This document shows, piece by piece, positions 1 to 64,000 of a stretch of DNA of 64,000 nucleotides. Within the stretch, counting starts at the first letter, position 1. Every line of letters starts with the position of its first letter. Source of the DNA: a bacterium (lineage in GTDB: Bacteria > Patescibacteriota > Minisyncoccia > Phycocordibacterales > VMGT01). The stretch spans positions 12,136 through 76,135 of the forward strand of contig JAUYPI010000014.1 in NCBI GenBank assembly GCA_030697645.1, written 5' to 3'. A program made the translations under genes and the position numbers. The notes beneath the pieces were generated by a model, which saw only the letters and a program-made list of their open reading frames with translations, searched no databases and had not been told where the DNA came from.

Positions 1-31
1 CGCGACCTACACGGCACAACACTCCCCTGCA

Positions 32-1219
32 CTACGCAGCCCTCAGAGAGAGCGACTCTCGGAGATACTGCGCCAGCTTACGCGCGATGAAAACATCGGT
101 CGCCTCGCGCGACTCGACGGTCATGCCGCCGATGTGCGGGACGATGAGGAGATTTTCGTGCATCTCGGCGTACTCGACGAGCGGGTGCTTTGAGAAGCCC
201 GCCGACTCGAACGAGAGCTCGTCGGCGAGCACGTCGGTTGCGTAGCCTGCGATCTTATTTTGCTTGAGCGCCGCGAGGAGCGCGCGCTCATTCACAATTT
301 TGCCGCGCGAGGTATTAATAAGATAAACGCTCGGCTTCATCAGCGCAAACTCGCGCTCGCCGAACATGCCTTCGGTCTCCGGAGTGAGATGCGCGTGGAT
401 GGAGACCGCGTCGCTCTCGCGAAGCAGCTCGTCAAAATCAACCTTTTCCGCTTTCGCCGTAAAGGCACCCGCACGAGGAGGGTCAGACCCTCCTCGGCAT
501 TGGCTGAGGAGGGTCTGACCCTCCTCAGCTTCCTCCTCGGCTTCGTCGGCTTGTCCGCCCCTGACGCCTGACGCTTTGTTACGCAATAGATCCTCAACCC
601 CGTTAGAGGCAGCCGCATAAAATGCAGCGTGGCCTCGAGCGCGGTCAACATCCGGTGTCTTCCCGAAAAACCGCGGCGACGACGCTCGAACGTACGGATC
701 AAAAAAAATAACGCGCATGCCGAAGCCCGCTGCCTGCCGCGCCATGATGCGGCCGAGGCGGCCGAGTCCCACGATCCCCAGTGTCTTACCCGAGAGCGAG
801 TGGCCGCGGAACGCCTCACGGTTCCACTCGTAGCGCCTCACCGACTCGAAAGCCCACGGCACTCGCCGCGCAAGATCAATCAGCATCCCAAACGCAAGCT
901 CCGCAGTACCGGTGATCGTATTCAAAAACTCCTCCTCGCCGCGAAGCGAGAGTACCTCGATGTCGCGCACGAGCGCGGCGTTGAGGTCAATGTGGTCGAG
1001 CCCCGTCGTCGCGGTTGCGATCACGCGCAGTTTCTCCGCACGCGCGAGCACGCGCGAGTCAAACGTAAGCCCGAGCCCAACAAGCGCCGCATCGTACTCG
1101 CCAATGACTTCCGCAAGCTCGCCCTGCGAGAGCGCGCGGTCGTCAAGGCACCCTACTCCCTCGAGTATCGCCCTCGCCTCGGGCGTCAGTACCTGCCCAA
1201 TAGTATTCAAAATGCGCAT
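32..1219 (-). CDS. D-isomer-specific 2-hydroxyacid dehydrogenase (PGDH-like) with an in-frame insertion of about 65 extra residues
   Basis: GxGxxG Rossmann motif (GIVGLGRLGR), catalytic region (SIHAHLTPET, PHIGG). The 395 aa length compares with about 306 aa for the paralog at 62449-63369, and the extra low-complexity segment maps to nt 442-691. Confidence 0.8.
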   Translation of the reverse strand: MRILNTIGQVLTPEARAILEGVGCLDDRALSQGELAEVIGEYDAALVGLGLTFDSRVLARAEKLRVIATATTGLDHIDLNAALVRDIEVLSLRGEEEFLNTITGTAELAFGMLIDLARRVPWAFESVRRYEWNREAFRGHSLSGKTLGIVGLGRLGRIMARQAAGFGMRVIFFDPYVRASSPRFFGKTPDVDRARGHAAFYAAASNGVEDLLRNKASGVRGGQADEAEEEAEEGQTLLSQCRGGSDPPRAGAFTAKAEKVDFDELLRESDAVSIHAHLTPETEGMFGEREFALMKPSVYLINTSRGKIVNERALLAALKQNKIAGYATDVLADELSFESAGFSKHPLVEYAEMHENLLIVPHIGGMTVESREATDVFIARKLAQYLRESLSLRAA

Positions 1220-2163
1220 ACATCAAGACGTGACTCCAACTCCGCAAGTTCCTCAGTGATACGACGCCCAAAAGAAACGTCAGTGAGTGGTCGCGCACCG
1301 CTTCGAGCGCACGCGAAAAAATGGTCAAGTTCCCTCCGAAGCGGCTCTCGCGCGTCAAACGCAGGCACTTGAGGCGCGACGCCATCGCGGCAGATCAAAA
1401 GCGGTCCGCCCGCGAGCGACTCATCAAACAGCACCCGCATGCCCTCGCCGAGAAACGTGAGACGGCGTTTTTTTTCCCGCCCGTACCAGGAGGATGCAAG
1501 CGTGAGTGATGGGCCGTTCTCAGTACACATCGTCATCGCTACCGTGCCGGGAAGCGTTCCACCTTCCTGCGCGCGGAGAGAACCGTGAACCGCACCAATA
1601 CGCGGCGCCCCAAAAAGATAGTGCAGTATCGAGAGCGCATGCGGCGCAACGTCCCAAAGCACGTTCACATCAGGGCGCGGCGGAGACAGCGCATGCTCGA
1701 CAAACAAGTGTGTAAAACGAACACCGCGCTCGATGAGCTCCTCTCTGATATAGCGAATCGCGTCGTGAAAAAGGTACTGGTACCCCACCATGCACACTTT
1801 TCCCGAGATCTCGGCCGCATGAGCGAGCGCTCTCGCATCCTCGACGCTCGTCACCATCGGCTTCTCGACGAGCACATGCATACCGCGCGCGAGCGCCTCC
1901 TCGGCGAGGGCGAAATGCGTCGCCGGGGATGTCGCAATGATAGCGCAATCATACCGAGAGCTGCCGAGCGCTGCAGCGGCGTCAGTCGACACCTCGATTG
2001 CGCTCGGAATGCCGAGCGCCGCGCGCACATCTCCCGCAGCACTCTGGTGCACCACCACGCTCTCAAGCGCGACACCCTCAATCGTCTGCAGCAAGCGCGC
2101 GTAGTGCCTGCCGAAATTTCCAGCGCCCAAGAGCACACAGCGGAGCACAGACATACGGTTCAC
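1207..2163 (-). CDS. Gfo/Idh/MocA family NAD(P)-dependent oxidoreductase
   Basis: N-terminal Rossmann motif (LLGAGNFGRHY), EKP motif (VLVEKPM), size and architecture typical of the family. Confidence 0.75.
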   Translation of the reverse strand: MNRMSVLRCVLLGAGNFGRHYARLLQTIEGVALESVVVHQSAAGDVRAALGIPSAIEVSTDAAAALGSSRYDCAIIATSPATHFALAEEALARGMHVLVEKPMVTSVEDARALAHAAEISGKVCMVGYQYLFHDAIRYIREELIERGVRFTHLFVEHALSPPRPDVNVLWDVAPHALSILHYLFGAPRIGAVHGSLRAQEGGTLPGTVAMTMCTENGPSLTLASSWYGREKKRRLTFLGEGMRVLFDESLAGGPLLICRDGVAPQVPAFDAREPLRRELDHFFACARSGARPLTDVSFGRRITEELAELESRLDVCAF

Positions 2164-2175
2164 GCCAGCAACGGA

Positions 2176-3270
2176 TTAATCCGCTCTCGCACCCTGCGGC
2201 GTATCAGCAAGCAGCGCCCTATAGTAGGAGAGCGTGCGCGCGAGGCCAGTGCGGAGGTCTATCGCAGGGGAATACCCAAGATCTCGCCGACTTTTGGTAA
2301 GGTCCGGACACCGCCGCTGCGGCTCACCGGCAGGATATGCGTCGGGGTAGGAGACCAAGCGCACTTCCGGCCGCTCGGGCAACATGCCGCTCATGAGCTC
2401 GGCGAGCTCTCGCATAGTAATTTCCTCACGATCATGCCCCACGTTATACGCCTCGCCGCGCTTCCCCGCGACCAGCACCTTGAGAAAACCGTGCACTGCG
2501 TCTGTGATATAGCAAAAAGTCCTCGTCTGCCGACCGTGGTCGTGCACCGTGAGGGGTTCACCACGGAGGCCTTGCACGGAAAACGTCGGGATGACGCGGT
2601 AGTCGTCAGCGCGCATCCCCGGGCCGTAGACATTAAAAGGCCGCACCGTGCTCACCGGCACACGGTAATACTCATGGTAAATGCTGCAGAGCGTCTCGCC
2701 GAGCCGCTTCGACTCATCATAGCAAGCGCGAGGGCCAACCGCTGAAACCCTCCCCCAGTAGTGCTCTGGGGTCGGCACGAACTCAGGAACCGGGTCGCCG
2801 TAGATTTCGCTTGAACTGAAATACAGCATCCCCTCGATCCCGCGCTCGCGCGCGAACTCAAGAAGGTGCTTCGTGCCGTTGACCGCAACCTCAATCGTCT
2901 CGACCGGAAATTTGCGGTAGTAGACCGGTGACGCCAGGCCCGCGGCATGAATGATATACGCGGCGCTGAGCTTCTCGGGGAGCGGGAAACGCACATCGTG
3001 CTCGAGCACGCGCACTTCAGGATAGGCGCTGAAATCAAACAACGGGTTGTTCGCGACGCCCGTAATATAATTATCGAGCACCACAATAGAGCACGGCCGC
3101 TCAAAACGCTCGCGATTAAGCGCGACGAGCGTCGCCACGAGGTAGCGGCCAAGAAATCCCCCGCCCCCGGTAATGAGCACGGTCTTCCCGGCAAGCTGGT
3201 CAAGCGCACCGCCGAGGAGCGCGACTATAGTGCGAATGTCTTCGGTAAACAGTCTTTGTATGTCGTTCAT
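2176..3270 (-). CDS. NAD-dependent epimerase/dehydratase (UDP-glucuronate decarboxylase / UXS-like short-chain enzyme)
   Basis: TGGGGFLG Rossmann motif, YDESKR catalytic YxxxK, NVYGPGM. The likely true start is the internal Met (MNDIQ...) at 3270, since the ORF N-extension overlaps the upstream gene. Confidence 0.8.
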   Translation of the reverse strand: MNDIQRLFTEDIRTIVALLGGALDQLAGKTVLITGGGGFLGRYLVATLVALNRERFERPCSIVVLDNYITGVANNPLFDFSAYPEVRVLEHDVRFPLPEKLSAAYIIHAAGLASPVYYRKFPVETIEVAVNGTKHLLEFARERGIEGMLYFSSSEIYGDPVPEFVPTPEHYWGRVSAVGPRACYDESKRLGETLCSIYHEYYRVPVSTVRPFNVYGPGMRADDYRVIPTFSVQGLRGEPLTVHDHGRQTRTFCYITDAVHGFLKVLVAGKRGEAYNVGHDREEITMRELAELMSGMLPERPEVRLVSYPDAYPAGEPQRRCPDLTKSRRDLGYSPAIDLRTGLARTLSYYRALLADTPQGARAD

Positions 3271-3275
3271 ATGCA

Positions 3276-4535
3276 CTACAACACCACAGGTTCGGGAACG
3301 GGTACAATAAACCGCCCTCCATGGGCTTTGAAATCGGCGAGCTTCGCCATAATCGGCTTGGCAAAATTCCAAGCGAGAATCAGAAGGTAATCGGGCGGTG
3401 CCTCACGGAGTGCCTCGGCGCTCACCACTCTGATGTGCGTGCCGGGCGTGTAGCGCCCCTGCTTCCAGGCACTGTCGTCCACTATATAGTCGAGTGTCTC
3501 GGCGCCGATACCAAAGTGAGTGAGGAGCGTGTTGCCCTTCGCCGGTGCCCCGTAGCCCGCAAGCCGCTTCCCGCTCTCTTTGAGCGAGAGGAGCAGTGTA
3601 CGAAGCGCGCGCTTATTGCGCTCGATCCGCTCCCCAAACGCCGCGTAGGTCGCCCGCTCCCCGAGCGCCGATGCGTCCTCCTCGTCGAGGACGCGTCGGA
3701 GCGCAGCGTGATTCAGAGGCCGTCGACCGGCAGGTGAGACAAATACCCGAAGTGAGCCGCCGTGCGTCTCTGTTTCCTCAACATCAAAAACCGACATCCC
3801 GAGACGCTCGAAGAGGCGCATGAGCGAGCGGAGTGTGAAGTAGGAGAGGTGTTCGTGGTAGACGGTATCGAACAGATTATGCCGGAGCATCGCGCCCAGA
3901 TAGTACGCCTCAATCACAAAAACGCCGTCTTCGTCAAGCAGCGCCGCAACGCCGGCTACCAGGTCATCAAGGTCGTGCACATGGGGGAAGACGCTGGTCG
4001 CACTGATAAGCTTCGCGCCCCCGCGCTCTTCCGCGAGAGCGCACGCAAGAGTTGTTGAGAAAAAGGCGGGGATCGTCTCGACACCTGCGCCACTAGCGCG
4101 CGCGGCAATCTCGCGCGCCGGATCAATACCGAGCACGCGCCACCCGCGCTCGGCGAGCGGCCGGAGCAAAATGCCGTCGTTGCTCCCGATGTCGACCGCG
4201 AGCGAGTTTGGAGGAAAATCGAAACGGCGCGTGAGCGTCTCCGCAAGCTCCTCAAAGTGGGCGACGAAAACGGGCGAGGTCGAGGAGACATAGACGTACG
4301 TACCAAAAAGGAGCTCCGGCGAGACAACATCTCCGAGCTGCACGAAGCGACACGTCTCGCAGAACAAAAGCTCGAGTGGAAAGTGCGGCTCGGGCTTCTC
4401 CACTTCCTCGGGGCGGAGAAACGCATTTGCCGGCGGTGTCGGGGCGAGCGAGAGTATCGGCGCGAGCGCCGTGCTCCTGCATACGCGGCAGGCATTCGTG
4501 CGAAAAGAAAGACCCGGTTCCATGGTCACGCTCAT
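3276..4535 (-). CDS. SAM-dependent C-methyltransferase (NDP-hexose C3-methyltransferase TylCIII/Coq-like) with N-terminal Cys4 Zn ribbon
   Basis: CRVCRS...CETC zinc-ribbon followed by a class I MTase motif (AVDIGSNDG) and a C-terminal C-methyltransferase-like domain. Confidence 0.7.
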   Translation of the reverse strand: MSVTMEPGLSFRTNACRVCRSTALAPILSLAPTPPANAFLRPEEVEKPEPHFPLELLFCETCRFVQLGDVVSPELLFGTYVYVSSTSPVFVAHFEELAETLTRRFDFPPNSLAVDIGSNDGILLRPLAERGWRVLGIDPAREIAARASGAGVETIPAFFSTTLACALAEERGGAKLISATSVFPHVHDLDDLVAGVAALLDEDGVFVIEAYYLGAMLRHNLFDTVYHEHLSYFTLRSLMRLFERLGMSVFDVEETETHGGSLRVFVSPAGRRPLNHAALRRVLDEEDASALGERATYAAFGERIERNKRALRTLLLSLKESGKRLAGYGAPAKGNTLLTHFGIGAETLDYIVDDSAWKQGRYTPGTHIRVVSAEALREAPPDYLLILAWNFAKPIMAKLADFKAHGGRFIVPVPEPVVL

Positions 4536-4538
4536 GAG

Positions 4539-4928
4539 CTAGTGAGGAAGTGTGACGCGCACCGTGTCCGCCTCATAGTCCTCCTGTGCGCGCGATTCTG
4601 TTGCAAGCGCGAAAAACACCGAATCCTCGAGAAAACGCATCCGGTGAATGGTCATCGGCGGCGAGAACACCATATCCCCCGCTTCAAGCACGACCGACTC
4701 GCTCCGCTCCGGAGCATCCGCCGGCGCCTCAGTGTACTCCATGCGGCCGGACATAACATACGCATAATGCGCGTCTTTTTTATGATAATGGTTTGCACGA
4801 ACCGACCCCTTCTTTGAGGAGATCTTCAGCACACTGCGAATCACCGTCTTCCCGTCATCGAGAATTTTTGTAATCCCCCCGCGCTCATCTACAAATTCCG
4901 GTTTGATGTTTTTCGTCACCTGCAACAT
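4539..4928 (-). CDS. Cupin-fold sugar 3,4-ketoisomerase (FdtA/QdtA/WxcM C-terminal domain-like)
   Basis: About 130 aa cupin with the paired-His motif (ANHYHKK) characteristic of FdtA-type dTDP-sugar isomerases. Confidence 0.6.
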   Translation of the reverse strand: MLQVTKNIKPEFVDERGGITKILDDGKTVIRSVLKISSKKGSVRANHYHKKDAHYAYVMSGRMEYTEAPADAPERSESVVLEAGDMVFSPPMTIHRMRFLEDSVFFALATESRAQEDYEADTVRVTLPH

Positions 4929-4961
4929 GACACATTCACCCTATCACAAAACATCTAGCGC

Positions 4962-5004
4962 ATACAACAAAAAACACCCCGCCAACTCCTTGGCTTGCGG
5001 GGTG
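4962..5004 (-). terminator. Rho-independent terminator (minus strand) downstream of the DUF218 gene
   Basis: Perfect 8-bp GC-rich stem (caccccgc / gcggggtg) with a 14-nt loop, followed on the minus strand by a T6 run (A6 at 4969-4974 on plus). Confidence 0.55.
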
Positions 5005-5039
5005 TACGGTAATGGTGGCGCGAGATTATGTTTCGGGCG

Positions 5040-5684
5040 CTACCGCCACCGAGCGACGAGATACTCGAGTACTCTGCTCGGCAGTGGCATATTCGGGTAG
5101 TTCAGGATGCCGGAAAGCTCGTGGTCCCGGAGCAACTCCCAACGCCTGCCGGTCGTAACACCCTGCGAGTGTGTCACCTCCTGATTCCACTGCAGATATC
5201 GCCCGGACAAAAAGTATGCACGGAACTCCGGATATTCATCGAGCACGACGCCGACGACTGTCATCGCCGTGCGCAGCAGGTGAAACCTTGCAGCGACAAA
5301 AATGCCCTCAGTGTATCCCATCTCCCGTGCGTGCCGCACGCATGCGCGGGCCTCCGTGAGTGTATTGTACGCCGCGCGCACTTCGTCATTCGTAATCCGA
5401 ACAAGCTGACTAAACGGCACGCCGTACTCATGCAGTTGCTCCTCTCGCCGCGCGCACGGCGGAGCCCCGTGCGCAGTCGTGCCGTCGCAGAGCACAAACT
5501 TCTGGGCCACACCATTCTGCCACAAACGGACACCTTGTCTGAGAACAGCACCATCGCTATCCGCAAACTCTGCAAAAAGAAAGGCAGTTGTTTCTGGCAA
5601 CATGCCGACGCCTTCATCGTCCCCAACAATCGCATCAATAACGACCAGATCCCGCGCCTCAGCACTCAAATCAAACTTTGCCAC
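5040..5684 (-). CDS. DUF218 / YdcF-ElyC-like protein
   Basis: Protein-like composition versus the opposite-strand ORF; C-terminal motif IFVAARFHLLRTAMT resembles the DUF218 TSxxHMxRA signature. Confidence 0.5.
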   Translation of the reverse strand: MAKFDLSAEARDLVVIDAIVGDDEGVGMLPETTAFLFAEFADSDGAVLRQGVRLWQNGVAQKFVLCDGTTAHGAPPCARREEQLHEYGVPFSQLVRITNDEVRAAYNTLTEARACVRHAREMGYTEGIFVAARFHLLRTAMTVVGVVLDEYPEFRAYFLSGRYLQWNQEVTHSQGVTTGRRWELLRDHELSGILNYPNMPLPSRVLEYLVARWR

Positions 5685-5764
5685 CCTGTGTGCCTCCCTG
5701 AAATTGAACGCGTTCTAACGAGGAATTTACACCCAAGAGGATTGTACATTAAAATTGCAGCCTG

Positions 5765-7018
5765 TCAAATTTTGAAGACGTCAACGTCGAGCTCGGCGAG
5801 GAGAATATCGCGCGCGTGAATGCCTAGGTCTTCTATGGTGCGGACGCCGTATTTCTCAAACGGGATTTCAAACTCAACGCCGCGCTGCATTTTCTCGCGC
5901 GATGTAAGTACCGCCGCACGCGCCCTCTGTCGCGCGCCACGGAGAGCACGGATGCGGTGGTGGATGCCAAGGCGCCGCCCGAGGAAAACGATGAGGGCGC
6001 GGGGTAGTGCGAGCAGCGCACGGCGGCGCATAACGAGCTGTTCTGCGCGCGGGCGAGAGTGCAACACGCGAAACAGATTTAGCCAATTGCGCGGGAAATC
6101 ACGCGCGTCCATATTGAGATACACGAGCTCATCGAGATGCGCTCTGAGCACTCGATCAAGACGAATCGGTATGTCAGAAACAAGCTCCGGCAACAACTTC
6201 TTGACGCGGAGAAAGCTCTCGAGCAGCGCGTTACTGTACGTATGCGCGGTAAGCGGGCTCTCGCGCAGGGGAAACGCATCACGCTTGAATCGCGCGCGCG
6301 CCGCCGTGGACCACGCCTGGCTCATTGAGATCCCAAACCGACCGACCACGACGACCGGCGTGTCAATGAAAATGCACGAGCGCGCGAACGAAAGAAGAAT
6401 CGGCTGGTGCGAGTGAGCCGTGGGCATGTATTCAAACACGACGGTGTCTGCGCGCGAGAACGCTCGCTCGACCGCCTCGCGCGAAATCACCGTTGCCGAC
6501 GTGTGCAAACGCGGCATCTCGCCTGCCCCACCGCGCCGCGCAAATGAAAAGAGCGCCATGAGCATGGCGCGCGGACTTACATCGCATGTCGCTCCCGTAA
6601 ACGGCACAACGCCGAGGTGGTTGCGCAGATAATGCCGCGGGTGCGCACCGTCGTAATAATAGAGATGGCTTGCAGTAACGATGTCCGGGTTATCCTCGCT
6701 GTCAATCACGCGCTTAAAAACGGCGAGCGCGTGCGGGAGGAGATAATTGTCATCGTCGAACCAGAGGATATAGCGCCCGCGCGCCTGAAGCGCGCTGTAG
6801 TCGAACGAGTAATTCGGCCCGCGTCCCTGCGGCACCACAAAATATCTGATGCGGCTGTCGCCGGAGGAGAGTACCGCGCGCTTCGTCTCCTCCGAGCCGC
6901 GCACATCGGCAACCACAATCTCAAAATCCTGACACGTCTGCGCCAAGACCGAGCGCACCGCCATCGCGATCAGCACAGGCCGATTGCCGCCAGTGGGAAT
7001 CAGAATAGAAAAGAACAT
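5765..7018 (-). CDS. Family 2 glycosyltransferase
   Basis: N-terminal GT2 signature (FSILIPTGGNRP ... DFEIVVADV ... FDDDNY). Confidence 0.75.
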   Translation of the reverse strand: MFFSILIPTGGNRPVLIAMAVRSVLAQTCQDFEIVVADVRGSEETKRAVLSSGDSRIRYFVVPQGRGPNYSFDYSALQARGRYILWFDDDNYLLPHALAVFKRVIDSEDNPDIVTASHLYYYDGAHPRHYLRNHLGVVPFTGATCDVSPRAMLMALFSFARRGGAGEMPRLHTSATVISREAVERAFSRADTVVFEYMPTAHSHQPILLSFARSCIFIDTPVVVVGRFGISMSQAWSTAARARFKRDAFPLRESPLTAHTYSNALLESFLRVKKLLPELVSDIPIRLDRVLRAHLDELVYLNMDARDFPRNWLNLFRVLHSRPRAEQLVMRRRALLALPRALIVFLGRRLGIHHRIRALRGARQRARAAVLTSREKMQRGVEFEIPFEKYGVRTIEDLGIHARDILLAELDVDVFKI

Positions 7019-7053
7019 ACGGTATCCTTAAATCCGATATTCGAATTTCGAAT

Positions 7054-8070
7054 TTAATTGAGTGGTATCTCCTCCCAGTTGTATACCCAGCCATCTCTCG
7101 TGGGCGACGCAAACCTGCCGCGATAATAGTCTCTATTCAGGAGTTCGGTCGGCGTCATGTCCCTCTCGGCGCTCCCGAGGAGCGTCTGCCAAAGCGGAAT
7201 GTCACGCTCCACTTCCGTGCGCTGCGCCCCGCTCGAGAGTCTTCGGAAACGATCGAGCTCGGCAAGGAGCTTCGGCGTTATTGAAACCGGCCCGTCTTTC
7301 GACTGATCGGCAGCGAGTACGGTAAAATGCCGCTCGACGTAATCAGCGCCAAGCATGATCGCGACTTTTGCAGCCGTGATTCCATCGCGACCGACGTGCG
7401 TGTGGTCAGACCAGCCGACCTGCGGCACATGTTGTCTCAGCCAGTCCATACGAGCGAGGTGCGCCATCTCGAGCGTGTTCGGGTAACTCGTCACGCAGTG
7501 GAGAAACGTGAACTCCTTACCGAGCTCGCGCATGAGGGAAGCGGTTGCTTCAATCTCCTCGTCGTATGTTGCTCCGGTCGAAATAATGAAGCGATCAAAA
7601 TACTCTGCGAGCTCGCGGAGCAGCGCCGGACTCGCGCAATCATAACTGGCGACTTTGACAATCCGCTCGGGCCACGGCAGTGCACCAACGCCGGGAACGC
7701 GGTGCCGCGCAAAAATCGTCGTCATCGGCACGACGCCATACTTCACGCACTGCTCGATAAAAAAACGGTGGTCGTCGAGTGTGAGGTCGAGCTTGGCGAG
7801 CCGCTCGCGCTCAGCGTCAAAGGGACGCTTGATCGTCTTCACCGAGCCGTCGGGATGTGTCTCGCCTTCCTCAAAGCGCGAACGGTCTCGGAGGTCCTCG
7901 GACCACATCGACTGCATCTTCACGATGTCGGCGCCGTTTTCTGCCGCAGCGCGAATCTGCTGCGCGAAAATTTCGCGGTCGCCGTTGTGATTTTGGCAGA
8001 GTTCGACGATGAGTTTAGTCATTTGTTTATTGGAAAGTAGAAAAGTGGAAGGTGGAGAGTAGTACGACAT
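7054..8070 (-). CDS. NeuB-family sialic/nonulosonic acid synthase-like protein (no SAF domain)
   Basis: NeuB motif (ELCQNHNGD ... GADIVKMQS ... SDHT). The likely start is the internal Met (MTKLIV) at 8032, and the protein lacks the C-terminal SAF domain seen in the paralog at 44568-45644. Confidence 0.65.
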   Translation of the reverse strand: MSYYSPPSTFLLSNKQMTKLIVELCQNHNGDREIFAQQIRAAAENGADIVKMQSMWSEDLRDRSRFEEGETHPDGSVKTIKRPFDAERERLAKLDLTLDDHRFFIEQCVKYGVVPMTTIFARHRVPGVGALPWPERIVKVASYDCASPALLRELAEYFDRFIISTGATYDEEIEATASLMRELGKEFTFLHCVTSYPNTLEMAHLARMDWLRQHVPQVGWSDHTHVGRDGITAAKVAIMLGADYVERHFTVLAADQSKDGPVSITPKLLAELDRFRRLSSGAQRTEVERDIPLWQTLLGSAERDMTPTELLNRDYYRGRFASPTRDGWVYNWEEIPLN

Positions 8071-8110
8071 CGTACGCGTCGCCCGTCCCCATTATCTACT
8101 TTCTACTCTC
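8036..8110. repeat. Compound palindromic intergenic hairpin (family 3; GAGAGTAG / AAGGTGGA motifs)
   Basis: Inverted arms gaaggtggagagtag ... ctactctctaccttc enclose the perfect palindrome gtacgacatcgtac. A related element lies at 22255-22335. Confidence 0.6.
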
Positions 8111-8821
8111 TACCTTCTTGTGCGCCACCGCCCCGTATCCTTCCGCGTACCAGTCCTTGCCTGTACGGAGATTCGGATTGGTCATCGTGCGCGCCACGAG
8201 AAAAATGCCACGCGCGCACCACCGGAGCAGGGCAACAGAAGCATAACCACACGCTTTTACGGCCAGATTTCTGCGGAAGCGCTGTCGCACGCTTGCCTTG
8301 GCGGTTCTAAAAAATCCGGTCTGTACTTTCTGCATCACGTCGATGACATTCCCGCTTGGCTCGACAACGACGTCTACAAACCCAGCGTGAGACAGAAGGT
8401 AACGCAGCATGTAGTGCGTGTAGCGCAGATAATCGTGCGGCTCCTGGTGAATTGAGATAAAAAACGGTACGAGTATCACGATCTTTCCGCCCGGTTTCAA
8501 AATGCGGTAACAGTGTGCAAGCACCGCTTTAGGATCGGGGACGTGCTCAAGTACATTCGAGAGCACCACAATGTCCGCGATCTCGGAGGAGAGTGGTATA
8601 CCGGCGACAATATCGGTAACAACATCGACGCCTGGGAACTGAACGAAGTCGACACCGATATAGCTGCCTTGCCGCAAAAGATCCCCATACTGACCTTTTC
8701 CCGCGCCGATGTCAACTATAACCGTCTCGGGAGTGATTCTGCCGATCTCGCGCCGGAAGTACTCATAGCCCCACAGCCTATTCTGTGACCACCCGCGCTT
8801 GTTTTGAGGATCGCCGTTCAT
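8096..8821 (-). CDS. Class I SAM-dependent methyltransferase
   Basis: Motif I VDIGAGKGQYG, motif post-II (KPGGKIVILVP). Confidence 0.75.
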   Translation of the reverse strand: MNGDPQNKRGWSQNRLWGYEYFRREIGRITPETVIVDIGAGKGQYGDLLRQGSYIGVDFVQFPGVDVVTDIVAGIPLSSEIADIVVLSNVLEHVPDPKAVLAHCYRILKPGGKIVILVPFFISIHQEPHDYLRYTHYMLRYLLSHAGFVDVVVEPSGNVIDVMQKVQTGFFRTAKASVRQRFRRNLAVKACGYASVALLRWCARGIFLVARTMTNPNLRTGKDWYAEGYGAVAHKKVESRK

Positions 8822-8827
8822 GCCGCC

Positions 8828-10120
8828 TTATTGTACACCCCCGTCGCTCCTTAAAAAATCCTCGACAAACCGCGCTGCGCTCACGGAGTGGCCGTCAAGC
8901 GTCCCCCACCGCTCGAAGATGCACGTGCGAAGTGTCTCCATCGCGACGCACACGGAGGGCAGTCGTCCCGTGAGTTCACTAAGGGGTTCGCCCCTGTAGA
9001 CAATGCCGATCCCAAGCCGCTCGATCATTTTATTATTAAAATAAATCTCCGGATCATCTACCGGATCAAACGCGGGAACGACGATCGGGACACCTGTCGT
9101 AAGCGAGAGCCAGATCGAGCCCCATCCCGCACGAGCAAATTGAAACACGATGTTCGAATCGACAATGACGTCCGGCGGCATACGCATGCTGCCGGGAGGG
9201 ACTCCCTCGGTAGTGCTATAAATCGCGAGGCCCAGGTCCGTAGCCTCAGTATACAACCTCTCTAACCCCGCTATGCCGGTCACCGTTACGAGGATGCCGG
9301 GCTTCTCGAGCGGCGCGGCGGTCTTGGGCTGCTGCGAGGTGAGCGGCGGAGTAAGAAAGGTTGTAGGTTGTAGGTGGTAGGTGGTAGGTGGTAGGTCGCC
9401 CGTGAACCCCGTTAGAGAACTCACACAGGGCATCGAATCCCGTGTGTGTATTGAGCCGCTAGACCCCGCGGCTTGCCGCGCGGCATTCTCGAGCGGGGTG
9501 AACGTGCCGGGGAAGCCGACGGCGTGCATACGCTGTCCCTGCTCTACCCATTCTGCGGACTCGATTCCCTGCTGAAGCACATCCGCGGGAATCGCAATCG
9601 CGCCCGGCGGCTCTCGGAGCGCACGGGTGAAAATATCCGAAAGAAAACCAAATGTAGTCGAATACGCCGGTGCGATATCAAAACGAAGTCGCGGCGAGCG
9701 GCTCATCTCGATAATAATCTGTCGGCCGTCGACCACGCGCTCCGTACCGTCAAATGCGTGCACGGCGAAAGTGCCGGAGAGGTGCTCGTGCGCGCGCGCT
9801 GCCGTGTCTCTCACTCGCTCAATCCAGCGCGCAAGCGAGACGGCATAGTCGGCCGTGCCGTCATAAAAAATTTCCCGGAGCATCATGCCGAGATTCTCGT
9901 CGAGCACAATCTCCTCCGGCCGCGCGCGGAGAAAGGAGGCGAACTCCTCGCGCATCACCGCGCGCTGTCGCTCGCCATAGACGAGCGGCACGATAATCGC
10001 CGAGCGCTCTCTCCCCCGCCGCTCGAGCTCGTCATTGAACGCAATCGCCAGCTCGGTCGTATGCAGGTACGGCCCGGTGCCGTAGGCGAAATTCGTCACT
10101 ATATACTGACGCGATGGCAT
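8828..10120 (-). CDS. GT-B fold glycosyltransferase (MurG/GT28-like C-terminal domain) with Pro/Thr-rich interdomain linker
   Basis: C-terminal region DSNIVFQFARAGWGSIWLSLTTGVPIVVP resembles the MurG/UDP-glycosyltransferase donor-binding domain. The linker is encoded by heptanucleotide repeats at 9359-9400. Confidence 0.45.
   Translation of the reverse strand: MPSRQYIVTNFAYGTGPYLHTTELAIAFNDELERRGRERSAIIVPLVYGERQRAVMREEFASFLRARPEEIVLDENLGMMLREIFYDGTADYAVSLARWIERVRDTAARAHEHLSGTFAVHAFDGTERVVDGRQIIIEMSRSPRLRFDIAPAYSTTFGFLSDIFTRALREPPGAIAIPADVLQQGIESAEWVEQGQRMHAVGFPGTFTPLENAARQAAGSSGSIHTRDSMPCVSSLTGFTGDLPPTTYHLQPTTFLTPPLTSQQPKTAAPLEKPGILVTVTGIAGLERLYTEATDLGLAIYSTTEGVPPGSMRMPPDVIVDSNIVFQFARAGWGSIWLSLTTGVPIVVPAFDPVDDPEIYFNNKMIERLGIGIVYRGEPLSELTGRLPSVCVAMETLRTCIFERWGTLDGHSVSAARFVEDFLRSDGGVQ
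9359..9400. repeat. Six tandem heptanucleotide repeats (2x ggttgta + 4x ggtggta) inside the coding sequence
   Basis: Counted directly in the sequence; the tract encodes the LPPTTYHLQPTTF linker. Confidence 0.9.
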
Positions 10121-10147
10121 GGCAAGATGTAGCCTTCTAACCGCAAC

Positions 10148-11896
10148 TCACAACATCCGATAGTCTACGCCCACAACCTTCATGACTTCATCACGCTGAT
10201 AGAGCGCCCAGGGATCAAACAGGAGGACGCCCGCGCGCGAGAGCGCGAGGAGTTTGCGGATCGGGAGCGAGCGGAGTGCGCGATGATTCGTCATCACGAT
10301 AACTGCGTCGGCGTCGCGGAACACCTCGGCGCTCGTGCGCGCGACCTCAATGCCGAGCGCGGCGATCTCGGGTCGCGCGACCACCGGGTCGTAACCGACA
10401 ATCGTCACGCCACGCTCTTTTCGCAAGAGAGCGACAAGCTCGAGTGTCGGCGATCCACGCATGTCTGAGGTCGGCGGCTCGCCTTTGAATGCAAGGCCGA
10501 GAACGCCGACGCGGAGCGCTCCTCTGCCTCGCGCCTTCCGCCGCGCGCGGAGAAATGCGCGGATTTCGTCCGCAACGACGGTAAGAATCGCGACGTTCGT
10601 CTCCCGCGCATCTCGAGCAAGCAGGGGAGTATATTCGCGCGCGTGTGCGGAGGCGATATAGAGAAACGGGTCTTTCTCGAGGCAGTAGCCGCCGACGCCG
10701 GGGGATGGCCGCGGCACCATCGAGCGCGGGTAGCCAGTGTTTGCCGCAGAAATCACCCGCTGTGTATCAATGCCCCATCTGCGACAAATCAACGATACCT
10801 CGTTTGCAAACGCAAACGTAACATCGCGGTAGGTATTATTAACGAGCTTGACCATCTCTGCCTCTTCAAGTGTGTCTACGATTATCACCGTATCGGTCAT
10901 GAGATTAAAAATCGCCGCAGCCGCGTTCGTGCTTGCTCGATTGATTCCACCAACGACCTGCGGGAGAGAGCGGAGCTCGGACAGCGCCTGGCCTTCTACT
11001 GTGCGCTCCGGCGCAAACGCAACAAAAAAATCCTCGCCTGCCTTAAGGCCGGAGCGCTTCTCAAGAGTTGGCACTACAACATCGCGCGTCGTGCCAAGCG
11101 GAACGGTAGAGCGGAGGATAACGCTGTCGCCGCGCTTGAGAACGCGGCCGACTGCGTTCGCGGCATCCTTCAGGTGTGCGAGCTGCGGACGCTGCTCTCT
11201 ATCAAGCGGTGTCCCCACTGCGATGATGTAGACATCTGCGAGACTACGCTCGTCGAGGCTCGTGAGCACGCTGAATCGCTTGCCGACATGATCAGTAAGC
11301 AAATCCTCTATGCCTTCCTCAAAGAACGGCGCTTTTTTACGTCGCACGAGGGCCGTGAGTTCCGCGTTCGTGTCAAAGCCCACGACGCGAAAGCCGAGAT
11401 CAGCGAACGTAAGCGCGAGCGTGAGACCGACGTAGCCGAGGCCGATAACAGCGACACGCTTTGCCCGGACGTCCGCAGCGAGCCAGAGCTCGTGGAACCA
11501 CACGATATCTATCGGCCGCCCGTCTCGATCAATAACGACTATTTTTTCAAAGTGCTTCTTCTGCCACCCTCCCTCTCTCATACGCGCGACCACCTGCTCA
11601 AAGAGTGCTGCCGGTTCCTCCCGGCCCCGTACCGTAAACGGCTGCGGGTTCATCACGCTCTTAAGCGGCTCGTCCGAGGTCGCGCCGCGGCCGAGAGCCC
11701 GACGGATGTCACCGTCGGTCGCAATACCGACGAGCTTACCCGTCTCATCAACAACCAGCACAATCCCGCCGGGCAATTCCGACACTCCCGGATCCTGCCG
11801 ATTCATCAGCGCAAGCGCCTGCCCGAGCGTCTGGTCGTAGGATAGTATAAGCGAATCTATAGATTTTTTCGTCTGCTCCATACGCAAAAAACTCAC
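10148..11896 (-). CDS. CBS-domain-fused UDP-glucose/GDP-mannose dehydrogenase family nucleotide-sugar dehydrogenase
   Basis: N-terminal CBS-like module of about 130 aa, then GLGYVGLTLA Rossmann motif, catalytic GGYCLEKD and the C-terminal UDPG_MGDP_dh domain. Confidence 0.8.
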   Translation of the reverse strand: MSFLRMEQTKKSIDSLILSYDQTLGQALALMNRQDPGVSELPGGIVLVVDETGKLVGIATDGDIRRALGRGATSDEPLKSVMNPQPFTVRGREEPAALFEQVVARMREGGWQKKHFEKIVVIDRDGRPIDIVWFHELWLAADVRAKRVAVIGLGYVGLTLALTFADLGFRVVGFDTNAELTALVRRKKAPFFEEGIEDLLTDHVGKRFSVLTSLDERSLADVYIIAVGTPLDREQRPQLAHLKDAANAVGRVLKRGDSVILRSTVPLGTTRDVVVPTLEKRSGLKAGEDFFVAFAPERTVEGQALSELRSLPQVVGGINRASTNAAAAIFNLMTDTVIIVDTLEEAEMVKLVNNTYRDVTFAFANEVSLICRRWGIDTQRVISAANTGYPRSMVPRPSPGVGGYCLEKDPFLYIASAHAREYTPLLARDARETNVAILTVVADEIRAFLRARRKARGRGALRVGVLGLAFKGEPPTSDMRGSPTLELVALLRKERGVTIVGYDPVVARPEIAALGIEVARTSAEVFRDADAVIVMTNHRALRSLPIRKLLALSRAGVLLFDPWALYQRDEVMKVVGVDYRML

Positions 11897-12654
11897 AACT
11901 CCCCGCGCTCTTTGAGTGATCGGTAGATCGCCTCAGCGACTAGAAAATCAGTCGCGCTGTTGATATCCACCGAGCGCTCGTGCGGCATGATGTATGGTAG
12001 CACTTTTTCTCCCCACACTCTCCCCAGCTCCATGACGACCGAGCGTCTCGCCGCGTAGAGCCCGCCGTTTCGCTTATAGACCGACTCGAAATCCTGCCTA
12101 CGGGAGGTCGTAAGCTCCTCGGTACCCGAGACATATTGCTCAAGGAAACCATCGGCGCGCACTCGCTTCATCTTCACCGGGTGAAAATCTCTCACTTCAT
12201 ATACACTGACAATAGAGTCTGCCTCGCGGCGCGCGACAAGCATCTCGAGCGCCTCGTCAATATCGGCGGCGGTAAGAAATGGTGTCGTTGCGTGGAGCTG
12301 CACCACATAGTCTACCGCGCGCCCCATCTCGCGCTCAATCTCGCTCGTCGCATGTTGGAGCATGGGGACATCCGGGGTCGTATCAAGTGCAAGCTCCACT
12401 GGCCTCCGAAGCGCGACTTCCCTGCCTCCCAAAGAAGCAGCGATATCGAGCACCTCCTCGTCCTCGGAAGAAACAACGACGCGGCTGAGACTCGAGCTCG
12501 CCAGTGCCGAGCGCAGCATGTGCGCAAGGAGCGGCACGCCGCCAAGCGGCTTGATATTCTTCCGCGGCACGCTCTTGGACCCTCCGCGCGCGGGTATAAC
12601 GGCGAGTATATATGGGTTCATATAAACAACATCCCTCAACCAAACAATACGCAT
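11893..12654 (-). CDS. Acylneuraminate cytidylyltransferase family (CMP-nonulosonic acid synthetase, NeuA/LegF/PseF-like), paralog 1
   Basis: ILAVIPARGGSKSVPRKNIKPLGG motif typical of CTP_transf_3; the likely start is Met at 12621. Confidence 0.8.
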   Translation of the reverse strand: MRIVWLRDVVYMNPYILAVIPARGGSKSVPRKNIKPLGGVPLLAHMLRSALASSSLSRVVVSSEDEEVLDIAASLGGREVALRRPVELALDTTPDVPMLQHATSEIEREMGRAVDYVVQLHATTPFLTAADIDEALEMLVARREADSIVSVYEVRDFHPVKMKRVRADGFLEQYVSGTEELTTSRRQDFESVYKRNGGLYAARRSVVMELGRVWGEKVLPYIMPHERSVDINSATDFLVAEAIYRSLKERGEL

Positions 12655-12687
12655 CCACGCTCTTGTGACAGCGCTTTGGAAATTGGG

Positions 12688-12726
12688 TATTGGAAATTGG
12701 AAATTAAAATCTGTACCCTTTTCGCT
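12688..12726. repeat. Solo arm of intergenic repeat family 1 (ttggaaattggaaatt)
   Basis: Matches the terminal arm of the 140-bp palindromic elements at 32019-32160, 43185-43325 and 44400-44560. Confidence 0.5.
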
Positions 12727-13447
12727 TCAAATTCTCAAGCATCCACTCCGCTTTGAGCCAATCAAGCGGTTCGTCTATGTCCACCGAGCGCTCCCGCGGC
12801 ACGACATGTCCGACGACGCTCTCTCCATACAATCGTCCAGCCATGATAGTATCACGCCGCATGGCGTAGACTGCGCCGCTCCTGCGATATGCGGTCGGCA
12901 GATCCTGGCGACGCGCACCTTCCGGTTCTGCCATGGTGTACGGAAGCACGCGACCGTTCTCGATCCGCTTTGCCTTCACCGGATGGTCCGCGTTGGCGAC
13001 TTCGACGAGCGTCACCGCGCTCTCCGCCCCGCTCTCAATCAAGATTCGGAGCGTCTCGTCAATGTCCTCCGGCGTGCGAAACGGCGAGGTCGGTTGGAGT
13101 ATCACGGCATAATCGAACTTCCTGCCCTCACGCTCCTCCATAAAGGAAATCGCGTGCTGCATCACCGGCACGTGTGGTGCGTGATCAGTCGCAAGCTCGG
13201 CCGGGCGTACGAATGGCACCTTTCCGCCACAAGTCCGCGCGACGTCCGCGATCTCTTCGCTGTCTGTTGAAACGATGCAATGCGTGAGAAACGTGCTGCC
13301 TCGGGCCGCCTCGATTGAAAAAGCAATTAGGGGTTTGCCGCCGAGCGGCTTTATATTTTTCCCAGGAATGCCCTTTGAGCCGCCCCGTGCCGTAATGACG
13401 CCGAGGATCACGCGCTGCTTAAGAAAAGGTGTCGTTTTCGCGTTCAT
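12704..13447 (-). CDS. Acylneuraminate cytidylyltransferase family, paralog 2
   Basis: ILGVITARGGSKGIPGKNIKPLGG motif. Start assigned to the internal Met (MNAKT) to avoid overlap with the downstream gene. Confidence 0.8.
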   Translation of the reverse strand: MNAKTTPFLKQRVILGVITARGGSKGIPGKNIKPLGGKPLIAFSIEAARGSTFLTHCIVSTDSEEIADVARTCGGKVPFVRPAELATDHAPHVPVMQHAISFMEEREGRKFDYAVILQPTSPFRTPEDIDETLRILIESGAESAVTLVEVANADHPVKAKRIENGRVLPYTMAEPEGARRQDLPTAYRRSGAVYAMRRDTIMAGRLYGESVVGHVVPRERSVDIDEPLDWLKAEWMLENLKRKGYRF

Positions 13448-13449
13448 AC

Positions 13450-14334
13450 TCAATTCAAAAAAACAGAAGGAAGAATCCCTATAAACATTAATAGCGTTGC
13501 TATCGCTCGGCGGCCCATTTCTCTCTCTTCGAGAAATTTGCCCGCTATAACCACTGTCCATAGCGCTTGGAGCCTTTTCAGGCTTGATGCGTATGCTACG
13601 AGAGAGTAATGTAACGCCTGGTTTGTTAACACAACGCCCACACTGCTAAACAATGAAATAAGCATATGCGCCTTGCAATGCTGCGTAAAAGATTCGATAA
13701 CGGTGGTGGTAAATTTCCGATCGTACATCATATTGATTACATAGGTAAGAATGCCAAGCGATGTAAAAATAAAAAAAGTTGCGAACAGCGCCGAGGATCG
13801 CACGACTGCAATTTTATCAAAAGGAAAGGAAGCGGCAAAAAGAACAGAACCGATAAGCCCATATGCAACCCCTCTATCCTTTATCGAGGATTGCCTGTTC
13901 TGATATCTAAAAATTTTGCCTCCACCAAGTAAAAACCAGAGACCCGACATCGTTATAAAAATTCCAACAACACCGGCCAAAGACGGTTTCTCATTTAAAA
14001 ACAAAAATCCAGTAAAAATGACTAGCGGTGGGATAATGAGACGTAGAGGCGCAATAAGAGACGCATCACTCAACTTAAAAGCCCGAACAAATAAGTTCTG
14101 TGATATTAAATTTAAAAAACCCGTTATAGCGACAGCGGACCAAAAACCGTCCTCAATCTCTGGAATCCCAACCAGGACAAGAATTGGTAATAACAATATT
14201 CCGGTGAGAAACAAAGTAATGACGAGGAGCGCCTGATCGTTCAGACCATCTTTCAGATGCTTCCTTCTCAAAACATCGCTAATGCCGAGCGCAAAAGTAC
14301 CGCTTAACATTAATGCAAGAAAGAGAATCGTCAT
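13450..14334 (-). CDS. EamA/DMT-superfamily integral membrane transporter
   Basis: About 10 predicted TM helices in a duplicated EamA-like arrangement; AT-rich relative to neighbours. Confidence 0.6.
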   Translation of the reverse strand: MTILFLALMLSGTFALGISDVLRRKHLKDGLNDQALLVITLFLTGILLLPILVLVGIPEIEDGFWSAVAITGFLNLISQNLFVRAFKLSDASLIAPLRLIIPPLVIFTGFLFLNEKPSLAGVVGIFITMSGLWFLLGGGKIFRYQNRQSSIKDRGVAYGLIGSVLFAASFPFDKIAVVRSSALFATFFIFTSLGILTYVINMMYDRKFTTTVIESFTQHCKAHMLISLFSSVGVVLTNQALHYSLVAYASSLKRLQALWTVVIAGKFLEEREMGRRAIATLLMFIGILPSVFLN

Positions 14335-14369
14335 AACTTTCCATTCCTACATGCCCGCCCACTGATAAT

Positions 14370-15740
14370 CTATAACACAACGCGTGGTGCAATAGTGACA
14401 CAAATTTCTATCATGTCAACGAGCCGTTTGTAGGCCGTCCCGTCGGCGCGAGGCATGAGCTGCTCTCGCGCCCGAGAGCGCTCAACCGCACCGAGTGACG
14501 GATCAGTGAGATGAGCATTAAGCGCGGTCATCAAGTCCTCGGGGCTCCTCACCAGCCGCACGGCGCCGCTCTCAAGAAGCGGCACATAGTGCCTATGAGA
14601 ATAGCCGCGCGCGTAGCGATCCGGGTAACAGATGTTCACGACGGGCGTGTCGCAGAGAATCGCTTCGATCGAGAGTGTTGAGCGGTAGTTGGTATTGACG
14701 TCAGCGTAGCGAAGTGTTGCCGTAAGATTGGCGATATCTTCCTCGTCGAGCTCAACCGCGCTACCGGCAGCCGTAGCGCGCCGTTTGCCCGCCGCCTCGA
14801 GATGAAAATTCCTGGGTGGCGAGGCAAGAAGTGACGCGAACCTCCTACCGTCTTCCTTCGGGTGCAAGCGCACGAAGATATTCGGGTAGCCCGCGAACAC
14901 GCCCCGCTCGCGCGCCGCAAGGATGTCCGCAAGCACCAGGTGCTCTTCGGGATAGTTGCCGTCCGTTATCGTCGTGAGTAAAATCATTTTTTCACGCGGG
15001 TCGAGATTTTTACTCCGCAAGAATTCCTCGCGCGTCGGGAGCGAGCGCTGCGGCGAGATGTGGTTGTCAAACCGTACCGGCCCGGAAATAAACACGTTCT
15101 CCGGCACATAGCCGTACTCGCGTACTGCGACCCCCTTCATGTGATCATTCCAAAGACAGAGGTAGTCCGTCCGACGAAAATGAACGCCGCCGTTGTGGAG
15201 ATTATCCCAATTAAAATTGATCGCCGCGGTCGGCGCGCAGTACTTCCTCGCGTACACCACCGCCTCCGCATCAAAATGGTTGAAACCGGGGGAGCACGTG
15301 AGAATAATCGCGGGCTCATAGCGGCGGAGCAGCTCCTCCCACGCTCGATTGCGCGGCACAAGGAGCGTTTCAAGCCATGTAAAAAGGTCGTTCGTAATCC
15401 AGCACTGCGGCAGCGCATACGAGAGCGTCCGCAGCGCGCGACGTCGCCAGTCGCGCATGCCCTTCAGCCTGTTGCGCGCGACAACGGGTTCAAAGTCGTA
15501 CTTTCGGATCATCGAGTAACGAAGAAGCTTACCGAAGAGGATCCAAAATTTCGGATGCTGAATCGCCCGCTCGATGTAGGTGAGGTTCGAGAGCGCGGGA
15601 TACGGCGCACCACCGGCGAGGGCGCCCGGCGCAAGAAACGCCAACACATGGAACCGTGCCGCAAGCTCAACAATAAATCGCGTCCGAAGCAAATCCGACG
15701 CATACGCATTATTAGAAATGAAGAGAAAAACGGTTTGCAT
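14370..15740 (-). CDS. TagB/TagF (Glyphos_transf) or KpsC/KpsS (Capsule_synth)-like polymer-forming transferase, paralog A (divergent)
   Basis: Shares with the three other paralogs the motif pattern LLTTITD, FVRLHPKE and YADVNTNYRSTLSIEAILCDTPVVNI (equivalent to TagF LYAPTxR / HP / TDYSSV..D). Confidence 0.55.
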   Translation of the reverse strand: MQTVFLFISNNAYASDLLRTRFIVELAARFHVLAFLAPGALAGGAPYPALSNLTYIERAIQHPKFWILFGKLLRYSMIRKYDFEPVVARNRLKGMRDWRRRALRTLSYALPQCWITNDLFTWLETLLVPRNRAWEELLRRYEPAIILTCSPGFNHFDAEAVVYARKYCAPTAAINFNWDNLHNGGVHFRRTDYLCLWNDHMKGVAVREYGYVPENVFISGPVRFDNHISPQRSLPTREEFLRSKNLDPREKMILLTTITDGNYPEEHLVLADILAARERGVFAGYPNIFVRLHPKEDGRRFASLLASPPRNFHLEAAGKRRATAAGSAVELDEEDIANLTATLRYADVNTNYRSTLSIEAILCDTPVVNICYPDRYARGYSHRHYVPLLESGAVRLVRSPEDLMTALNAHLTDPSLGAVERSRAREQLMPRADGTAYKRLVDMIEICVTIAPRVVL

Positions 15741-15790
15741 AATTTCTGGGTGCCACTATACTACTGCGATGTTTCCTACGGGAGCGCGTT

Positions 15791-16444
15791 TTAATAGGGA
15801 AGATTATGGATGATACACCCAAACAGCATCGTATGGTGGCTTATGATTCGAACGTCCTTGTGCCTCTGTTCAGCACATAGTCTCATGTCGTATTTTGTAT
15901 AATAATAGTGTTTTGGACAGCGTTGGGAAATGAGATAGAGCATGTGCAGTAATCTCAGTAATGAAAATTTCTTCTCGGAAAAAGTGAATACAAAATACTC
16001 GCTTTTTAAGTTTTTAAACAGCGCGACAATTTCCTCTGCAGTGAGATAATCCAGAAAACCAAGACCTACGGTAATATCCGCTTTTGGAAGATGTATGCTG
16101 TTCGCGTCCCCCTCAATAAACGCGAGCCCTCCGGTAATGTCTAATTCTTTCTGGAGTCTCCTGGCGCGCTCGATGGCCCTGCGAGAAACATCAACTCCGA
16201 CGATGCTGTGCGGTCCGGCTTCCCGACGCATCCGAAATGCAAAATAGCCCGAGCCGCACCCCAGCTCCAAAACTGATTTATTTCGCGCATTCTTTTTTAG
16301 GATATCCAGACACAACTCGCTCCGCACCTTGAGAGGTTTTCGAAACTTCGAGGCGAGCGTTTCGACAAATGAAAGACCTTCGCTCGAGGAGAGCGAATCT
16401 TCCCACGCAATAATTTTGTTATCCCAGTATTCCCTACTGTCCAT
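15791..16444 (-). CDS. Class I SAM-dependent methyltransferase
   Basis: VLELGCGSGYFA motif I and acidic motif II (VDVS); lower GC than surroundings. Confidence 0.7.
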   Translation of the reverse strand: MDSREYWDNKIIAWEDSLSSSEGLSFVETLASKFRKPLKVRSELCLDILKKNARNKSVLELGCGSGYFAFRMRREAGPHSIVGVDVSRRAIERARRLQKELDITGGLAFIEGDANSIHLPKADITVGLGFLDYLTAEEIVALFKNLKSEYFVFTFSEKKFSLLRLLHMLYLISQRCPKHYYYTKYDMRLCAEQRHKDVRIISHHTMLFGCIIHNLPY

Positions 16445-17270
16445 AATAATAATCCTGAAATGAAGTAAAGGTGTGCGCCTGCAATAGTGTTCGTGCCATT
16501 TTTTGTATGTTGCTGGTATACGGCAGACAGAACGGATTTTTTAAAAGCAATTTCATCTTAAACGGAATTGAGGCTATCTCTTTTGTCTCATAGAGCTGCC
16601 AGGGATGTATAAATAAAATGGCAGGAATTCCCCGCTCATTTAGTTTTCTTATAAAATAAGAGGTGCCTCTCGCTTTCAAAAGCGCCATAAAAAGACCGCT
16701 TCCGATCGGTATCGAACGGAGCAAGAGGCTCATCGTCAAATTTTTTGGAAGCTCTTTTGAAACGCTGGCTTTACGATACGCGACAATCGAGACGGGTATC
16801 TCGTCTATCCCTTCATAATTAAAAACTGCATATGCATCGTACGTTGAAGAAGAGTACTTAAAACCGTATTTTTTCAAATACCGCCACGAGTCTGGCGGGA
16901 GATACATCAGAGGAGCGCGAAACCCTTTAGGATTAAATTTTTTTATAAATTTTTTTGAAAGAACCAACTCCCGCTCTAGAATCGCCGCTTTCGTTAAAAG
17001 GGGATGGGTGTGTGTATGATACGCGATTTCATGGCCCCTATTTTGTATCTCCTCAACCGCACGAGGGTGCCAATCATATATCTCAGCGACTATAAAGAAG
17101 GTCGCTTTCTGTTCAAACTCGTCAAGTACATCCAGTATTTTTTCTATTGCGTGCCGGATATAGCCGTCGTCCATTATCTTTCTCTCGTCAGAGGATGTTT
17201 TTTTAATCTTAAGCGCATCCTCATAGAAATGTATCCACGACTCCGTATCAATTGAGAGAATATTTTTCAT
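16434..17270 (-). CDS. Polysaccharide deacetylase (NodB-homology / CE4-like)
   Basis: DTE ... HTHTHP metal-binding motifs; strongly AT-rich gene. Confidence 0.65.
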   Translation of the reverse strand: MKNILSIDTESWIHFYEDALKIKKTSSDERKIMDDGYIRHAIEKILDVLDEFEQKATFFIVAEIYDWHPRAVEEIQNRGHEIAYHTHTHPLLTKAAILERELVLSKKFIKKFNPKGFRAPLMYLPPDSWRYLKKYGFKYSSSTYDAYAVFNYEGIDEIPVSIVAYRKASVSKELPKNLTMSLLLRSIPIGSGLFMALLKARGTSYFIRKLNERGIPAILFIHPWQLYETKEIASIPFKMKLLLKNPFCLPYTSNIQKMARTLLQAHTFTSFQDYYYGQ

Positions 17271-17335
17271 CTTTTACTCACAAGATACTGCGGCCGCTCG
17301 GTCTATGTGCGCAGATATCGAGACGAGACTATCGC

Positions 17336-18688
17336 TTACTTCTTCTTCGCAACGATGACTGCTTGCGTGAGCAGTATGGGCCAAATAATTTTTTGCTCGA
17401 TAATAGTCCCGTGTTCCTTAACAGTCGTTTCGACTTCGTGCATGGTGAGTGGACGTTCATCGTGATATATCCACTTCCCAACGAGGACGGCGACGCGCCT
17501 CGCAAAACGGTATAAGAGTGTCGGGGTCGGGAAAGCGATGATTGCGAGCCCTCCAGAAGAAAGCAGACTGAAGTGGCCTACAATAGCACGTTTGGTATCT
17601 TCCGGAGAAAAATGCTCTATGAGCCCGACACTAAACACGAGGTCAGCTTGCGGTTCGTTCTGTACGACTAAAACATCGGCTCTATGAAGAAAGGTGCCTG
17701 TATCGGAACCAAACTTGTCTTCAAATTTTTTAAGACTTACGTCGTTATTGTCAACAACATGATATTCTTTCGGGCTAAACCTATCTTTTATGAGCGAGTA
17801 GAAACAACTGTCACCGCCGCCGAGCTCAACAACCCTCATAGTATGAGGGTAGGAAATATATTTTTGTATGAAGTCAACTAAGACCTTGCTCTTGGTTTTT
17901 CGAAAAAATTTAATGTATATCGGCGCTGAGCGCTGTTCGTTATAATATGAATTCCAATCCGTCCTTCTCTGTCCATATTTGCCCATGACAATATTTTTTT
18001 TTACGGTAAAAAGCTCAAGGAGGGTACGCATATAGGACGTTACGCGGACCTTGGATTCTTTGCTCGCTTTGTACGTTATGGGTACTTCTTTTATTTTCAA
18101 TCCGGCTTGAGTCGCTATTGCTAATATTTCAATATCAAAACCCCAGCCATCTAGTGTCTGGAGTCCAAAGAGTGTACGCGCAGCCTCCTCGTTAAACATC
18201 TTAAAACCTCTCTGGCTGTCTCTGATAGACCAGCCCATAACTAGGGGTATTGCGATTTTAGACAAAGATCCAAGGAAAAAACGATAATCACACAGATCCA
18301 GTCGAGCGGATAAAAGACCGGTTGAGCCGATCACGACATCGTATCCCTGGATGATATGCTCCAAAAACTCGTCTAAGTATTCAAGAGATATCTGGCCATC
18401 GGCATCTATAAAAAATCTAACACCCCCTGACGCAGCCAGCATGCCGGTTTTTACCGCAGCGCCCTTGCCCCGATTGTGGCCGTGCGAAATTAACTTTATG
18501 TCTGACGAATTAAAATTTTTCCTTAACACTCCGGCCGTGCCGTCCGTGGAACCGTCATCGACCACGATTATCTCATTCGTGTAGCCGCGCTCTAAAAAGT
18601 ATCTGTGGATGGCAGAGACAGTTTTCACTATATTCTCCGCTTCGTTGTACACAGGAATGACGGCCGAAATATACGATTGTACCCTCAT
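17336..18688 (-). CDS. Bifunctional GT2 glycosyltransferase (DPM1/GtrB-like polyprenyl-phosphate sugar synthase) fused to a C-terminal SAM methyltransferase
   Basis: N-terminal VIPVYNEAENI ... VVDDGSTDGT ... DADGQ GT2 motifs; C-terminal VVELGGGDSCF MTase motif I. Confidence 0.7.
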   Translation of the reverse strand: MRVQSYISAVIPVYNEAENIVKTVSAIHRYFLERGYTNEIIVVDDGSTDGTAGVLRKNFNSSDIKLISHGHNRGKGAAVKTGMLAASGGVRFFIDADGQISLEYLDEFLEHIIQGYDVVIGSTGLLSARLDLCDYRFFLGSLSKIAIPLVMGWSIRDSQRGFKMFNEEAARTLFGLQTLDGWGFDIEILAIATQAGLKIKEVPITYKASKESKVRVTSYMRTLLELFTVKKNIVMGKYGQRRTDWNSYYNEQRSAPIYIKFFRKTKSKVLVDFIQKYISYPHTMRVVELGGGDSCFYSLIKDRFSPKEYHVVDNNDVSLKKFEDKFGSDTGTFLHRADVLVVQNEPQADLVFSVGLIEHFSPEDTKRAIVGHFSLLSSGGLAIIAFPTPTLLYRFARRVAVLVGKWIYHDERPLTMHEVETTVKEHGTIIEQKIIWPILLTQAVIVAKKK

Positions 18689-18729
18689 GATATATATAAC
18701 GTACCTTACGCACTAAAATGACGCACGCG

Positions 18730-21234
18730 CTAAAGGCCAGCAATCTCTCTCGCGCAGCGCAGAGCCTTGGCGAGCGTGCCGCATGGGTTGCTGTAAGAAA
18801 ACACGAGTTCATGTTTTCCTCGAGGTATCGCAACGCCCATAAACACGGTATTCACCCTGTAGATGGGGAGCGGGACTCCGTCGAGTGACGCATCCCACCC
18901 CGGCAGGTTGTTCTCCGAAAAAACGAGAAAGCCGGGAGTCTTTGTATACACTTTAAGCGCCGCAAGCCCGTTTTGGTGCTTCTCTATTTCCACGACGTGT
19001 TCTCCGTCAAACGTACGCTCCCCCGAACTGCAGCTTTTTTCGTACCGCTCGTCGGCCGTGCACTGAACAAGCATCTGGGAAAAATCTGTGCGGTAGCGCT
19101 CAAACACCTCTGCATCTTCGGCGTCAAGGAACGTCAGACGATCTGCGAAGTAAAAAATATCGTTCGCCTCGGGGTTTTCATATATAAATACGGGGATCTT
19201 GTGTTCTGTTATTTCCGTTTGGAATACCTGCGGGAATACGCCCTCCTCGAAGGGAGTGGTGGTAACAATATAGCGTATGCCGAGAAAATCTAATAATGCC
19301 TTACGCATTATGAGTACCTCCTCCTTGGTACGGTCAGGGACTCGAAAAGGGTTTTCTGTCAGTCCGGTAAAAACTGGGACCACCGCCACAAAACTCATCA
19401 ATCGGTTAGCCGCATGCGGCACGAGCGCATCGGCCGCAAGCGACGACTGTATATCGTAATGCAAAAACTGGTTAGGAACCAACACCGCCTGGCGGTATAT
19501 CAGCCTGTCTTCCAAAGTAAGCTTCCTCTCTTCCATAATCCCCTCCTCATTCGAACTGTAGAGGTGCTGTAAAACACGGCCCGGGTGATTCTCAAGGAAC
19601 GATATGGTCGCCGGTCTCTTCTCGTATGCGCCCGATTTGATTGTCGGGTAATTGAACATGCCGACTGCACCGGCGGACAGAGCGGCGACGATCAACAGCA
19701 CGACACTCTGTCGCCTCACGAGCGGCGTACGGGAATAAAGATAGATCGCTCCCCCGCCGATCGCGAGCGACATGAAGCTCGCGAGGAGCAGAGGGTTTGA
19801 AAAAGAAAGATACTGTCGCAGGTCTAAAAACACACGGTCAATGATGCCGAAATAATGGCTGGGTGGGTACGCCCCAGCAGGCTGGTACACGTGGTACAAG
19901 AAGCGTTCAAAAAACCATTTTAAGAATGAAGCAACGTGCCGCTCAAAAAACAGAAAAATTATATTCAGCGCAGCGACGAGCGCGGCCAACGCCATCACGG
20001 TCCATAAAAATATGCCCCTGGCCCTTCCGGTCCAGCGCTTCAAATTAGCATCCGGAACACGCGCTCGAAGAGCATCAACGCCAAAAGCGCTCAGTATAGA
20101 GAAACAAAATGTCGCAAGCAGAACGAGACGCGCCGGAGAACGAAACATTGAAACAAACGTGTGGTCGTGCAGGAACTTAAACGGTATGGAACGAAACAGT
20201 GCGAGACTCAAGGCAACGAACGCCAAGCCGAGGAAAAAACGCGGTACCGGGCGCCGATCTCGCAGTGAAATAATAAGAAAAAAAAGCGGAATAACGCCTA
20301 TGAAAAGCAGCTCGCTTGCGCCTCGCGACCCGAACGGAATCCCCTGCGGGCTCTTCACGCCGGGGAGAAACAACCGTATAAGTTCCTGGGGTAATAGTGA
20401 ATCATCAATTGCCTCTGCGTACGTGACTCCCCCCGCTGCGCGTGGGGAATAGGCACTGATGAGCGCGGTCGGCAGCAACTGATACGACGCCACGGCAAAC
20501 CCCACGCCGAACATCAGAGCAACTCTCAAGAGAAACCCGCGGAGTTCACGGGCACCGCCTCTCTGATATAGGTGCCACGCAATAAATAAGACAAACAAAG
20601 CTGCAGCCGCCAGAAAATAAACAAACTGCATGAATATGACGCCGAGTCCGCCAAACGCGATCAAAGCGATGCCGAACAAAACATACGACCACCGTTTGGC
20701 GGCAAGCTTCCAGAGAACGAGAAACAGCAACGGCAAGAACAACTGCGCGTGTACTGCGGTGGGAACGATGATACGAAATGTAACGATATACGCGACACCC
20801 GCCATGAGGGCCGCCGATTTAGAGACGCCGAGGGCGCGGGCAAGCGCCGCGCATGATATAGCGGCAAGCACACATACAATAAAGCCGTATACGTTTGTGT
20901 AATACAGAGCGCGCTCCGGCGTAGAGCTCAAAAGGGCTATAAGGTGGAACCAAGGTAGAAAAAATCCGGATGAAGTCGCGAAAATGGGAAAACCAAAAAG
21001 AGTCTCCGCGCTCCACAAATAACTCGTGCCGCTCGCGAGAGCTCGATGCAGAAAAGAAAAATAAGGGGCTGTCAGTTTTACCACATCGTTCCACCACAAA
21101 ATCCGACCGCCTACTAAAAGCGGGGCGCGGGCTATGAATACGGGGATGACCAAAAATAAAAACCAAAATCGCCCGAAGGCGGCTTTTTGCACGGCTGCCG
21201 AAACAAGGCGTACGGTTTTAAACAATGCAGACAT
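18730..21234 (-). CDS. Large polytopic membrane protein of the GT-C superfamily (YfhO-like)
   Basis: 834 aa with more than 12 TM helices in the N-terminal two thirds plus a soluble C-terminal domain. Adjacent to a GtrB-like GT2, i.e. a three-component glycosylation arrangement. Confidence 0.55.
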   Translation of the reverse strand: MSALFKTVRLVSAAVQKAAFGRFWFLFLVIPVFIARAPLLVGGRILWWNDVVKLTAPYFSFLHRALASGTSYLWSAETLFGFPIFATSSGFFLPWFHLIALLSSTPERALYYTNVYGFIVCVLAAISCAALARALGVSKSAALMAGVAYIVTFRIIVPTAVHAQLFLPLLFLVLWKLAAKRWSYVLFGIALIAFGGLGVIFMQFVYFLAAAALFVLFIAWHLYQRGGARELRGFLLRVALMFGVGFAVASYQLLPTALISAYSPRAAGGVTYAEAIDDSLLPQELIRLFLPGVKSPQGIPFGSRGASELLFIGVIPLFFLIISLRDRRPVPRFFLGLAFVALSLALFRSIPFKFLHDHTFVSMFRSPARLVLLATFCFSILSAFGVDALRARVPDANLKRWTGRARGIFLWTVMALAALVAALNIIFLFFERHVASFLKWFFERFLYHVYQPAGAYPPSHYFGIIDRVFLDLRQYLSFSNPLLLASFMSLAIGGGAIYLYSRTPLVRRQSVVLLIVAALSAGAVGMFNYPTIKSGAYEKRPATISFLENHPGRVLQHLYSSNEEGIMEERKLTLEDRLIYRQAVLVPNQFLHYDIQSSLAADALVPHAANRLMSFVAVVPVFTGLTENPFRVPDRTKEEVLIMRKALLDFLGIRYIVTTTPFEEGVFPQVFQTEITEHKIPVFIYENPEANDIFYFADRLTFLDAEDAEVFERYRTDFSQMLVQCTADERYEKSCSSGERTFDGEHVVEIEKHQNGLAALKVYTKTPGFLVFSENNLPGWDASLDGVPLPIYRVNTVFMGVAIPRGKHELVFSYSNPCGTLAKALRCAREIAGL

Positions 21235-21278
21235 CGTACTATACGCTTACACAACTTTTTTGCTGAAAAGTATCGCTG

Positions 21279-22250
21279 TTAATGCCACCGTGGCTCACGC
21301 TGGTGGGGGTCGTTCTCGAGCGCAAAACGCTGCAGTGACGAGAGGTGTGAGGACGCGGAAAAATACTCGGGATAAGAATAGGAAATCGGCGTAAACGAAC
21401 CGGGCGGCGTGTAAATGCTTGTATACATCAATCGCTCGCGCTCCCGTGCAAAGCCGCCGCGATGGAGCCCGCTCGTGTCGCAAAAAACGATAGTCCCGGC
21501 GGCGCCAGTACACACTCTTATATCTTCGCTCGGAATAAAATTGTCGGCGTCCGGCGGCATCTTGGGAGAACCCGCGGGCGGCTCCTGCGCAAAGAGCGAG
21601 CGCCACTTGCCACCGCTATGCGAAAACTGCACGTAGGTGAACGGGCCAGCGTCCTCGTCCACGTCATTGAGGTAAAGAAACACCTTAACGAGCTTCTGGT
21701 CTTCGGGGTCGCGATGCCAGCGCTGTGAGGCGAATCGGTCCCTGCTCGTGGGCATCGGCACCGTTGCCTCAAGCGCCCAGCCGCGAAACTTCGGCCACAT
21801 GCCGAGGTACCCCGCAACTGTGCCGAGTATCGCCTCGTCGAGTGAAAATCGCGTAAACGGGTGCGCGAAGTCGAGCACTGCTGGCCCCTCCCAGAGATTT
21901 ACCAAAAAATACGATTTGGCTCGCGTGCTCTCGCCTGCGCGCTCGTCGTGCGAGCGCTCTGCTCGAGCACGCACGGCCGGACTCTCCCATCGCTCGCGAG
22001 CGTACGCAATAAGCTCAACGACGCGCTTCCCGCCGAGGAGCGCGTCGGCGCGCGTCACGGCAATTCCGGTGCGCTCAAGCTCGCCTATAATCGCCCGCCC
22101 AACGTCGCTCACTATTGGCGGCGCGGAGCGGTAGCGTCGGATCGCGGCGCGGTTACGAAAACGCCACATCGCCGGTAGCGAGAGCGTACGATAATATCGG
22201 CGCCCGCAGGCGCGCAAAAATTTCTTTACGAGACGTTTGAGTGTGGACAT
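21279..22250 (-). CDS. Fe(II)/2-oxoglutarate dioxygenase, phytanoyl-CoA dioxygenase (PhyH)-like
   Basis: WHRDPED (HxD) and the later LHRGG His motif; start assigned to the internal Met MSTLKRL at 22250. Confidence 0.5.
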   Translation of the reverse strand: MSTLKRLVKKFLRACGRRYYRTLSLPAMWRFRNRAAIRRYRSAPPIVSDVGRAIIGELERTGIAVTRADALLGGKRVVELIAYARERWESPAVRARAERSHDERAGESTRAKSYFLVNLWEGPAVLDFAHPFTRFSLDEAILGTVAGYLGMWPKFRGWALEATVPMPTSRDRFASQRWHRDPEDQKLVKVFLYLNDVDEDAGPFTYVQFSHSGGKWRSLFAQEPPAGSPKMPPDADNFIPSEDIRVCTGAAGTIVFCDTSGLHRGGFARERERLMYTSIYTPPGSFTPISYSYPEYFSASSHLSSLQRFALENDPHQREPRWH

Positions 22251-22254
22251 AGAC

Positions 22255-22335
22255 GACGAGAGAGTAGAAGGTGGAAAGCGGAGACGGACGATAAAAATGC
22301 GTCGTCGTGCACTACCCTCTACACTTTCCACTCTC
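22255..22335. repeat. Palindromic intergenic hairpin element (family 3)
   Basis: gagagagtagaaggtggaaag ... ctctacactttccactctctc inverted arms; shares GAGAGTAG / GGTGGAAAG motifs with 8036-8110. Confidence 0.55.
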
Positions 22336-22350
22336 TCGTTCGCTCGCATA

Positions 22351-23742
22351 CTACACCGCCGCGCTCTGATAGTGCAAGGCCACACGCTCAAAAATAGCGT
22401 GCGCGATCCGCTCGCCGGCCTTCCCGTCCATAAACGCGCACTGCTCGCGCACGAGACGCTCGCGGCCGTCCCGATCGAGCTCATGATTATCAAGGTAGCG
22501 CCGCGTCCACTCCACTAACTCCTCGACACTCCCGACGAGCCGGATACCGCCAGTCGCAAGCGCTTTTCGGTAGTGCTCCGTCCCGTAGTAAAACGTCGGC
22601 GACCGGAGACTCGGTACGCGCCCGATGCTCTCCCCTATTTCAAAATTGATGTTGATGACCGGCCGCCCCATGAGCGCCGCGTCAATCCCGATGCTCGATG
22701 CGTAGGAAATGACCAGAGATGCATGCGCGAGCGTGTCGCGCAGCCGCTCCGCGTCCTCGCGCGTCATGTCCCAGTCACCGCCACGCTCTGAGCCGAACCG
22801 AAGACCAGGCAGATCGTACCGAAGCCACGGCCGTTTCTCAATCTCCTGTCGGTCTACAAAATCGTTGGGTTGAAACCGCACGAAAAGCTCGGCGTTCGGA
22901 ATTTGTTTTTGTTGCTCGATGAGATCGTAGAGCAGGTCTATCGCATACCAATCATACTTTGAAAACGCAGTCCCCATTGGGGCAAAAAGGACAAGGCGCT
23001 TTGTTGGGTCGGAGCCAATCGAGCGCAAAAATGCCTCGCGGCTCATCGGCTTATTCGTGAAATATATGTCGTACTGCGGCACGCCTACGATACTCGTGTG
23101 CTCGCGAGGCATATCGGCAAAACGCTCCGCCTCGTCTCGCACAATTTCATTGTAGACGAGGATCCTGTCTGACAGGAGGCGCAGCGACGCGCGGGCGGTG
23201 AGCTTATCCCACGTATTGATAAAACCGACTGTCGGCACGCCCCGCCGCCGCGCGTCGCGAAGCAGCGCGACTTCACCGTCGTCGAAAAGGTTCGCGAGCA
23301 CAACCACAGAAGGCTGGTACTTCTCGAAAAGTGCGCCGCAACCACTGTCGCCGACGAAAGCCGTATCGAGTCGGCGCAGCAACCGCCGCACAAAAGAGTG
23401 CACGATGAGGCGATTCAACAAAGACCCTGCGTAGTACGCGAAAGCATTCCGTGACTCAAGGTAGTGCCCGCGCCTGCGCAGGTCGGTCGTTCTCGTGCGG
23501 ATAAGATGAAATTTAAGGAAGCTCATCAGGCGCTCGAGAGCGCCATGTGGCGCTGGATCACACACTGCGTACGTAACGCCCTCAATTGGAAGCTCGCGTG
23601 TGTAATACGCCGCGCGCTCCTCATTGCGCACAAGCGCAATGATACGCGCATCTTTCCGAGAGAGCAGCGCGGCGGCAACCTCAGTGCGCAACAAATTTTT
23701 TACCTCCACCGCCTGAAAGCAAGTCAAAAAGATAGTCGTCAT
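22351..23742 (-). CDS. TagF/KpsS-like polymer-forming transferase, paralog B
   Basis: VLFAPMGT, FVRFQPND and ISYASSIGIDAALMGRPVININ motifs; paralogous to 23739-25112 and 54047-55402. Confidence 0.55.
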   Translation of the reverse strand: MTTIFLTCFQAVEVKNLLRTEVAAALLSRKDARIIALVRNEERAAYYTRELPIEGVTYAVCDPAPHGALERLMSFLKFHLIRTRTTDLRRRGHYLESRNAFAYYAGSLLNRLIVHSFVRRLLRRLDTAFVGDSGCGALFEKYQPSVVVLANLFDDGEVALLRDARRRGVPTVGFINTWDKLTARASLRLLSDRILVYNEIVRDEAERFADMPREHTSIVGVPQYDIYFTNKPMSREAFLRSIGSDPTKRLVLFAPMGTAFSKYDWYAIDLLYDLIEQQKQIPNAELFVRFQPNDFVDRQEIEKRPWLRYDLPGLRFGSERGGDWDMTREDAERLRDTLAHASLVISYASSIGIDAALMGRPVININFEIGESIGRVPSLRSPTFYYGTEHYRKALATGGIRLVGSVEELVEWTRRYLDNHELDRDGRERLVREQCAFMDGKAGERIAHAIFERVALHYQSAAV

Positions 23743-25112
23743 GCCGGTGAATTATTGATAGGGCAAAACCCTTGAAGTACACCCGCGAGCCGCTCGCTCG
23801 CGCGGCCGTCGAGGCGATACGCCTCCTCCCGCGCGAGCCGCTCACGCCCTTCGTGGCCTCGCGCAGGATCGGAGAGCGCCGTGCGCACGGCACCGCAAAG
23901 TTCACCCTCGCTTTTTGCGAACATAACCCCGCCGCTCTCAAGCACCGCGCTAAAGTGCTCGTAATCATAAAAGCGCCGCACGCTCTCCTGATACGGAAGC
24001 GCCGCCGCGTCCGTACCGTCAAATCCGACTAAAACAATCGGCTTATCAAAAAATGCGGCGTCCACGCAGATAGTTGAAGGTCCGGCGACGACGACGTCTG
24101 CTGCGGCAAGCGTTTGAGCAAGACGAACGTCGTCCGCGCGCGAGAGCTCCGTATTTTTCACATGGCCGAGCCCTGAGCCGCCGCGCTCGACAACCACGCG
24201 ACCGAACCGCCCGGGACGTACCCCCGCAACCTCGTCTGCGATCGGCAGGCGCACAAACAGAAGAGCGGTGTCTGGGAGACAAGAATCGAGCAGCGCGATA
24301 CAGTGCTGATCAATCGCGTGCCTCGCCGCAACATACCGGTCGCCAACCGGCGCAAAGAGAACAACGTGCGTCCCGGGATCAAACCCGAGTTCTCGAAGAA
24401 ACACCGCGCGGGTCGCTCCCGTGCTCACGTGCTCACGGTACCGCGCGTATCCGTCGTAGTGCGGAATGCCCACGACGCCGACGCGCTGCGGCGCAATGCC
24501 GTGGAGCACGGTTGCTTCACGAGCAATGATGTCGTTGTGGACAACGAGCCGATCCGGCACCACGCGGAGGAGTCCTTTGGCCGTCAGGTTGTCCCATGAG
24601 CGCACCATGCCGACGATGGGGATACTCAACCCACGGGCTGCGTGCATGAGTCGGACATCGTGCTCATTCTGCACGTCGGTCGAAAAAACAAGCGCGGGGC
24701 GAAACTCTCTCAAAAGTGCGTCGAACGGGAAGCGCGGCGTGAACATGCGGCTCAATGCCCGTACCAGAGCATGAGCTACCCTGTTCGACAACACCCGCGA
24801 GAGCCACGCGCCGCGCCCGCTAAGTTCAGCGGCTCGCTTGATTGAAAGCGCCCTCGTCCGGAGCGCCGAGAGGACAAGCGTACGCAGTATGAGATCTCGC
24901 CTCGTGAGCCGTGCGGAAATACCTCGGATAAGCACGCGCTCGCCCGCATACTCCCGCTCGAAATAAGGCTTCTTTCGCTCCGGACAGAGGATGACAACGG
25001 TGCTCTCCGGCCTCGCAACAAGCACCTGATCAATCACAGTCGTCCCGAGAATGTTGCGTGAAATGAGCGGGTGGAAGCTTGAAATGAAAATCGATGGCAT
25101 ACGAAAAAACAC
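23739..25112 (-). CDS. TagF/KpsS-like polymer-forming transferase, paralog C
   Basis: SFHPLISRNIL N-terminus shared with 54047-55402; VLFAPVGD, FVRLPIAD and VVAGPSTICVDAAFFDKPIVLV motifs. Confidence 0.55.
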   Translation of the reverse strand: MFFRMPSIFISSFHPLISRNILGTTVIDQVLVARPESTVVILCPERKKPYFEREYAGERVLIRGISARLTRRDLILRTLVLSALRTRALSIKRAAELSGRGAWLSRVLSNRVAHALVRALSRMFTPRFPFDALLREFRPALVFSTDVQNEHDVRLMHAARGLSIPIVGMVRSWDNLTAKGLLRVVPDRLVVHNDIIAREATVLHGIAPQRVGVVGIPHYDGYARYREHVSTGATRAVFLRELGFDPGTHVVLFAPVGDRYVAARHAIDQHCIALLDSCLPDTALLFVRLPIADEVAGVRPGRFGRVVVERGGSGLGHVKNTELSRADDVRLAQTLAAADVVVAGPSTICVDAAFFDKPIVLVGFDGTDAAALPYQESVRRFYDYEHFSAVLESGGVMFAKSEGELCGAVRTALSDPARGHEGRERLAREEAYRLDGRASERLAGVLQGFCPINNSPA

Positions 25113-25117
25113 CGCTC

Positions 25118-25148
25118 GACAGCGGGCATCCTGTCGCGCATGAATGTC
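25118..25148 (-). terminator. Weak candidate terminator after the metalloprotease gene
   Basis: Short GC stem (ccgct/agcgg) followed on the minus strand by a T6 run. Confidence 0.25.
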
Positions 25149-25259
25149 ACTCCATACAACTCCGCCCCTGGCGTCGATGGCACGGGCGACGGGCAGCGTG
25201 TAAAAACAAGACTACTTGTGGCTTTTCCCACGAGAGTCCTGATTTAGACGTGTACGTCT

Positions 25260-27104
25260 CTACGTACCGCACTGGCTCACAAGCAGCGCCCTCGATTTCG
25301 GACCGATAAGACCGTACCCGGTAGTTGCGGGACTGCCGCTCGAGACAACCCCGCTCGCGCCCTGCCACATGCGCACTGCCGCTTGAGTCAATTTCCCGAA
25401 ATACCCAGTCGCCAAACCGGCTTCAAGTTGCCCTTTTTTAATGAGAAATTTTTGTAGTTTCGAGACTTCACCCCCGGTTCCCGCATCTCGCATTCCAAGT
25501 CCAAGAGTTCTGGTGAGTTTACAATCTATCGTCGCCGTGGCAGTCGTGGCCAGTGGCAATACGGGTACAGGAACAGAAGTAGAGGAAGGAGAAGGAGGAG
25601 CGACCGCAGCGGGGATTGGGGACTGCTCTAGCTCGGGCTGGGGCGGCAAAACAGCACCTCCAGCGCTGTTAAAGTAGGACGGGATGCCAGTCTTCATGTA
25701 CTCGGCAAGGGCAGCAATAGCGGCGTCGGAATAATCGGCACGCACTAAGGATTTTACGTCATCATCAAACGCCGGACTGCCCTTGTATGGGAAGAATAAA
25801 TCGGCGCGCTCTAATCCGCTTACCTGCGTCATGGCACTCACGATCATGTCCGTGTCTTCGGCAGTACTTCCTTGAGGAGACGGGTTTCGTGTCTTCAAAA
25901 TCCTCAAGAGCTCCACCATACCGTCTGCGCCGACTTTTTTATAGAGATTCGAGATGATTACTCCCGAGTGCGTATATGAATCACGGATTGGGAAATCGAT
26001 ACCTCCTTCAAAACTATAATCGAAATTTTTATCGTATTTTGCCTTGAGTTCTTTGGCGCTGAACAGGTGAGTGCGGTTCGTTATATCCAGAAGCGTTTGT
26101 TCCTGTATATCTGCAAAAATGTACGGGCGTGCCTGGGTCTCCATAAAAACCGCGATACCCTCCTTAAACCATTTCGCGGAATACGCGGCCCCGTAGAAAA
26201 GCCGCTGATTCCTTTCGACAAGATGGGCCATCTCGTGCACGAGTGTTGTTTTAATCTCACTGAGCGTCTCGGTATCAAGATAATCCTTGTTGTAGAGGAC
26301 GACGTTCGGTGGAGCAGCCAGTGCCGTTGCCTCATACCCGACATCTATATCGGAAAGATCAGCCGCATAGATGAGTATATTCTCTGGCGGTTTGATGCCG
26401 AGGGACTTCACAAAAAGGTCGTCGACAAAAGACATCTGCGACAGGGCAGTTTCAAGCTTCGCTACCGACGCGACCGACCCTGCTACCGTATACCGCCCCA
26501 CCGTCTTAACCGCATTCCCCGTCCCTGCGTTCGGCGTTGCGAATGCCACCAGTACGGGGGCGACATAGGAGGAGTTTCCAGCAGGGTACGCCACAGAAAG
26601 CGTCTGGCCCTGCGCCTCATACGACGGCCAGGCAGATAGCACCTTCCAGTCTGCTGGATAATCAATCGTTATCGCGGGGGAGAGAAAGTAGGAGCCCCGC
26701 GCGACCCAAAATTCATACACCGCGACAGGCTGTGTCAGAACGGTGGAAATGTCGTAGTCGATGTAAAGATTGTGAACACCCGAGTTAGTTTTGTAACGGT
26801 TCGGCACGATAATGTAGCCGCTCTCGAAGCCAGTTTCGAGATTTCCCATTTCATCAGCCGCTCCCCGGAAGAGGTATGTCATGGCACCAGTCGCCCCGAA
26901 GTTATCAACATTATCAAAAGCGCTCGCGCTCACATACTTCGTGTCCAGAGGAAACGTCCAATGACCGCTCGCTTTAAAATCGGGCGTGATCGTAATATGC
27001 ACCTTTTGGTTGACCGCCTCGGCAGAGTTACTCAGGAAAAAGAGAGCAAAAAAGGCTCCACACAGGACGGCGTATTGGCAGATGGATGGTTTACGAAAAA
27101 ACAT
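25260..27104 (-). CDS. Secreted zinc metalloprotease-like protein with C-terminal peptidoglycan-binding (PG_binding_1) domain
   Basis: N-terminal signal peptide, HEMAH zincin motif, Pro-rich linker, C-terminal GEVSKLQKFL ... GYFGKLTQAAV PG-binding repeat. Confidence 0.6.
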   Translation of the reverse strand: MFFRKPSICQYAVLCGAFFALFFLSNSAEAVNQKVHITITPDFKASGHWTFPLDTKYVSASAFDNVDNFGATGAMTYLFRGAADEMGNLETGFESGYIIVPNRYKTNSGVHNLYIDYDISTVLTQPVAVYEFWVARGSYFLSPAITIDYPADWKVLSAWPSYEAQGQTLSVAYPAGNSSYVAPVLVAFATPNAGTGNAVKTVGRYTVAGSVASVAKLETALSQMSFVDDLFVKSLGIKPPENILIYAADLSDIDVGYEATALAAPPNVVLYNKDYLDTETLSEIKTTLVHEMAHLVERNQRLFYGAAYSAKWFKEGIAVFMETQARPYIFADIQEQTLLDITNRTHLFSAKELKAKYDKNFDYSFEGGIDFPIRDSYTHSGVIISNLYKKVGADGMVELLRILKTRNPSPQGSTAEDTDMIVSAMTQVSGLERADLFFPYKGSPAFDDDVKSLVRADYSDAAIAALAEYMKTGIPSYFNSAGGAVLPPQPELEQSPIPAAVAPPSPSSTSVPVPVLPLATTATATIDCKLTRTLGLGMRDAGTGGEVSKLQKFLIKKGQLEAGLATGYFGKLTQAAVRMWQGASGVVSSGSPATTGYGLIGPKSRALLVSQCGT

Positions 27105-27108
27105 GGAT

Positions 27109-27729
27109 TCAATAATTGGTGAATTTCACCGACTGGAGTATGCGGACCATGAGATCGCGCAGAACGGGATTTTTGTCCGTATAGACCGTATGTACCTGAT
27201 GTACCTTACCCTTCCGAAATATGAAGTCATCGAAGACAATAAGACGGTTCTTTTTCGTAGAAACGTAGCTCCACTCGACGGAGTATATTTTATTACCATC
27301 TCGCTCTTTCATGCTCGCCGCTGTTACCCGAACGCCCACCAACGATCGCCGTTGCTGAGCGATATAGAAATTGACCAGGTCTATGGGGTCGACCTTAGCG
27401 ACAACTGCCTCGGGCACAGAAAAAATAGCGGCGGGCGTAGAGCTTAACACATAGGCTTTTTTTACAATCCGTACCCCTTGGTCGGTGCGATCTCGTAGAG
27501 AAATCAAGCCCACCGAGTTGTTACTCAGGGTAGTAAAGGTGCGCTCGGAGACGCTCCAGTATTTCGGTACAAGCACGCGCACGCCACTGTCTTTGCTCGC
27601 ATATTCGGTGTCATACTGATATTCGGTCTCATACTGAAAGACGGTCTCTGCAGATACAAACAGCGACACTGCATGTGCCGCTACAGAGATGACAACAAAC
27701 GCGAGTATGAAACGGCCAAAAGAGTTCAT
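27109..27729 (-). CDS. Secreted hypothetical protein
   Basis: Signal peptide (FILAFVVISVAAHA) and a short internal duplication ETVFQYETEYQYDTEY. Confidence 0.5.
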   Translation of the reverse strand: MNSFGRFILAFVVISVAAHAVSLFVSAETVFQYETEYQYDTEYASKDSGVRVLVPKYWSVSERTFTTLSNNSVGLISLRDRTDQGVRIVKKAYVLSSTPAAIFSVPEAVVAKVDPIDLVNFYIAQQRRSLVGVRVTAASMKERDGNKIYSVEWSYVSTKKNRLIVFDDFIFRKGKVHQVHTVYTDKNPVLRDLMVRILQSVKFTNY

Positions 27730-27821
27730 GGTATTCTGTGATCCTGAAAATGCCAGAGGCCCTGTGGGAGATACCGTACCTCTGAGGCGTCTTGCACACT
27801 TTTTTTCTATACACAGTTTAA

Positions 27822-28697
27822 TTAACCCAGTCGCGACTTCTCCTCAATAGCCTTTCGGGCGACAGGAAGTTCGCCTATAAAGAGCTGGGGGGAAATGCCT
27901 TTGTCCGTCAAAACTATTTTCGCGTTGTCTTGCAAAGCACGCTGGGTAACTTCAAGTTGCTTGAGAAGTTGCGCGTTCCCGGTAAATGACTTGTTTATGA
28001 GATCAAAGGCCTGCGCCTGTCCTTCCGCCTCGAGGATGGCGGCCTGCTTCTTTCCTTCAGCTTCCTTGATCATTGCTCGCCGGTTGCCGTCGGCTTCTGT
28101 CTCTTTCGCTGTGGCAAAGTCGATGGCCGAGCGCTTACTGTTCTCTGCCTTGATAACCATGTTCATGGTTTCCTGAACGTCTCTCGGCGGAATAATTTCC
28201 TTCATTTCAACACGCACTACTTCAACGCCCCATTTACCTGTTTCTTTTCGTAAGATGTCGGCAAGCTCGGAATTCAGCTTCGAACGCTGCGAATTAACGT
28301 CCTTGAACGCCATGCCGCCAATGACGTTTCGTGCAGTCGTCTGCGCCAGTGAGACAATCTGGCTTCTGAAATCACTCACTTCATACAAAGATTGCTTTAC
28401 ATTGTCCTCATCGCGCTTGACCTGGAAGTAGATCATCATATCAACCTTCGCATTCAGATTGTCTTCGGTGATGATCTCGTGCGAAGCGATGTCCACCATG
28501 TTTTCGGTGGTGTCGACTTGCACCATGCGGTCGATAACCGGGATAATCCAGTGGAACCCGGGGTTGCAGAATTTTTTGTATTTACCCAAACGCTCAACAA
28601 CCGCTCTGCGTGTCGGCCTGACAATGCGTATCCCGGCGAGTATAAACACCGCAAGGATTGTGAGCCCCAGGAATTGGAAAGGTGATGCAGAGGTCAT
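27822..28697 (-). CDS. SPFH/band-7 (stomatin-prohibitin-like) membrane protein
   Basis: N-terminal TM helix followed by an SPFH domain and a coiled-coil AEGKKQAAILEAEGQAQA tail. Confidence 0.8.
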   Translation of the reverse strand: MTSASPFQFLGLTILAVFILAGIRIVRPTRRAVVERLGKYKKFCNPGFHWIIPVIDRMVQVDTTENMVDIASHEIITEDNLNAKVDMMIYFQVKRDEDNVKQSLYEVSDFRSQIVSLAQTTARNVIGGMAFKDVNSQRSKLNSELADILRKETGKWGVEVVRVEMKEIIPPRDVQETMNMVIKAENSKRSAIDFATAKETEADGNRRAMIKEAEGKKQAAILEAEGQAQAFDLINKSFTGNAQLLKQLEVTQRALQDNAKIVLTDKGISPQLFIGELPVARKAIEEKSRLG

Positions 28698-28749
28698 AGA
28701 TCATTATTTGTCGTCAAAAGTATAGCTCAGTATAACTCAATTCTTGTCG

Positions 28750-29277
28750 CTAGAGAAGCGAGGTTAGAAACACCCCTTCTCCTCCGTAAGGAACAGTAAA
28801 CCCATCGTCAAAGTTACGCTGTCGCACAGCGAGTCCATCACTCACGTGCCTACACGCTTCTTCCTTGCTCATAAACTCTGCTTCAGATTCTCGCAAGTAA
28901 GCAGGGGTCTGCCACGAATGTTCCAAGGTCGCTTTCTTCGATGGTTCGAGCCCGAAAAAAGCGCACTCTTGTCCAGCCGGTATCAACGCCAACAATTTCT
29001 TAACCATTGTAACGTCGTCGTCTTGATACGCGTACGCTTTCATCTCTGAAACCGAATAGAATCCATACGTGCTGTTCCATGTGTCGAGTATCGGGTATGT
29101 CACCACCATCTTAAAGGGGTGTGCCGTGAACGCTTTCTTGTATCCGTCTAAAAAGTGAACCCTGCAAACCTTCTGTCTCGTCGCTTTTCCTCCGAGCACC
29201 GGAGTAACGAGAACGTCTTTTGCGTTTGGATTTCTACAAATTTCACATTCTGGTTTTTTAAAAAAAGAAAGGGCCAT
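28750..29277 (-). CDS. Hypothetical protein with N-terminal CxxC ... CxxH zinc-ribbon-like motif
   Basis: ORF with protein-like composition and no recognisable family. Confidence 0.4.
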   Translation of the reverse strand: MALSFFKKPECEICRNPNAKDVLVTPVLGGKATRQKVCRVHFLDGYKKAFTAHPFKMVVTYPILDTWNSTYGFYSVSEMKAYAYQDDDVTMVKKLLALIPAGQECAFFGLEPSKKATLEHSWQTPAYLRESEAEFMSKEEACRHVSDGLAVRQRNFDDGFTVPYGGEGVFLTSLL

Positions 29278-29539
29278 ACAATAGAAAATGGCGGATATAC
29301 GGGGACCGCGCGACGGAGGGTTCCGTCACGCGTATTGTACCGCATACAACCTGAAGTCTCCGCGAGACGATACGAATGCGGGACACGGAATATACTAAAC
29401 ATCTCGCAAAAGCTGGCCGTTTGTGCTAGCGTAGGCTACCGTGGGGCAGAGCCCTGGTGATACTCCGTGGTCTTTTTTTTATACCTTATAGAGACTAGAG
29501 ACCGATTTTTATCAAAAGTCGTGCTACCCCGGGTGCGCC

Positions 29540-32020
29540 ATGTCCATAATGACTCTAAAAAATAAATGGGTCGGCGCTAGTATCGGCGCGGTACTACTCG
29601 CAGGGGGCACGATGCTCCTCATAAAATTCGTCTTCCCCGAGCCGGTACGTCGCCCCATCGTCAATGAAGCGCGCGGCCTCTATGTCGCGCTCGAGCGCCT
29701 TACCGAAATACCTCAGAGTCTCACCGCGCGCCTCAAGCCGCTGCCTGTCCCCGCCTATCGCCTGGTCATAGACCCCGAGCACGAGCGCGAGCTCGACGAC
29801 TACTTCAGGATCCAGGAGGGCAACCTCGATCGCGAAAAAATCTACGTGCCTGCCGTCTTTTACGACCCCGACGGCCGCCGCTACGACGTGCGCGTCACCT
29901 ATCGGGGCGACGGCGGACAACATTTTCGTTTTCCACAAAAATCGTGGCGCATTGTTTTCCCGGACGAAAGTCTCTTCATGGGTAAAAAAGCGATCACCCT
30001 GATCTACCCTGAAGAGAGAGAGTTCCTCGTCGAGGCGACGAACTTCCACCGCGCAAAGAAACTCGGCCTCGCGGCGCCGGAAACCGGATTTGTCTACCTC
30101 TTCGTGAACCGCCATGAAGCTGGCCTCTACTATGAATTCGAACACTGGTCCGAAGAGTTACTCGAGCGCAACCGTCTTAAAACCGACGGAAATCTCTACG
30201 GTGAGCAGGGGCTCGGGAGCGAAGACCTCTACCGATCGACGAGCCACTGGCAGCAATACGTCGCAAACGCGCCGGGCGCGGAACATAAGGAAGATCTCGC
30301 GCTGCTCATCGCCATCCTCAACCACCCGTCGGATGAATACTTCAATCGCAACATAGACGACATACTCGATCTCGAAACGTTCTACCGATGGAATGTCCAC
30401 GCGCTCCTCTCCGGGAGCGAGCACCAAGACGCGATCCACAATGCCCGCCTCTACTTCGACCCGACGCTTGGAAAATTCAAATATATCCCCTGGGACGTCA
30501 ACATCGGCGATCTTGAGGCGCCGATAGAGTCGAGGGGTATCGACCCGAAAGACTACAATCCACTCGTGCTCCGCATCCTCGCCCACCAGCCGTTCCTCGA
30601 GAAGCGAAACAGGCTCCTGCGAGAGTACCTCGCCGACTCGGAAACGGTCGCGGACGATTTTCGGTACTACGATGAACTCTACCAAACGCTTCGTCCGGCG
30701 TTCTACCGCGATACTCTGAAAAATTACTCGAACCGCTTTTTTAGAGAGGAGGTGGCCCGCTACCGCGACATCCTCTCGCGCAACATCGCCTACCTCCAAG
30801 AGCACTACCTCGAGGCCGAACCCCCTCCCGCGGCTCCGGCAGAGCGAGAACGCCCGCTCGCCGAGCCAGACGGAGAGTATGCGCCTCCGGTGCCGACCGG
30901 AGATGCATTCACGTATTTTCACGACATCAGCCGTTCTCCGGAGGAATTCCTCGCCGCACACCCCAACTTCTCGAAAGATACCGCCGGAGAACTCCACCTC
31001 GGGCCCGGGAGCGTTGTACTCCGCGCCACGACGCTGGTGCCAGAAAACACACGCCTTCACATCGAGGCCGGAACCGATGTCTTCCTTGACGCTCATGCAT
31101 CTCTCGTGAGCTACAGTGCCATAGATGCCCGCGGCACAGCGGAGCGTCCGATACGCTTTCTACCGCTCAGCCCTACAGAGCCGTGGGGCACCCTTGCGAT
31201 CATCGACGCGCCGAACGAGAGCCGATTCGAGAACGTCTTCTTTCTCCATACTGCGAAACGCCCCGACCCCCCGCTCTCGCCGGATGAGCACCGCACGATC
31301 GCCGGACCTATTAACGGGATGCTGTTTCGCGGTATGGTCACGGTGCGCCACGCGGCGGTCTCGATCGCCGCAAGCACATTTGCGCACGCTGCGGGGGACG
31401 ATGCGCTCTCGGTCCAATACGGCAGCTTCGCAATAACCGATTCGCTGTTCCGAGATAATAGCGCGGATGCGTTTGACGCCGACTTTGCGAGCGGCACTAT
31501 CATGCGCACTGCCTTTCGCGACAGCGGCAACGACGGCGTTGACATTGACGGCACGAAGGCGCTCGTCGAGGACGTGGTCGTAACCCGCACGGGCGACAAA
31601 GGGTTTTCGCTCGGAGCAAGCACCGAGCTCGAGCTCAAGAACAGCGTTATCGATACGGCCGATATCGGCGTCGCGATCAAGGACGACAGCAGCGCGACAC
31701 TCACCCATGCTCTGATCGTTGGAGCGCGCATTGGGATCAATATCTATCACGATAATCCGATATTCCCGGCGGCAACCGCCACGGCGAAAGTCAGTGCCTC
31801 CGTAATCGCTCAAAGTACCGAGCGTACCATTTCTGTGCCACGCGACGCCCAGCTTGCCATGGACCGAAGCATCATTGAGGGCGGTTTCCCCGGCTCTGCC
31901 GAGGACGTCATAGACGTTACGCCGCGCTTTCGCAATGCGGCAGCTGGCGATTACCGCCTGCTTGATGCTCCAGGCGGAGAGACGATCGGGTTGAGGTATC
32001 TTCCGAGAGTACCGCGCTAA
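29540..32020 (+). CDS. Membrane-anchored CotH-family atypical kinase domain fused to a C-terminal right-handed beta-helix (pectate-lyase-like) domain
   Basis: N-terminal TM helix; CotH-like block (KSWRIVFP ... KKLGLAAPETGFVYLFVNRHEAGLYYEFEH); C-terminal Asn/Asp/Gly-rich beta-helix repeats. Confidence 0.65.
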   Translation: MSIMTLKNKWVGASIGAVLLAGGTMLLIKFVFPEPVRRPIVNEARGLYVALERLTEIPQSLTARLKPLPVPAYRLVIDPEHERELDDYFRIQEGNLDREKIYVPAVFYDPDGRRYDVRVTYRGDGGQHFRFPQKSWRIVFPDESLFMGKKAITLIYPEEREFLVEATNFHRAKKLGLAAPETGFVYLFVNRHEAGLYYEFEHWSEELLERNRLKTDGNLYGEQGLGSEDLYRSTSHWQQYVANAPGAEHKEDLALLIAILNHPSDEYFNRNIDDILDLETFYRWNVHALLSGSEHQDAIHNARLYFDPTLGKFKYIPWDVNIGDLEAPIESRGIDPKDYNPLVLRILAHQPFLEKRNRLLREYLADSETVADDFRYYDELYQTLRPAFYRDTLKNYSNRFFREEVARYRDILSRNIAYLQEHYLEAEPPPAAPAERERPLAEPDGEYAPPVPTGDAFTYFHDISRSPEEFLAAHPNFSKDTAGELHLGPGSVVLRATTLVPENTRLHIEAGTDVFLDAHASLVSYSAIDARGTAERPIRFLPLSPTEPWGTLAIIDAPNESRFENVFFLHTAKRPDPPLSPDEHRTIAGPINGMLFRGMVTVRHAAVSIAASTFAHAAGDDALSVQYGSFAITDSLFRDNSADAFDADFASGTIMRTAFRDSGNDGVDIDGTKALVEDVVVTRTGDKGFSLGASTELELKNSVIDTADIGVAIKDDSSATLTHALIVGARIGINIYHDNPIFPAATATAKVSASVIAQSTERTISVPRDAQLAMDRSIIEGGFPGSAEDVIDVTPRFRNAAAGDYRLLDAPGGETIGLRYLPRVPR

Positions 32021-32160
32021 ATTCCAAGCTCCAACCAACAATTTCCAAACAAAGCTCAAATTCCAATGCGCCAAATCTCAAACACGCCATTATCTGTGTT
32101 TGGAGCTTGGGGTTTGGATATTGTGATTTGTTTGGAGCTTGTTTCTTGGAATTTGAAAAT
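32019..32160. repeat. Palindromic intergenic repeat element, family 1, copy A (about 142 bp, imperfect inverted arms of about 65 bp)
   Basis: Left arm aaattccaagctccaaccaacaatttccaaacaaagctcaaattccaatgcgccaaatctcaaac is nearly identical to the copy at 44400; right arm ... gtttggagcttgtttcttggaatttg is its imperfect reverse complement. Confidence 0.85.
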
Positions 32161-32167
32161 TAATGCC

Positions 32168-32899
32168 ATGCACACCCAACGCTTCGAATGGAAATATCTG
32201 GTAACGCCGACTGAGGCCGACCATCTCATCGGCGCTCTTCTTGCACGCGGGATGCGATGGGATAAAGTCGTCGCAAGCTCTCCATCGCATCACTACCCGG
32301 TGACGAGCCTCTATTTTGATTCGCCCGCGTTTCTCTGCTACCACGACAAACGACACGGCTTATACCGACGGTTTAAGGTACGCCTGCGCGGCTATACGAA
32401 GACGCTCGGACAAAACGCGCCCCTGTACCTCGAGCTCAAGCGCAAAGACGGCGATATCGTCACGAAAGACCGGATCACGCTTGCGCGCGGGGCGATGGAG
32501 ATGGTGGCAGCGCGAAACATCCCGGGACTCACGGCTCCCGCGCGGAGAGTCGGAGAGGCCGAGGAGAGAAAGGTCGCCCTGCGGCTCACGACGCTTCTTG
32601 CTAATTTTGCGCTGAGGCCCCGTATTATGGTACGCTACGACCGCCAGCCGCTTATCGGCACAGAGGCAAACCACCTGCGCGTTACGTTCGATCGCGCGCT
32701 TGAGGCATATCCGTATGCTCTCGGCGAGACGTACGCCACCGCCCTTCCGCCGCGCCGCTCGGTCGTGATGGAGATCAAATACAACGGCGCGATGCCGGTC
32801 TGGCTCCATACGCTTATCGTGCACGAGGGTCTTCAACGAATAGCATTCTCAAAATACTGTATCGGCGTCACGACGCTTCGATCACGTTTACTTATCTAA
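32168..32899 (+). CDS. VTC-domain (polyphosphate polymerase-like) protein
   Basis: VTC motifs (FEWKYLV ... TSLYFDS ... YRRFKVRLRGY ... LELKRK); start assigned to the Met downstream of the repeat element. Confidence 0.65.
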   Translation: MHTQRFEWKYLVTPTEADHLIGALLARGMRWDKVVASSPSHHYPVTSLYFDSPAFLCYHDKRHGLYRRFKVRLRGYTKTLGQNAPLYLELKRKDGDIVTKDRITLARGAMEMVAARNIPGLTAPARRVGEAEERKVALRLTTLLANFALRPRIMVRYDRQPLIGTEANHLRVTFDRALEAYPYALGETYATALPPRRSVVMEIKYNGAMPVWLHTLIVHEGLQRIAFSKYCIGVTTLRSRLLI

Positions 32900-32901
32900 C
32901 T

Positions 32902-33564
32902 ATGTTCACCGATGTACCAGAAATTGCCGCAGCGCAAGTCACCGCGCTCGCCGCGCTCACCGCTATCGCATTCTCATTCGCGCTTGCGTTCGCGATTGCG
33001 TTTATCTACCGCAAAACGCATCGCGGTTTTTCCTACTCGCCCTCCTTCGTCTTTACCTTGATACTCGTCGCAATCCTCTCCGCGGTAGTCATGCTGGTCG
33101 TCGAGAACTCTCTCGCGCGCGCATTTGCCATCCTCGGCACATTCACCATCATACGCTATCGGACGGCTATCAAAGACACGCGCGACACGGCGTTCCTTCT
33201 TTGGGCCATTGTTACCGGCCTTGCGGTCGGCACGACGAACTACGCCCTCGCGCTCGTCGCAACCGGCCTCGTTGGCATCGTCGTTCTCGCGCTTTCCAAA
33301 TTCGACTTCGGTTCCCTCAATAAACCTGAAACGCTTCTCTACTTCACGACGAAAGCCGAGCCGGAAACGTACACGCCTCTGTTCGAACAGTATTGCACAG
33401 CGCACCACATGCTCTCCGTGCGCGCCTCGGGCGGTACGCGATCACTCACCTACTCTATAACCCCTCTCAACGAAAGGGAAGCACACGCGCTCGTGCGCGC
33501 GCTTCAGAACGCTCCGCAGACCGACAACATAGAGCTCGTCTCGACCAAGGAAGATATCGAATAG
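32902..33564 (+). CDS. DUF4956-family membrane protein
   Basis: Four TM helices plus a soluble C-terminal domain; the family is classically encoded next to VTC and CotH genes. Confidence 0.55.
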   Translation: MFTDVPEIAAAQVTALAALTAIAFSFALAFAIAFIYRKTHRGFSYSPSFVFTLILVAILSAVVMLVVENSLARAFAILGTFTIIRYRTAIKDTRDTAFLLWAIVTGLAVGTTNYALALVATGLVGIVVLALSKFDFGSLNKPETLLYFTTKAEPETYTPLFEQYCTAHHMLSVRASGGTRSLTYSITPLNEREAHALVRALQNAPQTDNIELVSTKEDIE

Positions 33565-33576
33565 ACTGCGCGCGGC

Positions 33577-34998
33577 TCACGACGCGCCGCGCCGCCCAAA
33601 CCCGAACGCCCGTCGCGCGGCCACACCATAGGGTCGCGCGGCGCGCACGCCTATACGCAAGGCCTCGCGCGCAAAGTCCGCGTCTTCCTTGCCGAAATGC
33701 GTAAGGTCGCGCACGTGCAGCGCAAACTCCGGTGCGGAGCGCTTGAGATAGAGCACGAGCACGGTCGCCTTAACAAGAAGCTGCAGCCAGCGCTCGAGCA
33801 CAAGACCCCAGAGGCCGAGGAGTGGGAGGAAGATCAGCGTGAGCGGCAACGCAACCGCGGTTTTGACGACGCGGTTGAAGAAAAGAAATCTCTGCCGCCG
33901 CATGGCGCGGAGAAAAAATACGGGCAGTGACCCGATCGCGGCAATGGGAGCGGTTCCGGCAAGCGCGTAAAAATACGGAAGTGCGACGACATATTTCGGA
34001 AAGAAGAGGCGAACCGCGAAAGGGAACACCGCGGCTCCCGCAAGCACGCCGAGGAAAGTGAACGCCACCTGATATTTCACCCCGCGGAGGAAGACACGCC
34101 GCGACCACCGAGAATCATAGACGCGCATGGGAAGCAAAGTGCCGAGCGTGCGCGTCGGCACAAAGTTCGTCACTACAGCGATAAGAGAGCGCGCTACCAC
34201 AAAGAGCGCCACGGCTTCTGTGCTCACAAAAATTTTAATCAGCCATGGCTCTACCTGCTCCGTCACATGGCCGAGTAACCCTTGAGCGCTCGCCCACTTC
34301 CCATACGCCTTAAACGTGCGCGGTAGGATCCAACGCCGCACCGCCTTGAGTCCTCGCCATGGCGTATACGCACGGATGGCGGACGGCACCATGGTGACGC
34401 CCATGCCGAGTGAGCCGACGACGAGAGACCAAAGCACCACGCGCACGTCAACTTTTGAGGCACTCACCACAAACGCGCCGAGGAAGAGGAGTTGCAGCGT
34501 CTTCTGCACGACGCGCCTGCGCGCGATGGCGGCAAATCTGAGGCGAAAGTTGAGGAGAGACGTACACAAACGCTGCAGTACGTCAACCGCCATAAGCAAG
34601 GCGAGAATTTTTCCGAAACGCGCAACCTCGGAGCCGTATTTTTGGATAAAGAGGTTCGAGCCGAAAAAAAAGAGCACCGCAAGCAGAAGTGTCGCGACAC
34701 ACCGCAAGCCATAAAACTCCAAAAAGGCACGTTTCGCCTCACGCTCCCTGCCTTCGCCGATAAAACGCGACACGTCGTTGTCTGCGAATGTCATCATGAG
34801 CGATGGAAGCCCGATCGCAAACCCAAATGCGGCAAGCAGCAGCTGGAACACGCCATACTCGTAAAGTGAGAGCGCCGAAAGAACGATCAGGGCGTTCAGT
34901 GCGCTCACGCCGCGCTCGACGAGCCCCCAACCGCCGAACTGGAGCTCACCAAGCACATAGTGACGCAAAAAAGACACGCGTGATTGTGCTGTTGCCAT
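33577..34998 (-). CDS. Polysaccharide flippase (Wzx / MOP-superfamily oligosaccharide exporter)
   Basis: 473 aa with about 12-14 TM helices and Wzx-like topology; sits inside a glycan locus. Confidence 0.65.
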   Translation of the reverse strand: MATAQSRVSFLRHYVLGELQFGGWGLVERGVSALNALIVLSALSLYEYGVFQLLLAAFGFAIGLPSLMMTFADNDVSRFIGEGREREAKRAFLEFYGLRCVATLLLAVLFFFGSNLFIQKYGSEVARFGKILALLMAVDVLQRLCTSLLNFRLRFAAIARRRVVQKTLQLLFLGAFVVSASKVDVRVVLWSLVVGSLGMGVTMVPSAIRAYTPWRGLKAVRRWILPRTFKAYGKWASAQGLLGHVTEQVEPWLIKIFVSTEAVALFVVARSLIAVVTNFVPTRTLGTLLPMRVYDSRWSRRVFLRGVKYQVAFTFLGVLAGAAVFPFAVRLFFPKYVVALPYFYALAGTAPIAAIGSLPVFFLRAMRRQRFLFFNRVVKTAVALPLTLIFLPLLGLWGLVLERWLQLLVKATVLVLYLKRSAPEFALHVRDLTHFGKEDADFAREALRIGVRAARPYGVAARRAFGFGRRGAS

Positions 34999-35007
34999 GG
35001 TGGCGCG

Positions 35008-36855
35008 TTAGTTGATAAAACGCTCAAGCCAGAGCTCAAGGGTAATGAGTCTCCAGAGAAGAGAAGAATCCCCCGTGGGCTCTCGGAGCGTCTCGGTTAT
35101 GATCCTCTCCACGGCCTCGGCGTCCGTGTATGCGCCAGAGCGGCTCGTGGCACGAGCGAGGAGTGCGCGTACATCGGGCGCAAAATACCGTACCAGCCAT
35201 GCCGTCTGAAAGCTCCGGAAAGTAAACTTTTGCCTCTGCCACAGCGCGGGGGGAAGATACGCCCGCATTGCCCGCTGTAAGAGCACCTTGCGCATGTGCG
35301 GAGCAATTTTATAACGGTCCGGGAGAAAGAAGCAGAACTCAACAAGGCGCGTATCAAGATACGGCACGCGCAACTCTTTTGAAAAGTGCATGCTGATGTG
35401 ATCGTTGGTGCGGAGCACCCGCGGCAGTTTCGTGTACCGGATGTCGCGGTACTGCGCATTCAAAAGCGCAGAGTCAAACGGCATCGGAAAGATGCGTGTA
35501 CCACAGTGCTCCTGTATGCGTCGCCGAAATGCGGCGTCGAGCACTCCCGCGCCGGCTCGACTCGAGCGCTCGTGCTCTCTCGCGCGAGTGGGTATGATCC
35601 GCCGCGAACACGAGCGCCAGAACTTTCCTATTCCCTCATTTAGGGCCCGTACCAGCATGAATCGCGCGATGTCAAAGACGCGTGCTTCGCGCACGAGGTC
35701 GCGGTAGAACGGCGGCACATACGAACCGTATCCTGCCAAAATTTCATCAGCGCCCTGCCCCTCAAGAAGCACGGTGACTCCCGAGCGCTCCGCCGTAGCC
35801 CGATAGAGCGCATAGTAGGCAGCGGTCTGCATGCCGCCCGCAGGCTGATCCTCGATCGCCACAAGCTCTCGCGTACGCTCCCATACATCCTCGGGCCCGA
35901 GATCGCCCCTATGCCAGCGCGAGCACTCCGCATCGCTTAAAATACGTTCTAGGACGCGACACTCGCTGCTTCGCTCGTCAGCGATGCAAGCGGTAAAGAG
36001 GTGCGGCGAAGCACCCACCGCCTCTTTCGCGTAATAGTGGAGCGCGTTTGAGTCAAGCCCACTTGAGAGATTAAGCCCTACCGGTACATCGGAGCGGAAC
36101 TGAAGCCGCAGCGCATCGCGAATGAGAAAACGGAGCGTCTCCTCTGCCTCTGCCTCGCTTCGCGGTGCGGGCGGCACCGCTCGCTCGGCGAGATCCCAAT
36201 ACGCTCGCACGGACACTGCTCCAGAGCGGTACTCAAGTGTATGACCCGGAGGAAGCGACAGCACGCCGTCAAAAAACGTCTCCTCGCTGTGGTCGTGGAG
36301 TCCGTCCGCGAGATACTCGGCTACGGCGTGCTCATTGACACGCGGAGTGATGCCGAGCGCGAGCAAACCCTTAATCTCGGAGGCAAAACGGAACACTCCC
36401 CCATCAAGAGAATAAAAAAACGGCTTGATGCCGAAGTGGTCACGCGCGCAAAACAAAGAACCCTGTTCGCTGTCGTACATCGCGAACGCAAACTGTCCGT
36501 TAAACCTGAGAAGACACGCCGGGCCCCAGAGCACAAACGCCGCAAGTAATACTTCAGTATCCGTCTCAGTCCGAAACTCATACCGGCCGCGGAGCTCCTC
36601 GCGCAGTTCGATATAGTTAAAAATCTCGCCGTTAAAAACGACAACGTACCTGCCGTCCGCAGAGCGCATCGGCTGCACTCCGGCCTCCGAGAGGTCAATG
36701 ATAGCGAGACGGCGATGGCCGAGCCCAACACCGCGCGCCCGGTCAATATAGATACCGCTCCCATCCGGTCCGCGATGCGCGAGAGAGTCGCGCGCCCGAC
36801 AGAGCGCGCTCTCGTCAATCTCCCTCGCTCCGGCAATTCCAATGATGCCACACAT
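35008..36855 (-). CDS. Asparagine synthase (glutamine-hydrolysing) family amidotransferase (AsnB/WbpS-like)
   Basis: MCGIIG N-terminal nucleophile, GATase-2 domain, SGGLDS PP-loop motif (LSSGLDSN). Confidence 0.8.
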   Translation of the reverse strand: MCGIIGIAGAREIDESALCRARDSLAHRGPDGSGIYIDRARGVGLGHRRLAIIDLSEAGVQPMRSADGRYVVVFNGEIFNYIELREELRGRYEFRTETDTEVLLAAFVLWGPACLLRFNGQFAFAMYDSEQGSLFCARDHFGIKPFFYSLDGGVFRFASEIKGLLALGITPRVNEHAVAEYLADGLHDHSEETFFDGVLSLPPGHTLEYRSGAVSVRAYWDLAERAVPPAPRSEAEAEETLRFLIRDALRLQFRSDVPVGLNLSSGLDSNALHYYAKEAVGASPHLFTACIADERSSECRVLERILSDAECSRWHRGDLGPEDVWERTRELVAIEDQPAGGMQTAAYYALYRATAERSGVTVLLEGQGADEILAGYGSYVPPFYRDLVREARVFDIARFMLVRALNEGIGKFWRSCSRRIIPTRAREHERSSRAGAGVLDAAFRRRIQEHCGTRIFPMPFDSALLNAQYRDIRYTKLPRVLRTNDHISMHFSKELRVPYLDTRLVEFCFFLPDRYKIAPHMRKVLLQRAMRAYLPPALWQRQKFTFRSFQTAWLVRYFAPDVRALLARATSRSGAYTDAEAVERIITETLREPTGDSSLLWRLITLELWLERFIN

Positions 36856-36926
36856 TAAAAACACGACGCCACAGAGCGCCACACCACTAATAACAACAAT
36901 CAGCACGGGGACGTCACCACGGAAGC

Positions 36927-37385
36927 TCAACCACGAATTTTGATTATCACGAGCCGCGCGGTGGCGGAAGCAACGTGCTGATGCGGCACGCCGGGCGGGA
37001 TCCAGAGCCAGTCGCCGGGGCGCAGGGCGTACGTCGTGCCATCCTCAATCCGCTCGCCAACAAGCTCGTCTGGATTGGACGAGCCGTCCTCCCGTGCTCG
37101 TTTGGTGGCACCGATAAGCTCCCCGTTGACGAGGAACGTCACCTCGCCCGCAAGACACTGCCAGAGATCCCCCTCGCGGCGGTGTATCTCCGGCGCATTT
37201 TCGACGGCGCTGTCTTCAAGGATGCCGAATGGCATCTCGGTCACACCAGCCGGAAGCGGCAGCATCCGCCTCCCCTGCTGCGGCTTTTCTCGAAGCAGCT
37301 CCAAGAGAGCGCTCTGTGAAAAATATCGTGCCTCAATCATGAAATGGTGCACTTCATACAACCGCAAAAAACAGGCACGCGTCAC
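36927..37385 (-). CDS. Cupin-domain protein
   Basis: C-terminal cupin motifs (GDWLWIPPGVPHQH). Confidence 0.5.
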   Translation of the reverse strand: MTRACFLRLYEVHHFMIEARYFSQSALLELLREKPQQGRRMLPLPAGVTEMPFGILEDSAVENAPEIHRREGDLWQCLAGEVTFLVNGELIGATKRAREDGSSNPDELVGERIEDGTTYALRPGDWLWIPPGVPHQHVASATARLVIIKIRG

Positions 37386-38389
37386 TCGTGGCTACGCTGC
37401 GGCAGTCGCACGATGGCGCCTGTCTCGAGCGACTCGCGGGCGGCAAGCGCGACGTCGAGGGTGGCGACGGCCTCGGAGAGCGGCACCTGCGATTCTTCTT
37501 CTCCGCGGATGACTCTCAAAAAATGTACGACTTCGTCGAGGTACATCTGATTTTTATCAAACGGCTCATCGAGGCCGACCCGGCGCGGGGACGCTGCACT
37601 CGTGCGGGAAAAAATGCTAGCGCAATTTGAAAAGTAGTCCCACTCGATCTGTCCCCCCGTGCCAACGAGAGAGAAATCGCGCCGCGGAGGACGCGCGAGA
37701 TAGTCCAAATGCAGCGCGCCGATGCAGCCGGATTCAAACTCAAGGAGGATGTCGGCCACGTCTTCAACGTCAATATCTAAATTGCTTTTGTGCCCGCCGA
37801 GGCAGTAGACGCTCCTCACGGCGCCAAAAAGCCACAGGGCGTAATCAATCTCATGGCTCAAAGTGAGGATCACGCCGCCGCCGAGCTCTCTCAGAGCGGC
37901 ATAACTGCTGCGGTAATCTTCATTTGGGTGCCAATCCGGCAGAAACTGACCGACACTGATGCGGGCGGCAATCGGATCTCCGACCTCGCGCTCATCCACC
38001 GCTTTTTTAATGGCACGAAGCAGTGGATGAAACCGCAGGTGATAACCGACGTATACACAGCGCTTCTTTGCCTCGGCCGCAGCAAAGATTTCCTCGACAT
38101 GCTCGGCCGATGCGGCAAGCGGCTTCTCCACAAATACATGACCGCCCTCCGCGAGCGCCGCGAGCGTATCCCGCGCATGAAATACAGTCGGGTTGGTAAT
38201 AAAAACCGCGTCCGGCCTTACAGAAAAACCGTCTTCGAGCGAGCGGACGCGTCGAACGCCGCACTCGATCTCCGCGCTCGCCACCCTCTCGCTCGTGCGA
38301 TACGCCACGAAATCTCTATAGCCGAGCGCATAGAGATTGCGCACATGCCGCTCGCCGATAGACCCAAGACCGAGAAATAAAAATCGCAT
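37382..38389 (-). CDS. Gfo/Idh/MocA family oxidoreductase
   Basis: LGLGSIGERH Rossmann motif, VFVEKPLA motif. Confidence 0.75.
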   Translation of the reverse strand: MRFLFLGLGSIGERHVRNLYALGYRDFVAYRTSERVASAEIECGVRRVRSLEDGFSVRPDAVFITNPTVFHARDTLAALAEGGHVFVEKPLAASAEHVEEIFAAAEAKKRCVYVGYHLRFHPLLRAIKKAVDEREVGDPIAARISVGQFLPDWHPNEDYRSSYAALRELGGGVILTLSHEIDYALWLFGAVRSVYCLGGHKSNLDIDVEDVADILLEFESGCIGALHLDYLARPPRRDFSLVGTGGQIEWDYFSNCASIFSRTSAASPRRVGLDEPFDKNQMYLDEVVHFLRVIRGEEESQVPLSEAVATLDVALAARESLETGAIVRLPQRSHE

Positions 38390-38404
38390 AAAGAGACCAC
38401 TCGC

Positions 38405-38600
38405 TTAAGCAAGTGCGCACACCTTTTATTTTTGTGCATTGCGAGAGGTGTTTAGGAAATGGCGAGCCGAGTAGAAAAATGCAGCTGTCTGAGGCCGACC
38501 AGGAGGGAGGCCGAGTTCTGCATTTTTCGTAGACGAGGCGACACCATTTCCAGACACTTCAAGCACGAGCACAAAAATAAAAGGTGTAAGCACTAAAATT
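38405..38600. repeat. Structured palindromic element, family 2, copy 1 (about 195 bp)
   Basis: Perfect 20-bp outer inverted repeat (acaccttttatttttgtgc / gcacaaaaataaaaggtgt) around the conserved core gcgagaggtgtttaggaaa...gaaaaatgcag...ctgcatttttc shared with 59778-59949. Confidence 0.85.
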
Positions 38601-38644
38601 GCTCAAACTCGATATTTTTGCTACAGTCATGAGAACTTTTAGAG

Positions 38645-39469
38645 ATGAAAAAGACACGACGCGCCAGCCCCATAGATAAACTTTTTAGTCTCTCCGGAAA
38701 GACCGCGGTCATTACCGGCGGCTGTGGCATGCTTGGCATCGAGTATGCGACCATACTCGCTGAGGCGGGCGCTCGTGTGGTCCTCCTTGATATGCTGCCT
38801 CCCCGCACCGTGCGTGCTCGGCTCGAAACACTGCCCGCCTCCATTCGCACACGCGTCGACGGGCGCTCGATAGACATTACCGACGAATCGCGCGTCAAAA
38901 AAACATTCAAGGATATTCTCAATAAATACCAGACAGTAGACATACTCGTCAACAACGCCGCTCTCACCGATTTTTCAGACAACGCAGATCGGTGGGCGGC
39001 GTATGAAAATTTTTCGCTCCCGCTCTGGAGCAAAGAGCTTGAAGTCAGCCTCACGGGCTCGTTTCTTTGTACCCGGGCGGTCATGCCGCAGATGAAAAAA
39101 GCCCGCTCCGGAGTTATCGTGAACATCTCTTCGATATACGGGCTCGCTGCACCGGACAATCGCATCTACAAGGAAGGCGTGTATCGGTCGCTCGCCTACG
39201 CCACGGCAAAGTCCGGCATCATGAACTTTACGCGCTCACTTGCCTCCTACCTCTCACCCCACGGCATCCGAGTCAACACGCTCTCGCTCGGCGGCGTCTT
39301 TGCCGACCACGACGAGGCGTTTGTGACAGCCTATGCGGCGCGCACCATGCTCGGGAGAATGGCGAGAAAAGAAGAGTATCGCGGGCCGCTGCTTTTTCTC
39401 TGCTCCGACGCATCGGCGTATATGACCGGGAGCAACCTGGTCGTTGACGGCGGGTGGACGGCGTGGTGA
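38645..39469 (+). CDS. Short-chain dehydrogenase/reductase (SDR) family oxidoreductase
   Basis: TGGCGMLG cofactor motif, YxxxK (YATAKSG), NNAA motif. Confidence 0.8.
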   Translation: MKKTRRASPIDKLFSLSGKTAVITGGCGMLGIEYATILAEAGARVVLLDMLPPRTVRARLETLPASIRTRVDGRSIDITDESRVKKTFKDILNKYQTVDILVNNAALTDFSDNADRWAAYENFSLPLWSKELEVSLTGSFLCTRAVMPQMKKARSGVIVNISSIYGLAAPDNRIYKEGVYRSLAYATAKSGIMNFTRSLASYLSPHGIRVNTLSLGGVFADHDEAFVTAYAARTMLGRMARKEEYRGPLLFLCSDASAYMTGSNLVVDGGWTAW

Positions 39470-39488
39470 GGATCCGCCCACGAAGAAT

Positions 39489-40355
39489 ATGACAAAACCA
39501 CAAAATCTTACAACAAAAATATTCTTAGACGGCGGTGACTCGAAGGAGACGAAAGAAATTATTACCCTGCTCGGATTCCTTGATGGGCAGACGACAAACC
39601 CAACGCTCATCGCGAAAAATCCCAACGCGCAGGAGCGACTTGCCAAGGGAGATACATTCACCGAGGAAGAAATATACGATTTTTACCACGGGGTGGTGAA
39701 GGAGATAGCAACCCTTGTGCCCGAGGGCTCGGTATCGGTTGAGGTATATGCCGACAAAAACACAGCCACCGATGAGATGTTTACACAGGGAAAAGAAATG
39801 TTTTCGTGGATTCCGAACGCACACATTAAGTACCCCACGACAGCGGCCGGACTTGCGGCGGCGAGGCGTTCCGTAGAGGTAAACATGCGAGTCAACATGA
39901 CGCTGGTTTTTACCCAAGAGCAGGCGGCGGCAGTGTATGTGGCGACACGCGGCGCGAAAAAAAGCGACGTATTCGTATCTCCGTTTGTCGGGCGGCTTGA
40001 CGACAGGGGAGAGAATGGCATGGATTTGATTAAAAATATCACGAAGATGTATAAAGCCGGTGACGAGCACGTGAAAGTCTTGGTCGCGAGTGTCCGAAAT
40101 ATGGACCATTTTCTTTACGCGATACAACTTGGCTCCGACATTATTACCGCCCCTTTCAAAATTCTCAAAGAATGGGGTGGACAAGGCATGCCGATTCCGA
40201 AAGACGATTTTATATACCCCGCCAAAGGACTAAAAGAAATTCCCTATCGAGAAATTAATCTGTCAAAGGACTGGAGAGAATTTGACCTTACCCACGAACT
40301 TACCGGAAGAGGCGTTGAACGTTTTGCCGACGATTGGAACGCGCTTATCCGGTAA
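39489..40355 (+). CDS. Transaldolase-family protein (fructose-6-phosphate aldolase / TalC-like)
   Basis: IFLDGGD ... TTNPTL signature; start assigned to MTKPQN. Confidence 0.7.
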   Translation: MTKPQNLTTKIFLDGGDSKETKEIITLLGFLDGQTTNPTLIAKNPNAQERLAKGDTFTEEEIYDFYHGVVKEIATLVPEGSVSVEVYADKNTATDEMFTQGKEMFSWIPNAHIKYPTTAAGLAAARRSVEVNMRVNMTLVFTQEQAAAVYVATRGAKKSDVFVSPFVGRLDDRGENGMDLIKNITKMYKAGDEHVKVLVASVRNMDHFLYAIQLGSDIITAPFKILKEWGGQGMPIPKDDFIYPAKGLKEIPYREINLSKDWREFDLTHELTGRGVERFADDWNALIR

Positions 40356-40518
40356 ATATACGCACCCAAATCAGATTTGCGAAAATATTTCCGCGAATGT
40401 CCTTATTTTAGGACGTTTGTTCCGGTAAATTTTGGCAAACCTGTGTCATTTTGGCATAAAGTGCGCCAGATTATAAAAACAAGAGCGCGGCCCAAAAAAT
40501 TTTCGCGAGAAGCCCATC

Positions 40519-41286
40519 ATGAAAAAAGACGCAAAAATACTTGTATTCATCCCCGCCCGCGGAGGGAGCAAAAGGGTGCAGGGGAAAAATACCCGCCCAT
40601 TTGCGGGGAAACCCCTGATCTCATACACGATTCGCATGGCAAAGACACTGAGGGGCGCTGATTTCCGAATCATCGTCTCGACCGAGGACGAGAAGATAGC
40701 GCAGGTGGCACGGCGCTTCGGGGCAGAAGTGCCTTTCTTGAGACCGCAGAGCCTCGCGCAGGATGACAGCCTCGTTGCCGACAGCGCGCTCCACCTCCTC
40801 GCAAGACTAAGACAAGACGAAGGGTATGTGCCGGATTACATCATGCACCTGCAGCCGCCCTCGCCTCTTGCGGAAGCAGAGGATGTATACCGGTGTATCG
40901 AAGCTCTCAGGCGCGATCAAAAAGCAGATGCGGCGCTCACGGTCTGCTCTACCCACCCGCTGCTCTACCGCTTAGGAGAAGGGAGCTATCTTGAGCTCGC
41001 CAATAAAAAAATAGCCGTTGATAAAAGGTTTATGCGGCGAGGCAGGATTACTGGTTTCCAAGGGCAAAAATTCCATCCCGCCTACAAACTCAACGGCTGC
41101 TTCGTCTATCTGGTCAAATACGCGGCGTTTGTACGAGAAAAAACCTTCCAACCAAAACGCACCCTCGCCGTCGTTGTTGACGCGTGGCGTTCCATAGACA
41201 TTGATACGCCGGATGATTTTGTACTCGCCGAAACGATTTATCGTAACCGACAAAAAATTCGACGCGCCCTTGCGTCATTTATATAA
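40519..41286 (+). CDS. Acylneuraminate cytidylyltransferase family, paralog 3
   Basis: ILVFIPARGGSKRVQGKNTRPFAGKPL motif. Confidence 0.8.
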   Translation: MKKDAKILVFIPARGGSKRVQGKNTRPFAGKPLISYTIRMAKTLRGADFRIIVSTEDEKIAQVARRFGAEVPFLRPQSLAQDDSLVADSALHLLARLRQDEGYVPDYIMHLQPPSPLAEAEDVYRCIEALRRDQKADAALTVCSTHPLLYRLGEGSYLELANKKIAVDKRFMRRGRITGFQGQKFHPAYKLNGCFVYLVKYAAFVREKTFQPKRTLAVVVDAWRSIDIDTPDDFVLAETIYRNRQKIRRALASFI

Positions 41287-41291
41287 AGGCA

Positions 41292-41516
41292 TCACAGGAG
41301 CGTTCGGAGCTCCTCGACGCTTACGTTTGCATCGCGCAGTATGCTTTTCAATGTTTTGGGGTGAAGTATGGTGCTGCCGTGAGCAGGAACCGTGGCGCGG
41401 CTGCCTGCTTTGTTGCGGTAGATCACGTGACTACCACTTTGGCGAGTAACAAAAAAGCCGCTCTTTTCAAGAACAGCCGAGATTTGTTTTGCAGTGAGAC
41501 GTGGAAGCCGGGGCAT
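41292..41516 (-). CDS. hicA: HicA-family toxin (mRNA interferase) of a type II toxin-antitoxin pair
   Basis: About 75 aa with KQISAVLEKSGFFVTRQSGSHVIYRN ... TVPAHGSTILHPKTLKSILRDA, the canonical HicA pattern including the catalytic His. The start could be 41558 if the upstream Met is used. Confidence 0.7.
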   Translation of the reverse strand: MPRLPRLTAKQISAVLEKSGFFVTRQSGSHVIYRNKAGSRATVPAHGSTILHPKTLKSILRDANVSVEELRTLL

Positions 41517-41541
41517 GGGTGACAGTCCTTGGCCACGCTCT

Positions 41542-41769
41542 CTACGCGGCAACAGCAACCGAGGCGACGCTCACCGAGCGCCCGGTGGGGATTATTTCTC
41601 GTTCTGCAGCACGATCGTCGAGGTGCAACTTTATGGCATCGCGTATGTTCTTCAGCGCTTCTTCGTATGTTTGTCCTTGGCTGTAGCACCCTTGTAATTC
41701 AGGGCAGGAAACGAAATATCCGTTTTTGTCTTGTTCTACGACGATGGCGAAGTGGTAGTAGTTTTTCAT
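41542..41769 (-). CDS. hicB: HicB-family antitoxin (RNase H-like fold partner of HicA)
   Basis: HFAIVVEQDKNGYFVSCPELQGCYSQGQTYEEALKNIRDAI matches the HicB/UPF0150 N-terminal domain and lies immediately upstream of hicA. Confidence 0.65.
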   Translation of the reverse strand: MKNYYHFAIVVEQDKNGYFVSCPELQGCYSQGQTYEEALKNIRDAIKLHLDDRAAEREIIPTGRSVSVASVAVAA

Positions 41770-41966
41770 GACTTAAGAGTAAACGACAACGGCTGGAAAA
41801 TCAAATCCCATGTTAAGAAATTCCAGCAAGAAAAGCATCCCTCCTGCGCGGGGCAGAGGGCTGCTGTTATCAGCGTAGACACAGAGAGGCCGTGGCGAAG
41901 CTGGTACGACTTTCGTACAGAGTTCTGCCACAGAATCCGCAGGAGAGTGTACCACGCTGCAGCCGC

Positions 41967-43127
41967 TTAGTCAACAAACTGTTTCTGTATCGGCACCGAT
42001 GCGAGGTTGAGGCTCTTTAAAATAGAGACGATGCGCTCGGCGGACTGGCCGTCGCCGTAGATATTCTTGACACGGCGGACTCTGCGGCGGAATCCCTCGT
42101 CCGTAAGCGCTGTGCGGATGGCGTGCTCGATTGCCGATGCGTCATGGGGAACGTCTATCACGTTTCCCGCTCTCTCTCTACCCTGCTGCCGCGAGCCGAT
42201 GTTGATTGTCGGCACGCGAAATGTCGCAGACTCGTGAATGCCGCTTGAAGAGTTGCCGACGAGTGCCGCGGCATGACGCAGCACGTTTGCGTAGTGCTCT
42301 GGAGACAGGCTCTTGAGACGTTTCAGCCGCGCGCCGCGCCTGATCCTCTTCACGATCGCTTCGGCCCCCGCATCGTTATTCGGATACAGAACGACCGCCT
42401 CGACGTTCGTTTTCGCTATAGCACGGAGTGTGATCTCGATCTGTTTTTCCGCATCGTGCATTTCCGTCGTTACCGGGTGCTGCACAACGAGGAGATATGG
42501 TGCCTGCGGGTCTACCCCCGCAATGCGGCATGTATCTTCTCGAGAGAGAATCGGGGCCGCGAGCAGCGCATCTATCGAAGGGCAGCCGACGGGGAAAATG
42601 AAACGCGGGTCCTCACCCATGCGCTTGAGACGCCGCGCAGCGCTCTTCGTTGCAGGAAAATGGATGTGCGCGAATTTACTCATCGCGTGCCGGAGCGATT
42701 CGTCAATGCTCCCCGTCACTTCACCGCCCTGGATATGCGCAACGGGGATGTTGAGATGCGCGCCGACGACCGCTGCGGCGAAATTGGCCCCAATATCAAA
42801 ACCGGTAAGCACAAGGTCGGGCTCGAGTTTTTCAAACAGGTCCGTAAGCGCGATCATCACGCGGCCGCAGCCGCGCGTCATGTGGCCACCGGTGTCGCGC
42901 ACCACCCGCTCCGGGAACATGGGAATCGTTGCGGCGATGTCGAACCCATCCTTTTTTATACTGTTGATATCTTCGCCGCGACTCTTTAAGAGCGATACTC
43001 CGGTGACAATAAGCCGGTACTCAAAAAAAGGGTCGCTCCGCAGGAGCGAGAGAATCGGCTTGAAGCGGGAGTAGTCCGCGCGGCGCTCGGAGACGAGCGC
43101 GACACGGAGCGGGCGTGTGGGGATCAT
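41967..43127 (-). CDS. UDP-N-acetylglucosamine 2-epimerase, hydrolysing type (NeuC/LegG-like)
   Basis: Two-domain GT-B-like epimerase with HIQGGE and NSSSG motifs typical of NeuC-family enzymes. Confidence 0.7.
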   Translation of the reverse strand: MIPTRPLRVALVSERRADYSRFKPILSLLRSDPFFEYRLIVTGVSLLKSRGEDINSIKKDGFDIAATIPMFPERVVRDTGGHMTRGCGRVMIALTDLFEKLEPDLVLTGFDIGANFAAAVVGAHLNIPVAHIQGGEVTGSIDESLRHAMSKFAHIHFPATKSAARRLKRMGEDPRFIFPVGCPSIDALLAAPILSREDTCRIAGVDPQAPYLLVVQHPVTTEMHDAEKQIEITLRAIAKTNVEAVVLYPNNDAGAEAIVKRIRRGARLKRLKSLSPEHYANVLRHAAALVGNSSSGIHESATFRVPTINIGSRQQGRERAGNVIDVPHDASAIEHAIRTALTDEGFRRRVRRVKNIYGDGQSAERIVSILKSLNLASVPIQKQFVD

Positions 43128-43184
43128 AACAAAAACTCAAAGTGTAAAATGCAAAGCGAAAAATAACAGTGCAAAAAGCAAAAC

Positions 43185-43325
43185 AAATTTCCAATTTCCA
43201 AAAAACCCGTCTCCAAACAAATCTCAAATTCCAATGCGTCAAATCTCAAACACGTACGTCGTGTTTGGAAATTGAAATTTGAATCATTTGTTTGAAGCTT
43301 GTTTTTTGGAATTTTGAATTTTGCT
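43185..43325. repeat. Palindromic intergenic repeat element, family 1, copy B
   Basis: ccaaacaaatctcaaattccaatgcgtcaaatctcaaacacgtacgtcgtgtttgga core. Its outer left arm is the reverse complement of the outer right arm of copy C. Confidence 0.85.
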
Positions 43326-43375
43326 GTGTTGTTTTGCAATTTTCGTTTTGCGATTTGCGCTTTATGTCATGTACG

Positions 43376-44392
43376 CTACCACCCAGCGCGGTCGAGGAGC
43401 GCCGAGATGTCGTCCTTCCCAAGCGGCGCCACGGCTCTCGTGAGGTATGTCTCCGAGGTACGCGGGAGAGCGCCAGCGTAGGTATACTGATCTGCGGCGA
43501 CGTCCGCAGTCGCTATCTGCGGGACGATGATAAAGTGGCGCTCAGTCTCAAGCGCGGTACGCGCCTCGTCCTCGGTGAGGAGCCCTTCGTGGATTTTCTC
43601 CCCCGGCCGAATCACTCCGTAGACCACGCGCGCTGGGGGGGAAGTGAAACGCTCTGCGCACACCTCCGCCAAATCCGCAATCTTGAGCGCGGGCATCTTC
43701 AGGACGAAAATGTCTCCGCCGCGCGCTCTCATCAGAGCCTCAAAGACGAGCTCGACCGCATCGGGTATCGTCATGAAAAACCGCGTCATATCCGGATGCG
43801 TTACCGTGAGCGCTCCAGCTCGCGCCTGCTCGTGAAAAAGCGGCAACACCGAGCCGACGGTACCGAGAACATTGCCAAACCGCACCGTCGTAAAAATTTT
43901 CCCTCTTTTCCCCTGAATGTAATGGGCTGCTGTTATGAGTCGTTCAGCGAGGAGCTTCGACGCCCCCATGGTGGAGGTCGGTGCCACTGCCTTATCGGTG
44001 GAGATCATCACCGTGTGCGTAATGGTCGGCGTGTTGAGCGCCGCACTGACCACATGCTGCGTACCGATAACATTGGTCTGCACCGCCTCGAATGGATTAT
44101 ACTCCCCCTGCGGCACATACTTAAACGCCGCCGCGTGGAAAATGATGTCCACATCCTCACACGCAGACATGAGGCGGTCCCGATCTCGAATATCGCCAAG
44201 GATATAGCGCAGACGACGATCTCGAGCGAACGCGTCCTCGACCTCAATCTGCTTAATGGCGTCGCGCGAGAAAATACGGACGACGGCAGGATCGAACGAC
44301 AGCAGTTGGTTCACAATCACGCGGCCGATCGAGCCGGTACCGCCGGTGACCAAAATCTTTTTACCGCGAATGAATGAAGCAGGGTCGGACAT
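43376..44392 (-). CDS. UDP-GlcNAc 4,6-dehydratase of the PseB/FlaA1/CapD (short form) family
   Basis: ILVTGGTGSIG, YGASK catalytic motif, overall FlaA1-like architecture. Start assigned to MSDPAS, because the longer ORF N-terminus is encoded by the repeat element. Confidence 0.75.
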   Translation of the reverse strand: MSDPASFIRGKKILVTGGTGSIGRVIVNQLLSFDPAVVRIFSRDAIKQIEVEDAFARDRRLRYILGDIRDRDRLMSACEDVDIIFHAAAFKYVPQGEYNPFEAVQTNVIGTQHVVSAALNTPTITHTVMISTDKAVAPTSTMGASKLLAERLITAAHYIQGKRGKIFTTVRFGNVLGTVGSVLPLFHEQARAGALTVTHPDMTRFFMTIPDAVELVFEALMRARGGDIFVLKMPALKIADLAEVCAERFTSPPARVVYGVIRPGEKIHEGLLTEDEARTALETERHFIIVPQIATADVAADQYTYAGALPRTSETYLTRAVAPLGKDDISALLDRAGW

Positions 44393-44399
44393 ATCGTAG

Positions 44400-44560
44400 A
44401 ATAAATTCCAAGCTCCAACCAACAATTTCCAAACAAACTTCAAATTCCAATGCGCCAAATCCCAAACTCTCACGTCGTGTTTAGTCCGCCAGCTGGCGGA
44501 TTGGATTTTGAATATTGTGATTTGTTTGGAGACGGGTTTTTTGGAATTTGGAAATTCGAG
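44400..44560. repeat. Palindromic intergenic repeat element, family 1, copy C
   Basis: Left arm nearly identical to copy A; right arm atttgtttggagacgggttttttggaatttgg is the reverse complement of copy B's left arm. Confidence 0.85.
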
Positions 44561-44567
44561 CTTTGTA

Positions 44568-45644
44568 TCACGGCACCACCATCTTCCAGCTCAGTTGGCT
44601 ATCCTTCTTGATTGGCCGTTTTGCGCGCATACCAAGGAGCCGCTTAAAATCAACCGCTCGTATCTCTCCGGTACCCGGCCTCTTCACCCATATATTCTCG
44701 CGCGTCAAGAGCTCCCCGCGCGCAATGTCCTGAATCGCTACCACAGAGGCGTACGCGAAGTCAATGGTCGGCTTTTCTGCGGCCAGTATGCGCTTGCTGC
44801 CCCCGCGCGCCGCAAAAATCGCGCGACTGCCCACGATGAGCTCGCGGAGCTCTCCGGGCATAATCGAAATCGCGATGTCCGGCCCGGGCCAACGCCTCTC
44901 CGAAGTAAAGTGCTTTTCGAGAATGGATGCACCCAGTGCAACTGCGGCAAGAGCAGTATAGATACCGAGCGAATGATCACTCGAACCTATGACTGCGCGC
45001 GGAAAGGCCCGCGCGAGCTCCGCGATCGCGCCAAGGCGCACGCTCTCATACGGCGTCGGGTAGAGCGAAGTGCAATGAAGCAACGCGTACGATACAGAAC
45101 GCCGCTCGAGGATGCGCACTGCCGGCCGGATAGAGCGGAGATCGTTCATGCCGGTCGAGAGGATTATCGGCTTCCCGAATGACGCGATGTGCTCGACCAA
45201 GGGGTAATTGTTGCACTCGCCGGAGCCAATCTTGTAGGCATGAACACCCAAGCGCTCGAGCCTGTCCGCCGCGGCGCGCGAGAATGGTGTGCAGAGGTAG
45301 ATCAGGCCGAGCGATTCGGTAAACTTTTTCAATTCGCGCTCCTGGTCCTCATCGAACGCGCACCGCGCCATGATGTCCCAGATCGATTCTTTCGTATGAC
45401 CCGGAATGACTTTCTTCGCGACGGGCGTCATCTCGTCCTCGATTACATGCGACTGAAATTTTACGCACTCGGCACCAGCCTTTGCCGCATCAGACACCAT
45501 GCGTTTTGCCTTGCGCATGTCGCCTTCATGGTTGATGCCGATTTCCGCAATCACAAACGGCGGGTAGTCCGCGCCAATAACCCGCTTCCCTATAGTGAGT
45601 GATGGTTTTTTTGCCCTTGCCATATCGTCACTTATGACTAACAC
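44568..45644 (-). CDS. Nonulosonic acid synthase (NeuB/LegI/PseI family) with C-terminal SAF domain
   Basis: AEIGINHEGD, KFQ, SDHS motifs plus the C-terminal SAF/antifreeze-like domain (ENIWVKRPGTG). Confidence 0.8.
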   Translation of the reverse strand: MLVISDDMARAKKPSLTIGKRVIGADYPPFVIAEIGINHEGDMRKAKRMVSDAAKAGAECVKFQSHVIEDEMTPVAKKVIPGHTKESIWDIMARCAFDEDQERELKKFTESLGLIYLCTPFSRAAADRLERLGVHAYKIGSGECNNYPLVEHIASFGKPIILSTGMNDLRSIRPAVRILERRSVSYALLHCTSLYPTPYESVRLGAIAELARAFPRAVIGSSDHSLGIYTALAAVALGASILEKHFTSERRWPGPDIAISIMPGELRELIVGSRAIFAARGGSKRILAAEKPTIDFAYASVVAIQDIARGELLTRENIWVKRPGTGEIRAVDFKRLLGMRAKRPIKKDSQLSWKMVVP

Positions 45645-45724
45645 GACACACGCCCACTAGCAAGGACGCATGCGCCATCGATTTCATCTTGCTCACAGAG
45701 CAACCTCATGGTATTTTATTCTCC

Positions 45725-46147
45725 ATGAAAAGAAAGTCGGGTCCGCGCCCCGGGACGAGTATCGGAGTTGATCTTGAACAGATACGCCGTTTCCGGGCAC
45801 ACTCGTTTTCAAAAGAGAAAAGATTTTGGGTACATATTTTTTCCGCACGAGAACTGGAGCGACTTGCGACGTATACAGATCCCTATCCTCATGCGGCGGG
45901 TATGTTTACGGCAAAAGAGGCCGTCGTAAAATCACTTTCTTTTTTTAAGAAAAAATTATCCATTCGAGACATTGAGGTGCTCCACGAAAAAGATGGCCGC
46001 CCTATTGTTTTTATACGGAGCTTAAAAGACATGACGTGCCAGGTGAGTATCTCGCACACGCTCGAGTATGCATGCGCCGCCGCCGTGTGCCAGGAAACAA
46101 CCTCCAATAAAAAGTATGGAACAAAAAGAAATACGAGAGCGGATTAA
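45725..46147 (+). CDS. 4'-phosphopantetheinyl transferase (AcpS-type holo-ACP synthase)
   Basis: GVDLEQIRRF ... FTAKEAVVKS ... SISHT motifs. Confidence 0.65.
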   Translation: MKRKSGPRPGTSIGVDLEQIRRFRAHSFSKEKRFWVHIFSARELERLATYTDPYPHAAGMFTAKEAVVKSLSFFKKKLSIRDIEVLHEKDGRPIVFIRSLKDMTCQVSISHTLEYACAAAVCQETTSNKKYGTKRNTRAD

Positions 46148-46367
46148 AACAATATTCCAGGAAACGTTTCCCGAGGAAGCGTTCCGGTGGGAAAAAAAGC
46201 AGGAGGAATTCCCTCGATGGGATTCTTTAAGCCACATGGAGTTGGTCGGCAAATGCGAGGAGCGCCTGGGCTCCAGGTTCGAAATGGAAGAAGTTATGGC
46301 GCTCAACACGCCGGAGGATTTTTTTAGGGTGATTTCAAAAAAAAATGGCGGACCAGTTACTTCATAA
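46116..46367 (+). CDS. Acyl carrier protein
   Basis: DSLSHMELV phosphopantetheine-attachment serine motif in a protein of about 80 aa. Confidence 0.65.
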   Translation: MEQKEIRERIKTIFQETFPEEAFRWEKKQEEFPRWDSLSHMELVGKCEERLGSRFEMEEVMALNTPEDFFRVISKKNGGPVTS

Positions 46368-47814
46368 ATTTTTAGAAGCGAGCGCAAAAAAATTCCCCGA
46401 TAAAACCGCCCTGCGCATGGATCGGCGTACGCTCTCGTATAGAGAACTCGACCGGGCCGCTCAATGTGTCGCCTCTCTTCTTGTCGGATCAACGACATTT
46501 CAAGATCGCGTGATTTTGTTTTTGCCGAACTCATGCGAATTTATCGCGTGTTATTTCGGCATTCTAAAAGCGGGGCGGGTGGCGGTACCGGTTGATCCTG
46601 CAATAAACCCGGAAATGCTTCTGAAAAGGACCGTATCGAGCGGTGCAGTGCTCTGTCTCACGAACGAAATTCTGATGCAAAAATTCAAAGACGTGGTTCG
46701 AGGCGTACGGGTCGAGGATGCATCTCGGGCAATGCTCTGTACCGACGCTCTTCGGGAAAAGCGCACAGTCAGGCCGAACGATCTCGCGTCGCTCCTCTTT
46801 ACCACTGGCACCACCGGTACCCCAAAAGGGGTTATGGTACGACATGCCAACGCGTACTCGGCTGCAATAAATATGCTGCGGAGGCTTAACTACTCTCATG
46901 AGTCCATCGACAGTAATCCTCTCCCCATAACTCATTCTTTCGGATTAGGTAATGTCCATGCCGTTTTCGGGGTCGGCGGGACGGTTTTGCTCTATAAAAA
47001 CTTTATCAACTTAAAAAAGATTCTGGAGGATATCCGTGAATATCGGGCAACCTCTTTTTCGGCAACCCCTCCCGTTTTTGAAACCCTGGCCGGACCCTTG
47101 AGCACTTTGTTTAAGCGCTCAAGCGCCAGTCTGCGTCTCCTGCTTGCAAACAGCGCCCCGATTCCTCCCCGGACGATAAAAAAAATTCTGTCATTGGCGC
47201 CGCGCGCCGATTTTTTTACCTATTACGGTCTGACTGAAGCGTCTCGCTCCACGTTTATAAATTACCGCACCGAGCGGCGGTTTACCTCGGTCGGCAAAGC
47301 CGCTCCACGCGTAAAGATCGCGGTGCTCTCCGAGCGAAGAAAAAGGCTTCCCCGAAACACAATCGGAGAAATTTATATCAACGGACCGACCGTGGTCAGC
47401 GGCTACTGGAAAAATCCAAAAGAAACCAAAAAAAGAATACAAAAGAAATGGCTCGCAAGCGGCGATAACGGATACCTTGATGAAGACGGCTATCTGTATA
47501 TTGTAGGCCGCACAGACGACGTGATGAACATCGGCGGGAATAAAGTATATCCGTACGAAATCGAGGAAATGTTAAAAAAACACGCGCTGGTTAAAGACGC
47601 GGCCGTTGTCGCCGAGAAAGACGCGTGGCTCGGAGAGGTGCCGCGAGCCGTTATTGTGCTCGGGGAGGGTTATAACGAAAAAACTATACAGGAAGATATA
47701 CAAAATTTTTGCCGAAGAAACCTTGAGCCGTTTAAGACCCCGAAGAGTATCGAGTTTGTCAAAAATCTGCCGAAAACGTCGTCTGGTAAGGTGCAGAAAA
47801 AGTTATTGCTATGA
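46345..47814 (+). CDS. AMP-dependent synthetase/ligase (ANL adenylating enzyme, probable acyl-ACP or acyl-CoA ligase)
   Basis: TTGTTGTPKG AMP-binding motif and the C-terminal GEI / GRTDD / K motifs. Confidence 0.8.
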   Translation: MADQLLHKFLEASAKKFPDKTALRMDRRTLSYRELDRAAQCVASLLVGSTTFQDRVILFLPNSCEFIACYFGILKAGRVAVPVDPAINPEMLLKRTVSSGAVLCLTNEILMQKFKDVVRGVRVEDASRAMLCTDALREKRTVRPNDLASLLFTTGTTGTPKGVMVRHANAYSAAINMLRRLNYSHESIDSNPLPITHSFGLGNVHAVFGVGGTVLLYKNFINLKKILEDIREYRATSFSATPPVFETLAGPLSTLFKRSSASLRLLLANSAPIPPRTIKKILSLAPRADFFTYYGLTEASRSTFINYRTERRFTSVGKAAPRVKIAVLSERRKRLPRNTIGEIYINGPTVVSGYWKNPKETKKRIQKKWLASGDNGYLDEDGYLYIVGRTDDVMNIGGNKVYPYEIEEMLKKHALVKDAAVVAEKDAWLGEVPRAVIVLGEGYNEKTIQEDIQNFCRRNLEPFKTPKSIEFVKNLPKTSSGKVQKKLLL

Positions 47815-48896
47815 CAAAAAAGACGGATGTGCATTCTCACTGGAGCTTGCTCGCAGTTCCGAAAATGTTCTTTCCGGGCCATCTCTACCACGGTGCACGG
47901 GCGCTCGATTTTCTCAGGGTACTCGACGGTGATTTTTTGCTCGTCGCATCAAGGGATGCGTGGGCCACGCACAAGAATATGATCGCTTCCCGTTTTACGA
48001 CCGCCCCGAGCGAAATCTTTTTTGTGGAGAAAGAACCTACCGCTCGGACATACAACGATTTTTCGATGAAGCTTGCCGATAAAAATTATGCGTCTGTTGT
48101 TGGCGTCGGCGGAGGTTCCACCATGGACGTGGCAAAAACCGCGCATATCCATAAAGAAAATCTGCAGGTTATTTTAATTCCCACGACGGCAGGAAGCGGG
48201 TCGGAAGTAAGCCGGTATTCCTTATTCGTCAACGAAAAAGGCGAGAAAGAGCCACTGGTGTCCCCGGCGCTGCTTCCGGATGTGATTTTGTATGATCCCG
48301 TACTGCTGACTTCTCTTTCGCCCGAACTCACCGCCTGCACTACCATTGACGCATATGCCCACGCATTAGAAGGCCTGACTTCGAGACTGGCGCATCCAAT
48401 TTCAGACCTGTTTGCAAGAGAGGCCCTCTCGCTCATCTTAAAATATGCGCCGCAGGCATGCCGCAATCCCGAAAATCTTGAAGCACGGACGTATTTACAA
48501 ACCGCTGGGTTTCTCTCAGGACTGGTACAGAGCAGCGCGTCGGTCGGGCTCGCGCATGGCATGGCAGATTTTTTCGGTCCTCGCTTCGCTCTTGGGCATG
48601 GCCGGGCTATTGCACTGTTTCTTCTGCCGGTCATCCGGCTCAATCTCAAAAGAAACAGCGAGTACTATAAAAAAATTCAAGAAACAAGGGATATTTTAGA
48701 ATGCACACGGAAGCTCTACGGGGAATGCGGTCTGGACACTGATGTGCGGGAGGCGCTGAAAGAAGCGCGGGTATCTTTAGAGGAAGTATCACGTTTTATA
48801 AAAAAAGACCCAGCGGTAAAAACGCATCAATTCATGCCGAGCGACGCGGAGCTCGAAGAGATTATGCGGTCCTGCGGTATCACCTGTGTCAGATAA
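47811..48896 (+). CDS. Iron-containing (group III) alcohol dehydrogenase family protein
   Basis: GVGGGSTMDVAK glycine-rich motif and conserved His cluster (HALE ... HGMA). Confidence 0.7.
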   Translation: MTKKTDVHSHWSLLAVPKMFFPGHLYHGARALDFLRVLDGDFLLVASRDAWATHKNMIASRFTTAPSEIFFVEKEPTARTYNDFSMKLADKNYASVVGVGGGSTMDVAKTAHIHKENLQVILIPTTAGSGSEVSRYSLFVNEKGEKEPLVSPALLPDVILYDPVLLTSLSPELTACTTIDAYAHALEGLTSRLAHPISDLFAREALSLILKYAPQACRNPENLEARTYLQTAGFLSGLVQSSASVGLAHGMADFFGPRFALGHGRAIALFLLPVIRLNLKRNSEYYKKIQETRDILECTRKLYGECGLDTDVREALKEARVSLEEVSRFIKKDPAVKTHQFMPSDAELEEIMRSCGITCVR

Positions 48897-49983
48897 TATC
48901 GAAAAACTGCTTGCCGAACCGGCTTTCATGCCGTATGAAGAAAAGGCGCTCCTTTTTTTGGCGGCCATGCGCGACTCGGTTTTGTTCCATAAAAAAAATT
49001 GCGTTTTTTATGCTACGTTCTTGAGCGCGAATGCTTTTGACGGTCGCGTGGACAATCTCGCCGATATTCCGCCGCTCCCCATTGGCATCTTTAAGAAACG
49101 GACGTTGCTCTCCGTTCCGCAAAGCGACATCGTAAAAATGACCCATTCGAGCGCCACAACGAGCGGCACGCCGAGCTCTATTTCCATTGATCGAGTTACC
49201 CGAGAGCGGCAGAGAACGGCGCTTTCTAAAATCATGTCTTCGCTTCTCGGTGGGGAGCGCAGGCCGTTTGTTATCTTTGACAGTCGCTCCGTTGTAGAGT
49301 CAACGGCAGAGGAACTTTCTTCCCGCGCTACCACGATCCGCGGGCTGCTCGCTTTTTCGTCTGGTTTCTTTTGCCTGCTTGATAGCGAACTTCAGTTACG
49401 CGCGTCTGTACTGCAAGAGGCACTGAAAAAAATGGACGGGCGGTCTCCGGTATTTTTTGGCGTCACCACAATACTCTATGAAATTTTCCAAAAATATAAA
49501 CACGATCGGGACGTACGCGCCCTGCTAAAAGAATTTCCACATCCGACCGTACTTTTTAGCGGCGGGTGGAAAAAGTTGGCGAGCATGAATATCGACCACG
49601 AGTCGTTCAAAAAAGGCCTTGCCGAATTTTTTTCTGTTGCGAGGAACGACCTTATTGATTTTTACGGCATGATAGAGCAGCCGGGGGTGATTTATCCTGA
49701 ATGTGCATACGGCTACAAGCATGTGCCCGCGTATGCAGAGGTTATTATTCGTGATCTAAGAAGCATGCGGCCTCTCGGCGCGAGCCAGGAGGGGATGATC
49801 GAGGTTCTCTCGCCCCTTGCCCATAGCTACCCGGGCATCGCCCTGCTTACCGATGACATCGGGAGCCTCGGAGGAAATGACGGCTGCACATGCGGACGGC
49901 GGGGACAATTTTTTTCTTTCGTGCGCAGAGCTCCTGAAGCGGAAACCAAAGGATGTGCCGACGCTCTAGAGCTGCCGCCATAA
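48886..49983 (+). CDS. LuxE-family acyl-protein synthetase-like protein
   Basis: Pattern shared with LuxE: SSATTSG, GGWKK, TDDIG, KGCA near the C-terminus. Confidence 0.6.
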   Translation: MSDNIEKLLAEPAFMPYEEKALLFLAAMRDSVLFHKKNCVFYATFLSANAFDGRVDNLADIPPLPIGIFKKRTLLSVPQSDIVKMTHSSATTSGTPSSISIDRVTRERQRTALSKIMSSLLGGERRPFVIFDSRSVVESTAEELSSRATTIRGLLAFSSGFFCLLDSELQLRASVLQEALKKMDGRSPVFFGVTTILYEIFQKYKHDRDVRALLKEFPHPTVLFSGGWKKLASMNIDHESFKKGLAEFFSVARNDLIDFYGMIEQPGVIYPECAYGYKHVPAYAEVIIRDLRSMRPLGASQEGMIEVLSPLAHSYPGIALLTDDIGSLGGNDGCTCGRRGQFFSFVRRAPEAETKGCADALELPP

Positions 49984-49987
49984 ACGT

Positions 49988-51271
49988 ATGCGAATACAAA
50001 GCCTGTTTTTCGAGGGCAAAAAAGAGCATACCGAGCGCGAGCTTGCCGATGTGGTGCGAGCGCTTGAAGATTCGCGCGCTGCCCTGCACAATATTCCGGT
50101 TGATGAGATTCTTGATTTTTTTGGCGTCCTTAGCGCGCGAATCGCCCGATTATCTCATCCGGCGCAAAAAACCGGAGGCAATTTTGGAGACTTGGTGCAT
50201 TTTCTTAAAAAAGAAAACTTGGGAAAAAACCTAGACCTTGCTCTGAGGGGAAAACGTGCGTACCTCGACGGTTTTATACAGCCGGAGGGGTTTGATTTTT
50301 TCCTGCACGCCCAACCTAGGGGACTCGTGGTCGAGTGGCTTGCCGGCAATATCCCGCTGCTCGGCATATATTCCCTGGCGCAGGTGACGGCCACCAAGAA
50401 CGTTTTGCTCACGAAAGCGCCCAAGAAAAATTACGAGATTTTGCTTGACATGCTCGAGATAGCGGCTGACGCGGCGCGGGGGCATAAAGGATGGGAGCGT
50501 ATCATCAATTCGGTAAGTGTTATAGGTGTCCCAAAAAACGACAGAGCTGCCCACGAGGAACTTTCCCGTTTTGCCGATGTCCGTATACTGTGGGGTGGTG
50601 AAGAGAGCGTCAAAGCGATTTTGTCTCTTTCTAAAAATTTTTGGACTGAAGATATCGTATACGGCCCGAAGTACTCGTATGCTCTGATCAGCAAAGCGGT
50701 TCCTCAAGACCGCATGAGAACTATAGCCAGCGCCCTCGCCGTTGACGTGGCAAATTTTGATCAGTACGCCTGTTCTTCTCCCCACGTTGTTTTTATTGAA
50801 GCGGGTGGAGTAGCGACGCCTGAGGTATTCGGTCAGATACTTGCAAAGGAGCTCGAAAGGACAACACGGCTCCTCCTCCCCAAGGGAGAGATGGATGCGG
50901 AAACGGTTATGCAGATATTGACTCTGCGCGCAGAGTATGCCTCACGGGGAGAGGTTATTATTCCTCAAGGAAACGCTACCGACTGGACAGTCATTATAAC
51001 GAACGAGGAAGGTTTTTCGCCCATCGTCGGTTCCCGCACTATTTTTATAAAACCAATAAAAAGCATCTCTGATCTGGCGTCACTAAACAGTCACAAAATT
51101 CAGACTATCGGCTTTGTGGGCGCTCCTGAAGAAGATTTGCAAAAAATAGATGACCTAACATTGAAGGGCGGTGACCGTCTCCCGCAATTGGGGAATATGA
51201 GCTTTTTCGCTTCTCCCTGGGACGGACTCTTCGCCATGGATCGGCTGGTGCGCTGGGTCCGCTATCACTAA
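49988..51271 (+). CDS. LuxC-family acyl-CoA/acyl-ACP reductase-like protein
   Basis: Size and motif similarity to LuxC (GNIPLLGIYSL ... TKAPKK; Cys-containing active-site region); translationally coupled to the LuxE-like gene. Confidence 0.55.
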   Translation: MRIQSLFFEGKKEHTERELADVVRALEDSRAALHNIPVDEILDFFGVLSARIARLSHPAQKTGGNFGDLVHFLKKENLGKNLDLALRGKRAYLDGFIQPEGFDFFLHAQPRGLVVEWLAGNIPLLGIYSLAQVTATKNVLLTKAPKKNYEILLDMLEIAADAARGHKGWERIINSVSVIGVPKNDRAAHEELSRFADVRILWGGEESVKAILSLSKNFWTEDIVYGPKYSYALISKAVPQDRMRTIASALAVDVANFDQYACSSPHVVFIEAGGVATPEVFGQILAKELERTTRLLLPKGEMDAETVMQILTLRAEYASRGEVIIPQGNATDWTVIITNEEGFSPIVGSRTIFIKPIKSISDLASLNSHKIQTIGFVGAPEEDLQKIDDLTLKGGDRLPQLGNMSFFASPWDGLFAMDRLVRWVRYH

Positions 51272-51272
51272 A

Positions 51273-52421
51273 ATGCTCGCAGAAAATTTTACAACCCGGT
51301 ATCTTACCGAGCATGACCGCGGCGCTCTCACGGGCTTTATGAAGCGCGCCTACGGCGACCACTACATTCTTACGGACGAAAAATTTTTCGAGTGGTACAC
51401 GCACCCTCCGCGAGTAAGTGACGAAAAAAGTTCGCTGCCGATCATCGGGACATTTTGGAAAAATGCGCTGGTCGGGCACATATTTGTCATCCCACATTAC
51501 TTCAGCAACAGAACGGGGGCGAAGCTGCCCATGGTGTGGAATTCAAATTTTATGATCAGCGCCGAGTTGCAACAAAAAGGGATCGGTCCGGCGATTGTGC
51601 GCCATCTACTCGCCGATGAGTCAATTTTTATTTCCGCAGGCACCGGTGCGAGCCTGCAGCACAAGGGCGGCAGGAGTCTCCTTGAAGCCATGGGCTACAA
51701 TTTCGGCTTTATGAATAAATATGTTTTTGTGTTCGACGAAGTCGCGCTCAAAATCTTCAAAGAAGTACGGCCGGGAGATACAGAAAAAATCAAAGAAGGA
51801 TTGAGCCGATTTCAGCACTTCAAAGGCGAGACGGTAGACACGATGAAGCCATCGGTGTTTGACCAAACGATGACCGATTTTTGGGAAAAAAACATGGCGA
51901 AAAAATTTTACGGCGCATGGCGCGACGCCGATTTTTTCAACTGGAGATATGGTGCCCATCCGCATTTTACCTATACGCCGCTCGTCATTGCGGACGAGAA
52001 ACATGAAATCAGGGGGCTCGCGGTATGGAGAATTGCCGAGATCGCTCCTTCACAGAAGCGCGTGGGAAGGGTGGTTGAATTTCTTCCCGACGACGGGTTT
52101 GCCGAAGCTCTGGCTTTTGCTCTCCTCGGCGAATTACAAGAGGCGGGCGCGCTTATGGCAGATTTTTTTATGACAACAAACCTCTTTGACCACGCCCTGA
52201 CTCGCCTCGGTTTTATATCCTCCCGAGATTTTACCGAGCGGGTCCCACGGCTACTGGACCCTCTCAGTTTCTCCGACCCTTTTGTCAATATCGTCTCCAA
52301 AAATATACGCGCCATTGATCCTGAGAATGGTTTTAATTCTTTTTCCAATTGGTATGCCACGAGCGCCGACGGTGACCAGGACCGCCCTAATACCATTACA
52401 AATTTAAATACGAGCCCATGA
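51273..52421 (+). CDS. FemAB-like / GNAT-fold acyltransferase
   Basis: 382-aa two-lobed GNAT-like architecture of the FemAB-related type found in EPS loci. Confidence 0.45.
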   Translation: MLAENFTTRYLTEHDRGALTGFMKRAYGDHYILTDEKFFEWYTHPPRVSDEKSSLPIIGTFWKNALVGHIFVIPHYFSNRTGAKLPMVWNSNFMISAELQQKGIGPAIVRHLLADESIFISAGTGASLQHKGGRSLLEAMGYNFGFMNKYVFVFDEVALKIFKEVRPGDTEKIKEGLSRFQHFKGETVDTMKPSVFDQTMTDFWEKNMAKKFYGAWRDADFFNWRYGAHPHFTYTPLVIADEKHEIRGLAVWRIAEIAPSQKRVGRVVEFLPDDGFAEALAFALLGELQEAGALMADFFMTTNLFDHALTRLGFISSRDFTERVPRLLDPLSFSDPFVNIVSKNIRAIDPENGFNSFSNWYATSADGDQDRPNTITNLNTSP

Positions 52422-53383
52422 CCGATGCATCAATCATCATCGTCTATCACTACATACAAAGAAAGGAGGAGCGGCCGAGAATGAAAGGCATGCTCGTGGA
52501 TGATTTTGAACGACACGTCAAACTTTTATTAGAAAGCGGGTATCGCATCGTGACGTTACATGAGTACCTCGAGGCGACAAAGGATTTAACCACTCTCCCG
52601 CCGTCGAAAATGGCCGTGCTGAGTTTTGACGACGGCCTCAAGGTTCATATCGAAAATGTAATGCCTCTGTTTCAAAAATATGGACTAAAAGGGAGCTTTT
52701 TTGTGATCACTCGCCCCTTGACTGATCGCTGGCTTGCTCCGGTCCACAAAAACCACCTACTTCTTGCTGCGTCGGTAGAAGAAGACTCCTTGTTTTCTGT
52801 TGCTGATTTGATTACCGAAGCCACGCGTTGGCTCGTTAAAAACAGCGGGGTTGCGGCTCCTCTAAACACCGAGGACCTGATCAAAAAATATGCAGCGATG
52901 TCTCCCTGGGACGACCAGACGACTGCATATTATAAATATCTGCTCAATGTTTTTGTTTCCGAACCTGTGCGCTCGTTACTTATTGACCACTTGTTTCGCG
53001 CGTTCTACGGCGAACTATCGGCGTGGGTTAGCAAATTTTATTTAGACAAAGAGGACATACAGCAGATGCAGCGCGCCGGTATGGAAATCGGCTCTCACTC
53101 ACATACACACCAATTTTTGTCTTCGCTTTCCGAAGAAGCGCAGCGCGAGGAAATCGTTCGCTCTAAAATAATACTTGAGGAAATTTTGGGGGAGATGAGT
53201 ACGTCATTTTCGTACCCGTACGGTTTAGGCGGAGCATACGATCAAGTTGCGATGGATATTGCAAAAACGTGCGGCTTCCGTGCAGCCCTGACATGCGAGA
53301 AAGGCTACGCCGCCGCGTCTCCGAGCCTACTCGCCATTAACCGGATTGACGCCAATGACATGCAGAAATATCTGATTACATGA
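52418..53383 (+). CDS. Polysaccharide deacetylase family protein (CE4, PEP-CTERM-locus-like subfamily)
   Basis: SFDDG ... HSHTH NodB-type motifs. Confidence 0.7.
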   Translation: MTDASIIIVYHYIQRKEERPRMKGMLVDDFERHVKLLLESGYRIVTLHEYLEATKDLTTLPPSKMAVLSFDDGLKVHIENVMPLFQKYGLKGSFFVITRPLTDRWLAPVHKNHLLLAASVEEDSLFSVADLITEATRWLVKNSGVAAPLNTEDLIKKYAAMSPWDDQTTAYYKYLLNVFVSEPVRSLLIDHLFRAFYGELSAWVSKFYLDKEDIQQMQRAGMEIGSHSHTHQFLSSLSEEAQREEIVRSKIILEEILGEMSTSFSYPYGLGGAYDQVAMDIAKTCGFRAALTCEKGYAAASPSLLAINRIDANDMQKYLIT

Positions 53384-53425
53384 AACCCGCCGGTTTGTCC
53401 GGTGGTTAATGCAATGTAACTTCAC

Positions 53426-54054
53426 ATGGTGTACAAAATGACAAAAACAGAATACGAAGAATATCAAAAGACGAACGGAGATTATGCTATAGCATCTTTG
53501 TTTTTTCTCAACGAACTGAAAAACATAGTGAGGAGTGAAAAACCGAGGAGAATTTTAGAGGTCGGCGTCGGCGTCGGAACAATACCGTACGGCATAAGAG
53601 AATTTCAAAACACGTTCGAGTATGTCGGAACGGAGAATTTTGAACCCTGCATCGAGCGGCTGCGCGAAAACGCTCCCTTTGTCATCCATGAACGGTTCAT
53701 AAAAGAAACGAAGGGGGCGTTTGACCTCATCATCGTTGACGGACAAGATGCAGATACTCATGGACTCCCGCAACGATTGCGCAGGGGGGGGTAATCCTTG
53801 TCGAAAATGATCGGCGAGGCCAAGTCGGGGTGCTTCAGGAAGCATCGAGGAAAAGAACATTCGTATCCTACCGCAAGAGGCCGTTTTCGCTGCATAAAAG
53901 CGCAGGGTATACCATTTTCTATTTTGAACCAAACGCAATGGATTATATGCGGTGGATCACCGGCTCTCTGTGGTACAAGATAAAAACTCATCTGCAATTC
54001 CGGATCAACAGGGCACGGACCTTCGTTAAGTCCGCTCTCAAGTCATATGCATAA
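53426..54054 (+). pseudogene. Small class I SAM methyltransferase interrupted at a poly-G tract (possibly phase-variable or frameshifted)
   Basis: 5' ORF (to 53794) carries motif I ILEVGVGVGT and motif II FDLIIVDG and stops directly after G8-9 at about 53783-53791. The adjacent frame continues GVILVEND ... to 54054 (MTase motif III), giving a normal 208-aa enzyme if fused. Confidence 0.55.
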
Positions 54055-55402
54055 GGACGCCAAAACAATCGTCATTACCAGTTTTCACTCCTTAATTTCG
54101 AGAAATATTCTCTCGACGGATATCTTGAAACTGCTTCTACGAGACGGGGCGCGCCTCGTGATCGTGGTTCCTCGGCATAAAACCGTATATTACGAAAAAA
54201 ATTTCGGCGGACCGAATGTTTGTATTGAAGGCGTCGACGCCAATCAACCAACGCGTTATTTTTTCGGTCTCTTCTTCAAACGCCTGTCCTGGAACATGCT
54301 CGCCACCGAGACCGTCGCCATCAGGCAAACGTACCAACGCGTCGTCAACAAAAAGTGGCTCCAGTACTATCTATTTTTTCTGCCAGCGCGTGTGCTGGCG
54401 CGCTCGTCTCTGCTCGTGCGCTTCGTGCGATTTTTGGATTACCATCTGTCGCCCAAAAATATATTTAAGAAAATTTTTGAGCACTATGCCCCCGATCTCA
54501 TTTTTGCCACTGATATCCAGAACGAAAATGACGTCGCGCTACTGCAGGAAGCAAAAAAACGCTCTGTGCCACGAGCGGCGATGGTCAGATCGTGGGACAA
54601 CCTCAGCCAGTGGGGGATGATCCGGATTGTGCCACTGACACTCATCGTCGCAGATGAGGTTTCAAGACAGGAGGCGCACGCGCTCCACTATATCCCCGAG
54701 AAACGCATCGCGGTTACCGGCGTTCCTCACTACGATCGCTACCGCCGCGGCCCGCAGGAGAGTCGGGAGACATTTCTCGCGTCGCTCGGTCTTGATCCGA
54801 CAAAAAAAGTTGTTCTCCACGCGCCCATCGGCAATTTCTATGTGAACGACGCCGAGATTGACCGCGTGCTCCTCGAGTTACTTGCGGAGACCGGGGAAAA
54901 TATCATCGTGCGCTTTCCGCCACTCGACACGGTGAGTAATATCGAAACTCTCCGTGCACCGAACGTGTATATTAATAAGCCGGGCCTCGCTTTTGGCGCC
55001 AACAGGTTTGCCGACCGAGAAATAACAGCCGCGGATGATACTTTTTTGATGAACGCCCTCTGTCACAGCGACGTGGTAACGACCGGACCCTCTACCATTG
55101 CGCTCGACGCGGCTCTGTTCAATAAACCGATTATTCTGATTCATTTTTACGCCGCGGCAAAAACGCACTGGGACAAACTCTATGGTTACGACTTTACGCA
55201 CATCAAACGATTGGTCCGGAGCGGCGGTGTCCGGGTCGCAGAGAGCGAGGGGGAATTTCGTGATTTATTAAAAATGTATTTACAAAACCCTCACCTCGAT
55301 GAGAGCGAACGAGGCGATATTGTCCGCACCATCTGCGGTCCATCAGATACAAGAGCGTCCGAGAGGGTCGTTCGTGCTCTTAGAGCCCTGTTGGCTTCAT
55401 GA
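54047..55402 (+). CDS. TagF/KpsS-like polymer-forming transferase, paralog D
   Basis: SFHSLISRNIL N-terminus, VLHAPIGN, IVRFPPLD and VTTGPSTIALDAALFNKPIILI motifs. Confidence 0.55.
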   Translation: MHKDAKTIVITSFHSLISRNILSTDILKLLLRDGARLVIVVPRHKTVYYEKNFGGPNVCIEGVDANQPTRYFFGLFFKRLSWNMLATETVAIRQTYQRVVNKKWLQYYLFFLPARVLARSSLLVRFVRFLDYHLSPKNIFKKIFEHYAPDLIFATDIQNENDVALLQEAKKRSVPRAAMVRSWDNLSQWGMIRIVPLTLIVADEVSRQEAHALHYIPEKRIAVTGVPHYDRYRRGPQESRETFLASLGLDPTKKVVLHAPIGNFYVNDAEIDRVLLELLAETGENIIVRFPPLDTVSNIETLRAPNVYINKPGLAFGANRFADREITAADDTFLMNALCHSDVVTTGPSTIALDAALFNKPIILIHFYAAAKTHWDKLYGYDFTHIKRLVRSGGVRVAESEGEFRDLLKMYLQNPHLDESERGDIVRTICGPSDTRASERVVRALRALLAS

Positions 55403-55447
55403 CACGCTCTTTCACCGTCACGCGTCATCCCTTAAAAATAGCCCCAC

Positions 55448-56236
55448 TTGGTCACTATGCTGATTTTTGCACATCGAGGATTAAAGTTGGAGCATCCGGA
55501 AAACACTATGCCGGCGTTTGCCGCGGCGCTCGAGGCGGGATTTGGCATTGAGCTTGACGTGCGGCTCACGAAAGACAGACAGCTTATATGCCTGCACAAT
55601 CCGGACACGGAGCACGTGACTGGCACGAAGCTCACGGTCCGGGAGAGCACGTACGAAGAGCTTTCTCGGTTGGACGTACTGAAACCGGGTGTGAAAATTC
55701 CACGTTTTCCGGACGTGGCAGAGCAAATAATGGCGCGGTTTGGCCCAACACAGAAAGCCGCTATCCATGTGAAGGGCGACGAGCAGGGAGAGCAACAGAT
55801 CCGCATACTGCTCGAGGCTTTCAGGCGTTGCGGCCTGCACGAAAAAGCCCTGCTCTTCGATCTCACATTCGAAACCGCCGAGCGCGTGCGCAAAGCCGAC
55901 CCGTCTGTCGAAATTGCGATCTCGGTCGGCGAGAAGAATTATGCTCCTACCATATACACCTGGGGAGAGGCGCGGCAGCACCTCAATCTCTTCCACACGG
56001 TCTGGTGGGATGAGTGGAAAATACCGGCCAGTGAGTATACTGAGCAGCGCGCCCGGGAAATCCAGAGGGCGGGTAAAAAGATTTACGCGATATCGCCAGA
56101 ACTTCACGCCGATCACGGCCACTCGCACGCTCTCCAGGGCTACGAGAAAGACTGGCGGAATTTCATCACGTGGAAAATTGACGGGGTGTGCACCGCCCAC
56201 CCGCGAGACCTTGACGATCTGCTCGGGTTGCTATAG
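55448..56236 (+). CDS. Glycerophosphodiester phosphodiesterase (GDPD/UgpQ) family protein
   Basis: HRG ... ENT ... ELDV catalytic motifs (FAHRGLKLEHPENTMPAF ... GIELDVRLTKD). Confidence 0.75.
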   Translation: MVTMLIFAHRGLKLEHPENTMPAFAAALEAGFGIELDVRLTKDRQLICLHNPDTEHVTGTKLTVRESTYEELSRLDVLKPGVKIPRFPDVAEQIMARFGPTQKAAIHVKGDEQGEQQIRILLEAFRRCGLHEKALLFDLTFETAERVRKADPSVEIAISVGEKNYAPTIYTWGEARQHLNLFHTVWWDEWKIPASEYTEQRAREIQRAGKKIYAISPELHADHGHSHALQGYEKDWRNFITWKIDGVCTAHPRDLDDLLGLL

Positions 56237-56276
56237 CGTAAATCTAGTGATTTCGCAGGGCTATGCCTTGACAAGG

Positions 56277-56300
56277 CAGCGAGCACACTCGCTGTTTTTT
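56277..56300 (+). terminator. Rho-independent terminator after the GDPD gene
   Basis: cagcgag-cacac-ctcgctg hairpin followed by TTTTTT, then an AAAGGAG ribosome-binding site 8 nt before the next ATG (56342). Confidence 0.6.
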
Positions 56301-56341
56301 GGTTCGTACTTTCGGACAATCATAAAGAAAAGGAGTGTCTC

Positions 56342-56983
56342 ATGGCAAACGGAACGGATCCGGTGCTTGAGAAAATTAAGGGTCTGAAAGAAGCCGGTGC
56401 GGCGGCGGTGCAGGCGGGAAACGTGGGAACATTCAGTGGGTTTCCGCCAGCGCTTGCGCAACGCATGAATGTTTCCTTTCTCGGCGACTTCACCAACGAC
56501 CAGCTATTGACGGCAATAGCGAAGTCGGCTGAGTCCCATGGGATTGACGTTATCCTTGCTGGCCTTGACTTCCCGCTCCATGCCACTGTGCTTGAAGCTG
56601 ATTGGAACGAAAATCTTGGCGACTGGTGCGAAATTTGCTCATTCATGTCGCAAGAAATTTCCCTTGTTGCTGACGGTTATCGTCACCACAAGGACTTGCT
56701 GTTTCAACATGTAATCCTCGATGGAGAAGGCAACTGCCTTTTGATGGCGGATAGCATTCCGACATGGCTCATCGGGTTGAGGATGGACCTCGCCACCGTA
56801 TACAAGGCCTACAACCTGCAGGTTCGCCGGATGGACGACATCTTGCACGCAACACTCTGTAGGATTCGCAGTTATGATGGTGGGGATCTCTCCGCGTTTT
56901 GCTGTGGGATTGAGAAGCTCGAAGGCGAAACGTTATTTCAATGTCGACGTGTCCGCATCGGTTCGGCGCTAGATTTGCTATAA
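56342..56983 (+). CDS. Hypothetical protein (no recognisable family)
   Basis: Good RBS, protein-like composition, flanked by terminators. Confidence 0.5.
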   Translation: MANGTDPVLEKIKGLKEAGAAAVQAGNVGTFSGFPPALAQRMNVSFLGDFTNDQLLTAIAKSAESHGIDVILAGLDFPLHATVLEADWNENLGDWCEICSFMSQEISLVADGYRHHKDLLFQHVILDGEGNCLLMADSIPTWLIGLRMDLATVYKAYNLQVRRMDDILHATLCRIRSYDGGDLSAFCCGIEKLEGETLFQCRRVRIGSALDLL

Positions 56984-57012
56984 AAAGGAGCAAACAATAA
57001 ATTTGATGTTGG

Positions 57013-57045
57013 GCCCCACAGCCATGCGCTGTGGGGTTCTACATT
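57013..57045 (+). terminator. Probable terminator hairpin (ccccacagc-catgc-gctgtgggg) between convergent genes
   Basis: 9-bp GC-rich stem with a 5-nt loop followed by a T-rich segment; lies between the 56342 (+) and 57165 (-) genes. Confidence 0.4.
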
Positions 57046-57164
57046 GTAAACGACCCTACCGGAGGGCAGGGCATTCCTGTCGGCACTCCGCGGTCTTCCA
57101 TAACCACAAGCGAGGAAAAATAGAGACTTATATAAAGTATTTCGTGCACTTTTTGCCTAATCGT

Positions 57165-58064
57165 TCACTCTCGCACATTGGTGAAATGCCACAACTCTTT
57201 GAGAAGTGCCGCTTCTCTGGTCGGCGCGTCGAGTAATACTGAGCAAGCAGACAGGGGCGCCTCGCTCCCATGCGGCTCGGGCAGATACGCTCGACCATCG
57301 AGCATCTCGTTTTTTTCCGCCGCTATAAACCGTCCGCCAGGCCGAGACGAAAGTATCGACTCGTAGTAACCGCGGTACGCTTCAAGCAGAAAAATATCGA
57401 CTGTCAGATTTTTGTACCGATCAATCAGGTCGAAGCACTCCTTGACAATATCTGCTCTCGGTCCGCCATCAATGATGAACACCGCGTGGCATTTCCGTCC
57501 CGCTTGAAGTGCTTCGAGCAATCCAGTAAGCGGCAGGCGAATATACTTATGCTTATTCGGCGACTCGCCGTACTGGTCTTTGAACCCCTCGTATATATAC
57601 GCATACTCGAAATCAATGCAGTCGATTTTCACGCCATACTTCTCATCGAACCAAAAATTGTTCTTCCGGAACAGGAACTCGGCGATGAATCGTAGCGTTT
57701 TCATTTTCTTCTGCTCACGCTCGAGCCGCCGACATTCCGGAGGCACGTCCCATACGTTCTGCGATTCAGAGCGCAAAAATGCGACGTAGTCTTTTAGGGA
57801 CCAAACGTTTCGGGCTGTTGTCCCACCCGGAAAATACGAGAGCATCCTCGCATACCAGAGCGGCGATCGCTCAACGGCGACGTAACGCGCGACAATGTTC
57901 GCCGTAATCAACTCGTCTACAAAGAACTTCGTTGAGTCCCCCGACCCGTATTCGATAATGAAATGCTCCCTCTCTAGGCTCGAATTTTTTCGCCGAAGCA
58001 GATGCGTGGTTATATACCGCACTGCAGTGGCGCTCATCAGAGGTATACACTCATGCGTAGTCAT
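57165..58064 (-). CDS. Hypothetical protein, possible class I methyltransferase-like fold
   Basis: FIIEYGSGDSTKFF resembles MTase motif I; AT-rich gene. Start assigned to the internal Met MTTHEC to avoid overlap with the upstream SIS gene. Confidence 0.4.
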   Translation of the reverse strand: MTTHECIPLMSATAVRYITTHLLRRKNSSLEREHFIIEYGSGDSTKFFVDELITANIVARYVAVERSPLWYARMLSYFPGGTTARNVWSLKDYVAFLRSESQNVWDVPPECRRLEREQKKMKTLRFIAEFLFRKNNFWFDEKYGVKIDCIDFEYAYIYEGFKDQYGESPNKHKYIRLPLTGLLEALQAGRKCHAVFIIDGGPRADIVKECFDLIDRYKNLTVDIFLLEAYRGYYESILSSRPGGRFIAAEKNEMLDGRAYLPEPHGSEAPLSACSVLLDAPTREAALLKELWHFTNVRE

Positions 58065-58068
58065 AATG

Positions 58069-58653
58069 TCATTTATTTTCGAACATTTCCGTGAGTGCCT
58101 CGCACCAACTGTGGAGGATCCACTGATGAGCGTCTTGAATCTCTTGGGTTGATGAGGATGGCACGATAATCTCATAGTCCGCGCGACCTTTCATCGCACC
58201 GCCGTCCTTGCCGAGGAGGCTCACGGTCTTGAGACGCTGTCGGCGCGCCTCGTCGACCCCCGCAAGGATGTTCGGTGAGTTTCCGCTCGTTGAGATTGCT
58301 ATAAAAACATCGCCCGTTCTCCCAAGCGCCTCGATCTGGCGTGCAAAAACGCTCTCGAAGCCAACGTCGTTACTCCACGCGGTGAGGAACGACGTATCGG
58401 TGGTGAGCGCAAGCGCGGGGAGAGCGCGGCGTTTGCTTTTATTGAACGACCCCACGAGCTGTGAGGCAAAATACTCGGCGTGCGTCGCGCTCGCGCCGTT
58501 TCCTGCGATAAGCACCTTACAACCGCTCGCAAGCGAGGCGCCGAGACACTCCCGCGCAGACTCGACGCGTCCCAGGAGCTCCTCATCCGCTTGCATGCGC
58601 TCGAGCGTCTGAGACAGTGCATCAAGATATAGTCGAAACGTTCTCGTGTGCAT
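58069..58653 (-). CDS. SIS-domain sugar-phosphate isomerase (GmhA-like sedoheptulose-7-phosphate isomerase), paralog 1
   Basis: IAGNGASATHAEYFASQL SIS motif and about 190 aa single-SIS architecture. Confidence 0.65.
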   Translation of the reverse strand: MHTRTFRLYLDALSQTLERMQADEELLGRVESARECLGASLASGCKVLIAGNGASATHAEYFASQLVGSFNKSKRRALPALALTTDTSFLTAWSNDVGFESVFARQIEALGRTGDVFIAISTSGNSPNILAGVDEARRQRLKTVSLLGKDGGAMKGRADYEIIVPSSSTQEIQDAHQWILHSWCEALTEMFENK

Positions 58654-58655
58654 AG

Positions 58656-59723
58656 TTAATGAATTCTAGCGGCAAAATATTCTCCCATCCACTCTCTGAA
58701 TTGGCGATCGGGGCGGACGACGGTCTTAAACGTCTGCCCCACGCCACGCATCAATATCAACCCGAGATCTGACCCGACATTTTTTTTGTCCCTGCCGAGC
58801 GCGTCCATAAATGTATCGAAGTTACTGTCTCCCATGTCAAAACCCGCACAGACCTTCGAAAAAAATGCGCTGAGGTCTTCAAACAGCTCTTTTGAGATAA
58901 ACCCCAGCTTCATCGAGATGAAATTCGCCATGTCCATACCGAACACAACCCCTATGCCGTGCGGTATCTTGTGGTGGGTCACGCACTCAAGAGCATGTCC
59001 GAAGGAATGGCCGTAATTCAAAACCTGTCTTTCATTCCGGTCGAATTCGTCCAGTTCTATAATTTTTTTCTTAATCTCGAGACTCCTCTCAATAACTCCC
59101 CGCAGAGTCTCCCGATCGGTGAGTGCGCGAACATACTCACGAACAAAGCGTTCGTAATCCCGCTCTCCGGAGACAATATAGTAGTGCAGCATCTCACCTA
59201 GCCCTGATTTCATATCGCGCTCGGGCAGCGTGTCGAGCCACGTCATGTCAATAAAAATTTGGTGCGGCGGATAAAAATTGCCCACCTGATTTTTGTAGCG
59301 TCCAAAGTTAATCGCTGTTTTACTCCCAATACAGCTGTCGCCCATCGCAAGGAGCGTCGTCGGGAAAAACGACCACGCCACGCCTCGATAAAGAATGGAG
59401 GCTACAAAGGCCGTCACGTCCTGTGTAATACCCCCGCCAATCGCGACAAGACGGTTGTTTTTCCTGAAGCCATTCTCAATCAGGTGCTCAAGCACCGACA
59501 CGACCCCGAGATAACTCTTCTTCTCCTCGGTCGCGTCAAGGACAACGTGCCCGTGGCCGCGGACAAGAGCTCCGATCGTACGCTCGTACAGCTCGAGGAC
59601 ATTTTTATCAACGATCACAAAATCGCCCTCCGAGAGGCATGACGCGAGCGTAGTTGGTGCATCATCGACAAAAGCAGCCGTGTAATTATGGACCGAAGAT
59701 TTTACTGAAAAAGTATGCAGCAT
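58656..59723 (-). CDS. 3-dehydroquinate synthase-family sugar-phosphate cyclase (DHQS-like)
   Basis: GGGITQDVTAF glycine motif plus metal-binding His pairs (HSFGHALE ... HG) typical of DHQS/EEVS/DOIS enzymes. Confidence 0.65.
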   Translation of the reverse strand: MLHTFSVKSSVHNYTAAFVDDAPTTLASCLSEGDFVIVDKNVLELYERTIGALVRGHGHVVLDATEEKKSYLGVVSVLEHLIENGFRKNNRLVAIGGGITQDVTAFVASILYRGVAWSFFPTTLLAMGDSCIGSKTAINFGRYKNQVGNFYPPHQIFIDMTWLDTLPERDMKSGLGEMLHYYIVSGERDYERFVREYVRALTDRETLRGVIERSLEIKKKIIELDEFDRNERQVLNYGHSFGHALECVTHHKIPHGIGVVFGMDMANFISMKLGFISKELFEDLSAFFSKVCAGFDMGDSNFDTFMDALGRDKKNVGSDLGLILMRGVGQTFKTVVRPDRQFREWMGEYFAARIH

Positions 59724-59777
59724 ATCTAATCCCTGTAATTGTAATCACCCGCACGAAACACCAAACCTCTCGCCATA

Positions 59778-59949
59778 CCACCCACGTCTCATAATTTCGC
59801 GCATAGCGAGAGGTGTTTAGGAAACGCGAGCCTGAATAGAAAAACGCATCTGTTTCTGGCCCGCAGGCGAGTTATGCGTTTTTCGTCGCTGAGGCGACTA
59901 TCATTTCCAAACACCGAAGCTCGAGCGCGAAATTATGAGACGTGGGTGG
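59778..59949. repeat. Structured palindromic element, family 2, copy 2 (about 172 bp)
   Basis: Perfect 25-bp outer inverted repeat (ccacccacgtctcataatttcgcgc / gcgcgaaattatgagacgtgggtgg) around the same conserved core as 38405-38600. Confidence 0.85.
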
Positions 59950-59956
59950 TTACCCC

Positions 59957-60712
59957 CTATACACTCACAAACCCCCCGTCGACGATAATATTTTGCGCGG
60001 TGATGAAAGTGTTCAGATCGCTTGTTAAGAACAGCACGACTTTCGCTATCTCGTCTGGTTCTGCACAGCGCCGGAGTGGCACTTTTGCGAGAAGCGCATC
60101 GCGCTCGCGGGGATCAGCAAGCATCCGTTTTGTCATCTCTGTCGCCACGAAGCCGGGCGAAACTGCGTTTACAAGGATATTATACGGGGCAAGGTCAACT
60201 GCTGCGGCCTTGGTGAGGCCAATCAGCGCATTTTTAGACGTTATATACGAGACGCGCTTGTCGCGTGCGACAACGCCAAAAATGGACGCGACATTAACGA
60301 TGCGCCCGTATCCGTTTTTCTTCATCATGACGCTCGTCTCTTGTAGCAGCTGCAGGGGGCCAGTCACATTCACCTTCATCACGTTCTCGAAGTCCACTGT
60401 ACTCGTCTCGCCAATTGCCCCGACCTCATTGATACCGGCATTGTTCACCAATATATCAACGCGCCCGTAGCACTCCTCTACTTCCGTCACAAAAGAGTCA
60501 CACGAGCCGTCCTCGAGAAAATCCAGATGAAAGTAATTTGCTCGCCGCTCACGACGAAAAGTGAGACCCTGCGCGGCGCTCAGACGATCCAGGTCCGTGC
60601 CGGTGGCAATGACTTCTCCGCCAAGCGCCGCGAAATGCTCGGCAATACTTTTCCCGATGCCGCGCGTGCCGCCGGTCACAATAATTATCTTGCCGGTGAA
60701 ATCAAATTGCAT
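59957..60712 (-). CDS. Short-chain dehydrogenase/reductase (SDR) family oxidoreductase
   Basis: VTGGTRGIG, NNAG, YxxxK (YITSKNA) motifs. Confidence 0.8.
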   Translation of the reverse strand: MQFDFTGKIIIVTGGTRGIGKSIAEHFAALGGEVIATGTDLDRLSAAQGLTFRRERRANYFHLDFLEDGSCDSFVTEVEECYGRVDILVNNAGINEVGAIGETSTVDFENVMKVNVTGPLQLLQETSVMMKKNGYGRIVNVASIFGVVARDKRVSYITSKNALIGLTKAAAVDLAPYNILVNAVSPGFVATEMTKRMLADPRERDALLAKVPLRRCAEPDEIAKVVLFLTSDLNTFITAQNIIVDGGFVSV

Positions 60713-61373
60713 ACGGCATCCCTGTGGGGTGCGCGTGCGGCGCAAGCGAAACGGCCGCGCTACCCCCGAACTTCTGCTGTATCCAGCTTGTAAGCATGTG
60801 GTTCAAGATCAGGTGAACGTCCTCAACCGGCCCGTACTCGCCCTTCGGCGTCGCCACGACGATCGGCACATGGCAGAGGTCCTTCAGCTTCCCGCCGTCA
60901 AACCCGAGAAGTCCGAGGACCGTCCCCTGCCTCTCGCGCACCCACTCTGCTGCTCTCACCACATTCGGGGAATTGCCGCTCGCTGAGATCACGACGAGCA
61001 CGTCCCCGTCTCTGTAGTGTATCGCAAGCTGCTTCGTGAAGATGTCGTCATATCCGTAATCGTTGCCGACAGCGGTCATGGTTGACACATGATCCGTGAG
61101 CGGGAAAACCCGGTACGGCCGATTACGCTGCGCCACCTTCACCATCGCCATCCCGATGTCGTTCCCTATATGCGAGGCCGTTGACGCGGACCCGCCGTTT
61201 CCTGCCACGAACACCGTACTGTCGTGGACTCGCGCGTTTTCGAGTGTTTGCATAAACGCGCTGATCGCTCCCTGGTCAAGGGACTCAAGAAGCCCAGCGA
61301 GGTAGCGGAAATAACCACCGGCAAAGGCCTCGATGTTTTGACTCGCTAAAAATATTTTTTCCAGGTTATTCAT
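60702..61373 (-). CDS. SIS-domain sugar-phosphate isomerase (GmhA-like), paralog 2
   Basis: VAGNGGSASTASHIGNDIG SIS motif. Confidence 0.65.
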   Translation of the reverse strand: MNNLEKIFLASQNIEAFAGGYFRYLAGLLESLDQGAISAFMQTLENARVHDSTVFVAGNGGSASTASHIGNDIGMAMVKVAQRNRPYRVFPLTDHVSTMTAVGNDYGYDDIFTKQLAIHYRDGDVLVVISASGNSPNVVRAAEWVRERQGTVLGLLGFDGGKLKDLCHVPIVVATPKGEYGPVEDVHLILNHMLTSWIQQKFGGSAAVSLAPHAHPTGMPYAI

Positions 61374-61409
61374 ACCCTTCCAGAGAGTACCGGTTAAGCT
61401 GGTTACAGG

Positions 61410-62444
61410 CTACGCATCAGGGTCCGCGATGCTAAATTTATCACGCCATGCTCGATCGGCGAAGTAGATCCGGTAGACCAATTTCATGGTGTCGAGCGCG
61501 TCTTCGCTCGTGCCGAACTTTACAGGAGCGCCGCCTTGTATGGCATCGGCGAACTCGTCTATTTCACGCTTCCAGGAATTATCATCCAGGTATTTAATGG
61601 TCTCAGAGCCCAGTGTACCCTGGTCCGAATCGCCTCGCCGCCCAATCTGCAGTGTTTCCTCCCCGTAGCTTTTTGAACCGGTCACGAGGCCGGAGAGCTT
61701 GAGATATCCCTTTTCTAAAAAGACATGCAGAGAAAAACCGTGTTCCCAGAGGGTGGCGCTCGAGTGGATCATGGCAACCCTCCCCCGCTCGTCTTTCATG
61801 ATGGCGTACGCATTATCCTCCACGTCGTGGTTCCAAAAATCGTTCGACACAGCACTCCGCACCTCCCGAAACTCCCCACAGAACAAACGCATCAAGTCCA
61901 GCATGTGGATTCCTTGATCAAGGAGAATGCCCCCTCCGGCGTATTTTCTTTCCGATCGCCACCCCCCGGAAAACGGGACTACTTTGCTCTTCCCATACAC
62001 CCCGCGTACGTTGATAATTTCCCCCATCTCTCCCGACTCGATAATCTTCAGGGCCGCCTGAACAGAGTCGTGGTACCGGTGGTTAAATCCATATTTCAAA
62101 ATTAAACCCGGGTGCGATTTTTCTTCCTGTATCACCTCCTCAATGTCTTTGACCGAGCGACCGGGCGGCTTTTCGCAAAAAACATGGAGGCCTTGTTTGA
62201 GCCCCGCGATGGTCGCCTCCGGAGCAAGGTAGTTGGGGACAGAAACAAACAGAGCATCCAAGTCCTCTTTCAGCAGGTGTTGGTAGTCTCGATACGCCCG
62301 CGCGCCGCCCGCCTCCACAACGTCTTCGGGAAACGTTATGTCAGAGACCGCAACGGTCGTGAGCACGGGGTGCGCGTCTATAAAACTTCTCCGCCTCTTG
62401 CCCACGACCCCGTACCCGACAATGCCTACCCTCTTTTTTATCAT
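61410..62444 (-). CDS. Gfo/Idh/MocA family oxidoreductase
   Basis: IVGYGVVGKRR Rossmann motif, FCEKPPG motif. Confidence 0.75.
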   Translation of the reverse strand: MIKKRVGIVGYGVVGKRRRSFIDAHPVLTTVAVSDITFPEDVVEAGGARAYRDYQHLLKEDLDALFVSVPNYLAPEATIAGLKQGLHVFCEKPPGRSVKDIEEVIQEEKSHPGLILKYGFNHRYHDSVQAALKIIESGEMGEIINVRGVYGKSKVVPFSGGWRSERKYAGGGILLDQGIHMLDLMRLFCGEFREVRSAVSNDFWNHDVEDNAYAIMKDERGRVAMIHSSATLWEHGFSLHVFLEKGYLKLSGLVTGSKSYGEETLQIGRRGDSDQGTLGSETIKYLDDNSWKREIDEFADAIQGGAPVKFGTSEDALDTMKLVYRIYFADRAWRDKFSIADPDA

Positions 62445-62448
62445 AGCG

Positions 62449-63369
62449 TTATCTCTTGAAGTGTCGCCTCAAGTGCTCTATGGCACTCATGCCCATCGCG
62501 AGAACCGCTTCTTTGGAGTTGCCTCCTATGTGCGGCGTCGTTATCACGTTCTCGAGCGCGAGTAATTCTTTGTCCTTGGGAGGCTCCTCGTTGTAGACGT
62601 CAATCGCCGCCCCGGCAAGCCTGCCAGATTTTAGAGCCTGCGTCAAGGCCTCTAGCTTCACTATGGGACCGCGCGCGGTATTAATGAGGTGTGAGTCAGG
62701 CCGCATCATCGAAAGCGTTCCCTCGTTGACGAGAGCGCGTGTCGCTTCTGTAAGCGGCGTGTGGATACTTACTATATCTGCACGCCTAAAAATTTCCTCC
62801 TTACTGACCTCCTCAACCCCCTCGTCGCGGTAGTAATCGGCCTGATCAATAATATCGTTTACCAATATCCGGCAGCCAAAGGGCTTGAGCAGGCGAATGA
62901 CTTCTTTTCCGACATGCCCAACGCCGATGATGCCGACCGTCTTCCCGCTCAACTCGAAACCGCCGCTCTTGTCCCACTCTCCGCGCTTTAATCGGGCTGA
63001 TGTCTTAAAAAGATTCCGCGAGAGCGCAAGCATGAAGCCGAGCGTCATTTCTGCGACCGAGAGTCGGTTCACGCCGCCGGTCCAGCCAATCGTGATGTTG
63101 CGCCGCGCACAAGCCTCACCGTCAATGTTGTCGAGTCCGACGCCATATTTCGCGATTATTTCTAAATTTAGGCGCTTGTCTAACACCCCTTCGTGTATTC
63201 TCTCGAGTCCGACAATCGCCCCACGAGCATCGCCAATAAAGAATGCCAGGTCATCGTCCGCGAGCGCCCGATCACTATTGAACGCAGTATCCGGAAAATG
63301 TTTCAAGAGCTCCTCTCGCAACTCTTTTGTCCCGGAGAATGTCCGGGAAGTTACAACAATTTCACTCAT
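62449..63369 (-). CDS. D-isomer-specific 2-hydroxyacid dehydrogenase
   Basis: GIIGVGHVGKEV Rossmann motif and SIHTPLTEAT / PHIGG catalytic region; canonical length (306 aa). Confidence 0.8.
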   Translation of the reverse strand: MSEIVVTSRTFSGTKELREELLKHFPDTAFNSDRALADDDLAFFIGDARGAIVGLERIHEGVLDKRLNLEIIAKYGVGLDNIDGEACARRNITIGWTGGVNRLSVAEMTLGFMLALSRNLFKTSARLKRGEWDKSGGFELSGKTVGIIGVGHVGKEVIRLLKPFGCRILVNDIIDQADYYRDEGVEEVSKEEIFRRADIVSIHTPLTEATRALVNEGTLSMMRPDSHLINTARGPIVKLEALTQALKSGRLAGAAIDVYNEEPPKDKELLALENVITTPHIGGNSKEAVLAMGMSAIEHLRRHFKR

Positions 63370-64000
63370 GATGGCGACTTCACGTACGTTGCAATAAGGG
63401 GATCGGATTTCATCCGCGCGATGACTCTCTCGAGGTCCTCCGGCGTATCAACGGAGCTGGTATCTGTGTCCGTTATCGACGTCTGCAAGCGAATGCCGTT
63501 TTCAATAACGCGCAGCATGTCAACGGACTCTATTGTCTCTAGGGGCGTCGCGGGCATGCGGTTGTACTTTATCAGGAAATCTTTGTTGAAAAGAATAATG
63601 CCGAGCTGCTTTAACATCGGTATCTCACCTTTGTATTTCGCGTCCGATGGAATAGGAGATCGAGAAAGATAGAGCGCCCTCCCCGTGCCGTCCACTACCA
63701 CCTTTACGGTGTTGGGGCTTTCAAAAGTCTCACGGTCCACGCGCGCAATAATGTTCAAGATATTGAGAGACGGATCGTCTAACATCGGCCGGATTGCTTT
63801 TTCGAGCATTTCCGGCACGACCATCGGCTCATCGCCCTGCACCATGACGACGAGGTCTATCGACTCGCCGGTCGCCTCTTCGATCTTCGCGACCGCCTCT
63901 GCGGTACGATCAGTGGCACGCTCGTGCGTATTCGCGGTCATCACCGCCTTCCCGCCAATGCTCTCTACATAATCAAAAATCTCCTGGTCGCACGTCGCCA
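63366..64000 (-). CDS. kdsB: 3-deoxy-manno-octulosonate cytidylyltransferase (CMP-Kdo synthetase), N-terminus outside the window
   Basis: VQGDEPMV, NPNAVKVV, YFSR, LRVL and VDTPEDLERV match KdsB signature blocks; the ORF runs off the 3' edge of the window. Confidence 0.75.
   Translation of the reverse strand, partial: ATCDQEIFDYVESIGGKAVMTANTHERATDRTAEAVAKIEEATGESIDLVVMVQGDEPMVVPEMLEKAIRPMLDDPSLNILNIIARVDRETFESPNTVKVVVDGTGRALYLSRSPIPSDAKYKGEIPMLKQLGIILFNKDFLIKYNRMPATPLETIESVDMLRVIENGIRLQTSITDTDTSSVDTPEDLERVIARMKSDPLIATYVKSPS

Follow-up and report, generated by a model that had tools for sequence, protein, structure and literature searches.

A candidate acyl-supply and N-acyl-exchange cassette beside nonulosonic acid genes in a patescibacterial genome

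Gene cassettes of the kind described here have been noted, without a function, in the flagellin glycosylation islands of Aeromonas and Enterobacteriaceae, and nonulosonic acid islands for flagellin or surface glycans are their recurrent published context (PMC7874193, PMC4875605). The view that the cassette is without precedent thus does not hold, since its core was noted before, albeit never with an assigned function. The Aeromonas-type variant carries a FabG-like short-chain dehydrogenase (SDR) in the slot that is held here by an iron-type alcohol dehydrogenase (Fe-ADH). Deacetylation followed by re-acylation has been reported at the level of the CMP-nonulosonate (bioRxiv 10.64898/2026.04.20.719630), which provides a precedent for the N-acyl exchange proposed below.

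We analyzed a 64-kb stretch of DNA (the window) from an uncultured bacterium, in which eight such genes occupy positions 45689-53383. Gene content, catalytic residues, synteny and gene fusions form the basis for our reading, to which we assign a probability of about 0.6, that the cassette is a self-contained unit that supplies an acyl group and carries out N-acyl exchange on a nonulosonic (sialic acid-like) sugar.

Gene content and catalytic residues of the cassette

All eight open reading frames of the initial annotation were confirmed on the plus strand, and profile searches bore out the proposed family for seven of the products. The first gene (45689-46147) encodes an AcpS-type 4'-phosphopantetheinyl transferase (PPTase; Pfam ACPS, 6e-16; TIGR00556, 65.9 bits, above the cutoff of 45.35), which would prime the dedicated acyl carrier protein (ACP) encoded next (46116-46367). 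The PP-binding match of the ACP is weak, yet passes the Pfam cutoff (1.7e-4; 22.2 vs 20.8 bits). The protein is of a W-D-S-x-x-H subtype, with the motif serine at nucleotides 46224-46226, and the pattern WDS..H..LV..LEE.F is conserved across 69 module ACPs. Its start had been placed at 46068; the ATG at 46116 is most likely instead, giving 83 amino acids as compared to about 78 in homologs.

The third gene (46345-47814) encodes an ANL-superfamily adenylating (acid-thiol) ligase, the presumed ACP loader, with Pfam matches to AMP-binding (1.7e-71) and AMP-binding_C and scores under all NCBIfam equivalog cutoffs. Among solved structures, the closest to it are an NRPS A-domain, FadD-1, and the CoA ligases of oxalate, 4-coumarate and malonate. 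These characterised relatives, which comprise fatty-acid, oxalate, malonate and 4-coumarate ligases as well as the A-domain, do not discriminate between candidate acids. The Fe-ADH (47811-48896; Pfam Fe-ADH and ADH_Fe_C), a candidate for the aldehyde/alcohol step, shows the GGGS and Asp/His metal motifs in its translation.

The products of the genes at 48886-49983 and 49988-51271 were confirmed by profile searches as members of the LuxE and LuxC families, as had been proposed. The LuxE-family acyl-protein synthetase (PF04443, 4.6e-59, 200.7 bits vs a cutoff of 24.9) aligns with P. phosphoreum LuxE (7xc6_E, 1.8e-19), including the cysteine of the KGC motif, and retains the adenylate-forming motifs plus the C-terminal acyl-cysteine; Gly356 and Cys357 are found in every one of 81 homologs. 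The LuxC-family acyl-thioester reductase (PF05893, 1.6e-62, 212 bits vs a cutoff of 21) aligns with 7xc6_A (1.2e-18), and its Gln259 and catalytic Cys262 are invariant in all 79 homologs.

The last two genes encode ORF7 (51273-52421), discussed below, and a metal-dependent de-N-acetylase of the CE4 family (NodB fold; 52418-53383). The CE4 match (Polysacc_deac_1, 2e-25) is split over two stretches, and a long insert separates catalytic motif 1 from motif 2; the translation shows FDDG, HSHTH and YPYG motifs. The cassette is packed like an operon, its genes overlapping (ACP and ligase by 23 nt, ligase and Fe-ADH by 4 nt, Fe-ADH and LuxE by 11 nt, ORF7 and CE4 by 4 nt) or almost abutting, with gaps of 4 nt between LuxE and LuxC and 1 nt between LuxC and ORF7.

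ORF7, its fusions and the nonulosonate genes

ORF7 (382 amino acids) had been labeled FemAB/GNAT. In sequence terms the FemAB part of the label is incorrect, as the protein gave zero Pfam or NCBIfam matches, FemAB-type models included, whereas the GNAT part, a guess, agrees with the structural model. The predicted fold is a tandem GNAT closest to those of two kinds of amine N-acyltransferase: Eis, whose acceptors are amino sugars, and NMT, whose acyl groups are long or unusual. Confidence in the model is low for its C-terminal part, which bears the conserved DGDQDRPN motif. ORF7 belongs to a large, unnamed family whose members end in this motif. Several are fusion proteins: four consist of a PP-binding domain and an ORF7 domain (P0146, P0158, P0196, P0221), one of FkbH, PP-binding and ORF7 domains (P0159), and one of an AMP-ligase and an ORF7 domain (P0153). 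The fused carrier domains share the WDS(L/M)xH motif with the ACP of the window. Because of these fusions to a carrier domain, FkbH and an AMP-ligase, the family probably takes carrier-bound donors, and acyl-ACP is the likely donor for ORF7.

Next to the cassette lie genes for the synthesis and activation of a nonulosonic acid (40519-45644), which confirms the proposed locus context. They encode a nonulosonic acid synthase of the NeuB/LegI type, its gene adjoining the cassette in divergent orientation (44568-45644, minus strand; NeuB and SAF domains; NeuB_NnaB, 373.7 bits with a cutoff of 399.65, vs PseI, 229 bits), a PseB-like UDP-HexNAc 4,6-dehydratase (43376-44473, minus; Polysacc_synt_2, 8.7e-93; PseB model, 318 bits vs a cutoff of 408), a NeuC-type hydrolysing UDP-HexNAc 2-epimerase (41967-43127, minus; TIGR03568, 369 bits, above the cutoff of 236) and a CMP-nonulosonate synthetase (40519-41286, plus; CTP_transf_3, 9e-19; PseF model, 135 bits vs a cutoff of 206). 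On the other side, the conserved block extends past CE4, the limit set initially, to a gene for a TagB/TagF-fold transferase (54047-55402, plus; Glyphos_transf, 4e-12). This protein weakly matches the BFO_1060 family (47 bits vs a cutoff of 200), which is the Pse/Leg transferase family of Tannerella (PMC5420450). A TagB-like gene also comes after CE4 in loci L001-L003 and L005, and homologs occur in L014 and L090-L092. Sequence and synteny make this enzyme the probable CMP-nonulosonate transferase that acts on the modified sugar.

An AsnB-type glutamine amidotransferase (asn_synth_AEB, 393.6 bits, above the cutoff of 267) is encoded on the minus strand at 35008-36855; these coordinates were confirmed by NCBIfam alignments that begin at residue 26 of the long reading frame, i.e., at 36855. 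AsnB genes are found near the module in L012, L023 and L036; in L090 and L091 they stand immediately upstream of the fusions, with 37-38% identity. AsnB co-occurs with both the cassette and the FkbH fusions and may be an amide or amidine former.

The loci with FkbH-ACP-ORF7 fusions (L090-L092) contain NeuB, the NeuC-type epimerase, the CMP-transferase, AsnB, CE4 and TagB-like transferases alongside; behind the fusions stand full-length CE4 counterparts (27-30% identity, E about 1e-38). The difference from the window is confined to the acyl-supply part, which therefore appears to be interchangeable. The initial idea was that the cassette builds an acyl group on the ACP and passes it to a sugar on which the deacetylase also acts; it is supported by the synteny, the ORF7 fusions and the gene set around them.

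Distribution and synteny

The ACP-ligase-LuxE-LuxC core was found in at least about 570 species-level genomes, and versions of the cassette are spread over hundreds of bacteria and archaea. Synteny was examined in the loci of 80 LuxE relatives that span very different phyla, and gene neighborhoods proved to be conserved, with the ACP present in 72 loci, LuxC in 75, and the ligase, adjoining LuxE, in 73. A PPTase gene was found in 15 of the 80 (seven archaeal, two CPR). The redox gene in the same operon is either an adjacent Fe-ADH (15 loci) or a FabG-like SDR (about 20 loci), a non-homologous replacement that points to a common carbonyl-to-alcohol step. In L005 the order PPTase-ACP-ligase-FeADH-LuxE-LuxC-ORF7-CE4-TagB-like is as in the window, and a Chloroflexi locus (L014) combines the same order with CMP-transferase, NeuB and NeuC-type epimerase genes. 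The slot after LuxC is filled by an acyltransferase, which is ORF7 in the window, L001-L005, L014 and L015, and a NeuD/VioB-type LbH N-acyltransferase in L023.

Amino-sugar and glycan genes surround the Fe-ADH variant (Hexapep 9, GT2 8, DegT 7, GT1 6, NeuB 3 and CE4 3, of 127). On the other hand, NeuB lies within 10 kb in just 9 of the 80 loci, which counts against the nonulosonate reading. In Clostridium, the bare core is found beside sigma-54 regulators and HpaB-family genes instead of glycan genes; a glycan role is thus not inherent in the core.

Proposed mechanism and alternatives

In the proposed mechanism, for which we infer the order of steps, the redox direction, the acid, and the identity and position of the acceptor amine, the PPTase would convert the ACP to its holo form. 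The ligase and LuxE, both carboxylate-activating, would act with LuxC and Fe-ADH to make, from a carboxylic acid, an ACP-held acyl group that is reduced and probably hydroxylated. The most economical scheme would start from a dicarboxylic acid, since this is the simplest use for two activating enzymes: one carboxylate would be reduced via LuxE and LuxC to the aldehyde and by Fe-ADH to the alcohol, while the ligase would thioesterify the other onto the ACP. As a test of this idea, a FabD-like malonyl loader was looked for beside the ACP in a ligase-less variant (L024) and was not found. The NeuB, NeuC and CMP-transferase products would make and activate the sugar. CE4 would strip its N-acetyl group, probably at the level of the free or CMP-activated nonulosonate, ORF7 would acylate the freed amine with the group held on the ACP, and the TagB-like enzyme would pass the sugar to the glycan. 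On our best reading, the outcome is the exchange of an N-acetyl for an N-(reduced or hydroxy)acyl group on a nonulosonic acid of a surface glycan.

The chemistry could also serve lipids. The sole characterised LuxC/LuxE pair, matched here through 7xc6, reduces C14 acids (PMC9157457), ORF7 resembles N-myristoyltransferase, and the ligase scores best in NCBIfam with a subfamily of long-chain fatty-acid-CoA ligases (341 bits, under the cutoff of 476). LuxE, LuxC and Fe-ADH would then make a long-chain fatty aldehyde or alcohol for alkyl or acyl decoration of the glycan, with the ligase, ACP and ORF7 separately N-acylating with a fatty acid to give the 'liposugar' about which both the Aeromonas and the Enterobacteriaceae studies speculated (PMC7874193, PMC4875605). 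We consider this unlikely, as pseudaminic acid derivatives in Aeromonas show small mass increments (376 and 422 vs 316 Da; bioRxiv 10.1101/2024.05.20.594992). Scores with the true LuxC and LuxE equivalog models are also very low (92 vs 750 and 79 vs 550 bits), and sister systems feed the ORF7 domain via FkbH, the loader of a C3 hydroxyacyl unit. Furthermore, fatty acid synthesis is usually missing from CPR and DPANN hosts. An amine instead of an alcohol could be formed if LuxC reduced acyl-ACP to an aldehyde for a transaminase, yielding an amine or amino-acyl group for the glycan, as demonstrated for tambjamine TabQ/TabE/TabA and TamA/TamH (bioRxiv 10.1101/2025.08.11.669332). A class-III aminotransferase and a second Fe-ADH indeed occur just 3' of the block in L001-L003 and L005. 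However, aminotransferases of all classes, DegT included, are absent from the window, the Fe-ADH within the operon points to an alcohol as end product, and LuxE, CE4 and ORF7 would be left unexplained, which makes this route improbable.

We regard a reversal of the redox direction as similarly improbable. Fe-ADH and acylating aldehyde dehydrogenases are a well-known pair (EutG/EutE, PduQ/PduP), AdhE and EutG matches were found, and LuxC belongs to the aldehyde dehydrogenase superfamily, whose reactions are reversible; an alcohol could thus be oxidised via the aldehyde to an enzyme-bound thioester and relayed by LuxE to the ACP without prior activation. Yet LuxE keeps its adenylate-forming motifs and acyl-cysteine, which it would require only to activate a free acid with ATP, and the second adenylating enzyme, the ligase, would be superfluous. 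The initial annotation had related the gene combination to the 'system-associated' set of exosortase/PEP-CTERM exopolysaccharide loci, displaced here into a nonulosonic acid locus. This is largely refuted: the similarities of the ligase, deacetylase and AsnB to TIGR03098, TIGR03006 and TIGR03108 fall far under the cutoffs (279 vs 592, 33 vs 276 and 334 vs 817 bits), ORF7 is not FemAB-like, that set does not include LuxC and LuxE, and related loci are glycan or nonulosonate islands. As had been noted, no exosortase is present among the window's open reading frames of at least 200 amino acids, nor in the 6.5 kb past its right end (L086). It is very improbable that ORF7 acylates the N-terminus or a lysine of a protein instead of a sugar, the cassette then serving to lipidate or acylate a surface protein. 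NMT and Eis are its top fold matches and Eis also acetylates proteins, but ORF7 is constantly paired with a CE4 de-N-acetylase, NeuB, NeuC and CMP-transferase genes, and glycosyltransferases.

The cassette and its place in the locus

All eight co-directional plus-strand genes of the cassette (45689-53383) were found exactly where the initial annotation had placed them. They are packed as in an operon, with four junctions overlapping by 4 to 23 nt and two gaps of 1 and 4 nt. The G+C content is 48-51% across the cassette region and 57-61% over much of the window. Between 45 and 57 kb, promoter-like sites were less frequent than in shuffled sequences, and the terminator-like sites were weak and intragenic. 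Seven of the eight family assignments were borne out by Pfam, i.e., an AcpS-type PPTase, an ACP with a weak but above-threshold PP-binding match (probable start ATG 46116, giving 83 residues as in homologs), a ligase with AMP-binding and C-terminal domains, an iron-type alcohol dehydrogenase (Fe-ADH), LuxE, LuxC, and a CE4 polysaccharide deacetylase (52418-53383, +; Polysacc_deac_1, 89.4 bits, cutoff 23.1), in the translation of which FDDG and HSHTH are readable. The profile check placed the LuxE and LuxC proteins inside their families, above gathering scores (PF04443, E 4.6e-59, 200.7 bits, cutoff 24.9, profile positions 23-386 of 391; PF05893, E 1.6e-62, 212.2 bits, cutoff 21). The exception is the seventh gene, ORF7 (51273-52421, +), for which the label FemAB had to be dropped: it showed no match to FemAB or FemAB-like acetyltransferase profiles, and zero Pfam and zero NCBIfam matches in all.

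The idea that the cassette represents an exosortase/PEP-CTERM 'system-associated' gene set was not supported, as all matched models scored far under their cutoffs. The ligase gave 278.9 bits with TIGR03098 (ligase_PEP_1; cutoff 592.35), the deacetylase 32.6 bits with TIGR03006 (XrtA deacetylase; cutoff 276.2), and the AsnB protein (35008-36855, -) 334.5 bits with TIGR03108 (XrtA amidotransferase; cutoff 816.9). As had been reported, there is no exosortase in the window according to a Pfam scan of all ORFs of at least 200 aa. The search outside the window that the initial annotation had proposed found none in the 6.5 kb past the right edge (L086), which carry glycan genes.

The placement of the cassette in a nonulosonic-acid cluster was correct, with a NeuB-type synthase, a hydrolysing 2-epimerase and a CMP-transferase all adjoining (40519-45644). 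The divergent neighbours are the synthase, a PseB-like 4,6-dehydratase and the NeuC-type hydrolysing 2-epimerase, with the CMP-transferase just past them. The epimerase scored 369 bits, over the NCBIfam cutoff of 236, and the synthase 373.7 bits with the NeuB/LegI-type model, just under its cutoff of 399.65, as compared to 229 bits with PseI; the CMP-transferase matched CTP_transf_3 above the Pfam cutoff. The rest of the window holds a second NeuB, a second CE4, AsnB, and many glycosyl- and methyltransferases, and the window totals are three CMP-type cytidylyltransferases and three TagB/TagF-like proteins. The TagB-like protein beside the cassette (54047-55402, +) had no match in a sequence search of solved structures.

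Distribution of the LuxE/LuxC core

A LuxE-relative profile search of species-representative genomes gave at least 573 loci, in archaea (DPANN, Asgard, Nitrosopumilus, methanogens) and in bacteria (Patescibacteria, Chloroflexi, Clostridium, Treponema parvum, Bacteroidota, Planctomycetes, Proteobacteria). Among the best 80 of these, an iterative search within 10 kb found an ACP in 72, a ligase in 73 and LuxC in 75. The order ACP-ligase-LuxE-LuxC occurs mainly in Clostridium, the Aeromonas-type order ACP-SDR-ligase-LuxE-LuxC, in which the SDR is a FabG-like reductase, in about 20 loci, and the window's order PPTase-ACP-ligase-FeADH-LuxE-LuxC in 15; the ligase is absent from a few loci. That two dehydrogenases of unrelated fold, Fe-ADH and SDR, alternate in the same operon suggests a carbonyl-to-alcohol step common to both variants. 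Most PPTase-containing loci are archaeal (7 of 15) or come from Patescibacteria and Chloroflexi. This distribution would fit hosts that have no AcpS and ACP of their own; organisms with reduced genomes, such as Patescibacteria and DPANN, are not generally known to synthesise fatty acids. The cassette would give such organisms a PPTase and an ACP reserved for the chemistry of their surface glycans.

One related locus (L005) has the window order in full, with ORF7, CE4 and the TagB-like gene in place, and another (L001) adds the CMP-transferase, NeuB and NeuC-type epimerase. A Chloroflexi locus (L014) has TagB-like, CE4, PPTase, ACP, ligase, FeADH, LuxE, LuxC, ORF7, CMP-transferase, NeuB and NeuC in one string. 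The neighbours of the window's architecture are glycan and amino-sugar genes: the 127 neighbours in the 15 loci include hexapeptide acyltransferases (9), GT2 (8), DegT (7), GT1 (6), NeuB (3) and CE4 (3). In L023, a NeuD/VioB-type sugar N-acyltransferase replaces ORF7 in the slot after LuxC. Directly after LuxC, a gammaproteobacterial MAG (L009:12386-12793) and a Saccharibacteria MAG (L019:12402-12797) encode a methylmalonyl-CoA-epimerase-like VOC protein (~1e-17, below cutoff), which hints at a branched dicarboxylic thioester intermediate.

Conservation of the gene neighbourhood, a check proposed in the initial annotation, holds for the window-type loci, which lie among glycan and nonulosonate genes, but not for the Clostridium core, whose nearest neighbours are not glycan genes. 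That the core is always a glycan module was rejected on the basis of these Clostridium loci (L018, L020, L021, L025, L027, L029, L038-L046 and others), where the bare core is followed by a PAS-domain PrdR-like sigma-54 activator and an HpaB-family protein, often with an Fe-ADH less than 10 kb away. The HpaB family also includes 4-hydroxybutyryl-CoA dehydratase. In these organisms the same core has a non-glycan and possibly catabolic use.

The ORF7 family and its exchangeable acyl supply

ORF7 has the GNAT fold and the Q/R-x-x-G-x-G/A pantetheine-binding motif of the GNAT superfamily, in a tandem, Eis/NMT-like arrangement. A profile search of 1.84 billion representatives gave 2419 clusters at E<=1e-10, so the family is large, and it is unnamed. 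A DGDQDRPN motif is present in 110 of the best 149 representatives, and in 99 of these 149 the C-terminus lies no more than 3 residues beyond it. This position is reminiscent of the C-terminal carboxylate of NMT and Eis, which participates in catalysis. Whereas Eis and NMT use acyl-CoA, the donor of ORF7 would be an acyl-ACP; furthermore, their identity to ORF7 is about 12-14%, the DGDQDRPN motif is specific to the ORF7 family, and ORF7 belongs to no Pfam family.

Fusion proteins point to the acyl source. Pfam confirmed fusions of the ORF7 domain to a carrier domain (representatives P0146, P0158, P0196, P0221), to FkbH plus a carrier domain (P0159 and eight relatives) and to an AMP-ligase (P0153). 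The fused carrier domain has the WDSxxH motif of the module ACP in 5 of the best 149 representatives, and W-D-S-(L/M)-x-H is common to the fused carrier domains, the window's ACP and 69 module ACPs. Because the fused domains carry this same motif, they provide Rosetta-stone evidence that the ORF7 family would take its acyl group from a carrier protein. Recognition of a large, putatively carrier-protein-dependent tandem-GNAT family is new. The P0153 ligase is only 26% identical to the window's ligase, so that this fusion speaks for a link in architecture and not for orthology.

The loci of three FkbH-ACP-ORF7 fusion genes from unrelated metagenomes (L090-L092) have AsnB immediately or almost immediately upstream, and they also contain NeuB, a NeuC-type epimerase, a CMP-transferase, a MaoC dehydratase, a CE4 of 311-312 aa, TagB-like transferases and a Wzy polymerase. 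The fusion-locus CE4 aligns with the cassette CE4 over its full length, including a long insert (27-30% identity, E ~1e-38), and gave no alignment with the window's other CE4. Identity to the window's proteins is 37-38% for AsnB and 36% for NeuB and NeuC. Two further TagB/TagF-like genes lie at 22351-25112 (-) in the window, and the TagB-like proteins of the fusion loci are slightly nearer to the 22351-23742 protein than to the one beside the cassette.

Judging from these comparisons, the genes of the sugar pathway and AsnB form a conserved ensemble with an ORF7-type acyltransferase, a CE4 and a TagB-like transferase. Because the same gene set surrounds the FkbH fusions and the cassette, the acyl supply appears to be an exchangeable part of this ensemble. 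FkbH takes this part in the fusion loci; the window has no FkbH, and ligase, Fe-ADH, LuxE and LuxC stand in its place. Such modular exchange with FkbH systems, predicted here from gene content, is a new element. FkbH-type glyceryl-ACP loaders provide carrier proteins with a small hydroxyacyl group, and the FkbH-ACP-ORF7 fusions have NeuB, AsnB, CE4 and TagB-like genes around them, as in the window. An FkbH-domain gene, cj1302, is part of the C. jejuni flagellar glycosylation locus (PMC7099621).

Proposed N-acyl exchange and the sugar pathway

The catalytic cysteines of both Lux proteins are conserved. All 81 of 81 homologs have LuxE Cys357, which is located 9 residues before the C-terminus and pairs with the KGC of P. 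phosphoreum LuxE; LuxC Cys262 (in DQYAC), present in 79 of 79, pairs with the QQAC of 7xc6_A. In the solved structure of the P. phosphoreum complex (7xc6), the residues aligned with both cysteines are catalytic. Since the Pfam families, the acyl-Cys and the catalytic Cys are all kept, the cassette pair probably shares the ATP- and NADPH-driven acid-to-aldehyde chemistry of the LuxC-LuxE fatty acid reductase of luminous bacteria. On the other hand, the cassette proteins are only about 20-25% identical to that pair, score far under the lux-operon equivalogs (NF052244, LuxE, 79.4 bits, cutoff 550; NF052251, LuxC, 92.3 bits, cutoff 750), and have a dedicated ACP, a second ligase and an alcohol dehydrogenase as partners. 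No luciferase genes and no luxA/B/D were found in the Pfam scan of window ORFs of at least 200 aa. The substrate of the cassette LuxC/LuxE is probably not a C14 fatty acid.

Exchange of an N-acetyl for another N-acyl group on a nonulosonic acid is the best-supported reading, with the chemistry being inferred. CE4 would remove the acetyl group from the sugar, ORF7 would add an acyl group supplied by the dedicated ACP and made ready by the ligase, Fe-ADH, LuxE and LuxC, and the TagB-like enzyme would then transfer the CMP-activated product. A testable function for ORF7 and CE4 is hereby proposed. The cassette type strictly conserves two enzymes that activate carboxylates with ATP along with a thioester reductase and a dehydrogenase that forms an alcohol, for which conversion of a dicarboxylic acid to an omega-hydroxyacyl-ACP would be the simplest explanation; FkbH sister systems likewise deliver a small hydroxyacyl unit. 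The full reading, tentative at a probability of roughly 0.3, is that interchangeable acyl-ACP supply units feed a carrier-protein-dependent Eis/NMT-like N-acyltransferase family marked by DGDQDRPN, which rewrites the N-acyl group of sialic-acid-like sugars together with a dedicated CE4, and that LuxE/LuxC here reduce one end of a dicarboxylate so that an omega-hydroxyacyl group is installed. This group could be of the glycolyl, hydroxypropionyl, hydroxybutyryl or dihydroxybutyryl type, and the nearest characterised relatives of the ligase do not discriminate between the candidate acids. A test of supply as malonyl-ACP in a ligase-less locus (L024) was negative: neither of the two genes upstream of its ACP resembles FabD, the first being methyltransferase-like and the second without any match. 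Of the earlier proposal of an ACP-tethered acyl decoration of a sugar, the decoration itself is supported by synteny, fusions and the FkbH-locus ensemble, while the exosortase framing and the FemAB label fell away.

Precedents exist for separate parts of this proposal. Deacetylation followed by re-acylation at the level of the CMP-sugar has been described for a legionaminic-acid-type sugar (bioRxiv 10.64898/2026.04.20.719630). The same logic, a metal-dependent de-N-acetylase followed by an acyl-ACP-dependent N-acyltransferase with a specialised ACP, applies to Nod factor (NodB, NodA, NodF) and lipid A (LpxC, LpxD). The cassette deacetylase has the CE4 fold in common with NodB, although 24 bits with the NodB model (cutoff 240) means that it is no member; unlike NodA and LpxD, the cassette acyltransferase is a tandem GNAT, and its acceptor is presumably a nonulosonic acid. 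In Tannerella forsythia, a nonulosonic acid with an amidino and a hydroxyacyl (glyceroyl or glycolyl) group is transferred by a TagB-fold enzyme (PMC5378307, PMC5420450), and TagB-fold proteins are the Pse/Leg transferases of this organism (PMC5420450). The window shares with the Tannerella Pse5Am7Gra/Leg system (Tanf_01245 / BFO_1060) AsnB, a TagB-fold gene and a putative hydroxyacyl-type supply route, the match of the TagB-like protein to the BFO_1060 family being weak (47 bits, cutoff 200).

The closest published gene sets are the flagellin glycosylation islands of Aeromonas group II and many enterobacteria, where ACP, FabG-like reductase, AMP-ligase, LuxE and LuxC lie between pse genes and are annotated as fatty-acid-synthesis-like without assigned function (PMC7874193, PMC4875605). 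The likeness, which rests on the annotations in these papers, is that nonulosonic-acid genes adjoin a core of four genes (ACP, AMP-ligase, LuxE, LuxC); the same architecture was found in L030-L085, for example in L037, L047 and L055, which lie next to NeuB. In contrast, the cassette has Fe-ADH in place of the SDR, its operon includes the PPTase, ORF7 acyltransferase, CE4 and TagB-like transferase, and its host is uncultured, probably Patescibacteria, with a NeuB/NeuC-type and not a Pse-type pathway. A database protein of 100% identity comes from an NCBI MAG, and among named organisms the nearest relatives belong to Patescibacteria. With its gene set, the cassette adds a new architecture to a recurrent module that was noticed earlier but never characterised. 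Aeromonas strains with such islands have pseudaminic acid derivatives of 376 and 422 Da (bioRxiv 10.1101/2024.05.20.594992). If correct, our proposal would explain the 376-Da Pse derivative, as 316 + 60.02 Da corresponds by our arithmetic to replacement of an acetyl by C4H6O3. A search of the available literature library for 4-hydroxybutyryl nonulosonates tied to gene clusters gave nothing usable, and a 2026 paper on Clostridium flagellar Pse does not discuss a cassette-type module. The Shewanella sfmABCDE flagellin-modification operon was dropped as a LuxE/LuxC precedent since neither gene is in it (PMC3765264).

The proposal makes testable the role of LuxC/LuxE in glycosylation islands and the way in which unusual N-acyl groups reach sialic-acid-like sugars. 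Phage attachment, immune recognition and motility are decided by the nonulosonic acids that flagella, S-layers, capsules and pili carry, and these sugars owe most of their diversity to their N-acyl groups. Beyond acetyl, acetimidoyl and formyl groups, few of the installing enzymes are known to us. A single pathway would tie together the LuxC/LuxE-ACP-ligase core (at least ~570 species-level genomes), the tandem-GNAT family and a CE4 subfamily, and would give LuxC/LuxE pairs of hundreds of glycan islands their first function. Solving the chemistry in one carrier would annotate thousands of genes, and likely also clarify Pse derivatives on Aeromonas and enterobacterial flagellins.

On Rhizobium plasmids, an LpxA-like acyl-ACP acyltransferase, a small ACP-sized ORF, ligase, DegT, LuxE, LuxC and SDR occur together. 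The Rhizobium anhuiense plasmid pRA_T24_2 (L089, 2206-11245) encodes split transketolase subunits, the LpxA-like acyltransferase, a 79-aa ORF, AMP-ligase, a glycosyltransferase, DegT, LuxE and LuxC; these are symbiosis-size plasmids of clover rhizobia. Since two-subunit transketolases make glycolyl-carrier-protein units in some natural-product pathways, the subunits in L089 would, by analogy, again point toward small hydroxyacyl groups.

A 5,7-diamino (Pse/Leg) pathway would have a DegT-type aminotransferase and an N-acetyltransferase next to the dehydratase. No DegT aminotransferase was found by Pfam among ORFs of at least 200 aa anywhere in the 64-kb window, although such genes may sit elsewhere in the genome. 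The PseB-like dehydratase occurs with NeuC, NeuB and CMP-transferase but no DegT, which is likewise missing from the FkbH-fusion loci L090 and L091. The sugar made here may thus differ from the standard 5,7-diamino nonulosonic acids; that a 9-deoxy-Neu-type sugar would fit the gene set is pure speculation.

Further gene sets of the window deserve mention. CE4 and the TagB-like gene abut in L005 but are 660 bp apart in the window, where a 122-aa ORF with a sub-threshold methyltransferase match (53426-53794, +), which may be a methyltransferase remnant, fills the space. The second CE4 (16434-17270, -) is of the DUF3473-containing type. What looks like a second ulosonic-acid pathway (7054-12654, -) consists of the second, weaker NeuB-family synthase (3.7e-41), a methyltransferase, a 430-aa protein without Pfam match, a CBS-domain UDP-sugar dehydrogenase and a second CMP-type cytidylyltransferase. 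A third sugar-acid-type set (58656-63944, -, continuing in L086:1-6564) has DHQ-synthase-like, SDR, SIS-domain isomerase, GFO oxidoreductase, 2-hydroxyacid dehydrogenase and CMP-type cytidylyltransferase genes, followed past the window edge by an HpcH/HpaI-family aldolase, a HAD plus nucleotidyltransferase protein and a WavE-like protein. With an HpcH-type pyruvate aldolase replacing NeuB beside a CMP-transferase, this set might represent a different route to a CMP-activated keto-acid sugar. Finally, midway through the glycan locus (29540-33564, +), successive genes encode a CotH-kinase protein that has a beta-helix region, a protein with a VTC domain and a DUF4956 protein.
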